Assembly: GCF_016432865.1 (NCBI RefSeq)
Contig: NC_067401.1
Location: 185,318,001-185,382,000, forward strand
Reading direction: 5' to 3'
Source: Antechinus flavipes
Taxonomy: Eukaryota
DNA length: 64,000 nt
Position 1 is the first letter of the stretch; each line of letters starts with the position of its first letter. The notes below the pieces were generated by a model, which was given only the letters and a program-made list of their open reading frames with translations, was not told where the DNA came from and did not search any database. Made by a program: the position numbers and the translations under genes. This document shows, piece by piece, positions 1 through 64,000 of this stretch.

Positions 1-2751
1 TCACACTATATTCCAGGAAAAATTTCAAATGGATACATGGTAAAGAATCACAACATAATTTCTGATTACTCAAATAAATTAACCTTTTTAGTTTTATCTG
101 GATTCTTGTGTTTGTATTTCAAAGTTCCCATTGAGATGAGAATCTTTTCATGAGAAGTGTTTCATTCTTTTAAAGAGCTACTTTCTCCCTGGTAAAATCA
201 CATTTTGCAAAATAAGTTATTCTTAGTTGTAAGTCTATGTATTCCAAATTGTAAAGTGCTTAGTACAGTCTCTGGGACATAGTAAATACTATGTAAATGT
301 TAATAATGGTTTTTTTTTCATTATGAAATATTCTTGAGCCAATCTCTTACAATTTCTAACTATATAAAATTTTCTCTTATTATTCCTATAGGTGTGAGAA
401 CAGGGGGTCAATTCTGAAAAACAATTTCATTGCAGCTTGCTTTTTGAAAGTTTTATTATGATTTTGTTTATGTAGCCTTTGTGTATGAGTGAGTTTATAT
501 GTACGTGTACATGTATGTAAGTATATGTGTGTTTATATGTGACTCTTAATCCCAATTTCTCCTCACAGTGGTAAATCAGATCCCCAAAGAGCAGCAAGCT
601 ACATCTCCTCTTCAATGTTCCAGGGGATATCCTCGAGGATTAGAATATTTTTCTTATGCCATCAGCTTGAATACCTATTACAGTGTGTTCTTCTCAATAT
701 TAATTGCCAGTTGTAATCTCTCTTTATTAGCACCCCAATATCATTTAATGTAATTGGTGTTTACAAAGGAACATTTACTAAAAAAAAACAACAACAACAA
801 AAAAAAAACTCAGCAAGAATAGAAGCATAAAAAACATTATTTCAGATTATACTTTCCTCTAGATCAACTAGCTCAGTCCTTGTAAGAGTGGGATCATGCT
901 TAAAGAAATTGCTACAAAGCACTTACCTCACCAAGTTCCCTCAAATTCAGCAAGAAGATGAATTGGCAGGATATAATGTGTCAATTATGATTTGATCTCA
1001 GGCTGGGTTGGGCTGGTCCAGCAGATCCACGAATCTCTGATCCTCATCTGGCCTTGGTAACTCACAAACTATGGGTTCTATTTTGGGGATCCCTGAGTCT
1101 AATTTTGTGAAACTCATGAAGTTAAGAGACTAGTTTATTCCATTTCAATACTTCTTCATCTAAGATCAGGAAAAAAAAGAAACACAATAGAGACAGAAAT
1201 ATAATTTCACCATGACTATCTATCACTAAGGTAGACTGCCAGAGTTTTCCGTACCCACTGGCTTACAGCAGTCATTTCCTTTCTTACAAAGGAAGAAAAT
1301 AGAGATATCTATTTGACAACTTACTGTCTTTTGTTTGGCTATTCTTTTCCCATTCAGTAGACAGTCAAAAAGCCACTTTTGACCATACAGTAAGTGGACT
1401 GGAACCAGTCACAAAATATTTTTGTTTTGCTGAACATTTTGCTAAAGTAGAGGACCTAGCTCCTTCATGCTATGAATTTCTAGTTCATGACTAGGAACTT
1501 GCTAGGCAGTCACACATTACTTGGTCATGCTACAGTTTTTAATTATTCAATTTCAACAAATCACATCGCTAATAAAAAGTAAAATTGTCTAATTCCTTTG
1601 AATGAAATCAGGAAGTCATGAAAAAAGAGTGCCCCCCAAAATGATAGGGCATTAGAGAAGAGATAAGAGAATTTCCCTTATTGGTAATTTTGGAGAATAT
1701 TCCAGGTCATCCCTGTTGATATACATAAAACACACAGTTATTGTAGAGAACTCAGGTTAGTGGAGGGGAGGAGTAGTTTTTCTCATGTGTACTTGGAGCA
1801 CCCCCTGATGGCCAAATATGATCACTACATCTCCAACCACTTGGTTAATTAATGAATAGAATGTAGAATTGGTAGAATGCACAGGGATTCATAATTCTTA
1901 AATCAGCACCATTTGAATGCCTAGCCCACATCACTTATCATTTATCATAGATAAAGAAAATGCCTTTGATAAAATCCAACATAAATTAACAAGAAATGCA
2001 CTTTAAAAAACCCCAAGGTAATTACTTTTTAAGTCAAAAGCTAGCATAGGAGCATTCCTACTTAAAATAGGTACAAAACTAGAATGTTCATTTTTACCTT
2101 CTTAACAGTGTTAATAATGACAATTTTAATAATTACATAAACATAGAGATTAGTTAAATTAACAATGGAAAATCAATAAATATTAAATGCCTACTATGTG
2201 CCATGCAGTGTTCTAAGAGCTAAGGATATAAAAAGAGGCAAAAAAAAGACAGTCCTTGTCTTCAAAAAGCTTTAAATCTATGGAGAAGATGATAAGCAAA
2301 CAAATAAGTGCAAAGCAAGCAATAAAAAATTAATGGAATTAAGGTAGGTTAAGAAAGACTTCTAATCAAAGAGTTCCATGTCATCACCTTTGTCTCTTAA
2401 AATTTGTAGACTTCTTTAAAGTTCTTCTCAAATTTTGCTACCTGAAACTTTTCCTGTTCTCCCCAGTTCCCTATCCTACTATCTCCCATGAATTTGTCTA
2501 TATTTTGTATATACATATGAATATGTTGCCTCCCCTATTAAAATATAAGTTCTGTCAAGGCAGAGAATTTTTCATGTTTGTTTTTGCATAGCCAGCACTT
2601 AACAAAAATGCCTTTCACATAGTTGGTGCTTAAGAAATGTTTATAGATTAGTTAATTTATATGACATGATGGAGTTTTTGTTATAGTAATTTGTAGAGTT
2701 CAAAGATGGCTTTCACAAAAGAATCAGACAAGCTTGCAATCCTGGAAAAGT

Positions 2752-3361
2752 TTTTTTTTTTTTTTAATAATTATAACTTTTTATTGACAGTACATATGCA
2801 TGGGTAAATTTTTTTTTTTACAACATTATCCCTTGCACTCATTTCTATTCTGATTTTTCCCTTCCCTCCCTTCACCCCTTCCCCTAGATGGCAAGCAGTC
2901 TTATACATGTTAAATATGTTATAGTATATTCTAGCTACAATATATGTGTGCAGAACTGAACAGTGTGCAACTTCCAGTTGCACAGGAAGAATTGGATTCA
3001 GAAGGTAAAACTAACCTGGGAAGAAAAACAAAAGTGCAAACAGTTTACACTCATTTCCCAATGTTCCTTCTCTGGGTGTAGCTGCTTCTGTCCATCATTG
3101 ATCAATTGGAACTGAATTAGATCTTCTCTTTGTCGAAGATATTCATTTCCATCAGAATATATCCTCATACAGTATTGTTGTTGAAGTGTGTAGTGATCTC
3201 CTGGTTCTGCTCATTTCATTCAGCATCAGTTCATCTAAGCCTCTCCAAGCCTCTCTGTATTCATCCTGCTGGTCATTTCTTTCAGAACAATAATATTCCA
3301 TAATATTCATATGCCACAATTTACCCAACCATTATCCAATTGATGAGCATCCATTCATTTT
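2752..3361 (-). mobile_element. 5'-truncated young marsupial LINE-1 (3' end) with TSD
   Basis: Poly(T) at the left end; L1 3' UTR/ORF2-end sequence; 12-bp TSD TCCTGGAAAAGT at 2740-2751 and 3362-3373; homologous to the copy at 28629. Confidence 0.9.
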
Positions 3362-4886
3362 TCCTGGAAAAGTCTTAAAGCTTTCCCTTTTCCAAATTAA
3401 AATTCACTTTGCAATTGAAGTTCTGTAGTAGGAACCTTAGGTCAATTTTGTGTGATAATAGTTTTCAAGTCAAAGTAGTGGTAGGAATGAGGAGGAGGTT
3501 GTCAAAAATAGACTTGTGAAAAAGCAAGTAAATGGATAAGCATGAGGAATAATAAGAAATATGGAATGAACTTTCTGAAATACTTCAAAGTGAAAAAAAC
3601 AACTAGAGTAAAAGGTACACACTAATTGCAAGTATATAAAAAGTTAAATAAATGGAAATTAATTGAAGTGTTATTAAAATGTTGTATTTCAGGCATTAAC
3701 ATTTATTTATTTAAATGCCCATCATTGAAAAGCTAGTTTAGTAGGTTACATTGGTGTTTAATGTTGTCTAAATTTTTTTTTTTAAAGAATGGAATAGAAA
3801 GGGGTGGATTTGTGAGAGATCTATCCCCATAACTTACACCAAGAATCTTTCTGGAGCATCAGCTCCTCTTCATAGAACTGACCTTCACTACTTTTTTTTA
3901 CATTAGTTCCAGGATTTTCATTTTTCTAATCCTTCCCTGATTATTGATTGAGGAATCATATTTCCAGATTTTCTTCATTCTCTAAACCAGTTTAGGACTC
4001 TAAATTCAGAGATCTGTCAGAATCAATGCCTAATTACTTACCTTCTGTGGCTCTTATGGATACATTGGATACACTTGTCTGTCATGACCTCTCTCTTTCC
4101 TCTTCTTATTATTACTCCATTTCTCTAAGAAAGTACAAGAGTGTATTTTCTAGATTTTTAAAAGTAAGGGTAAATAATATGGATAAATTCAGAAATACTG
4201 TATATGAAAGAATTAGAAATTAAAGTAAAAAGAAAACTTGTTAGTTCCAGACTGAATAGGAATTTAGATTTCTTCAAGCCTTTTTTTGCTCTTTAGTTAT
4301 TTCCTCTTGGCTACAGAATCTAAAGCCCCCTCTACCACTGGTCTCAAAATGAAAATGTTCTAACTCCAAACAATCCCATAGATTTAGTTAGTTGTTCATC
4401 TGAAGAACACTGGTACCTTTTTTCTTTACATGCTTAGTGCCAAAGGAAAATTCAGCCTTCTGATTGACGAGTAGATTTGAAAAAATGTAATCCTTAATTT
4501 AACTTGATTCCTCCTCCCTCTCAAAAGATGGAATTCTCAAAGATGGAATTTGTGCATTATCTTTTCAAAAATTAGAATAATTTAGCCTGACACAGATTAT
4601 CTTCAAAGTTAAAGAAAATATCCATTTTTTATTAAAGGATTGAAGAAAACATTTTCAGAAATAATAAATAGGTCACTAGCACTAGCTTCCATTTCAATGA
4701 TGGAAACTGAAATGAATTCACTTACTCTAAACCAGCTGGAGAACAGAGGGGCTTTCTTTTGTAGGAGTGAGATGGGGTGGGAAAGGCAAGTAGAGAAGGG
4801 AAAAAAATTTATGGTCACTATGTGCAACACAAAAGCTAAAAGTGTGTTTATTAGCTACTTGGCAATTTGGCTTGGAGTAATCTCTT

Positions 4887-5457
4887 TGTTATGCCACAGT
4901 TCTCTTTTATTGTCCTGTTTCAGTTTCCCTAATTTTCCTGATCCAGTCCTGACTCAGTTTCTCTGCTTCAGTTTATAATTATCAGGTCAAAGTTCAGTCC
5001 TGCAAAACCTTCCTTCTATCTTTATCACAATATTTGATAAGGATAAAAGATCTTATGTTTTAGAATATCAGAATGACTCTCCCCATCCCAAGCTATCCGA
5101 ATGTCAGATACTGTCTTATCAAGATGCCTCCCCCCATCTCTGGGGTTCCTCCCCCCATTAGGACATCCCATCCCCCATGCCTCCCCTCCCCTTGTCAGAA
5201 CTGGATTGTCAGAGTCCCATTGCCGCTCTCAGCACCTAGACTCTGCCCCTGCCTCAATCTAACCCCTGAGTCTGAGCCATTTGTATATAGGTCATTGAGA
5301 ACTCACATTGTTGGCTGGATTCTTGGAGACAATAGTCTCATTCAGTCCTGGGACCAAACCATGGATCCATTTGGTCACAGTAAATCTCTCCCATTTAATA
5401 AAATTATTAAAAACTCTCTAATCTCTATCTTGCTTCAGTTTCTCCAGCATTATATCA
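4887..5457 (+). mobile_element. Probable solo ERV LTR
   Basis: TG...CA-bounded 570-bp block with U3-like pyrimidine/C-rich part, TATA-like TGTATATA at about 5284, AATAAA at about 5397 and U5-like tail. No TSD found; boundaries approximate. Confidence 0.5.
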
Positions 5458-7479
5458 TCAAAGAGCTAAAACATCCCTCCAATTAAGAAAATATAGTAAT
5501 TGATAGCAACATTTTGGCAGAGAACGGGACAGGGGCAATTTCAAAGGTAGAAGTAAAGAAGTACTCTAATTGCATTGAGTTCCTTTTTAAATAATATACT
5601 AAGTTGTCTATTAAGAATTTTCTCAGTAGTTCAGGAGTCTGGGAGTAAAGAGGTTGGAAAATGATTCAATCTTTGGAGTTTCCTTTGTTATTTACTCTAT
5701 TACTACCTATTATATACCAATTTGGTATGGAAATATGAGTTGTTGACTACACAAAACATTTTAAATACTAAGATTCTTGGATATCAAGGAGTTAGTTCCA
5801 AAGTGGAGTGGGATCTTTAAATAATCAAATAGACATAGTCAGTAGGTCAGTGCTGAACATCAAGTAGTGTAGGGTTAAGACTGGGATGAAATGAGGCATT
5901 TGCAACCCATCTAACAGTTAGCTATTGCTAGAGCAGGAGGATGTTTAGGGAGGATACAGTGTTGATTCAGCTGAGCACAACTTTCCTAAACCAAGTTGGT
6001 CAGGCTGGTTCAAGGTCAGAACACTGAGGGTAGAGGTTGAAGCTCCTTACTGTACTTAGGCAATCAGGAAGCTACTACAACTGTCCTAAACCTTAGTCCC
6101 TGAGCCAATTAAGTCTCCAGGACAGTTTTAATGCCTTTTAAGGAAAAGAACTTGCCCTCCCTCCCTCTTCCTGCTCCAGCCCATGTGAGGGGGAACACAA
6201 AGAGTGTCTTTTGGATCCCAGAGGCATAGGAGGGGATGAAAAGTATTCAATCAAAAGATGTGGAGTCTGGAACAATTGAGATTGTCCCAGACTGAGAGGG
6301 GTATTTCAGAGAGGGGGAAATTACTTTGGGGGGAAATCCCACTAAATCATATAGCTCTTTAAATTCCTATGTACTTATTTCCTATTTTGTATATATCTGT
6401 ACAGATCAAATCTCCTCTAAAGGCTTTAAAGTTCCTTGAGGGTAAGACAAAGTGTTACTCATCTTTACAGTCAGATTCCTTACTATAATAATCACAAAAA
6501 TGATTACTAAACGAAATTCAGTTTAAATATTTATTGAGTCCACTGTGTGCAGGTACTGCACTAAGCCCAAGGGAAACAAAAGCTTTTTTGGGAAAAATCT
6601 GAAGTGCCTGCTCCCAGTGATTCTATTTGGAAAAAGAAAGAATGTAATCTCACTCAGGTATTATTTTTAGACACTCCCTAGGGTGGCTTATTTGTTGCCA
6701 ATCCTAGCCACAGCCTTTTCACTCATTCCTCTCCAACAGAATTTCATTAGTGACTCCTTATTGTCTTCGAACATCCTGTTCTTTCTTCTCTCCTTTAGAA
6801 TTTTCCCAACTCCCCAAAGCGACTAGCTTACTCTAGTTAGTATTTGCTTTTTTTGGTAGGGAAAAGGAACTAAGGCTGTACCTGTTATTTCACTATTGTA
6901 GGGAACTCTCAGTGAAGAAACTTCCTCTACCAACGCAGGACGGCAATTTTCCTGCAACTTTAGTCACAGAATTGCCTAGAGAAAAGTTAAAAGACTTGGT
7001 CAGGGAGTACACCATCCTGCCTGTTGTTTAATAATTTAATTATACAATTTAAATTATGTATGATTTGTTTTAATATATGAATTTTATGTATGTGTTCTAT
7101 ATATATGTAGTTAACACATTAAAAGAATATAAAGCATAAATGTTGCATACATCCAGCCCTTAGCAGTGCCTGGCTCAAAGATGAGGCTAAATAAATAATG
7201 TTGACTGATTGATAGTGTGTTCTTCAAGGACAATGGATTGAGTACTCTTCCCTTCCACAAACTTCGCAACTCCGCTGACCACAAAAAAAAACGCTAAGAA
7301 ATATTTTTAAAAAGTGATGAAGAAATAGTAGCAGTAGCTTTGGTCCAGGAGCAAGCACATTAAACTGACACTTCGACACTCTGCCTCAACCTTTTCCCCG
7401 CCCTTTTTCTCCAATCTACGAGTCTGCGCAACAAGGCAGACAAAAGAGAAATTGGGGGAGGAGAGAAAGAGGGAGAAAA

Positions 7480-8420
7480 TGACATAAGCAGGCGCTTCGT
7501 CCTTCGACACGCCCTTGGAAGGGGTGAGGAAGAGTGGACCGATAGGTCCCTTCTGCGCAAGCGTAGCTCAGGGTGTCCTGCATGTGTGCGTGCATGCGTG
7601 TAGTATTAGGGGTTAGGGGTAGGGTTAAAGGTTTCAGCTCGGGTGCGCGCGCTAACTAGTCACGGTCACGCGCTCCTCGACGCCTGCGCTGTACTTTTTC
7701 TCAGGTCTCGGCGAGGGGCAGGCGGGTGCTGAGCGCGCCTGCGCAGTAGACAGCAGTGCCGGCGGCTGTGGCGGCAGGGGGAGGGAGGCGGAGGAGGCGG
7801 AGGCGGCGGCGGCGGTGGCGAAGGCGGCGAAGGCGGCTCAGCGAAGGCGCAGGCGAAGGCTTCCCGGGATTGAGGTAGTAGCTGAGGAGACGGCGGCGGC
7901 GGCGGCCATTTCCCTCACAGTGGCGGAGACCGAGGCGGCGGCGGACGGGGAGCGGCCCGGCCCCGGCCCCCTGCTCGTCGGTTGTGGCGGGGCCGGTGTG
8001 GGGCCTGCCCGGCTCCCGCCCCCTGCGGCGTCCCCGCCGGCTCCTCCTCCTCCCCCGGGGGGGCGGCGCAGGGGGCCCGGCCCGGCCCGAGCTCAGGCCG
8101 CTGCCGCTGTCGGAGGAGGAGGAGGAACAGGAGGAGGAGGAGGGTCAGGAGTAGCAGCGACAGCAGCCGCAGCAGCAGCAGCAGCAGCCGCAAGCGGCAG
8201 TGGCCCCTCCATGGGCGGCCTAGCTGCCGGGAGGGACATGGAACCGGGGCTGCCCGTCGAGGTGCGTGGCTCCAACGGGGCCTTCTACAAGGTGAGGCGG
8301 CGCTCCGGCCGGGAACACCTGTCCGTGCCTGCAGGCCGGGGAAGCAAGGGGCTGTCGGGACTCCTCCTTGCCCACTTCATAACCCGCCTCGAGGAGACAC
8401 TCCCCGGGCCTATCTCCTCG
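7480..8420 (+). promoter_or_regulatory. CpG island / promoter and GC-rich 5' leader of FXR2
   Basis: Dense CpG; NRF1-like GCGCCTGCGC at about 7735-7744; GGC, GGA and GCA triplet runs; no ATG between about 7745 and 8210. Confidence 0.85.
8112..8192 (+). repeat. Interrupted (GGA)n and (GCA)n triplet repeats in the FXR2 leader
   Basis: (GGA)5 8112-8126, ACA, (GGA)4 8130-8141; GCA GCC (GCA)6 GCC GCA 8163-8192. Confidence 0.9.
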
Positions 8421-11400
8421 ACCCCCCCCCCCCCTTCCCTAACCCCTCAGTGACTGCTCCTGATCTCTCGTCTGCTTCCCTCCTTCCCGGGGCAGAGACA
8501 GTCATTCCTCCTGCTCCCCAAAAGACCTCACCACAGGAACACCCTTCTTGTTCATTCCACAGCTGACCTTCCCTTCTGTGTTCACCAAAGGTTAAGACTT
8601 TAATTCTGTTTTTGGGTAACCCACCCCCTAAATCTGGGAGAGACCTCAGTCCATTATCTCAGGTAGAGCCCCTCCTACTTCGTATTTCCTAACTGAGGGA
8701 GAAAAAGGATGAAACCGAGCTCAAATAGCAGTAGCACCCCCTGACCTCTAGGAAGTCTATGCTCTGCCATTCATTTTGCTTTCTCATTCGTCGATGGCTT
8801 CATTATACAAGTCCTCTACCTCCATACTTCTACTTTCCACGCAAGACCTACCTAGACTATTCCTTGATCCGGGTAAGGACCAGTACATGTATGCATTATC
8901 GATGTCATGCCCCAAGCCGAGTTTATGTTTTTCTCAAGGGACCTCAAGTGAACCCCTTTCCCAAGAGTGAATACCCCTTTCTTTTGTTTTTCCCTAAGGT
9001 ATTTCTGTCTCTGGAATGTTCCCTAGTAACTTCCCTATTTGGGCATTCTCCTATAGCTCTTTTTTAGGGAGTCCCTTTGAAGAACCCTTTTTCTGTACCC
9101 AACCTCCTCTCTAAAGGCATTTCTGCAGAGATTCCCTCCTTTGTCCACACCCTTTTCTACCCACCTCTAATTTGGTTTCTGGGGTATCCTTTCATAGGTA
9201 AAATAATTGAAGTTGAAGATTCATTGCATCCCAATATTTTTCTTCTTAATTCTCTAATATGGGGGGGCTGGGACGGGCCATCCTTGTAACTTACATCCTG
9301 CCAACGTTTTTGTTCTACCTCCCAGGCCTGAGTTTGAACATATATTGTAGCCTATCCTACATCTGGAAGAACTAGAATGTAAGTTTCTTGAGGGTAGATT
9401 GTCATTTTTGTCTTTATCCAGTTCCTAGCAAATAGTTACTTAATAAATGTTTGTTAAAATTTCTCCTATATAGCCACATATGAGGTGAGAGCTTGCTCTC
9501 CCTTCCCTCTCCTCCTTTACCCAATAGACCCCCATACCTTTGAGATGTTCTGCTCCCTTTCTTTTCCAAAGCATATTTCACATTATAACTAAAAAGAATT
9601 TGGTGTTTGCTATGGGGTATACTCTTTTTTCTGTCATCTGATAGTTTTCTGGTAATCTGGGTTTCAGCTCACTCCTTAATCTAACTAATTAACTATATAA
9701 ACTTAGCTTAATCAACTTGAATGTTATTTTCAATCAAATTCTTTCTTAAGCAAAAAGAAGTACCTTAGTTGATTCTTTGTCATTTCTTTCATAAACCCAG
9801 GGTTCCTCCTTCAATTTTAGATTATATGATAATGCAGAGTCTTCAAAATGGCACCCCCGAATAAACTCTTGTTTCCTCTTGGACCCGTCCCATAGCAGCA
9901 TTTCTATTTGCCCTGGCAAAAATTCCTCCATTTCTAATTCTATGTGTCTTGGTAGCATATGCTTGTCTTCACTCTTTTTTTTCCCCTTACATTTCCCTCT
10001 TTTTTGAACTGTACTTCCAGATGCCTGCTTAATCTTGACTGTTCCTTTGCCCTCTTTTTTCTAAACTGCCAATCTTAGGAGAAAAAAGGATTTTGAGATT
10101 AGGTCACAGGTTTTATTGAACTATAAGATGTTCTATTTAGTCTTCTTTTATTCTTCTGTTTACTGGTATCTAGGGACAGTTTCTAGAGAAGATGGATCTT
10201 TAGGAAGAATCATCTAGATGAGAGAGGAGATTCCTTCCTTCCATCCCTACCCCCTACCCCTTGTCATATACACAGGTAGCTAAAACTTCTTTTAAAAACT
10301 TAGTTGCTCCTATATTGTATTAAATCTTTCTCTTAAGCAAATGTAAATGTGGTAAAGGTGAGAATTTGATTTAAAGTGAGGATGGACTTTGGAAGTGAGT
10401 ATTTGTTGGGAAATAGATCACATGGATTTCTGTATGCTGACATTTCTTATTTAAATCTTAAAATTTAATTTCTCCCATTTTGAAAAGACTAGAATACCTT
10501 AGAACAATCTATTTACATGCTAACTTTTTTTTTTTTTTTAAACCACAACCATTCTCTGCTGGACTCTCTATCCTTTTGTATTTGAATACTTTTTCTCTGT
10601 CTTTAGAAACTTTTCATGACTCAACAGATCGTGGTAGTTAGTAAGAAAGTAAAAAATGTTGTTTGAAAACAATATCCCCTGATATATAGGATCCTGATAA
10701 GGTTCCTCTCTTTCTCATGGATGTGGGAATCCTGTTGTAGATCCTCTTCTAAGAGAGACAGTGTCACCTCTTAATATCCCTCCAAAGAGCCTACATGTAT
10801 TTCTACTTCAATCTTTGGCTCTTTCAAATTCCATTGTCAGTCTACTTCTAAGATAGAAACATAGCTCCTAATCTTCACAGGTGCTTGGACCTGGTTGATT
10901 CTTCTCTTTAGGCAGGTTGGCCCTCTCCTGAGAGCTCCCCATAGCTCATCATATTGATGCTAGACTTAGTTCAGAAATTGATCAGCAGAGACCACTACAG
11001 CTCTGAACTCCCTAGCTCAAGAAATTCACCAATGTCTGTGCCCCTTGTAGTAAGGTTTTTTGTGCCACCATGCGCAGCCTCCTATTTTATTCTAAGGAAC
11101 CTCCTTCTAAACTCAACCTTTCAATTTCCAATTCTCTCACATGGAGCTTCCTGCCAAGATTATATTATTTGGGGAAAGTTCCATAATCAAAGTTAAATAG
11201 ACCTTAGTTGTGGTAATAAATTCAAAGAAGCTATCATGCCTACTTTGTTTTGGAAGGAAGGAGGAAGTAAGGTTTAATTAGAGTCTCCCCATCTGGACAA
11301 TGGAGAGAACCTCACGCCTGTTCCCGCTTTTCCCTCAATTTCTTTGACATTTCCCTTGCTTCACTGAATAAGGTAGGGTTATTTAGCAATGGCTTAGTCT

Positions 11401-14400
11401 TTTGGAAACAAAGTTAGTGAACCAAATGACCCTCTGGTCAGCTGAACTGGCTTCTCCTTGTCCTTGCCCTTTTTTCCCTCTGTTCATATTCTCTACCTGA
11501 TGCTAGGTGAGGCCTGAGGCATTCAAGTTCTTGGGGGAAGAAATAGTATTTAGGGGTGGAGTGAGTGATATTAAGCTGCAAGGGTCTGAATTCCTGAAAA
11601 GAATTAGAGTTTCAAATATTATGGTTAGAAAAACCTCACTGTAATTATGGATGGTATTTCTCCCTAATCTAAGTGGTCAAGGAATGATTGGTTTACATTA
11701 ATAAATAAGGATGGATAGCTTTTATGAATAACTTAAGAGCAGGGATCCATTTTTGAAAAGAGCAAACAAGTACCTGTCTTCTGCCATGCCCTCTTTCCCC
11801 ATTCTGAGGAATCTTGCTTAAAGAATTTTCCAGAACAGCTGACGTTGTCTTAATGAACAGAAGCTCAAAGATATTTTATATGTATAATAAGCCAAGGCAG
11901 GTGTGAAGTCCTAATGAGTTTACAGAGGTATTTTTTAGTTATAAAGGTTAGAATAGAAGAAGAGGTTATTGAAATAGAATGGTATGGAAGGAACATAAAA
12001 GAATGACAGTGGGCCATTTAGGAAAGGATTCTGGATTGGAAAAAGAAATTATGCAACTAGGGGAAAGGATGTAAGAAAGGGAAAGGAGATTTTGCATATT
12101 TACAATTTTTTCAGATTAGATTTTAGTTTATTATATAAATGTTAGATGCCATTGTTATTAAATATCATTTACTTTGAGAATTAGTAAAGTTCTAGAGAAA
12201 AATTGGGAACCACATTACTTATCCTAAAAGGAAATAGAAGGTGATTTTGCACTAATTAAACTTTAGATTCTCAGTATAAAGAGAACTAATAGTATAATAG
12301 AAAAATCCAAAATGGTGTTGATAGTTATGGTGGGGGAATAGGCAGAGAAAAGTGTTTATTCTTTAGGATGATTTCTACCCTTATCCCATCTGCCCCCCAA
12401 GCCCAGTTCCTTTTTAAGGAAGAGAGGAGAGAAATAAACATAGATTAAATGCCTACTACATGCCAAACACTTTGCTTTAATAATAGCAACTAACATTTAT
12501 ATCTTTATGTGCTAGGCATGCTTTACACATGTTGGCTCATTTCATCTTCACAACCACTCTAGGAAGTAGATACTATTATCCCCCTTTTTAAAGTTGAAAC
12601 TAAAGCATATGAAGCCAAGTAACTTAACTCAGGTTTACACGGCTAATAAATGTCTGAAGCTGGATTGGAACTCGGATCTTTCCAGGCCCATTGGTCTATT
12701 TTGTACTACCTAGATGCAATAAAATTTTTAGAGTACATTCATTATATGAAGATGGGAAAAGTGGAAACAGATAGTTGGACAGATGATTATAGTCACCTCA
12801 GTTTAGAGCATTATCTCTATCTACTCTTATTTGGGTAGGGATACTTTATTAAGTTAGAAATAGTTCTTTGCTAGAACATTCATCACTTTCCTTTTGTTAT
12901 CTTATTTTTATACCCAAGTGCCCCACTTCTCTAAATCCTTATCCTTTCCCCTTATAGTGTCCTGTCTTCTCCCATCCCCGTTTCTTCTTAAGACCAAGGC
13001 ATCTACTCCCCAAGGGCAATATGGGAATGACAGGTTTCCTCAAATCTGTTCTGCATGAAGAGGAGGCAGACCTTTGTCTCCTCTCTGTTCCAGGACATCG
13101 TCTTGTCTTTGAGGATAATTCTTAGTTTTAGTTAATGCTTTTTGGTATTTTAATTGGATTGTAGCAGGCTATTGAGCAGAAAATTGAAGAATTGAGGGGG
13201 GTTGGGGTTTCTGGGATCCAGAAGGAAGTCCACTACAGCTCTGAAATTCCCTATGGAAAGAGGTTCACCAACCTCAGGTTACCAAATTATTCCATTCTCC
13301 TCCCCCAATCCCTACCCTTTTTTCTTGTTCTAGTGGTTTGCCTTTTTCCAAGTGTCTCCCCATCCCTTAAAAAACAGACACACTTTTCTTAGAATATGAA
13401 TGTGTGTCTCTTACCCCTCTCCTGACTCACCTCACCCAGATTGCTTCTGTCCCCCAGAACTCAGGTTTCCTGCTTCCAGCCTGCCCCTTATTCCCTTCTG
13501 GAGTTCTGAGCTGATGGTAAATCTCCATTTTCTTTCTCACCTTACTCCGCTACCCACTGTAGGGTTTTGTGAAGGATGTCCATGAAGACTCAGTTACAAT
13601 CTTCTTTGAGAACAAGTAAGACCTGGGGAAAGAAAATCCAGGATGTCTAGTTTTCAGAGAGGGTTCCAGGGGGTGGAAGCTAACAGAGGAGAACTGATCC
13701 TAAAAGGATTGCTTTGGGGAGGAGAGCAAAGAGTTAGGTATGTAGTCCCAGGAAAGGAGCAAGGATTACAACTAGAGGGTGGAGGGGTGGGATAATGGAT
13801 AAAAGAAATATTGGGTTCCATTTGAAAGAGCCAGGGATTATGGAGTAGGAATTGAGATAAAATCTTCTAATTCTGAAGGAATGGAAAGCAGGGGGAATTG
13901 CTCTGGGAGTATTCCCATTTGGGGAACTTTCATCAGTATTAGGCTCTTCACACACTGTCCCATTTACAGCTGGCAGAGTGAGAGACAGATCCCCTTTGGG
14001 GATGTTCGACTACCACCACCCACTGACTACAGCAAGGAGATCACAGAAGGGGATGAGGTAGAGGTAAGAGCACTAAAGTTACTTAAAGTAAGATACAGAT
14101 AACTTTCTTTTCTCTCCTCCCCTGTCAGCTTACCTCTACTCTACCCCACCCCACTTTACTGTCTTTTACTTGTCTCTTTGTCCCAGTTATCATTCATCTA
14201 AGAGCCTGGATACCCCTTTATGTGTTAGATTTGTTCAAAGTGTTCTCCTTCTCCTTCACCATTGTTAGTTAAGTGAAGAATGATAAGGAGAGTGTCTGTC
14301 TTGACTGAAAATATCTGCAAAAGAAGGAACCCCCAGGTGGTTTTAATTTCCTATCTTAAGCTCTCCTGCTGCCTAAGGTCTTGTGAATTTCCTGCTGTAG

Positions 14401-17400
14401 TTTCCCTGTTGTTCTGATATTTCACATTTTATGACAGAGTTCTTTTTCAGTTAAAAATTCCATAGATAATAGAGAAGTTTCATGGCTTCTTATCCATTCT
14501 GATTAGCAGCTGTCATCTCTGCTTTCTTTTACTCTTGGTTTAGAGGGGTTCTACTTTTTTTGTGGTTACTGGGCAATTTCCAAGACCACCTCTATTTTCT
14601 TCTCTAATTTCCTCTAGGTTTATTCCCGAGCCAATGAACAGGAGCCTTGTGGTTGGTGGCTGGCAAGGGTTCGAATGATGAAGGGAGATGTGAGTGATCT
14701 TGGAGGGTTTGGGAGTGGCTCAGGTAGTATTGGAACTGAGGGTACAAAGTTAGGAGGAAGCAGCGTTTGAGGATGATTGTGGGGATTTGATTCCACATGT
14801 TCTAAGGTTGCTCTCTTATTTCATCCCATCAGTTCTATGTCATAGAATATGCAGCTTGTGATGCCACCTACAATGAGATTGTGACTCTGGAACGGCTCCG
14901 ACCTGTCAATCCCAGTCCTCTGGCTACCAAAGGCAGTTTTTTCAAGGTTACCATGGCGGTTCCTGAGGATCTGAGAGAAGCGTGAGTGTCAAGGCTCTCC
15001 ACAGAGGTGGTATCCCTTATTCATGACTCTTCCCATGGCCACCTCACTCCTTACCTTCCTTTTTTCCAGCCTCCCCTTTTCTTTCCCTATTCCTACCCCA
15101 TTTTCTACTTTATATCCCCATCCATTTTCTCCTATTAGTTAAAATAATTTTCCTGGTTACTCCCTTTCTGTCCCCCTGAACTATCTGAAAGTTTCTCACT
15201 TCTCCCTAGCTGCTCCAATGAGAATGTCCATAAAGAATTCAAGAAGGCTTTAGGAGCCAACTGTATCTTCCTAAACATCACTAACAGTGAGCTCTTTATT
15301 CTGGTAAGCATGTTTACCCATGCCTTTAGTTTTCCTCTCCTTTGTACCTCTGATTCTTAGCAGAGAAAGAGGGACCTAAGGGAATTTTTTAATATTTTTA
15401 ATCAAAGGACAGAATATTCTACTTGCTTGCTCTTGATCATGATTTTTTTTCTTGGGAATGAGGGTTCTTACCCACCAGAGTCCAAAATAGCATAGGACAA
15501 AGGGTAGGTTTTCAGCACCTGACAATTCCCTTGAATCTCCAAGTGTAATTTAAAAATGTAGCCTTCATTCTTTTTTCTAAGACTACCCTGTTCCCATCCA
15601 ATTAATTAAACATTTGTTGAATGCTTTCTTTGTGCCAAATGCTAGGACCACAAATGAAGTCCCTGTTTGTGTAAGCACAAAGCTTATACTTTAATGATCC
15701 AAGTCTTAGAAAACGATTCCCTTCTGTGCCTTGAAATTACATCTTATTTTCCCCATTTGTCCTTCTATTCCTCTATTTCTTTTAGATACCCAGATAGCTT
15801 CATAAACTCCCATCTTCCCTGAGGACCCAAGTATCCTAGTGCCCAACTCTTATCTTCACTTCTATGTGGAATGGGGAGGGAGGGGGGAGAATAGTTAACT
15901 TCTCTTCCCACTTAGTCAACAACAGAAGCTCCTATAAAACGGGCATCCTTGCTGGGTGACATGCATTTCCGAAGCCTCCGAACCAAACTGCTGCTCATGT
16001 CCAGAAATGAAGAGGCCACCAAGCATTTAGAGGTGAGTTCTGATCTTGTTTCCCCCTATTGGAAGGTCCCTCCCCCTCTTAGAACACTTAGTTCAGCTCC
16101 TGTTGAACCAGTTCACTTGAACATGGGTTCACTTGATTTAATTCAGTTATATCCCATCAATTCATGTCATAAAAAATGTTGGGATCCTTTAGGATACCTA
16201 CATTGTAGTCCTTGTTGTTTCATTTGCCTTCTTTTTAATAGTTACCCCATATATTTATTTGGCCCATTGTTGTTTATGCTTTCATATACATATACATTTT
16301 ATTTTCACAGTGACAAGTATTTGATTGGCGATATTATCTTTTTTTTTTTTTTTTGAGAAAGTTTAGGCCCAGAGAAATTGTGACTTGTCCAAAGTATTCA
16401 GTTCATTTTACATTTTGTAAATGAGGTTAAATTGTTAACTTTCTGGAAAAGAGTAGCATCTTTAGTCTCATTTTTTCCTTTTCACTATTATATACTCATT
16501 CTTCTTAAGCTTTTTGTCCTGGTTTTTTTAAATACATGGCTCTTCCTGTTCTATATCCACTTTCTCTGTTAACTTCAGTAGGTTGCTCTAGAGAAACTCT
16601 TAACATACGTGTATTATTTGAGCATCCTGTAATTTGGGTTTGGAGTAGAGATCATCTTTTTATAAGAATTTCTGATTTCTGGATTCAATTTTAGCTTCAC
16701 ATCTTAGTAAATCCCTGTAGGGGACTTAAGGACTGGATGCCTTGCATATCCAAGACTTTCCCTTCTCTAGCATTTTCTTTTCCTTTAGGCCTATTTGCAA
16801 TGCTTTTTGATAAAGTTTCAGCTCCTTTCCTATAGGAAATGAGCTTTTTTGGAACCTACTGTTGAAGCTATCTTTTCCTACCTTTCTTTTTTTCCTAACT
16901 ATGGTTTATTCCCACAGACTCCTTGCTGTCTTCTTCAAGAATTAGGCAGCCTGTCTTTGACTTCTTCTCAGGCTCTAATTAGGAGTTGAACAACTTCTTT
17001 TTATCTTGAGATTCCCTTTAATCCTTCCTCGGTTGTTTGGAGTTTGTTGTAAGGAAAAGACTGTAGTGTTTGAAAAAGTGTAAAGTGACATTTGAATGGT
17101 ATTTTATGCTTTTGCTTATTTCAAAGGGCTATCTATCATATATCTTTGTGATATGAGCTTTATAAGAATTTTCCTCTGAGATAGGTAGGGCAGCAATCAT
17201 TTCATAAATGTAATTTGAAGTTGAGATATTGTGGTTTGTCCAAAGTAACAAAGCTTAGCAGTATCAGAAATCAGAAAACTTTTTTACCACTTGATTACTA
17301 GATTACCATGAATTTCTAAGCTTTGGCAAGGAAATGTGTCACAAGAGTGAGTGGCCACTAGAAGTTATTGTTTTATTCTTTTTAACTCATTCTTTTCCAT

Positions 17401-20400
17401 GGTCCCTGGTGGTCTTAATCACATAGAGAGAGGAACCTTTGGTCATGTACTGTCCTGAGCTTTAGAAAGGTCCTAGCTGACTTCGTCTTTTCTTCCAGAC
17501 AAGCAAGCAGCTAGCAGCAGCATTCCAGGAAGAATTCACAGTACGTGAGGACCTAATGGGACTAGCAATTGGGACTCATGGTGCCAATATCCAACAGGCC
17601 CGAAAAGTGCCTGGGGTGACAGCCATTGAACTGGGCGAGGAAACTTGCACCTTTCGAATCTATGGGGAGGTCAGTACTGGGAGTCCTGAGGGGTGAAATA
17701 GAAAATATACTGGAATTCGTCCTCCTTTTTTTGGATTTAGTATTAGCACATTTCCTTTAAAACAGGGTGGTGGAAGGAAAGAAAGCTTAAATTTTGAGGG
17801 CTTAGGCCCTGGTGTCCAGTAATTATCTTTCCTCTCTTTCTTTAGACACCTGAGGCATGCCGGCAGGCCCGAAGCTACCTTGAATTCTCTGAAGACTCTG
17901 TCCAAGTGCCCCGGAATCTGGTTGGTGAGTCTATATAGCCAGTGATCAGGATGAAGCAGGAGAAAGGAGGAATTAAAAGTGTAGAGTTGAGAACCAGTGG
18001 GAGAAGAGGTAGAGAATGGGAGATGTGGAGGATGTTAAACAACTGGATATCTAAGAAGGAACTTAGTAGGCTTCTGCTGGATTGAGGACTGGACAAGCAG
18101 AGACTGTAACAGGAATGATAGAAGAATTCCAAGGATATCGGGTGGTTTTCATCTTGAATGAAATAAACCTCTTACAAAGTAAAGAACTGTCTATTATCTT
18201 CTTCATCCTTTAACAGGCAAAGTAATTGGGAAGAATGGGAAAGTGATCCAGGAGATTGTAGATAAATCTGGTGTGGTGAGAGTTCGAGTGGAAGGTGATA
18301 ATGACAAGAAGAATCCCAGGGAGGAGGTATTACTGAAAAATAGTTCTTTGGTTTTCCTGGGGAAGATGGGTAGGAGCAAGGTCTTAAGGACAAGAACTTT
18401 TGTATGGCAGGGGCAAGGATAAGTTTTGCTGAAGATAGGTCCCCAATATGTAAACTTATGTGAAGATGAGGGAAACAGGTTTGCTCACGTTTGCTTTCTC
18501 CTTATTGATCCATTTCTTCCTGTCAGGGAATGGTTCCTTTCATATTTGTTGGCACCCGGGAAAATATCAGCAATGCGCAGGCTCTCCTGGAATATCACCT
18601 CTCTTACTTGCAGGTATTAGGATTATCTCCATGGGAGGGAAAGAGATCCTGAGTGTCTTGAAGAGAATTGAAACTTTTAGGAAAGCTGGGATCTATGAAA
18701 ACTGTCTCTGAAGAGAACAGGGCTAATGGGCAGAACTGGTTACCTGATTTGTTCACATTTAGGATCTGTCCTTTAGGTTTTTTAATTTTTTGCTAAATTA
18801 TTATTTAGAGAGGTTTGGTGGTATGCAGTTTCAGCAGAGGACTCTTATTAAATTTTTCTCCTTTCTCTGGCTCCAAATAATTTTTTCCCACTTTCCCAAT
18901 CAGGAGGTAGAACAGCTTCGTTTAGAAAGGCTACAGATTGATGAACAGCTTCGGCAGATTGGGCTGGGCTTCCGTACCCCTGGAAGTGGCCGAGGGAGCA
19001 GTGGTGGTGACAAAACTGGCTATGCTACGGATGAAAGTTCTTCCTCTTCCCTCCATGCTACTAGAACTTATGGGGGTCGTGGCCGTGGCCGTAGGACAGG
19101 AAGTTCTGGCTATGGTGAGATTGTGATGTATGGCTAAAGAGGGAGGAGACAAGTTAGGTAGTGGAAGGAGAATAAATTGTATGCAAAGGCTTTTTCTGTG
19201 GGACTACATATTTTTTGGTAGGGAGAAACCGAATTGACTTCTGTTCCCTAGGCCCTGGTTCAGACCTGTCTACTGCTTCTGAAACGGAATCTGAGAAACG
19301 AGAAGAGCCTGATAGACCCGGACATAGTGACCAAGATGCCTCTAGCCGAGCTGAAGAAGGTCGTAGAAGACCAATGGGGGGTCGAGGTCGAGGGTCCAAT
19401 CCTACACCTCGGCTTCCCACAAAGTACAGCACATCTTCCATTAGCTCAGGTACTGAGGGAACAACCTAATATTCATCTGAGTCTTGGAAGGAAATGGGAT
19501 AGGAACTGATAATGGAGAGCCAAATACCAAACCCTCTTCTAACTTCCTAGTCCTGAAGGATCCTGACAGTAACCCCTACAGCCTGCTGGACACATCAGAA
19601 CCAGAACCCCCAGTTGACTCTGAACCTGGAGAGCCACCTCCTGCTAGTGCCCGGCGCCGAAGATCTCGCCGTCGCCGCACAGATGATGATAGGACCATAA
19701 TAGATGGAGGACTGGAGTCTGATGGGCCTAACCTGGCTGAAAATGGTCTAGGTGAGCAGGATTTTCTGGGTCACTAAAATAAATGGGACTTGGGAACCTG
19801 GGTGCCTCCATTTTCTGAATATCTTTATCACTACTCTTCCCTACAGAAGAGGAATCAAAACCCCAACGACGTAACCGAAGCCGTAGAAGGCGAAACCGTG
19901 GTAACCGGGCAGATGGCTCTATCAGTAGAGACCGGCAACCAGGTGAATAGCCAAGATTTCTTCCTTAGACTTGAGAGTGGGACTTGAGTTGTGATGATAA
20001 AGGATTTAGGTAGAATTAGAAGGCTGGGGGATAGACATTAGATCCCTTCTTCTCACAGTGACAGTGGCAGATTACATTTCCCGGGCAGAATCTCAAAGCC
20101 GGCAGAGGCAGCCCCCTGAACCCACTCATGTTCCTTCCGAGGATTCCCTCTCAGGACCAAAGGTAGATGTATTGGTGCTTTCTTCTTCCTCCTGTCCTAA
20201 ACCCCCAATTCCCATCCCACCTTGCCCCAAGCTTTGTCTTTACTGTTGCATTGGGGAAGAGAAGCCCTGGTTTTTTTTTTTTCCTGATAGATGGGGTGGA
20301 GGGGTAGGGTGGTAAAGCAGAAGTGTGAGTTCACAGGGCTTGCCTCTTTGGGAGTTGGTAAAGTAAAAAAGGAAAGGACTCTCATCACTTTTTTTCTCTT

Positions 20401-20503
20401 CCTTCCCCTCCAGGGTGTCGGCAAGCTTCCTAAAGGCCCCTCTGAAAATGGGGAGCTCTCTGCCTCCTTGGAGCTGGGCAGCTTGGTGAATGGAGTCTCA
20501 TAA
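8211..20503 (+). CDS. FXR2: FMR1 autosomal homolog 2 (Agenet/Tudor x2, KH x2, RG-rich C-terminus), 668 aa
   Basis: Exons 8211-8291, 13563-13615, 13970-14063, 14618-14689, 14833-14981, 15210-15303, 15916-16032, 17499-17669, 17846-17924, 18217-18326, 18527-18613, 18904-19114, 19252-19449, 19551-19751, 19847-19942, 20059-20162, 20414-20503. All GT-AG, total 2007 nt, in frame. [27 protein letters not shown]...[18 protein letters not shown]...[10 protein letters not shown] matches FXR2. AATAAA at 21083-21088. Confidence 0.97.
12440..12720. mobile_element. Ancient L2/MIR fragments in FXR2 intron 1
   Basis: TTAAATGCCTACTACATGCCA (L2 3' end) followed by MIR-like TACTATTATCCCC...GAAACTAAAGCA...AACTTAACTCAGGTTTACAC...GGATTGGAACTC. 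Confidence 0.6.
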
Positions 20504-22609
20504 AAGTCCCTCCACTCTTCCCTGTATCTCTCCCCTCCCATCTTGCTTGCTACCCAACAAGCCCTTCCTGACCCGCATTGGAGCTGCTCTTGTCTAAGGG
20601 GGGAGGGAACAGTGGCCACACTGTGGGTTTTCCCCACCCCCCAGGGGCTTGGGGGTGGGTGGGATGGTGTGCTTGTTACAGGGTCACCCTCCCCTCTTTG
20701 TCCTCTGTCTACCCACCCTATGGTGAGGGGAGCCTCCCCCCCATCAGACTGGATGTGCCTTTTATCCTTTAATGCCCCAATCTCTCCTTGGCCCCCTAAT
20801 TCTCTCCCTGGCCTGTTTGTGGGGAGGGTCGTCTTGTACCCACCCAAATGTGATGGTTTGGAGGATTCCCTTGGCACCCCTTCTCATCCTGTCCCCCCCT
20901 CTCTGGGCCTCATCACTGTGGAGGATGGGGGTGGTGTCATTGGGTGGGAGGCATGGGATGGGGGGGTTTGAAGCAGGGGTAGGGGCCTACTAAGGTCTCT
21001 GGGGGTGGGAAGTAGGGGGGCAGACTTTGTCTGGCTAATGAGAAGGTGTATTTATTTTTCACTGTACAGTATTTAAAAAGAGAATAAAAAAATCCAAATG
21101 GCTCCCTTCTTTCCTCCCAGTCTTGTTTCTCACATGCAGCCACATTGTTCCCTTAATTATTTCCCCTTGTCCATGTTGCACCCAACTCAGCCTTATCACC
21201 ATTTGGGCAACTATCTCTAGAGCACCTTAACTCTGGAATTGATGCCTTTTCTTTTCACCCTTCCCTAAGTCAGCACGGAGCTACCCAAGTGTCCCCACCC
21301 AACGTTACTGCTTACTTACTTTGCCTTAGCCTACTGTGACTCAGGGATGCCCCTCCCTAGCAGTTGAGATTTGGGGTTAAAGTTTAATCAGCTTAGTTTG
21401 TCTTGGAGTCCCCTAGGCCCAGAATTGGGCCCTGAAGATTGCACGCAAAGTGAGGTGTTTTCCCGATGGTGCACCTGATCACATTTTTTCTCCGAAGCTT
21501 TAGACTCCAATAATGGTTCTGCTGCTCCAGTGGCCAAATTTCCTCTTCCCCAGCTCCCCTGCAGTTTGAGAATGTTTGAGAATGCAGTTTGAGAAAGGAT
21601 CAGAAATGTAAGGTGTAAGGTTAAGGATAATCCTCAGCACCAGAAAAAGTCACAGCTTGAACACCTGCCAGGATGACTCGGGAAGAGAAATTACCTTAAA
21701 ATTTCCCCTCCAAAACTTCCCCAGACAGTCTGGGTCGGAGAATCCTGAAACGAGCCAAGCTGAGGAAGCAAGCTTGACTTGTACTCCTTTTCTAGAGCTT
21801 AATTTCACTTGCTATTTCTGCTTTAAGGGAGTTCTAGACCTAAAATTACTTTGAGGACAAATTCCAGGGGTGCTGGGAAGGTGAGTCTTCTGGAATAGAT
21901 CTAAGGTTAGGAAGAGAAGCTCAGAGGACAAAGAAATGGGGGTCTGGAAAACAGTAAACCTGCGCTGAGAGGCGGGGAAAACGGAGGTGGAGGGTGGGAT
22001 CAGGCTTTAAAAAAACTTACCGGGTTTGACCAGCCTACTCCTGTCACTTGCGGCCCCCCCCCCCACCTCCCCATCCCCTTTCCGTCCCCTACTCCCCCAC
22101 CCCCCCAAGGTGATAGGAGTGAGTAAGTAGGTATTCTCGGAAATAAGCAGATACCGAGAAGACCAATGACTGCAGGAAGCCAGTTGCTCTAGAGCCCGTG
22201 AAGCGTACCTTCATACCTTTTCGAATTACGTCTTGAAAGGTTGGGAGGGGTGGAGACCCTGGACTTGGGGGAGATTCCGAAGAAAAGCTGTGGAGGGAGA
22301 GAACCCAGCTACCTGCCAGTACCCAACACTAGCTCTCGACTCTGCAAGATTTTAAATCCTGCTGAGTGGCCATACATAATTAAGGACGACGAATCTGGGG
22401 ACAAGGTAGCACAGATTCTTTTTCTATTTTCGTTTGGGGAGGTGGAGAAGGGTATTGGAGCCCTCCTTGAGGATTGAAAGATTATTTAGGATTCTCATAT
22501 CAGATTTGGGATAATCTGACCTTTCTAGACACCAGATCCAAGAGCATTTCCGAGGCTCCTTCCTATCTGCCCCTCCTCTCGAGCTAAAAGGCTTCATGGC
22601 CCTGCACCC

Positions 22610-24181
22610 ATGGCTTTCGCGTCTTCCACTTCCCGTCCCTTGGAGCCCGAGAGTCCAGGGATTCCCGGGGATATTCCCACGAAGGTGAAGCGGCCCATGA
22701 ACGCATTCATGGTGTGGTGCTCAGGCTAGTGTCGCCAGATGGCGCAGCTTCACCTCAAGATGCACAACCCGGAAATCTCCAAGAGCTTGGGCACACAATC
22801 GAAACTGCTGCGGGAGGCGGAGTAGCGGCTCCGCGCGCTGCACTTGGCGCGACTATCCCGACTATAAGTACTAGCCGCGCCGCAATACCAAGAACATCAA
22901 ACCGAGCCATGGAGGGCTGAAACTACCCAGGGCAAACGGGAGCAGCGGTGGAGGACTAGGGACTTCGGCTTAGCCCCATTACCCTACTTCTTATCTGATA
23001 GAAGACTGCGGGTGAGTGATGACCAGGGATGGAGGTAGAGGAAGAAGGACGAGAGACTTCTATACTTTCCTAGAGGACCACTGTGCCTTGGGAGAGGGTC
23101 GAGATAAAGGTTGGGGAAGGATAATTGAGCGCACGTTCCCAAAATTCGATCTAAGTTGGGCGGTAAGAGAGCTGTCAGCCACAGAAATCAGCAGCAGTGG
23201 ACCATCTAAATAGGAAGGCTCAGGGCTTCCATCCAAGCTCCCGGGTTAATGGCAAAATCGGTGACGACCTAGAACCTGGGTTGGGAGTGAATTAGCGAGG
23301 ATCTAAAGAGAGGAGCAGGATTCGAGGACACAGTGCCTCATCGCAGAGCTCAACTAGTGCGGTCAGTCACCTTTGTGTCTCTGCCAAATTAATATCCTTA
23401 TATCCTAAGTACCGATTCTGGGTAGTTGTGTAGCAAAGGCCCTATCTTCTGTCTGGGTTGCATCCAGAATGAGACTAGGAAACAAGCTTTTCTCCTCACT
23501 GTTTTCAAACCCCATCAACTTTCACATTGTCAAGAGTCCTGTCCTTTAGCTACCCCAACTCCCTCTCTCATCCCCTTGTGCAGAGTTTGCAAACCTTTCT
23601 CCAGGTCCTTTCTGGGAAAGAAAAACAACTGGGGAACATACATGCCAAATGATGTTGCTATGCCACAAAAGGACAAAAGGAGTCTAAGCCACTAGATGTC
23701 CCTGTCCCATTGATAGAACAAGCAGGGTCTGGATATCCAGGCTACAGACTGAGCCAGAAATAACCTGCTGCTCCTCCTCTTTGTTTGTCCCAAACAGGTC
23801 TAACTAGAAAGCTGAGGAATGTGACTCAGGAAATCTACCTTCACACACTCTCTCTTAGACAGGGAATGACAGAGAACTCTGGGTTTGAGAGAGCAGTCAG
23901 GCATCAGGAATCTAGGGACCTCAGGAGATTATGGATGTCAAATTAGAGACATGGGATTGAGGGGGAGAGAAACCCAGGTTCTTCTCACATTTCCCCTTTT
24001 CTTTCCTCACAGAATTCATCACTGTAAGCCGAAAGCCCCCTCCCTCTGTTCCCTTCCTCTTGGAGCTTCACTCCAAGGGGAGCTCTTGAATCCATACAAC
24101 CCTTATTCCCTTGGCCCCACCTGTTACTATCCTCCTCTCTTGGGTCCCACCCCTAATCCATTAAAACACTTTAGGATCTAG
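22610..24181 (+). pseudogene. SOX15: SOX15 unitary pseudogene (disrupted HMG box), 2 exons
   Basis: Exon 1 22610-23011 reads MAF...[53 protein letters not shown](+1)RDYPDYKY*PRR. Stops at 22727, 22823 and 22872; extra G at 22847; 24-bp deletion of PFVEEAKR. Donor GTGAGT at 23012. Exon 2 24013-24181 (IHHCKPKAPSLCSLP...LQGELL...YYPPLLG) resembles the SOX15 C-terminus. Syntenic position between FXR2 and MPDU1. Confidence 0.9.
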
Positions 24182-25276
24182 AGGCCACAAAATGCCAGGA
24201 GGATATACATATGCATCTCCCACCCTTAAGGCAGTAACCCCCACAATTATATTACCTTCAGGTGACTGGACACCTGAATTCTGAGGGACCTAGTTATGAG
24301 TGAATGCTGGATTACTTTAGTATCGAAGATAAAAATTTTTATATATTGTATGTTTTATAAAATTAAACTCGGACTTTGAGCATTGGTGCCATTTTCTGAT
24401 TCTCTCTACAGGGAATTGTCAGCAGGGCCTAGATCTGTTTCTCTACATAAGACTTGCCCAGTTGGGGATGGGGAACGCTGTGATTATGTTTAACCATTCC
24501 CCAGAACTATTTCCAATCAAGCCTGGAGTCTTATATAACAAGGATGGGGAAGGCTCTAAGGGTCAAAAGTCAGGAATCCCACCTGAAAAGACAGCATTAG
24601 CTTAGGTTCTGGTTAGCTGTCTCTCTCCACATCTTTGGTTATTGCCTATATTAGTGTACAAGTATCCACCTCCTTTCATCTTGAGGGGTCTATAGACCCC
24701 TGAGTACCTTGATAGGAGAGGGTGTTTGAAGGGGACTAGGCAAGAAGAGATACTTTTCTAGGATAAATAGGTGAGAAATATATCTGGGAATCAAAAGGAA
24801 AAGAGGAGGAACAAAGTTCCTTTTGAGCTCTGCCAAGAAATCAGAGATCCTATCATGGTGATGAATAATAGGACCATAGGTATAAAACTAGTTAGCCATA
24901 GCTGATATTTTCATGGTCCAAAGCCACTATTAATAAGGTCTCATGTCTTGTTATTTTCCTCAGCCTGGATTGCTCTGAGGGCTAAACCTTTTCCTTGAAG
25001 CTCCTCACCACTGGAGCAAGAAGCTAAGAAGAGTGAGGGGAGGACTGGGAAGTATGGGGATTGCTGTTTACTCTAACAAATAAAGTTACCACAGAGCAAT
25101 CAAAGGGTGGGGGGAGCACAGCTCCAAAATTTTTTTCAGTTTTAGGGATGAGAGGAACCCAGGTCAAAAGAAAAAGGAATAAAGACAATACTGGGGGGGG
25201 GGGGAGGGGAAGGGAGAGGAAGGAGGCTTTGAGATACTGTTTTGGCTAGAAAGAGAGGAAAGTAGCACCCCAGATA

Positions 25277-28200
25277 CTATTGATGCTTCTTTTCCCATTT
25301 GTGAGGAATCCTGACATTCCAGTAATAAAGGAGCTGGAAAGCAATGAGACCATTGCAGATGGAGGACACAATAAAAGTCACAGCCATGAGGGGGTCACCT
25401 GTTTCCTGAGGATAAAATAGAAACAAAAAATTACAACAGAGTTGGAAAGTGAGCAGAAAGTCCAATCCATTTAGGAGACCTGAAGCCAGGGAGATTTAAA
25501 TGATTTGCCAAGGCCAAAGAGGTAGTAAGTTTTAGAGGCAGTGGAATCTTAATCCCCATTCTGAAAGAGCCTAAATAATCTAATTTTCAGGAATAAATTG
25601 ACATTTCACCAGTAGGGCCTCTAAGAAGGTAGAGAGTTCTTGGAGGGGATCCTCACCTGGAGAGAAGTGAAGATTCGGGCAAGAGAGCCAGCAAAGAGTA
25701 AGAAAACGGTGATTGCTGACAGGTGACCTGTGTGGCCATTTTTGTAGTTGGTGATCACTTGGAGCAACTAAAGAAAATCAAAAAACCTTTGTGCTCATCC
25801 ATTTCCTGTCCTTTCCCCATCATTTAGTGATCCTTCACCTCTACCCCCATTCCTACCCTTTGCCCATTTCCTTACCCCTCCCCTATTTTGTCCCTCTCCA
25901 TCCCTACTCCAAAAACCCTCTTTCCCCTCCTCCACACTCACCCTCCCCATGATCACAGCGGGCATATTGGTGGCCTGAAGCAGGGTGACCACAGCCTTAG
26001 GCATCAGAGGTGAGAGTAATACCAACAGGATCAGGACATAAATGCCTAGTAAGGCCATACCTGGAGTAGTGCCAGGGAAAGATTAACTGACAATTCATTT
26101 TCACATCTTCCAGTTTGCCTACTTTCCCTGCTTTGTTCCCACGGAAAGCCTCAACCCTTCTTCCATTATGGTGCCCTAAAATCTTTCATGCCCCATCCAT
26201 GCAGGATTGTAGGGAACCCAGCCCAGAGCTTCCCCTATTTCTCCCTTATTTGGGGGGGAGGGGGAGGGTACCTCTCATGGTATGTCCTCTGTAGTGTAGG
26301 ATCAGGAAACAGATGGTAATGGTCTGTAGCATTAAGAACAAGGCCTCACCCCAAGAGCTGAAGGGAATCCAAGACATGGGTCAGAGCTGGACCCAATTCT
26401 CCTAATCCTATGGTCTTCCTGAGGTCTACATCTCCCAAGGGTTATCCTTTATCAAAGGAAGTGCCCATCTGAGGTTCAAGAGAGTTACCTAACATCATTA
26501 TCTCTCTGGGAAGTTGGCAGCCAGAAACTTAAGGCTGTCCTTCCCATAGCTTCTGACCCCTGACTGATCTAATTTCCTCAGTTCCCAGAGCTTTGAATAC
26601 ATAATAGTCTCATTAACTGTTTGCTTTTAAGGGGGAAAAGGGGAGAGAAAGGGAGAAAGATGGGTAGAGAACATTCTAGTTCTTCACACTCCTGAGGAAG
26701 TAGTTATTACATTCCCAAAGCCATTTAGGCCCCTCGGTCACCTGAATGGGAAGCTGTTGGCCACACTATAGACGATGGTCCCTGTCAAGGCCACCAGTTC
26801 TAGAAGAACTGCCTGGAGGCTCAGTCCTTCTGTGCTCTTCACTCTCAGAATTTTAAATACCTGAGGTAGTTTCACTGTGAGAGGGCAAACAGAAAATAAA
26901 AAAAGTCATAGCCTGTGAATATAGATTCCACTCCCTTCCCAGCTATATTTGCTTTTTGAGGAAAAAAGGGGCCAAATTCACTTGGTGATCAGGGAGGCCA
27001 TCTCTGATTCCCAATGGATACTCACCTAGCAATGAGCCAGCAACAATGCCAAATCCCAGGCCTTTGCTGATTAGTATCTTGAGACAGGGAACTGGAAGGG
27101 AGTGAGAAAAAGAAAAGAGAGAGATGTTAATAAAGACAAAGCCAAGGTAGAAACTACACCAACCCTCATGTCCCAAAGCCTTCTCTGAAGGCAGAGGCCT
27201 GTGCCTGCCTTCCAATGCCAAGAAACCAAAAGGTATAGGAAGAGAGAAGATTGTAGAGTGTCCACACCCCATCTTTCCCCATACCCTGTCTACTTTTAGC
27301 CCAGCCTTGGGGACACTACCTCTCTCTACTGCTCTTCTTTGAGAACTACCTGGGAAGATAGCCTCATAGAGTCTAAGGCCTTAGGGAAAAATGGGACACC
27401 CTACCCTCCCTGCACCATTCTCCTACCTTGGCTAATGTCCCAGTTCTTCCTGCACAACACTGTCAGACTCAGGAAAACTTCAGGATTTGAAATTAAGAGA
27501 TCTGGATCTTCTAATTGTTACCTCTGTGACCTTGGACAAATAAGTTAAAATCTCTGAGTCTATTTCCTCATCTGTTTGATGAGGGGACTAGAGAGAAGAT
27601 CTCAAAAACCTCTTAGAACTCTAAATCTTATGTTACTCCTCTCTAGTTCAGTTTTCTTACTTTCTACAAGTATATAATACTTGTACAAACCAACCCACTT
27701 CGCTGATGCTGTGAGAAAAATACTTCAAAAACCTTAAAACCCTGTGTGACCCACTATTATTATCCTGATGCACCTGCCCTGAAACCTTCAATGGTGCTCT
27801 CTCCCTATCAGTCATTCAAAAGTAATCTCTACTGTTACCCTTGGCCAAGCCTCAGTGCTGACTTTTCCCCACTACTGATGAGCTTTTGATTTTACTCTTA
27901 CTCTTACTCAGAACACTCTGCCCAAACCCTTCCAAACTCACTTATTGATTATTCCATCTTGATCCTCGTTCTGTCTGAGTGTTAAGCCTCTTCTCTTTCT
28001 ATGGTCTCTCACTTAGTGGATTTATTTATTAGCCACAATGTGTTTCTCTATGAAGATGACTATCACAATGATCTTTATATCTGGCCCAAATCTTTCTCCT
28101 GAACTCCAGTAACAAATTATTGCCTGTTACACATTTCAAAATAGATATTCCACAGACACTTCAAACTTAAAATGTTCAAAACAGAATTCATTATCTTTTC

Positions 28201-30415
28201 CCCAGAAGGCCCATCTGTCTTCCTTACTCAGGGAATACTTCTGGTCACGTGGATTGACAAAGCTGCTGCTACTAACAATAATAGTTAGCTTACCACTTTA
28301 AGGTTTGCAAAGTGCTTTACAAATTGTTATCTATTTTGTTCCTTACAACAATTTAGTGAGTCAGGTGTTATTTTGTAGACAAAAAAAGAGGTACAGAGAG
28401 AGTAAATAACTTGCCTGGGGTCGCACAATTCAAGTCTGAGGCTGGTTTTGAATTGAGGTCTTCCTGTTGAATCCAATAACCTATTTACTCTGCCACCTTG
28501 CTGACTTGGTGTTAATCTTAATTTTTCACATTCCCTCACTCCCTATACAATTAATTGTCAAATTTTGTCTCTAGTACTTTAACAACATTTTTCATTCTAT
28601 TTCCTGGTGACTCAAGAAGCAACCACTCTATATGAATGTTATGGAATATTATTGTTCTGTAAGAAATGACCAGCAGGATGAATACAGAGAGGCTTGGAGA
28701 GACTTACATGAACTGATGCTAAGTGAAATGAGCAGAACCAGGAGATCACTTTACACTTCCACATCGATATTGTATGAGGATGTATTCTGATGGAAGTGGA
28801 TTTCTTTGACAAAGACTCAATTTCAATTGATAAAGAATGGACAGAAGCAGCTACACCCAAAGAAAGAACACTGGGAAACGAATGTGAACTATTTGCATTT
28901 TTGTTTTTCTTTTCGAGTTGTTTTTTACCTTCTGAATCCAATTCTCCCTATGCAACAAGAGAACTGCTCTGTTCTGCACACATATATTGTACCTAGGATA
29001 TACTGCAACATATTTAACATGTAAAGGACTGTTTGCCATCTAGGGGAGGGGGTGGAGGGAGGGAGGGGAAAAATCGGAACAGAAGCGAGTGCAAGGGATA
29101 ATGTTGTAAAAAAAAAAAAAAATTACCCTGGTATGGATTCTGTCAATATAAAGTTATTATAAAATAAAATAAAATATTAAAAAAAAAAAAGAAGAAGAAG
29201 AAGCCACCACTCCAGTTCAAGTACTTAGCACTTGGTCCTTTTCTCCTGAGTTTCTTTTCTTTCAAATTCATTCTCTACCAAAGCAATTTCTGATCATGTC
29301 TATTCAATAATTTTGAGCGGTTGCTTAAATTAACTTTAGGATCAAACAAAAATTCTTCTGTTTCGGCTTCTCAACCTGAGCCCAATTTATCTTTCCAACT
29401 TGATTATGTATTACTCCTATTCATATAGTCAATGGTCCAGCAAACCACGCTTCTTATTGTTCTTATTCTTTAAATAAATGATATCTCCAACTTTTTCACA
29501 AGTTTTTCCTGGAATTTGGAGTATTCATCTACCTCCCCGATGAGCTCCAAAAGGAGCCCTGATACTGTACAACTTAAGTGGTCCTTGCCCCACTATTAGC
29601 ACATTACCTTACCCAGGGGAGGAGGATAACTTATGGGCTTGTTTTATAACATCATACGTAACAACAATGTGGAAGACAATCTGCTTTAAATGATCAGAGT
29701 TCTGGACTTGAGACAAAATACATGCATACTTATACCCATATATCTAAGTAAATCTCTCTACACGTTGACAAATAAGGATACATAGATATATCTCGCCATT
29801 TATTATGGAGACCTAGGTTCAAATCTTAACTTTTCCGTGTGACCTTGGGCAAATCACTTTACTTCTCCAACCTCACGGTCTTTATTACAAATAGATACAT
29901 TCAAACCTCTGCAAAATATATCACTCAGCCACGTGGTGTAAAATAAATAAACTAATGAATGGAAGGTGTGTTAAAATATCAGCTCTACAGTCATTATTAG
30001 GGGAGACTTAATCTTAGCAATTTCGGTATCAACTTATTAACCAGAAAATTTAATTAAAAGACAGCAGTGGCTCTTACTGGAGACTTCATTAACCACGCCC
30101 CCGCCCACGGCCCCTATAAAAGGAACCCGGCTTCCCTTCCCACGTGGGATTGAAGGCACTTCCTCCCTGCCCACATGGCCACCCTAAGTCACTACCATTC
30201 GAAAGGTCATGACAGTAGCTGCCATAATCTCGTGGTTTGATACGATACCCCATTCTAAGCCCACCTCACATCCCGGTATTCGGAGGACCACATGATCCTA
30301 GAGAGAGCTCACCATCGAGCAAATCCAAGTGAATAAAAAACCGATCGTAACATTTCTCGGGCAGAAGAAAAGGCACCAGAAGCTGCTTTAAAGGACCTTC
30401 CGCTTCCTCCGCCAT
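25277..30415 (-). CDS. MPDU1: Mannose-P-dolichol utilization defect 1 (PQ-loop membrane protein), 248 aa
   Basis: Exons (-) 30415-30313, 27091-27026, 26874-26742, 26357-26272, 26060-25942, 25767-25657, 25405-25277; 747 nt. [24 protein letters not shown]...[10 protein letters not shown]...[15 protein letters not shown] matches MPDU1. Confidence 0.96.
28629..29197 (+). mobile_element. 5'-truncated young LINE-1 in MPDU1 intron 1, with TSD
   Basis: Reverse-complement homolog of the 2752-3361 copy; A-rich tail; 15-bp TSD AAGAAGC(A/C)ACCACTC at 28614-28628 and 29198-29212 with one mismatch. Confidence 0.9.
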
Positions 30416-30800
30416 CTTGAAAACTGATCTTTTCCGCCTGCCCATCCCTTCCACCTCCCCGCCCGGCCTGCCATTAAACTTTATACGCAGACGCATGCGC
30501 GTTTTCATACTTCCGATTCCTTTTCTCTTGCATTCTCGCTTGTGCGCACCCTAGCATTCTTTCCCCCGGAAGTGTTTGTCTTCAAGGCGTAAAGCGCCCC
30601 TTTTACATTTTTCTCTTAAAAAGGAGTTGCTGGTGGTGGTGGAGGGAGGGAGGGACGGATTGGGGTGGACGGAATTTTAAAAAGCATGTGCTGTTTACAC
30701 TCAAATTTGAGGATCCGTTTTCGTGAATGAGATAAAGCTCATCACCAGGGAGGGCGCCCTTGGCGCCATTTTGTCGATTTCCTCCCAATCTGATTCTTTT
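30080..30800. promoter_or_regulatory. MPDU1 CpG promoter region with elements facing both directions
   Basis: NRF1-like ACGCATGCGC 30491-30500; ETS CCGGAAGTG 30566-30574; YY1-type CGCCATTTT 30764-30772; CCAAT 30785-30789; plus-strand GC boxes and TATAAAA at 30093-30121. Confidence 0.7.
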
Positions 30801-32346
30801 GTCTTAGGCCTGGAGTTTAAAGCCCAAATACTTTCCCAATTTTTTTAAACCAGAGCCTCTCAAATGACCAGAACCCACCCTCAAAGAGGTTGTTCTGGTG
30901 TACTAGGCCTTATACTTGTCCCTCCTGTGATTTTTCCAGAGCCCTGGCAATAGCCTTGCCCACATCATGTAGTGGGAAAAGATTTTAATGGAATTATCCT
31001 CCAACAAGGTTATTATCCTTATAACCCCAGAGTTCAGAAGTAACTTTCTTCAAATTAAGTCACTGCTGGCAGTCATCTTGCATCTTTATGTTTATGGATT
31101 ATTTCTCATCAAGCTCTTCCACTGTCATGAAAGTCCTTTTCTGGGGTTTCTGGGGGTAAGGTACTTGGAACGGGCCCATCTGAGAGGCCATCCAAACTGT
31201 CCAGTAAGACCATATTTGGCAATGTATGAACAGAAGTCGGAAAGTGCAGGGCCATTTTGTGGAAGTACGGGTTTTATACCCCGTGTCCGTCTAGGGGTAG
31301 TGAGTGGGATGCTATTGCAAATATAACGCTCTCTAGCAGCTCTTTAGTGTCTTCTATTCGAAGGACATTGTGATATGTAGGAGACAGTGGTGGGATTGCT
31401 GGACTCCCTCCCATGTTACTCTTGTCCAAGTAATGCATTATCACACTTTATTTGGGAGTCATAGGTTCTATATCCCCAGAGAAGTACCTGATTATTATTA
31501 CAAATACAATCTGATATTTTTAATTGATCCAGATCTAGAAATGGATGCAGGGTACCATTCTACAACTGATGCTAGGCTTTGGGAGCCTGGCCTTAGCAGG
31601 CAGTTCAGACTAGAGATTTACCCCTCCCAAAAGCCTCTCAAGGTAAGTCAGGGTAGCTTTTTCTCCTATTTGATAATGGCAATGGAAACAATATAAGAGG
31701 GAATACAAGCAAGCTCTGATGTAATGATTGGCAATCTTCTGCTGGCTCCAAAGCCAATGATGGAGCTGATGAAAAGCAAAATACTGTTTATATGCTCCTT
31801 ACTCATAGTCATTACTACCTGCTCTCTGCATTGTTTAGGACCAACGTGAGGGATGTGCCAAGGAAAAGATTCAGAGGGCCTACACTGCTCAGCCCCAAAG
31901 GAAAAAGGGGGAGAAGGCAAAGATGTGGGATGTACTGTGTCAGGCATCAGGGAAAATACACATACACACCCCGCTTTTCACTGATCATACTTCTTGAAAG
32001 TACATTAGGAACAAAGAACCAGACATAAGGCAAAGCAATTGTGATCTTTAATCATTGCAAAGTGGACAAGCTAAGGAAAATGCATTTTTTCACATGATCC
32101 TATGAAGATACTTCTGTCAAATCCAATAAAAACTCTTATTACCCAATTATTTATTTTGTCTTTTGAGACACCCCCCCCAAAAAAAAAAAAAAAAAAAAAG
32201 AGTACCGGTAGAGGGGAATTGAAGCTCCATCCTAGAACTAATAAGGTAGAGAAAATGGAAAAAAGAGTGATAGCTGAAGGTTGAGGTGAGAGAATGGAAT
32301 AAGAACATCCCCACCAGCATGAAGAGAATAAGGGAATCACGAGCTT

Positions 32347-34288
32347 TCAGAGAGGCTGGTAGGCTGGTGGGCGTCTTCGGGAAACACAGAAGGCACTAAG
32401 CACAAGGATGAGCAAAGTGAGGAGGACGAGACCCACCACAAGAGGCACTAGGATCTTGAACTCAGCAGAGCAGGAGAAAGCTAGGGAGAAAAAAAGGGAG
32501 AGGTAATGTGAACAGTAAGGTACCCAGGAGTAGGTTGTAGTGGGGGGGGGAAGGAATTGATGGAAAGGGTCTTGGAATCCACTCCCTAACATGTGGTAAA
32601 CCTTCTAGTGCTTAAACTCAGAATGGAGGGAGAGAGAAGGGTTATTATTCATGGGTTTTCCAGGTGAAGGGGATCTTAGAACTTGTCTAACCAGTTCATT
32701 TTGCAGATGGGAGAACTGAGGCCCAGAAAATTTAATTACACAACCAGTTAGAATTCAAATCTAAGTCTTTTCTACTTTGTTACCTTCCGATGCCTAAATG
32801 TGTATATTAAGAACAGATGCCTGCATAAGGAGGACATCTTTGGTGGGACCAGTGGATATGCATTTCTAATCCAGCTGAGAGGGAAGACATTTGGGAAAGG
32901 AAGAAATCAGAGAAGGGGAAGGAGTTACTTCCCTGGAAAAGATACTTCCTTATACACAATAGGCCCTAATATTTAATTGGATTAAAGTGATGAATTGGGT
33001 GATAGGTGGAAGATATGAACAGGGTGGCATCTTACCTAAGCCAAAGGCCCCGTTTGGGAGAAGCTGAGCTGCCTGTAGCTGCAGAGATAGCAAGTCGAGG
33101 TGGATCTCTGGGGAGAGGGCTATACTTCTATTTCTACAACAGAAGCTATGACCCAGTGGTGCCTGGAGATCCTGGAGTGATGAATTCTCTGCTGAGAATG
33201 TCCACCCTGATTTAAGGAGTGTGAGAGATCAGTAATTTAATAGATTTTTTTCCCCCTCCATCCATTTCCTTTCAGTAAACAGTTAGCTTGTGGGAGTACT
33301 TACGAATTGCAGAGGGGAAGGACACATTGAATTCTGTTGCCAAGTAGCTCAGGTAGACACTTTTCATGATCGAGTCCTAGAAGGATCGATGATAAATTTA
33401 AGTATTTCATGGAGAAAGGATCAAAGAAGAGGTTATCTTTTGACCGTTAAAACTGTACCTGCTTGAAGCCAAAGATGAGTTTTCCATCAGGAAAAGATAG
33501 ATTTAAGCTGGAATGATTCCCCTCACAGCCTCCCTGAGCAACTGTTCTGTTGGGGTTCAGGATAAAAACGCCCCAAAGCTGAAGAGGGAAAACAAAACGC
33601 TGTCGATTTACTGCTATCATCTTCCCCTTCTGTTTTTTCCCTTCTTCCTCTGCCCTCTCCTTGGTTCCCCCTCACCCAGTCCCCACCTTATCAGAAGATT
33701 GTCCCCTCTCTATAGATCTGACCTTTTCTCCATCATGGCTCTGGTACAGGACCCTCATCTGGATCTGAGCCCGGAGGCGAACACAGAGCTGGGAACCATT
33801 GGCCCCAAAGTAGTCTCCAACAGTCCCACTGGGGCCAGACGTGGGTTTGGGGAAAGGAGAAACTGGCACTGACTGTGACGGGTTGATGGTTGAGGTGTTT
33901 CTGGGGCTTGTAGTTACACGAGTAATAGCTGTTCTTTCACTTGTGGATGGAGGACTGGTAGCAGTTCTGTTACTGTCTGGGGTAGTGGCAGCTGTGGTGA
34001 TCCTGTGGGTTGTGCTTGTCCTCCCATGGCTTGTGGTTGCAGGTCTGGCAGTACTCCTCTCTGTGACTATGGTTGTCACCGTGAATGATGGCACCAGTGT
34101 AACAGCCTTCTTATGGGGACATTCACCCACTGCCCCCTGATCTTTGAGGAAACTTGGAGTTAAGGGCATATCAGCCCTGAGAGAGAATAGAAATACAATC
34201 TGCCATAGCATCCCGAACCATGCCACCCTTCCCCCATACCTGCTAGCAATCCCATCAAGATACTGGAAAATAACAGAGATAGTCTCAT
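32347..34288 (-). CDS. CD68: CD68 / macrosialin (mucin + LAMP domain, TM, YxxPhi tail), 321 aa
   Basis: Exons (-) 34288-34240, 34141-33723, 33578-33459, 33376-33304, 33206-33036, 32480-32347; 966 nt. Signal peptide MRLSLLFSSILMGLLA, CPHKK, Thr-rich mucin, NGSQLCVRLRAQIQ, tail SRRRPPAYQPL*. Confidence 0.95.
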
Positions 34289-34289
34289 G

Positions 34290-34560
34290 TTAAAGCAGAT
34301 TGCCAAGGATTATCTTCCTCTGGAGTTCTCTCTTCTCTGCACCAAAGAGTTGATTCACTCTACTGTCTTGTCTTTTAAGGGAAATATGAAACTTACTTCC
34401 TAGTAACTAACCCTCCACCCCCATTCTGATTCAGGCACCTCAGGCTCACCAGACTCAGTGCTGAGTCAAGAATTTCTCAATCCTTAATTTGCCTCAACCA
34501 GTGTTGTCATGAGTTTCCTTTCAGACTAAGAGGAAGCTGAAGGGATGTATGGGGGTGACA
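34290..34560 (-). promoter_or_regulatory. CD68 TATA-less myeloid-type promoter
   Basis: AP-1 TGAGTCA 34462-34468; ETS cores ACTTCCT at about 34395-34401 and CTTCCTC at about 34314-34320; immediately upstream of the CD68 ATG. Confidence 0.55.
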
Positions 34561-35551
34561 TTAATGGCTGGAGGAACAGAGAAATAAATGCCAGTCTTAT
34601 GATTATGGGTGGGGAATTAGGTTTGAAGGAAACAGATGTGGCATAGGAAGATAAGGATAGGGTTGCCCAAGTGGACGGGGGAGGACATCTCCCCCTCCCT
34701 TTTTACATTATATACTCCCACCCCACTATGTTCCTTTCAATAGCTTAGCTATAAAAGCTGTTTAGATATCCATCATACTACTTATGACTTTCCCCATTTT
34801 CTAAATGGGACACATACTAGAGAACAATTAGGACTCCAATATGGAGACATGTCATCTTATACCTAGATTAAGAGCTATTACCCTGGTTATGGGACTCCAG
34901 TGAACCCTACCTAGAAAATGGGTTGAGGAAAGGGGTAGATAAAAAAATAAGAAGCCCAAACAGGCAGTTTCCAAGTAATTTTATTCAGAACTTTGTGGTT
35001 TCTCTCCTGAATCAATAAATACTATACAAAAACAATGTAAAAATGACTACTTTCTCTCCCCTGCTTCCTTTACCTGGGGAGGGGAGCCAACCCAGAGAAT
35101 GATTTCAGCCTCAAGGGAGGGATGGGTGGATCCCCCAAATTTGTCCAGGAACAGGTGTATATGTGGGGGTGGGGAGGTAGAGTGACCAGTCATGGCCTCT
35201 CAACTACCTTTTGGTGGAAGTGGGGGAGAAGAGTTATTCGGCTGCTGGGAATGGAGGACAGACTGGCTTTGAAACAGTGAAAGGGTTGGATTAGTGTTCT
35301 GGAATAAGGGAATCAATTGGGGAAGGTGACGGCGCCAAGGGCATAAACCTGCCCCAAAAGAAAAGGGTGTCTAAAGGTTCACAGTTCCTTTTGCCTCAAA
35401 AATTGACATTTATTCAAAGTCAAAAAAAAAAAAAAAAAAAAAAAGGAAAAAATGACAAAGGTGTCCATCCCTTGTTCCCCCCTCCCATCCAGCTCCCCCT
35501 CCCCCCAACCCAGAGAGCAGGGCCCTGGGTGAAATCAGGTGGGGAAGCCCC

Positions 35552-41245
<5,694 letters not shown>

Positions 41246-41249
41246 GATC

Positions 41250-41620
41250 CTGGGAACTAGGGCGGAGGATCCGCCTCTCGACAACTTATAGAGCACCCAA
41301 CCCCGCCCCAGCCATCGCATTGGCTCCGTGGCCCGGGCCCCGCCTGCCGCCACCCAGCAACGCGCCGTGACGCTGGCCCACGGACACCGTGCTGGGCAGC
41401 TTCCATTGGCCTACTTCGATGTACATCAGACTAGAGACCCGCCCCACGCCTTCATTGGCCAGGAATGCCGCTCTTCTCATTCATTCGGAAATGACGTTTA
41501 GGAGATGAGCCTCGAGGCTGGACGGCCATCTTGCCCCCCACGTGTGGCAGCTATGTGTCCTGATCACGTGCCTACATCCACCATCACGTGAGAACAGGTT
41601 GACTCTTAGATTCCCGAGAC
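41250..41620 (-). promoter_or_regulatory. EIF4A1 promoter (TATA, CCAAT x3, E-box x3)
   Basis: TATAAG at 41290-41285 (-); ATTGG at about 41319, 41405 and 41454; CACGTG at 41539, 41565 and 41585; CpG island extends into intron 1 to about 39990. Confidence 0.8.
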
Positions 41621-42347
41621 TTCCGGGTTTCAGGGTAGTTATTATATTTCGGTAGTCGTCTTGCTTCATCAAAGCACAAGTGCATGGGCCCGAGAACTAA
41701 TCACCCAGCTCAAAACTTTTCATCAGCAACTCCTTCAAAACTTGAAAAATTTTTTTAAATGACTCACCGTTCCATCCCATTCCTAAACACCCCCCTACTC
41801 GACAAATAATTTTTAACTGGTTGTGTTTTTTAAAAAATTATACAACAGCAGCATCGGCCAAAGGATATATGAGAAGCCTACACCCTCTTAAATAAACTTA
41901 AAGAGGTTATAGAAAAGATTGAAAACTCAGGGCATTACGCTAATCCCACTGAGAGTTCTGTTGCCTCTTCTTTAAAGAATTTCCTACCTTAAACCGATCC
42001 CTCCCCCCATTCTAGTTCTCCAAATAACTTTGAAGTTGACATCTTTGTCCTGAGTTTTGAGTCCTTGAGTTTTTGGTTACCAGGAAAGTGTTACATGGCA
42101 AGACAGACTTCTGAAATCTGCCTTAAAAACTCCCCTTAATTAGGTAAAAGGGAAGAAGACAAATCATTGTTACCTGAAGAGAAACATTACCTATAATTCC
42201 TAGGCACAATCTGACAATGACCATATACCTCTGCATCCGACTTTTGGGTAGAAAAAGATCATTTGATCTTCAACCTGCATCCAGCAAGATATCCACCATA
42301 CACAATCTCCAAAGGATCCTTTATTGACCACAGTAGGATCACTGACT

Positions 42348-42433
42348 GTTTATATACATACATATATATTTACACACATACACACATACACACACACACC
42401 CACACACACATCCATCTATCTATATATATATGT
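42348..42433. repeat. Compound (TA)n/(CA)n microsatellite in SENP3 3' UTR
   Basis: tatatacatacatatatatttacacacatacacacatacacacacacacccacacacacatccatctatctatatatata seen directly. Confidence 0.85.
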
Positions 42434-42837
42434 AGATAAACAAACAGGCAAAATTTGATGGCATGGCATACAGGAATCCCTTAACCCACTACCCTGACCC
42501 CCCCCACCCCTACCCATCCCCATACAAAAAAAAACTTCCACCAAGTTCCATAAATATGGAAAGGGAAGTGCTCATTAACACCCTCTTACCACACTCCCTT
42601 CAGGATAGAGAAAGGAAAAGGGGTTCTCAGTGCCAATCCTACCCCCCCACAAATCAATAGGGATTTAAAAAAAAAAAAAAAACCAGAAACCAAGGGAAAC
42701 ATTTAAATATGAAAAACAAACAAATATATGAGAAAGTCACTGGGTCTAGGGAGAAAAAGGAATAGGTTTTTGGAGGTCAGAGAGGGTAAAGATGTTCTTC
42801 AGCCTTCACATAGGGTTGGGGGCCTGGCATCCAAGGC

Positions 42838-45800
42838 TCACACAGTGAGTTTGCAGTGACACAGTTCTTTGTAGATCTGCCGACGAAGTTTGGGCATGTC
42901 TTGCTGTGTGAAGCTGAAGGGCTGAGACAGGGCCAGGTACTTGCAATACTGGGTATGAAGTAAAAAAGGGACAGTGAGGGCAACAAAGGAAATAGTGAGA
43001 AAATTCTTAAGAGGATAATTGTTGTAGTCAATTAGAGGTCTTTCTGAGCTCAACAATATGAGGACTAGATATAGTCAATATTTTGAATCCCAATATAAGA
43101 GGCTAGAAAGCCACAAAGAAAAGGCTGAAGGAACAAAGCCCCTCTGGGATTTCTAAGGTGGTGGTGATACTCAGAGAAGGCCTGCTGTCATTCCTCATGT
43201 TTGAAATGACAAAATCCAGGGGAGAAGATAGTAATATGGTCTACCTACTGGCTCACCTGCAATACAAAGGCACCACAGTCACTGTCATTATTTTGTCTGG
43301 CCACATTCTGGTAAGAAGAAAAAGAATACATCAACTACGCCTGGAAGCTTTTGATATATAAGCTCTTTCCTCCCACACATTCAAGTACTATACTGATTTA
43401 CTCACCATTTTGAAATAACCCTTCCATCCCTGGTGGAAATCTAATCGATCCTTCTTTATTGCCTCAGCCTGTAGGTACTTAGCAATATGCTGAATTGGTA
43501 GGAAGAATATTAGCCAACAGTTATATAATAATTTAAGGTTCTAAAACACTTTAATTGCATTATCTCATATCATGTTGAAAATAATCCTCTAGGGGCAGCT
43601 AGGTGGCGCAGTTTGAACCCGAGTTCAAATCTGATCTCAGACACTTAAGCAAAAAAGAAAAGAACCCTCTAAAAACCATGGGTGGTATTATCTCAAATTT
43701 ACAGATGTGGAAACTGATGCTCAGGTCATTTTTTCTTTTCCTTTTTTTGAGGCAATTGGGATTAAGTGACTTGCCCAGTCACAAAGCTAGGAAATATTAA
43801 GTGTCTGAGGCCAAATTTCAACTCAAGTCCTCCAGACTTCAGGACTAGTGCTCTATCTACTTCGCCATATAGCTCCCTGGTCATAAGATTTTTTAACAGT
43901 AGTCACATAAGTGTCATATAGTTTAAAAAAAAGGAAAGTTTAAAAAAAAAGAACACTCTAATGTAATTCTCCTTTTGATTAACATCAAATCCTTCAATTT
44001 CTCAATATCAATAACTAGAGGTTATATCCGCTAGTATTAGGCTCATGTCACTTTTACCTCACCACTTCAATTTCTCACCTTGGGACATCTTCGGTTGAGG
44101 GTACGCTGTGAATCAAAATAAGTGATGGTCCGCTGCCTCACATCCACAGAAATGAGTGACCAGTGTACTTCCAAGTGGATAGGGATCAGTAGGAGTTCCT
44201 TATTGAAGATATCCACCTGGGAAAAGAAAATGAAATGTAAGCTAAGAATTTGGGGGGGGGGAGGAGACATCTGAGCTTTAGAAAGAAATTTGGAAGAAGT
44301 GCAAGCTGTATGTCCCATGGCTTTAAGGACCTAAACATCTATGTTAAAAAGGAATGAGCTGAATGCCTGGATCCCCCTGAGCTAGGTCTCATCTGAACAC
44401 AATTTCCTCTCCCCATCCCCCCATTCAGGATTTTGAGTTTTGTAGTGATGAATGTAGAAAGATATAAGGCAATGATGAACACAAAAGATGTTGAGAATCA
44501 TTCTGCTAATCATGGATTATATCTGCTCTTTGGCAGGGAATTTTTTGGGGAAGATCAGAAGAAAGTGAAAAAATGGAAGGAAGGGATAATGAGAAACAGA
44601 ATTACTCCTTAAAAGATAAGGAATATTACTGGTAGAGGGGAGAGAATAATTCTGAAACTCACATTTTTGGTCCACCTTTTTACTCCATCATAACCCTTGG
44701 TACGGAGTTTGTCATAGAAAAAACTGTTGAAGAAATGAACCTGTCGAAATGACACAAGAGCTGTTAAGAGTTACCTGAAATACTTAGGTCCCTAATACCT
44801 GATCCATCAAACAGTACTTACTCCCTCAAGAGATCTAGGCAATTGGTCCCTCAGCAATGAAACTTTCCTGACCCTTCTCTGGCATCCTATTTCCCACAAT
44901 CTTTTCCCTGTCTGGAGGGAAAAGCCACTCTTTAAATCTTTGGAATTTTGGGAAACTGGGGTCAGGATCTCTAATCCTAAATCTTATCCTACACTTTAAG
45001 TAGAGAAAGAAAAGAAGTAATAATAATTCTCTCCGTTTTTTTTTTCCTTCCCCAATTACTCCTTATGTCAAAAAATGAGAGGAGTGAAGAGTATGGGAAC
45101 ATCCTCAATTGTTTCAAAGACCAAGGTACAAACGAATAAAGAGGCTAATATCTAATAAAAAAAAGAGTCATTCTCCTTAGTAAGAAACCTTCGTAATATA
45201 CAGTTGATGTCCTTCAAAAAAGGACCATTTGTAGCATTGCATATATATATATATAAAATTGTGAGTTAAATATTACAGGCATTTCCCCCATTTTGTATAT
45301 GAACAATCTAAGTTTCAGAGAAGTTAAATGACTTACCCAGATTCACACAACTAGGGATAGGGAAAAGATAGGGTTTTAATTTTAAGTCCTAGCTGTTCAG
45401 ACCTCAAAGGTCAATAGTTCTGTTCACTTTTTTCCACTATACTTTGCTGTCTTCCCCCCAAAATAAAAATAAAAGATTTATGAGGTTTTCAGAACTGGAG
45501 ACTTCCCATTCTCCCAGACTTGAACAGGTTTACCTCTAATTCCCTTCCAATGCCAGTCTCCTCCTCCTTTGCCCATACCACATATTCTAGAGCCTATAGC
45601 AGGATCATCCTTCCTGGTCCTTGGAAAGAAAGGACAGGTGGTTGGCCTCTTAAAACAGCCTCCTGGTCACTGGCTCCTTAACAGAGAGGAAGAATAAGGG
45701 AGTCTTCTGCTGGCAGTCCATTTGCTCCTGTTTGCCCATGAAGCAGGGCAGAAGGAATTTTGAGCTAAAGTATATCTTCTTCCTTTCCTCTCTCCCATTC

Positions 45801-48800
45801 TCTTTGAAAGAAGCTCTTATAACTAGACCACCTGCTGCCAACTGGAAAGACCCAGTGTTAACTACTGTGCACACCATCTTTAGACCACCTTTCTCTGAAG
45901 CTCTTCTAGCCTACCTGAGCCTCAAATACCTCCAATTGCTCCTATACAAATAGCAAAGGACCTTTACCCCTTTTTAATTATAAGGTAAACTTCATGTAGA
46001 GAATGTAATTATTGAAGGTAAAACTGAAAGAGTTGCTACTTAGCATAGGGTAGAGTAATAGACTTGGATTTAGGAAGATCCCACTTCAAATCCTATCTCA
46101 CATACTTTACTAGCTGTATGATCCTAAATGATTTAAATTCTCTCATTCTCAGACCCCTCAGTAAAATGTGTCTAATAATAGCACAAATCTAGAACTGACA
46201 TCAGGATTAAATGAGATTATAATATGTAAAACAAGTTGCAAACTTTAAAGTGCTACATAAACACAGATCATTGTCATTGTTGGTTATTATTCTCCAGGGC
46301 AAACGTGGAAGTGTAACTGCCAGCAGGAGAAGTAATGGAGTATGAGGAAAACCTGTAAGAGATTGGGGGAAGGGGATGAAGGGAGAAGGTGTCTTTATGA
46401 ATGGACATTCAAAGGGAAAAAACACCAGTTTTCACCTTCTCAATTCCAAGATACCTAAAGGTCCACCTTTGATCCCTGTTTTCCCACAAGTCCCTATTCC
46501 CCTCAGGATATCTAATCTTCACCTCCTCTATAGTTTCTGGAGCTACAATTTCTTCTAGTCCCCTCCTTTTTCAAGTGGCTTCTGATAGGAGCTTAGCTTT
46601 CAATTTAAGAAATTCTTAAGAGGCTGAAAATGGTAAGGATGATAGGGTTGAGTTAGATGGGAGGTATATTGGCAGGGAGATGTTAGTTATTCCCTAATTA
46701 GGCCTGTTAAGTATGGACTTCATCAGTTATCTACCACTTCCTGTCTTTTCTTCAGGGAATCAGGAATTAATTCTCCCCAGGTTCAATCAGACCAGACATC
46801 TTGCCTTTGGATCAGCAGTATTGAAATAAACCTCTTTTCAGAGTTTTGTACAGAGAATAATCTAAGTATGGTAGAAACCTTCACCTCCCATTAGACATAT
46901 TACAAAAAGGTCAGTTCCTATTTCCATCTCCAGATCACATGAAATCAGATTATTTCACAGATGAGGAAATTAGGCAAACAGGGTGAAGTCATTTGCCCAG
47001 GGTCACACAGCTAGTAAATATCAGAAGCTATATTTGAACTCAAGTCTTCCTGACTCTAGGCCCAATCTTATTTACTCTATCCACTGTACCATGTTGCTAC
47101 CTTTTAAGGTCTCATTTTGTCTTAAATCTACAGTTCTTCTAAGGAAGGCCTTCCAAAGGTGTTTTTTGCCTGCTAAAAAATAGAATTGCCCCATTCCTCA
47201 TTCCTAATTGAAATGTTCTTCTACCACTATTTAAAAGTTCTACAATCACTCCCCTTTTTTCAATTTTTGTCCATTCCAACTCCAGGCTCATCTTAGAGCC
47301 TGAGACATTTGGTCCATCCTACCTTCTCTGGGACAGTGTCCATTACTAGGTCTCCATACATATTCATCACCTTTAGGAGATAAGATTAAAGAAGAAAATT
47401 ACATTAGAAGAGAATTTTTTTTAAAAAGCCCTAGAAACATTGTCCTTCCTCCTCCCACTACAAAGACAAGACCACTCAACCTGCCCTCTCCCCTTTTTCT
47501 AGAGAATATTCTATCCAAGGAACCCAGGTATCCTATTTCCAGACTTTCCTACCCTCAGAGATCACAAAATCTCATGGATAGAATAGAACTCAGAGATCAC
47601 CTGGTCCAACCTGTACCTAAATAAGATCCATGTATCCTATCCCAGATCCTCACCCAACTCTATCCCTCACCTGGTCATTAAGCCAGTTCTGCCCGTACAA
47701 GGTCCCCAGGTCATCCATGGTCAGCACATGCCGCTTATAGGCCACACGAAAGCCTCTCACCATAGCATTGCCTGGCATACGCTGGTATGACTGGATCAGC
47801 TGCTGAACTAACCCTTTTCTGGTAAGGTCCAAGAATTGGTGACACAAGAAAAATGAGACAGGCAGAGAAGTGCTAAACAACACAAAATCCCTCCTAAACC
47901 ACTGTCTCTTCTCTCCCCTCCCACATCTTCCTTTCAACATTGTCTGCAGGTTTTATTACCAAGTATCCCATTCTTAGTTCCCTGAGATTCACACATCATG
48001 CCTTCCCCCCTCCCTAAGTCTTTGGTTCCCTCCTCCTGGGCAAAAATAGTTTCCCCCTCTTCCAGTACCTATCCCAAAACACAGCTACTTAATTTGGAAG
48101 CATTAAAATTCTAGTTAGTAAAATAAATCAATAAAATAAAATTCTAGTTAGTAATCTAGCAAAGGGCATATGCCGAGGCTCACCTAGAAGGTGTGGAGAA
48201 CTCTTGCTGGAAAATATCTTCTAGTTTCTCTACCACTTCATCTGTGCTAAGAGGAATGAGGCTGCCATAGGTCTGAAGGAATTCATCTAAGATGCCTAGG
48301 AGAGGGGAGAAGGGACTAAGTGAATTGGGCCTCTGCACTCCAATTTGAAAACAAATGCAAAACACTAGAACTCAGAAGAAAACTCTTGTTCTGAACCCAA
48401 GGGTACCAGGCATCTCCTTACTCTGTACACATGTTACATGCTCCTCCCCAAGGGGGCTATGCGGTCCAGCCTTTTCTCCTGGATGCTCCTGCTCCTCGGC
48501 AGCTCCTACTTCAGCTCCTTGAAACAGTTCTTGGGCAGTCCGGTCTCCAATACTGCATACATTACTGATAAGGATGCTAGCATCGGGAGGTGCCAGACCC
48601 ATTTCTCCATCCAGTCCAGATGTTCCCCCAAAGCCATTAGGAAGAGAGCATGGAAGGAGACCTACATAGTAAAGAGAAAATTTGGGCAAGATAAGATTGG
48701 GGTAAACAGCAATAGGGAAAGAAGTTGGACTAAATTTTAAAAAGCCAGGAAATGGAAGAACAAAAGTAATTAGCAAAGATAGACAGCCATTGGGAAAGAA

Positions 48801-50049
48801 AGAAGTAAATAAAAAGAAAATGGGGAAAGAGGCAGAAAGTGATATTAATTGAGCTGAAAGAATTCCTTTTAGGTGAGGGAGTAAATAAAACTGGTTCCCT
48901 TCATCAAAAAGATGTTCTTTCCACTCCAGAACACATTTCCTTCCCAAGAAGGCAACCCAATAACCTCACTTTCACCAATATTGAATCCAGGCCTGACTTT
49001 CTGCCATAGCCTCAGATTCCCAAGTGTGACCCAGACAAAACATCAAGTATAACTGCATTCCCCATCATCTTTGATTGCTATGCTGACATTCAGAATTTCT
49101 ATCCTCTAGACCCCATCATCCAGTCTCACCACTCATCTAAGAATCAAGTATTTAATAAATGTCCCATTCCCCCCAACACACACATCCATCCCCAATTCAA
49201 ATATCCTATCCCTGAGAATCACCTTGCCCTTTGACTCTCCCAGCTAACATTTCTTTCAGTAGTCATTCCAGGCATTCTGGTTTCCCCGACCTCAAGTCCA
49301 TGACATCTTGCTCTGCTTAATCCTCTTCTGTCCTACCTACCTGCATCAACTTCCAAAGGCTGGGGGGACCTCTGGGTCCACTCATGTCCATCTTCCTCCT
49401 GAGATGACCCACTGGGCAATGTGGGAGATCCCCTAACCCCTTCTTCAGCCATCAATGCCCCTAAAAGCCCCAGCCCAGCTTGAGGAGGTCCCCTTGGTGA
49501 GTCAAGCCTGCAGCTGGGGGATGTGGTAGGAGGGGCTACTCCTCCTTCCCGGGGAAGGAGAAGGTTCTTAGGATGTGGAGGACCCCGCCGCCGACCCCTC
49601 AGTCGACCCCACAGCTTCCAGTGGAATGTCAAGGAGGAGCTTTTAGAGTACAGCAGCATTCGAAAAGCTCTCATAGCTCGACGGCGCCGCTGAGAACAAG
49701 CTCTACGGGGTGGAGGACGGGAAGGACGGGGATGCTGAGGTGTTCCTAGCTGGCCCCAGCCTGAGGGAAGTCCCCAGGCCACCACCTCCTCTTCCTCCTC
49801 CTCTTCTTCATCCTCCTCATCATCTTCTTCACTGGCTGAAGCATCAAAAGAGGGGCGAGGGGTAGGGAGTCGATGGGCAGGAACTGTGGTCCCAGTCCCT
49901 TTGTCTGGACCAAACCCCCCACCTGACTTTAGCAGTGGTTTAGGAGGGGGAGGCCAACGAAGGCGCTCTCGACGGGGAGATGGAAAGATGGGGGATGTTC
50001 CAGGGTTAGCTGGCCTCCAGGGCCGATTCCCTTGGAAGGTCTCTTTCAT
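42838..50049 (-). CDS. SENP3: SUMO-specific peptidase 3 (C48 cysteine protease), 572 aa
   Basis: Coding exons (-) 50049-49341, 48661-48422, 48295-48184, 47818-47671, 47370-47323, 44740-44663, 44216-44079, 43489-43406, 43307-43257, 42948-42838; 1719 nt. Acidic tract; catalytic HW, D and [14 protein letters not shown] at 42325-42320 (-). Confidence 0.97.
43592..43877. mobile_element. Two marsupial SINE fragments in SENP3 intron (plus-strand 5' piece 43592-43650; minus-strand copy about 43740-43877)
   Basis: GGGGCAGCTAGGTGGCGCAGT...GAGTTCAAATCTGATCTCAGACACTT, and the reverse-complement AAGTGACTTGCCCAG...AAGTGTCTGAGGCCAAATTT...GTGCTCTATC. Confidence 0.7.
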
Positions 50050-51479
50050 CTTCAAGTAACCTTTAGGAAGAAAGAGAGTAAGTCACTATCTAAGCATTCT
50101 GCTATCAGTACCTTGCCCTTTGCCTCTCCCAGCTAACATTTCTTTCAAAAAAGAAAATGTCCTGTCCTATATAACAACTCATTTTTGAGTTGTGGTTTAA
50201 GATTTACAATACTTTCCTCATAATTCTCTAAGATAGAAAATTAGAAAAAAATCAAGAGCAAGACATATGGGAGGCAAAACTCCACATAACAAGATTACTT
50301 CGTCCTTCACATCTCCATGATAGGCAGAGTATTCAGCTGTGAGATTTCTCACCAACATTTGAATTATTAGTTATCCAGATTGTGAACTGGAAATATTTTT
50401 TTTTAAATAAGTGACTTTAAAGGCCACTACTCCTTGGATGAAATAGCTTTCCCCTTAATCCAAGGGTTTCTCCTTCAAATAAGGATCCCACCCTACTGAA
50501 AAGGACAAATGCTAATTTTTCCTCTTGAAAAGTTCTCACTTCAAAGCCTTCTGTCACAAGGCCTCTCTACTTCAACTTTCACCTTTTAAATTCTTTCTCC
50601 TCCCAAACCTATCCTTTTAAACAAAGGGAACTTAGGTCAGGCAACAGGAGTTAACAGGGGTGGTGTGGGATCTATTCACCAAAAGAACAAGTTTCTCTGT
50701 TTTAATGACAATAAGGTATAGTCTTCTAAGTATACTGTGAGAATGATTAATAGTGAATGATTAATAGTTAGGACTTGAATTCTGAGGGAATGACAAGCTG
50801 AAAAATTCTACCTCTGAGACTTAAAGAGAAGGGGGCCAATGTCCTCAAAAAGATGCAAAGTTTACAGATGACTACTAAAAGAAGCTTGGTTAAAATGTGA
50901 AACTCTTTTGAAGAGATAAAATTACTTCTCTCTGGGAAGGGAAAGGGAGTTGATGCTAGAATATGAAAATTACTTTAGTGAAAGAGAATTTTGAATAAAT
51001 CTAGAAAAAGGAAATCAGGTGTTAAGATAGGAAATAATTAGAATGGGGGGAGGGGCAAGAGAAAATACATTAAGATAAAATACAAATAAGGGAAATAAAA
51101 ACCCTGAAGCCTCCCCATTCTTGCATCCACCTCTGCCCTTCGTCACTTTTCATTATCCCCTCTAATGCTCCCCCCTCTAAGTGCTGTATCTTCAAGCTCC
51201 ACACTGTTTCTGGCCGCCGCCATCACCACCCCCCTCCCCCAGTTCCTTTTATCAAAACCTGAAAATGCTTCATTCTCTGGACATCGGGAATCCCAAAAAG
51301 TCCGCGATGTTGGGTTGGGGCTAAAAGAAGGGGGAGGGGTGGCGAGGTTCAGCTTGTAGAGCTCTACCTAAGGGGAAAAGCCCTTCCTATGGGGTAAGGA
51401 AGGGGGCAGTGGGAAGGAGGGGGGAGAGCTCATTCTGGCTACGGGGGTTGAGAACGAAGGGGGGGATCCAGTACTCGAT

Positions 51480-52400
51480 TTTGGGCAAACGCTCCAGCTC
51501 CACTTCGACCTCCTATCTCACATCTCACCCCGGAAAAAGGCAGTAGCCCCTCAAGCACGGGTGTGGTTAGTGCTGAGCATTCTGAGAGGGGAGGGGTCTC
51601 GCGGCCGAGTCCTCACCAAGGGAGCAGGAAGGGGAGCTGGAAGAGTAACGGGGAGGGAAAGGGAGGTGGGCCCAGGCGTCTCAGTCTCCCCAGCTCATCC
51701 CGGCAGCAGCTCCTTTTTCTCCCTCTTGTCGCTCACGGGACTGAGCGCTTCGCCTCCTCTGCTCGAGCTCACGTTCCTCGGCTTTGCAACCGCCACCGCC
51801 TCCTTCGTTCCCACCACCGCTACCTTTCCCCTTTTCTTCTTTCCCTTTTTTTTCCCCCTCCTCCTCCTCTTTCCTCCCCACCTCCTTCTCCCCTCACCTT
51901 CTCTCCTCTCCTCTCCTTTTTTCTCCTCTCCCCTCCCCTCTTTTTCCCTCCCCTCCCCTCCCCTCCCGCGAGCCCCTGGGCCACCGGGATTAAAGCGGCG
52001 CCGGATTAATACATCACTACCTGCCAGCGCGCAAGCGCAAATGTACTTCACTTCTCAAACGATACCCCGCCTGGCCTAAGGCCTGGTCCCGCCTTCTTCC
52101 CATAAGCACCTTGCGCAGCAGTCCACGCCCACGGCGACACTAGACTGCGCATGCACCTCTAGAAGTCCGCCCACTTCTCCATAGATCCCTTCCCCTCCTC
52201 CCCACACTTCTTACTCGGTCCCAACCGCCCCTTCCAGGGAGTGGAGGGGAGCGGAATGGATCGTTCCGGGATGCCCTCAGCCACGAAACCCAGGCTCAAA
52301 CTGATTGGGCGAAGGGAAGAGCTGTCCTGGGAGCACTTAGGGACTGACCTCAGGGTCAGACTATGTGGAAGCGGGCGGAGGCAACCCAAGTAGGGATGAT
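51480..52400 (-). promoter_or_regulatory. SENP3 CpG island with non-coding exon 1
   Basis: CpG-rich; NRF1-like TGCGCATGCA at about 52146-52155; GC box; candidate donors (plus-strand CTCACC) near 51524 and 51612; the first coding exon has an acceptor at 50060. Confidence 0.7.
51790..51970. repeat. Polypyrimidine/polypurine low-complexity tract in SENP3 exon 1 region
   Basis: About 180 nt of almost pure C/T on the plus strand (ctcctctcc, ctcccctccc units). Confidence 0.8.
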
Positions 52401-53879
52401 TGTAGAGGGACTCTTTCTACGAGTCCAAACCCTAAGTAATAAAGGCCGATTCAAGCAGAGATGTCTGGACACGTAGCATCCAGCCCCATAGCATTCTGAG
52501 TAAATGTTTTATTTACTGAACGAATGAATGAAGATGAGAGGAAGAGGCTCTTCATAAGAAGAAGGCATGGACCAGTTCTCCTGGGAAATGAAGCAGTAGA
52601 CTAGACACCTATAATCTTTTTTTTCCAGTTTTGAAGAAATATGCCCTGGAATGGTTCTAGGGATGAGAATCAATCAATGGGATCAAATGAGAAATTTTTG
52701 AGAATGAAATGAAAAAAGTAAACCACTTTGCAAAGCCAAGGGGCAGATTAATGAGGCACCATTAATAGAACATATTGTGGTGGGGTTAAGAACCGAAATT
52801 GATTGGGTTGTAGGGCCAAATAAACTGGTTGGATTTAGATGGTAATTAAGGACTAGGACGATAGTTGGGTTGAGGAAAATTGGGGAACTGAGTTAGGAAG
52901 TGCACTGGGAGAAGTAATTGGAGCAGACTGCTAAAATCACTTTTATTTGATACATGTTAAGACCAAGTGATGGACAAAAAGGAGAGCTTATCAGGGATTG
53001 TTTGTGGGGATTGTTTAGATATGGCGTGAAGTCCACTGAGTTGCCTTCAGGTGTGAGGTCTTTAAAGTCTGCTTAGGGATATGGAATGGAGCATAATGAT
53101 ACAAAAGCAAGAAAGATTGTAAATTAAGTATCCAAAGCAAGGAATGTAATATTGAAGGATATGGGGGAGGAGGGGAGGTTATTTAATATCTGTGTGATCT
53201 TGAGTGGGTTATCCTAATGTTTTGGACTCATTTCCTTATTTGTAAAATCTAGCTTTAAAATCTATAATTGTCTGACATTGCCAAATGTAAAATATCATGT
53301 GCATAGATGTTAGTATCACAGATTTAGATCTTTGTGGTTCTTTCATTTTACAGATGAGAAAACAGTTCCAAAGGGTGTGACTATTTAAATACTTTTACAG
53401 TGAGGAGGATGAAGTATGTGGTAAGCAAATCTGAGAATGGTACATCAAGTGAACAAATGAGGCATTATAAAATGTGTAAAAATGGACTCTGAAGTCAGGA
53501 GTTATGGAATATGGTTGAGTAGGAATATATTTAATATTTTGGACAAGGCATTGTGGAGTTCAATACACTGAGAGAATAATGTCACCAATTTGCCACTAGG
53601 CGGTACTGCTGTTGTGGAAGAATTGTAGCAGTACAGTATAGGTTGGAGAGTAAGATGCAGTAAAGAATTGGGGTCCAGAAGGAGATCAGATCCTTTATAC
53701 TTCTGCCCCAAATTTGTCTGTAGGAGTAGGGAGAAAAGAAGGAAGAATAGAAGGAAAAGGGACAAGGGAGAGAATTAGGTCAAAATCTGGAAGTAATCTG
53801 TGTTCTAAAGTACCAGGCCTTTGCCTAGTCTACCCTTTGGTTGAGCATATATATATCTATGTTAATCTCTTCTCAAAGC

Positions 53880-56202
53880 TCAGAGTTTCACTAAACCCAA
53901 GAAAGTGCCATGGGGAGTGAGATCAAGTTTAGCTCCTGCCCGAGGAATTGTGAGACTCAAAATGTCCCCTTGGTATAACTGGAACACACCTGAGAAGGGG
54001 AGAAATCGTAAAAACACCTCAGACAACCACATACCCCTTTCAAAGACCCAGATGTGTTATCACTTTCCTCCTCTTTAGTCCATAGTTCTCTGCATCCCTT
54101 CTCCTCTCATCAACTCCCCAAGCAATCAGGGTTAAATGACTTGCTCAGGGTCACACAGTTAAGTGTTAACTGAGGCCAGATTTTGAACTCAAGTCCTAAT
54201 TCCAGGGATGGTGCTCTATCCCACTATACCACCTAGCTACTCTAAACTATATCACTTTTTAAATCATCTCCCAATACCTATTTGTCTTACCCCCCTTTTT
54301 TTCCTACTTTTTTCTCTCAAACATCCCAGATATCCCCAGTTTTTTCCTGATAATGGACATTTCTTCTCCCCACATCCCTACTAAGACTCAGGAATTTTTT
54401 CCTAGTTCGCTCTTCTGAGCCTTCATCTTTTCCCCCTCACCTGCAGTATAGCAGCTGTTATAGGCTTGGTGGAGATTGGAGGGCATGCTACAGACACATC
54501 GGGATAGGATCTCTCTTCCTTGCCCCTCCCGATAAACCACCTGGCCCATGGTGAAAGTTACATCATGAAACAATACCTGGCAGATCAGAGTAGTAGGGAG
54601 AAAAAAAAAGCCATTAAAGAAGGCAGTACTTTGAAGTTTCTGAATCAGCCAAAAAAGAGATAGACTTCTGTTGTGGTATGAGGTAGAAAAGGGTCTTCTA
54701 TATCCTGATCTGAGCAGGGACTAGGATATATTGACTCTGATCCCAAGGGAACCAAGAATTCTCAGGAATGTGATGGAGCACATATGACCTTATAAGTATG
54801 TATGGGGTCTTTATAGCATTTTATTCCTTTATGGCAGAAATAATTAAACTGAGGGATTTCAGGATATCAATTAATGTAGATGGGGGAAAATTAGATTTTT
54901 ACTTCAATATAATTGGTTTTCTTTGTAATCTTATGTATATTACATATTTAAAACATTCTGAGAAAGGCTTTCAAGGGTATCACCAAACTGCCAAAGAAGT
55001 ACACCACCCCCCAAAAAAAGTTAAGAACCCCTGCTGTGGAATCAAAGTATCTCAGAGGCTACCTGGCTGTACAGGAGATACATTCCAGTTTCCCGGACTC
55101 CAACAACATGTCCTTGTGGTTCCAGACCTCCACCATGCCTCAGTGCTGGTTCCCACATTATCTCTGTCACATCAGAATCCTCTGGAGGTAAGGGGTAGCG
55201 TGGCTATCAGAAGAACTCCCTATAACTCTAAGACTTTCCCATCCCACAGCTTCTACTCCCCTTGGGGACCCATGAATCCATCCCCTTTACTCCAATTTTC
55301 CTTGCCTCCTTAAGCCATATCCAAAATGATACTCACCTCTGGAAGTACTGTTAATAGGAATAAGGTGCAAAACTGAACGTTTTCCTAAGGGAGAAAAAGG
55401 GGTGCTTTCAGCTGTATCACCTACTCTTTGCCCTGAACTCTAGTCCCATTCCTCCTCAACCTTAAAACTGAGAGTCAGTCCCCATGGTCTTTGTTGCTTC
55501 CCCATGAGTTCTCACTCTTGTACTGATGTTCTTGGGTGAGGACTTCTCTCTTCCTTCTAGTTATTTCCTCATCCTTCAAAGCTTCCATTTCATCAGTGCC
55601 CTGCTTATAGGAAAAGAATCAGGATTAAACTGAATCCCAGGGATCCAGCTCCATTAAATTTCTCCTTCCTCACCCCCCCACCCCCCAAACAACCTATTCT
55701 CTGAGACACATCTGCTACACTCCTTTTCTAGCTTCAAATGTTCAGCCTAATGGCTGTATTCCAGCATCGGCTACATTTGATAAGCTTTTACTGAAAACCT
55801 GGATTTTCCCTTGACTTCCAAACCAGACTGCTTCCCACTTTAGGGTTAGGAGTTCAGATTGTAATGGGGCCTGAAAAGGCAGAGATTAACCAACTGCCAA
55901 CTGCACAGGAATTCAGCTTACCCCAGTCCCATTTTTCCAATGTCCCTCATTTTTCCATCACTCACCTGTTTGTGGAGGATCAGCAAAGGATGCCTATCTC
56001 CCTTCTGATGAGACCCTCCATTCCCTTTCAGCTGGGCCACCTCTCCCCTCAGGGTCTGGAGCTCTGCTTGCTGAGTTAGTAGTGCCACTGCACAGGCTGC
56101 TACCCCTAAAGCTGTCCCCCAACTCAACCAAAGGGAAACCAAGAATGCTGGGTCTCGGCTTGGACCCCCAGGGAGGGGCTTGGGAGATAGTAAAGGAGAC
56201 AT
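53880..56202 (-). CDS. TNFSF13: TNF superfamily member 13 (APRIL), 244 aa
   Basis: Exons (-) 56202-55966, 55600-55516, 55384-55337, 55181-55063, 54576-54441, 53989-53880; 735 nt. LWLSWGTALG TM segment, furin site RRKR, SVLHLIP, YLLYSQVLFHDVTFTMGQVV, AYNSCY, HGTFLGLVKL*. Confidence 0.95.
54120..54245 (-). mobile_element. Marsupial SINE in TNFSF13 intron 5
   Basis: GGTTAAATGACTTGCTCAGGGTCACACAG...TGAGGCCAGATTTTGAACTCAAGTC...GTGCTCTATCCCACTATACCACCTAGCT. Confidence 0.7.
54850..55033. mobile_element. hAT-like DNA transposon fragment in TNFSF13 intron 4
   Basis: Ends in AAAGTTAAGAACCCCTG (reverse complement CAGGGGTTCTTAAC, a hAT TIR type); left TIR not found. Confidence 0.5.
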
Positions 56203-58297
56203 GACTAGCCTGAGGACCCTGCCAGCAGCTGTGTGTCACAATAGAGGGTAACGGAGTGGGGGGAGGGTGAGGAATGGGAGAGATAGAAAGGAGGAAGAAA
56301 GTTACGCAAGAGAAAAGTAAAAGGGAACTTGAGAAAAGAGGGAGGAGGAAAAGAAATATCGTCCTATTTCTCAGGTGCCCCCAAAATTGGATCTCCTGAT
56401 CACCTTAAGATCAAACTTCCCCCTCCACCTCATTCACAACTCCAAGAGAAAGAATGGGTTTCAGTCTCCCAGGCAATGGAAGGTTGGCTGCCAAGAGACA
56501 CATCATACAGCAATACCCAGGGAAAGTGGACTGAAGGGGGAGGGACAGACTGAAGAGGGTGGGAGCAGCCTAGAGATGGGGGAGGGAAACTTAGAAAAGA
56601 GTTTTATGGATAGATGGAATCCCTTGTTTAAGCAATGGGGAAAACAACTTTTATGGGCCAAGGGAAGAGATTAGGTGGGGATAAATTTAAATTTTGGGTT
56701 GGGAAGGTGAATAGCAGGCAGAGGGGGAAGGTCAGAACTTAAGAGCAATAAACTGGCCCAAGCTCTGGGGTTATGGCTAGGACCAGGGTGTGTTAGAACA
56801 TGTCCTGTTACTCCCTGTGCTGAACTTGGCAAGCAATTGACTTCCTGTTTCCAGAGAAAAGTTCTTATATGAGATTACCAGAAAGAAACAACATTGAAAT
56901 AGCTTAACCAAAATTTCCCTCCACTGGACAAGGTGATCAGTCTTCCCAAGTGTATTCCTAGGTTGGCTTGTTTACTGATTTGATTCCCCCCATCCCACTT
57001 CACCTCACCTCATCCTATCTCTATTCTATACCAAAAAAATTTCTCCCTGTGCTCCATATCTAATGCATGTACTATGAGTGGCCAGAAGGAAGTCTCTGCC
57101 CCACCTAGTCCAAGGGATTTCCCCTTCCAGGTAGAAAATGAAGCTTACTAGGTAAATGAAGCAAAGTTTTGTATCTTGGTCAGAGGCTTAATTTCTGTTT
57201 CATAGTTTGGGTTTTATGTAATGGAAAGTGCTCTGGACTTAGAATTGGAAGACCTGCCATTTATTTACTACATGACTCTAGAAAGTCACAATCCTTTATG
57301 GCTTCATTTATAAAATGAAGGGATTGGACTAGATGATCTAAAAAGTCCCTTTTAACTCAAATCCTATGATCCTCACTTCAGGCAGCATAGTTTCTGTTCC
57401 TACTTAGGATTTAGAACCACCCACACCTCTACCCCTTCCAACTCCTCCAACCTTCAGGAATCCATATGTCCTCCCCCTTCCCTCCAAAGCACCCAATTCT
57501 CTTTAAACCTCATTCCCTTCAAGTACTATTCTGATCCCTAAACCTCCCCTCCCACCCCTACCCTGTCAAACACAGGCTGTCATTTTACCTTTTTAATATC
57601 CATTATCAACAATTCATTTCAATAATAAAAATAACTTTTTTTAAAAATCCACAGGGATTTTATCAAGGAAGAGAGTAATCTTTATCTTCTACCCATCAAT
57701 TATGGAACCCACCCTACCTCCCCACAAATCTCCTTAGCTTTCCCCCACCCCATTCCAGTCTCTCTGCTTTTCTGGTCCAGTACCCCTTTGTTGAGAAGTA
57801 GGTCTTCCAGGGCCCCATCCAGGCATTTAGGCTTTTCCAGACACATTGTTTCCATGAGGAAGGCAACATAAAATAAAAGGTTAAGGGATCCAAAACTGGA
57901 ACCAAGGGGTAGAAATATGGGAGAAAGAGGGAAGAAGTATGAGTTAGTGGATCAATGGAGGACCAGAACTGAGCAGTAGAGATAAGGAAAGGGGGAGGAG
58001 GTCTTGGAGAAAGGAAAAAGACAGGGGAGATCAGTGGTAGGATAAATGTTGAGAATGCTTTGGGGGTAATTGATAAGGATATGGACACAAATTAATTATT
58101 GAAAGCCTAGAGATGGGAGAATCTGAATTATAAGAACTAACGGCTAGGAAGGGCATTGCTATGAGGAATTATGAGAGGGAAAGACAAAGCTATAGAGCTT
58201 GATAAGAGAACAGCAGTGTTATTTGGGGGAGGACAAGAAGAAGGAAGGATAAAGTTTTGCCTGAAGTCTAGGAAAGCAGTCTTGGGATTAAGGAGTA

Positions 58298-58873
58298 TCA
58301 CTGCACTTGAAAAAGTCCAAAGTAGGTAAGGAAGGGGGCAGCCTTGAGGTGTGCTGAAGGGAGAGTTCGGATCTTCAGGGAGACTCCTGGTCGAAGGAGC
58401 AGTAGCCCTGACACTTGGCAGAGCCTGAGTTGTGGGCCTGGAGAGCTGGCTGCTGTAGCTGAGAACTCTTCCAGGCAGCGCAGAGCCAAAGAACCATCCA
58501 CAAGCAAGTCCAGCTTCAGGTAAACTGCCTTCCCCTCATCAAAGTGTACCTAGGAAGAGATATAAGAAGACAAAGAGTGCAGATGCAATCCAGACCTTAA
58601 GCTTCCTATGAGGTCTCCCTCCACCTGAGCATTACAGCAACTTGGGCATTGTTCCCATGATTTCATTCTTTTTCTGTCTTTGGCTTCTTCCTTCCCTTCC
58701 CTGCCCATCATTTTCATCTTAAGTTTTGGTTCCCATAAGGGATCTCACCTGACAGTACAGATAGTAGAGGCCAGCCCTGGTCACTGTAAATTCTGCACTC
58801 TTGGCATCATATCTCAGTGGACTGGTGCTATTGATCTTGGCCTCCTCCCAGCCACTCACTGTCCCATCCATAC
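58298..58873 (-). CDS. TNFSF12: TNF superfamily member 12 (TWEAK), last two exons only; 5' exons not found in window
   Basis: Exons (-) 58873-58749 (GMDGTVSGWEEAKINSTSPLRY...AGLYYLYCQ) and 58549-58298 (VHFDEGKAVYLKLDLLVDG...FLTYFGLFQVQ*). Likely polyA signal ATTAAA at 57597-57592. Confidence 0.94.
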
Positions 58874-59469
58874 CTAGATAAAGATACATACTTGATAGGT
58901 TAGGGGAGGAGAGAGAGAGGATCCTTTCATAGGCTTTAACCATCTTTCTCTTATACTCCCAAAAATAATTGATAAGATTCAGTCCATAATATGCAGAGAC
59001 CTATACAAAAAGAAAGATTCCACACAAAAATCTTCAGCCTTGGAATCTCAAAATACATTTCTATTTTTTGTGGAATTTATTCTAGAGTTGGGAAATTAAA
59101 TCATATAGGAGGAAATGACAAAACCACTATTAGCAAGGATAAAATGACACAATTTTAATGCAAGATAAATATGTAGCAATAGAATTTTTTTTAACCCAAA
59201 ACAAGGCTAATCAGGGAAGGTTTCTTGGAGGATGTGAATTTTGAACTGGGTTTTGAAGGAGTGGAATGACAGGATGACATAGAGTAGTAGAAAAAGAGGA
59301 ATTGGGGTAAGCCATTACTAGTAGGATCTTGAAGATTGGACTGAAGTGTTTGGATTGGACACAAAGGACAATGTTCAGAAATATTTATAACTTACCATAT
59401 GTTTCACAATGTGCTATATGTAATACAAATGAAAGAAATGGAAAAGTGCATGTGTATACAAAAATATAG

Positions 59470-59720
59470 TAGCTTTTTTTCATAATAGCCCCAAAGTGTA
59501 AATAACAGAAGTGTCCAGTTATTAGGTAATAATGGCTAAACAAATTACCACATCTGAATGTAATGGAATAATATTGTACTATAAGAAATGATAAACCATT
59601 TCAGAAGAAATTGAGCCCTCTTTGAACTGATGCAGAATGAAGAACTAAAAACAAATTTATACAAAGACAATAATATTAAAAAGAAATGGTCATGTTGAGT
59701 TTAATATAACTACAGGATAA
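59470..59720 (+). mobile_element. Old L1 ORF2 3'-end fragment
   Basis: TTCATAATAGCCCCAAA...GAAGTGTCCA...TGGCTAAACAAATT...AATGGAATAATATTGT...ATAAGAAATGAT, a degenerate L1 3' signature. Confidence 0.55.
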
Positions 59721-59809
59721 CCAGTGTAAAATATTCAAAAAGTAGGTGGTGATTATGGAACTGGAGCTCAGGAAAGAGACTAAGGCTGGCTAGAATCATC
59801 TACATATGG

Positions 59810-59955
59810 GAAGCTAGATGCTGCAGTGGATAGAGCATTAGCCATGAAGTCAAGAAGACCTGAGTTCATATCCAGCCTCAGACACTTAACACTTATTAGC
59901 TTGTGTGCTCCTAGGCAAGTCATTTAATCCCCATTGCCTCACAAGAAAAGAAAAA
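59810..59955 (+). mobile_element. Marsupial SINE (same family as 62296)
   Basis: CAGTGGATAGAGCA...GACCTGAGTTC...CCTCAGACACTTAACACTT...GGCAAGTCATTTAATCCCCATTGCCTC plus A-rich tail. Confidence 0.75.
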
Positions 59956-62295
59956 GAATCATCTATGTAGAGATGAACCCATGAACCTCAAGATCCTCAA
60001 GTGAGATAGTATGGAGAGAATAAGAGGTCCCAGGACAGAATTCTGGGGGACATATTGTTGGTTTGATCTGGAAAAAGATCCTGCTAAAGAGCCTTGAGGA
60101 ATGATTAGTCAGGCAGGAGAATCAAGAAAACACAGTGTAATTAAAAACCTAAGATGGAAAGAGTAGCCAGGAGGAGAAGGTAAACAAGTATCAACTGCTA
60201 TAGAGAAATATGAGAATTGAGAAAAGATCATTAGATTCAACAATTAAGGGATCACAGGTAACTTCTAAGAACAGTTTCATCAAAATGAAGAAGTCAGAAA
60301 CTAGATTGAAGAAAGTTTGTTTAAAAAATGAAAATAAGTGGAAGCATAAAGTACAAAGTTTTTCAATGAGTTTAGCTGAGAATGGAATAAGAAATAAAGC
60401 ATAACAACCAGCAAGAATGGTAAAATCAAGAAGTTGGGTCTTTTTTTTAAAGGATGGTATAAGATATAAGAATGTGAGCAAAAGGGAGAGTCAAAATATA
60501 GAGATTAAAGATTAGAAAGTAGAGGTGAGAGTAGGGAACCATCTGCTGGAGAAGATAGGAGAAGATATTATCGAAGATGCATGTTGAAAGATTGGAATTA
60601 GGAGAAAGGCCATCATTGGAGTGAAAGACAGTAGAGAACAATATCATACAGATATGAAATGAAAAAGGATAGTATAGAGTTAAACTGGTATGTATATCAA
60701 AGGATTGAAACTGGGAAGATTGTAACCAATGTAGGGATGATGACCTGAGAAAATAATAAAGAGTGGAAGTCCTGGTAGGGATAAAGAAAAGAGTTAATAA
60801 TCATGAAACATAAGGAAAGGGAGAATGATTTTTAAAATTTCATGAACAGGAAGTGGAATACTTTTCTGAGTCATGGCAAAACCAAGAGTATATAGGAATA
60901 ACTGAGTGAAATGGAGTAGATCATGAAAATTAAGTAGAATGAGGAACTAGGAACTAGTAGAAGAATTATCCACTATATCACTTGGGCAGTAGTACAGAAT
61001 AGATAATAGTGGATGGGGAGTCAGGAAGACCTGATAACAAATTTACTCTCAGACATTAAGTAAATGTATGACCCTAGTCAAGTCATTTTAAACCTCTATC
61101 TGCCTCAGTTTTCTCATATGTAAAATGAGGATAATAATAGCACTTACCTCAAAAGATTGTTATAAAGTCTGATAATATTTATAGCGCAATATAACTAGAA
61201 AGTTAGATTCTTTGAAGTAAACTCAATATTGAAGGCCTCTAGTATGAGGAACAGTTGGGACTTGAGTTGGACCTTGAAAGATGAATGAGAAAAAGGAAGA
61301 GGAAAGCAGGGCAAGTTAATGAGGAGAAAAGCATGAGCAAAAACTTAAAGTTGGATGAGAATGGCATGTCAAAGGGCAGCCTAAAAAATCTACCAAGCCA
61401 GAACAATGGTGCTCTTGAGAAACCACTACAGATTCATGAGTGACATAAAAGTAATTCTAATAGTTTTATGTTTTCGAGAGGCAGATCACGTCACCAAATC
61501 ACATTAAGAATATCTTTGAATAGTATTCAATACAACAGTCTTTATTAAATAATTTGTGCAAAGGCTGGGATATAGTGGAAAGAGCCATAGATGAAATCAG
61601 AAGAAACAAGTTTAAATTTAAATGGAAATCTTCCTCTCTACTTAATAAACTTGAGTTTATTAACCCCCTCATTTATAAACTATAGTGCTAACTTCACAAG
61701 ATTTTTGTGAGTTCCAATGAGGCTATATAAGCAAAATGCTTTGCAAATTTTAAGGTGCTATATGTTTGTTATTATACATTTTCAGTCATGTCCAAATCTT
61801 TCCATTTGAAGTTTTCTTGGCAAAGCTGTTAAAAAGTTTGTCCTTTTCTCCTTCAACTCAGATAAGGAAACTGAAATAAACAGGGTTAAGTGTCTTAGTC
61901 AGGGTCACACAGCTACTAAGTGGCCAAAGCCAGATCTGAATTTAGGAAGATGAATCTTTGTGATGCCAGGCCCAAAAGTTTGTGCTGCATCACAAAGCTG
62001 CCCCATTTTTAGTATTACTAATCTACATCATTGGCCATCTTCTCCAGGACCCTCTCAATTTCTTTCTTTCATGCCTCTCATGCCCTTCAACTCCCTGGGC
62101 CTGGAAGAGGAGTTGATTTTCTCCTTGCTTCTCAATGCAACTTCCAGACCATTTTTCGAGTCATCATCATTCCACAACTTCTTCTCCCTTGAAGTTCAGA
62201 CCGTTCATCTTTATCACCTGAAATAATTCCGTTTCAATTATTGGTAATCTATCTTCAGATCATTATCCTTTCTTTTGCAAAAAATATAGTACTTT

Positions 62296-62443
62296 GGGGC
62301 AGCTATGGCTAGATAGAGCACCAGCCCAGAAGTCAGAAGGACCTGGGTCCAAATCTGGCCTCAGACACTTAATATTTCCTAGCTGTGTGACCCTGGGCAA
62401 ATCACTTAACCCCAACTGCCTTAGCAAAAAGCAAAAAAAAAAA
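62296..62443 (+). mobile_element. Marsupial tRNA/CORE-derived SINE (WSINE1/SINE1-like)
   Basis: GGGGCAGCTA...ATAGAGCACCAGCC...GACCTGGGTCCAAATCTGGCCTCAGACACTTAA...CTGTGTGACCCTGGGCAAATCACTTAACCCC plus A tail. Confidence 0.8.
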
Positions 62444-62741
62444 GTATAGTTCCTGCTCTACAATCTTCTTTCCCACTTTAAAAGTGGTCCTCAAACTTTA
62501 GGACTTCAATTTGCAAAAAGGTATTTCCTTTAATATTTTGACATCCTAGTTTATCAGCTTTGCTAGCTCCCATTACTTACATCTTCACCTTACTCACCCA
62601 CAGAGATAACTACAACTTAGATCCCTCCTTATCCTTCAAATAAATGAATTTTTCTAGCTGTGTGATCCTTAGAAAGTCATTTAACCTCTAAAATTTTTTT
62701 TCATAATCTTCTATTCTTCTATTTTAGGCCCTGTTTTACTT

Positions 62742-62819
62742 TTTTTTTTTTTTTTTTAATAACTTTTTATTGATAGAACCCGTGCCAGGGTAATTTTTTA
62801 CAGCATTATTCCTTGCATT
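62742..62819 (-). mobile_element. Extremely truncated (about 78 bp) L1 3' tip with TSD
   Basis: Poly(T) plus AATAACTTTTTATTGA...GGTAATTTTT as in the longer L1 copies; 11-bp TSD CTGTTTTACTT at 62731-62741 and 62820-62830. Confidence 0.85.
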
Positions 62820-63353
62820 CTGTTTTACTTCTTTTAAGTCTATTCTTTGTACTTACCATAACCTTTCACTCCATCTTGTTCTGTCAGTCTCTCACCCCTG
62901 CTCTGTTCTCATTTTCTTCCATTTTCAAATGTGATATGTGATTGACTAGCTTAAGTATGCATTATTATCTATTCTGAAATCTCTTGCCACTTCAGCCAGT
63001 TACTGCTCAGACCTTATCAAACTTCGATCTTGGATTAATTTTACTAGCAACTGGGTCCAATACAAGTTCCGTACCCTTTGTACTTGTAACTGCACCCTCA
63101 TTGCTTCAGAGCAATTTTTATTCTTCTCCAATTGACTCTGTCACACTTCCCAAAGGGGTTATTCATATCTTCTCCTCTTTCCTCAAGTTCCCTAAATCAC
63201 TCCTTCATCTTTTTCAGCAAAGAACTTCCCCTCCTACTTTATTGGGAAAAAAAATTATTTCTCATGAGCACTCTCTTATTAACTTTATATTTGGGGGAAC
63301 TACTCTCGATGGAAAATCTCTAAAGTCTCTCTCTTGAAGCACCATCTTTAGAC

Positions 63354-63736
63354 CATAGCTTCTTAAATTGTAGGTCACAACCCTATATGGCGTCAAGTAA
63401 GTGAATATAGAGGTGTCACAAAAAACTTGGTAAGAGTAAAAGGTAATCAAATATTTCAGGATTTAATTCTTTATAAAAAAAATTAAAAAGTACTTCTATT
63501 TCATTAGTATGCAAATAAGTTTTCATCTGTTTCATTAATATGCAAATTTACTTTCTTCTCTAGTAAATGGTAAAAGTATACATACCAAAGAATTGTTTTA
63601 AAATAAATTTCTTTATGATTTATTATTAGTAAACATTTGATTTTTATACCTATTTTATATAACTGTATTCTGGGGGTCAAATAAAAGTTTTTCCAGTAAA
63701 AAGGGGTAGTGGCTGGAAAAAGTTTAAGAAACTCTG
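63354..63736. mobile_element. Non-autonomous hAT (Charlie-like) DNA transposon / MITE
   Basis: Imperfect TIRs CATAGCTTCTTAAATT and (reverse complement) CAGAGTTTCTTAAACT; 8-bp TSD CTTTAGAC / CCTTAGAC with central TA. Confidence 0.75.
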
Positions 63737-64000
63737 CCTTAGACCTAAAGAAGGCTGGATAAGGGTATAGGCTGCCCTCTTTTTAACCTGCTCCTTTGGC
63801 CTGTCTCTCCTAGGAAATTCAGGAAGTTAGGAGTGGGCGGTGGGGAACGAGATTCCTCTGTGCATTGACAGTTGCCAATGATCACTCAAATTGCAAAGTT
63901 TGATGGTTTCATCTCAGTAGCTTTTAATACAGTCACTACCTCACTCTTCCTATGTACTCACTCTTCACTAAGCTTCTGTGATATTATTCTTTCCTGGTTT

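What the first reader, a model, noticed from the sequence alone, without database searches (positions are those of the whole stretch)
22610..23011. SOX15 is dead in this lineage: HMG box broken by several independent lesions
Seen in sequence: in-frame TAG at 22727, TAG at 22823, a +1 insertion at 22847, TAG at 22872, and further frame disruption before the donor. Radical changes include the conserved Trp to Ser (TGG>TCG, 22799), Ser to Pro in HNS and Pro to Leu in the NPK position. Established: SOX15 is the only SoxG factor, acting in eutherian trophoblast, muscle regeneration and germ-cell/pluripotency programmes. Inference: several different substitution-type lesions argue against a single assembly error. 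All neighbouring genes are intact, so this looks like lineage-specific loss of a developmental transcription factor in a marsupial. I cannot say whether it is already reported.
Basis: partly seen in the sequence, partly recalled or inferred. Interest (0 to 1): 0.8.

Follow-up and report, generated by a model that had tools for sequence, protein, structure and literature searches.

The report
Dead SOX15 gene in antechinus
The developmental transcription-factor gene SOX15 is a thoroughly broken relic in the yellow-footed antechinus. This loss was already published for its relative the Tasmanian devil, and two breaks shared with the devil and a dunnart suggest one loss before these carnivorous marsupials diverged.

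Summary
Every stop, the +1 insertion and all three radical substitutions sit at the stated coordinates. The remnant lies in the orthologous slot between FXR2 and MPDU1 and keeps its intron. It matches intact marsupial SOX15 proteins at E 2e-39 (exon 1) and 5e-18 (exon 2).

- The ancestral ATG is at 22596, followed by a 43-nt frameshifting deletion; the ATG at 22610 is new to this lineage.
- There are a 24-nt and a 22-nt deletion.
- There are a 2-nt deletion and a further TAG at 22971.

The window is Antechinus flavipes, 100% identical to GCA_016432865.2 CM028220.1.

SOX15 pseudogenisation in marsupials is published for opossum, Tasmanian devil and Leadbeater's possum (Ogita et al. 2021, PMC8244163). 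Antechinus and dunnart were not in that study.

My alignment shows the Trp>Ser change and the 2-nt frameshift are shared by antechinus, devil and fat-tailed dunnart. All other lesions are private to one species. Substitutions on the three terminal branches fit neutrality (47 nonsynonymous to 17 synonymous; expected fraction 0.70).

The most likely history is one loss on the dasyurid stem. This is a new member of a known kind, of low to moderate interest. The exon-1 CpG island has not decayed, which is unexplained. The scan held no earlier SOX15 note.

The parts
22596..23011 (+). SOX15 exon 1 remnant, from the ancestral ATG to the GT donor at 23012
   Evidence: Aligns to koala L005:3001-3506 and Dromiciops L006:3001-3506. 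tblastn E 2e-39.
22596..22600 (+). Ancestral start codon followed by the junction of a 43-nt frameshifting deletion (Antechinus only)
   Evidence: Reading from 22596 ends at TGA 22686.
22610..22612 (+). Lineage-specific ATG replacing the Thr codon of PAPT-AFASS.
   Evidence: koala has ACC, devil ACT, Antechinus ATG.
22682..22886 (+). HMG-box remnant (KVKRPMNAF ... DYPDYKY*PRRN)
22727..22729 (+). CAG>TAG stop (Antechinus only)
22799..22801 (+). TGG>TCG, the conserved Trp of AQWK changed to Ser. Shared by Antechinus, devil and dunnart.
22821..22825 (+). Junction of a 24-nt deletion (removes RPFVEEAK) and TAG 22823 (Antechinus only)
22846..22847 (+). One extra G, a +1 frameshift (Antechinus only)
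22872..22874 (+). CAG>TAG stop after DYPDYKY (Antechinus only)
22939..22940 (+). Junction of a 22-nt deletion (Antechinus; the devil has a 2-nt gap starting at the same column)
22970..22973 (+). 2-nt deletion (GGCTACCAG > GGCT--TAG) shared by all three dasyurids, next to a TAG
23012..24012 (+). Retained intron, GT...AG
24013..24181 (+). Exon 2 remnant: 55 open codons and TAG at 24179. It is out of frame with any reading of exon 1.
   Evidence: tblastn E 5e-18 to 5e-20.
22500..23250 (.). CpG island that persists over the dead exon 1
   Evidence: CpG o/e is 0.72-0.75 here against 0.0-0.25 in most flanking windows. Ancestral CpGs are retained about as well as other dinucleotides.
7815..20100 (+). 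FXR2, the upstream syntenic neighbour (approximate span)
   Evidence: Pfam hits: FXMRP1_C_core 9e-26, FXR_C1 2e-31, and a sub-threshold Tudor_FRX1 match on exon 1 (22.8 bits against 25.9, E 8.7e-05).
25277..30415 (-). MPDU1, the downstream syntenic neighbour, 248-aa product
   Evidence: Gene called on identical DNA at L003:13874-19012, mapped to the window by the 100% match.

Best explanation

Shown:
- Exon 1 carries four stops in the ancestral-phase frames. It has five indels: -43, -24, +1, -22 and -2 nt.
- It has replacements of core HMG-box residues, so no DNA-binding SOX15 protein can be made from any start codon.

Inferred history:
- The gene was still under purifying selection for much of the dasyurid stem branch.
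- It was then disabled before the split of Sminthopsinae (dunnart) from Dasyurinae (devil and antechinus). The disabling changes would be a 2-nt frameshift that cuts off the exon-2-encoded C-terminal domain and/or a Trp>Ser change in the HMG core.
- After that, each lineage accumulated its own stops and indels at the neutral rate.
- The loss was probably tolerated because SOX15 is the least constrained of the SoxB1/G ohnologues in amniotes. Its eutherian roles may be later acquisitions or may be covered by other SOX factors. This last point follows Ogita et al. and was not tested here.
For: Identity and orthology:
- tblastn hits occur only at this locus.
- The FXR2-SOX15-MPDU1-CD68-EIF4A1-SENP3 order matches other marsupials.
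- The intron is retained.

Species:
- The window matches L003 (GCA_016432865.2 CM028220.1) at 100.000% over 13,654 nt.
- Devil CD68 is only 93% identical.

Lesions.

Shared lesions:
- TGG>TCG and the 2-nt deletion have identical sequence in Antechinus, in two devil assemblies and in the dunnart.
- Koala and Dromiciops DNA have TGG and no deletion.
- Tammar, brushtail possum, Gracilinanus and echidna proteins keep AQWK. All keep the YQP motif, within GFGYQP or a variant of it.

Neutral drift since the crown:
- The pooled terminal branches have 47 nonsynonymous (stops included) to 17 synonymous changes. That is a fraction of 0.73 against a spectrum-matched neutral expectation of 0.70 (p 0.59).
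- Within the HMG box the counts are 20:10, against 2:10 between koala and Dromiciops (Fisher p 0.0055).
- The stem branch has 10:12, below the neutral expectation (p 0.036).
- Antechinus-devil identity in exon 1 without gaps is 88.5%. That is close to the flanks, where BLAST identity (gap columns counted) is 88-92% in the long blocks downstream and 85% upstream.

No intact copy: no dasyurid SOX-15 protein was found.

Precedent: PMC8244163.
Against: - Only one Antechinus assembly was available and no reads, so the seven Antechinus-private lesions are not independently verified. A look-up for an exact ORF in read assemblies found nothing.
- Pairwise NG86 dN/dS among dasyurids is 0.47-0.72 for the whole gene and 0.28-0.36 for the HMG box, not 1. 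Stop codons had to be dropped and GC-rich third positions inflate dS. Some residual constraint after the crown split therefore cannot be excluded on these small counts.
- The two shared changes need not have been the inactivating ones. A truncated HMG-only protein could have persisted for a while.
- The exon-1 CpG island has not decayed. That is unexpected for a long-silent locus.
Confidence: 0.9

Rival explanations
1. SOX15 died independently in each dasyurid lineage. On this view the shared Trp>Ser and 2-nt deletion were tolerated, giving a C-terminally altered but working protein in the common ancestor. Antechinus, devil and dunnart then each lost the gene separately afterwards.
For: - Every outright stop and every HMG-box indel is private to one species.
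- Pairwise dN/dS in the HMG box among dasyurids is about 0.3 rather than 1.
- Ogita et al. found repeated independent losses in marsupials and an intact thylacine HMG box.
Against: - With only the 2-nt deletion, exon 1 has 504 nt. Exon 2 would then be read as AAT TCA TCA CTG TAA, which removes the whole exon-2 domain (sequence).
- The Trp is invariant in all intact SOX15 proteins and in SOX2.
- Branch-specific counts fit neutrality on all three terminal branches.
Confidence: 0.15
2. The Antechinus-private lesions are assembly or consensus errors, and the real gene is less damaged or even intact.
For: There is a single assembly, and no read-level check was possible.
Against: - There are eight or more lesions of different kinds, including four deletions of 22-43 nt and three C>T or A>T stops.
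- Two lesions recur identically in two other species and in two independent devil assemblies.
- NCBI called no protein-coding gene here.
- The substitution pattern is neutral.
Confidence: 0.02
3. The coding sequence is dead, but the locus is still used as a promoter, a CpG-island regulatory element or a non-coding transcript.
For: - CpG o/e is 0.72-0.75 over exon 1 against 0.0-0.25 in most flanking windows.
- Ancestral CpGs are retained at 68-78%, against 77-80% for other dinucleotides, in three lineages.
- Only 2 of 20 private substitutions are CpG transitions.
Against: - There are no expression or methylation data.
- In the devil, about 430 nt just upstream of exon 1 do not align and the donor site is GC.
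- There is no Rfam family in 20000-26000.
- Sequence identity in the remnant equals the neutral flanks.
Confidence: 0.25

Closest known systems
Sox15 pseudogene of the Tasmanian devil (Ogita et al. 2021, BMC Ecol Evol 21:134, PMC8244163; GCF_902635505.1 chr4:289670298-289672062)
   Same: It is the same gene in the same syntenic slot between Fxr2 and Mpdu1, and in the same family (Dasyuridae). It shares the Trp>Ser change and the 2-nt frameshift downstream of the HMG box.
   Different: It is a different species, and all stops and HMG-box indels differ. The devil has one TAG at the Gln before the Trp, no HMG-box indel, a mutated donor and a ~630-nt intron deletion. Antechinus has three or four TAGs and indels of -43, -24, +1 and -22 nt.
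Sox15 pseudogenes of the grey short-tailed opossum (Yamada et al. 2008, Zoolog Sci 25:313, cited in PMC8244163) and of Leadbeater's possum (Ogita et al. 2021)
   Same: They are unitary pseudogenes of the same gene in marsupials, with in-frame stops and frameshifts in the HMG box.
   Different: According to the paper they are independent events in other orders (Didelphimorphia, Diprotodontia). I could not fetch their DNA.
Intact marsupial SOX15 (koala XP_020822144, wombat XP_027713051, Dromiciops XP_043819670, brushtail possum XP_036621839, tammar XP_072497296)
   Same: They have two exons, the same neighbours, and the same N-terminal, HMG and C-terminal motifs. Nucleotide identity to the Antechinus remnant is 81-83% in exon 1.
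   Different: These have open 216-228-codon frames. The koala-Dromiciops HMG box has dN/dS 0.05. The Antechinus copy is broken throughout exon 1.

Membership tests
SOX15 / SoxG orthologue | Position between FXR2 and MPDU1, on the same strand as FXR2 | tested here: met
   FXR2 Pfam hits lie upstream. MPDU1, CD68, EIF4A1 and SENP3 lie downstream on identical DNA. The order is the same in koala, Dromiciops, brushtail possum and tammar.
SOX15 / SoxG orthologue | Two-exon structure, with one intron after the HMG-box exon and a SoxG-type C-terminal exon | tested here: met
   GT at 23012 and AG at 24011-24012. Exon 2 is 78-85% identical in protein to marsupial SOX15. Exon 2 alone retrieved only SOX15-type proteins from 1.84 billion representatives.
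SOX15 / SoxG orthologue | Best sequence similarity is to SOX15 rather than to other SOX groups | tested here: met
   Identity to koala SOX15 is 68% over residues 3-106, including the non-HMG N-terminus.
Functional SOX HMG-box protein | Uninterrupted HMG box of about 75-79 residues reaching the Pfam HMG_box gathering score | tested here: not met
   The box has three stops, a 24-nt deletion and a +1 insertion. The pieces score 17.6 and 12.8 bits against a cut-off of 25.4.
Unitary pseudogene | Disabling lesions in the only copy, at the ancestral locus, with no intact paralogue | tested here: met
   Lesions are shown. There is no second hit in the window. No dasyurid SOX-15 protein is in the protein collection. 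A whole-genome tblastn was not possible.
Unitary pseudogene | Neutral substitution pattern | tested here: met
   The nonsynonymous fraction is 0.73 against a neutral 0.70 (p 0.59). The HMG box differs from the functional comparison (Fisher p 0.0055). Pairwise NG86 values below 1 leave some uncertainty.
Processed (retrotransposed) pseudogene | Intronless copy away from the parental locus | tested here: not met
   The intron is retained and the position is syntenic.

The most novel reading that the evidence does not exclude
SOX15 was lost once on the stem of Dasyuridae, after the thylacine lineage split off. All living dasyurids, about 70 species by my own recollection, would then lack the only SoxG factor. 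On this reading the dead gene's CpG island has been kept unmethylated for tens of millions of years because the locus retains a non-coding promoter or regulatory role.
Probability: 0.2. Interest if true: 0.45.

Novelty: new member of a known kind. Interest (0 to 1): 0.25.

Why it matters
SOX15 is the single SoxG factor. In eutherians it acts in trophoblast giant cells, muscle regeneration and germ-cell and pluripotency programmes. Its repeated loss in marsupials is already the subject of a paper.

This window adds a further species, and the comparison adds the dunnart. The shared lesions move the devil's event back to at least the common ancestor of living dasyurids, turning a species observation into a family-wide one.

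This is useful for people who use the dunnart and antechinus as laboratory and de-extinction models. SOX15-dependent circuitry from mouse or human cannot be assumed there. The finding does not change the general picture.

Tried and rejected
- Pfam on the shifted-frame piece and on the exon-2 ORF gave nothing.
- Two first calls failed on coordinates or length and were corrected.
- The supplement of PMC8244163 holds genome coordinates but not the HMG alignments, so I could not compare the published devil lesions letter by letter or read the thylacine sequence.
Bilby CD68 isoform X2 is not on record. The bilby, Petaurus and thylacine states are therefore untested.
- An exact-ORF look-up meant to find independent read assemblies of the Antechinus remnant found nothing.
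- I first thought CpG decay might explain the 75.7% BLAST identity between Antechinus and devil exon 1. I rejected this: identity without gaps is 88.5% and CpGs are not depleted. The low figure comes from indels.
- Pairwise NG86 dN/dS proved a poor measure here, because stop codons must be dropped and third positions are heterogeneous. I replaced it with branch-specific counts set against a spectrum-matched expectation.
- Rfam found nothing in 20000-26000.
- Notes from the scan hold no earlier SOX15 entry.

Full report
**What is at the coordinates**

- TAG at 22727.
- TAG at 22823.
- TCG at 22799, where SOX proteins have the Trp of (A/E)WK.
- CCG at 22769 (Ser>Pro in HNSE).
- CTC at 22754 (Pro>Leu).
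- An extra G at 22846/22847 that moves DYPDYKY into the next frame.
- TAG at 22872 in that frame.

The window has no N.

The two longest open pieces align to SOX2 HMG boxes in PDB (E 0.0014 and 1.4e-5). They no longer reach Pfam's HMG_box cut-off (17.6 and 12.8 bits against 25.4).

Exon 2 was found from the ORF list and the sequence. The acceptor AG is at 24011-24012, followed by 55 open codons and TAG at 24179.

**Orthology**

- Upstream ORFs give FXMRP1_C_core (9e-26) and FXR_C1 (2e-31), so this is FXR2.
- Downstream on the other strand lie MPDU1, CD68, EIF4A1 and SENP3.
- This is the order seen around annotated SOX15 in brushtail possum, koala, Dromiciops and tammar.
- Exon 2 alone, searched against 1.84 billion representatives, retrieved only two SOX15-type proteins.
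- A word search with one of them listed SOX-15 of tammar, koala (cluster includes wombat), Dromiciops, brushtail possum and Gracilinanus. It listed none from any dasyurid.
- tblastn of four intact marsupial SOX15 proteins against the whole window hits only 22544-23012 (E 2e-39 to 4e-33) and 24011-24160 (about 1e-18 to 5e-20).

The remnant is therefore the orthologous, intron-containing SOX15. It is not a processed or duplicated copy.

**Which genome**

- The mucin-like exon of CD68 (open frame 33675-34289, minus strand) found Tasmanian devil macrosialin at 93% identity.
- Its 90% cluster also holds Antechinus flavipes and Sminthopsis crassicaudata.
- Fetching the three loci and comparing them showed that L003 is 100.000% identical to window 22347-36000 over 13,654 nt. 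L003 is A. flavipes, GCA_016432865.2, CM028220.1:185340347-185362288.
- The devil is about 89.5% identical and the dunnart about 86.8%.
- The window is CM028220.1:185318001-185382000, and the remnant is at 185340596-185342181.
- Earlier scan notes had called this genome a dasyurid close to the dunnart and the devil. That is now pinned to species.

**Anatomy of the decay**

I aligned exon 1 of Antechinus, devil, dunnart, koala and Dromiciops (junctions). The two devil assemblies are identical here.

Antechinus-private lesions:
- A 43-nt deletion right after the ancestral ATG at 22596. Translation from that ATG stops at TGA 22686. The ATG at 22610 replaces a Thr codon and is not the ancestral start.
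- CAG>TAG at 22727.
- A 24-nt deletion (22821/22822) removing RPFVEEAK, with TAG at 22823.
- A +1 G at 22846.
- CAG>TAG at 22872.
- A 22-nt deletion (22939/22940).

Devil-private lesions:
- Deletions of 18 nt and 2 nt near the N-terminus.
- CAG>TAG at the Gln before the Trp.
- Deletions of 8 nt and 2 nt.
- A +1 insertion and a GT>GC change at the donor.
- A ~630-nt intron deletion.

Dunnart-private lesions:
- Loss of the ATG region.
- A +3 insertion.
- ATG>GGG in RPMNAF.
- A 2-nt deletion in LHPK.
- TCG>TAG.
- Further 1-nt and 2-nt deletions.
- Deletions of 1 nt and 10 nt within exon-2 coding sequence, and a 12-nt gap just downstream of it.

Lesions shared by all three dasyurids, with identical sequence:
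- TGG>TCG at the HMG-box Trp (window 22799).
- A 2-nt deletion, GGCTACCAG > GGCT--TAG (window 22970/22971).

Koala and Dromiciops DNA show the intact state at both sites. Tammar, brushtail possum, Gracilinanus and echidna proteins keep AQWK and the YQP motif (within GFGYQP or a variant of it), so they show it too.

With only the 2-nt deletion, exon 1 would be 504 nt. Exon 2 would then be read AAT TCA TCA CTG TAA, which deletes the whole exon-2 domain (sequence).

**Selection**

I assigned substitutions to branches by parsimony, using sites where koala and Dromiciops agree.

| Branch or comparison | Nonsynonymous (stops included) | Synonymous | Test |
|---|---|---|---|
| Antechinus terminal | 18 | 5 | – |
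| Devil terminal | 10 | 7 | – |
| Dunnart terminal | 19 | 5 | – |
| Terminal branches pooled | 47 | 17 | fraction 0.73; neutral expectation 0.70; binomial p 0.59 |
| HMG box, terminal branches pooled | 20 | 10 | neutral expectation 0.69 |
| HMG box, koala vs Dromiciops | 2 | 10 | Fisher p 0.0055 against the row above |
| Dasyurid stem | 10 | 12 | neutral expectation 0.68; p 0.036 |

The neutral expectation was obtained by re-placing the same base changes at random.

The only nonsynonymous HMG-box change on the stem is the Trp>Ser. Identity between Antechinus and devil in exon 1, ignoring gaps, is 88.5%. BLAST identity in the flanks (gap columns counted) is 88-92% in the long blocks downstream and 85% upstream.

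Pairwise NG86 dN/dS among dasyurids is below 1 (0.47-0.72 whole gene, about 0.3 in the HMG box). I attribute this to having to drop the stop codons and to fast third positions. It does leave room for some constraint early in the crown.

My reading:
- The gene was functional for much of the stem branch.
- It was disabled shortly before the dasyurid radiation.
- It has drifted since.

Two or three shared lesions against six to ten private ones per lineage fit that order of events. This last point is inference.

**What is known**

Ogita et al. 2021 (PMC8244163) searched eight marsupial genomes.
- They report Sox15 pseudogenes in opossum (first shown by Yamada et al. 2008), Tasmanian devil and Leadbeater's possum.
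- They report intact HMG boxes in thylacine, brushtail possum, koala and wombat.
- They conclude there were independent pseudogenisations under relaxed selection.

Antechinus and dunnart were not included, and their marsupial comparison (Fig. 2a) covered only the 225-nt HMG box. In the searchable library no paper links SOX15 with dunnart. The one paper that links it with Antechinus only cites Ogita in passing.

The phenomenon, and even the loss in this family, is therefore published. The new points are the Antechinus and dunnart copies and the evidence for a single event older than the dasyurid crown. The scan's own notes held nothing on SOX15.

**Unexplained**

The dead exon 1 is still a CpG island.
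- CpG o/e is 0.72-0.75 at 22500-23250, against 0.0-0.25 in most flanking windows.
- Ancestral CpGs are retained at 68-78% in the three species, against 77-80% for other dinucleotides.
- Only 2 of 20 Antechinus-private substitutions are CpG transitions.

A long-methylated relic should have lost most CpGs. The island has presumably stayed unmethylated in the germ line, whether through residual promoter activity or some other cause. No expression or methylation data were available. Rfam finds nothing there.

**Limits**

- There was no read-level check of the Antechinus-private lesions.
- I had no thylacine, numbat, bilby or Petaurus DNA.
- FXR2 was not verified exon by exon.
- Dasyurid phylogeny and dates come from my own knowledge, not from a tool.

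**Verdict**

However, this is a further example of a published, recurrent loss. Interest is low to moderate.

Noticed in passing
window 22500-23250: The CpG island over the dead exon 1 has not decayed. CpG o/e is 0.72-0.75 against 0.0-0.25 in most flanking windows, and ancestral CpGs are kept about as well as other dinucleotides in antechinus, devil and dunnart. This suggests the island stayed unmethylated in the germ line.
   Followed up: partly
Petaurus breviceps GCA_028583685.1 (no DNA served); Macrotis lagotis: At the SOX15 slot of the sugar glider a 243-aa product with no Pfam HMG hit is called. No SOX-15 protein from the sugar glider or the bilby is among the best relatives, although their CD68 is annotated. 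Both are candidates for further SOX15 losses. The sugar glider would fit the published loss in Leadbeater's possum.
   Followed up: no
P0008 (Gracilinanus agilis XP_044531162.1): The annotated SOX-15 of this small opossum keeps an HMG box but has R>G, R>C and R>H changes. Its C-terminus is unrelated to exon 2 of other marsupials. This may be early decay in a second didelphid.
   Followed up: no
L001/L002:19985-20308 (-), Tasmanian devil: Both devil assemblies carry a called 106/107-aa product over SOX15 exon 1, and its DNA contains an internal TAG. The gene model reads through a stop.
   Followed up: partly
window 22108-22536 and 23098-23731: About 430 nt just upstream of exon 1 and about 630 nt of the intron have no counterpart in the devil, but they align in the dunnart. 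These are devil-specific deletions around the relic.
   Followed up: partly
window 24155-24181; L005:4715-4760: The end of the SOX15 frame differs among marsupials. Koala and Dromiciops stop at TGA right after GPTP. Tammar reads on (DPPLIP). Dasyurids lack two bases there and read on to NPLKHFRI.
   Followed up: no
window 7815-8453: An earlier scan note (s1-209045) proposes a GUG-initiated N-terminal extension of FXR2 here. I only saw that the ORF's 3' part matches the FXR Tudor domain.
   Followed up: no
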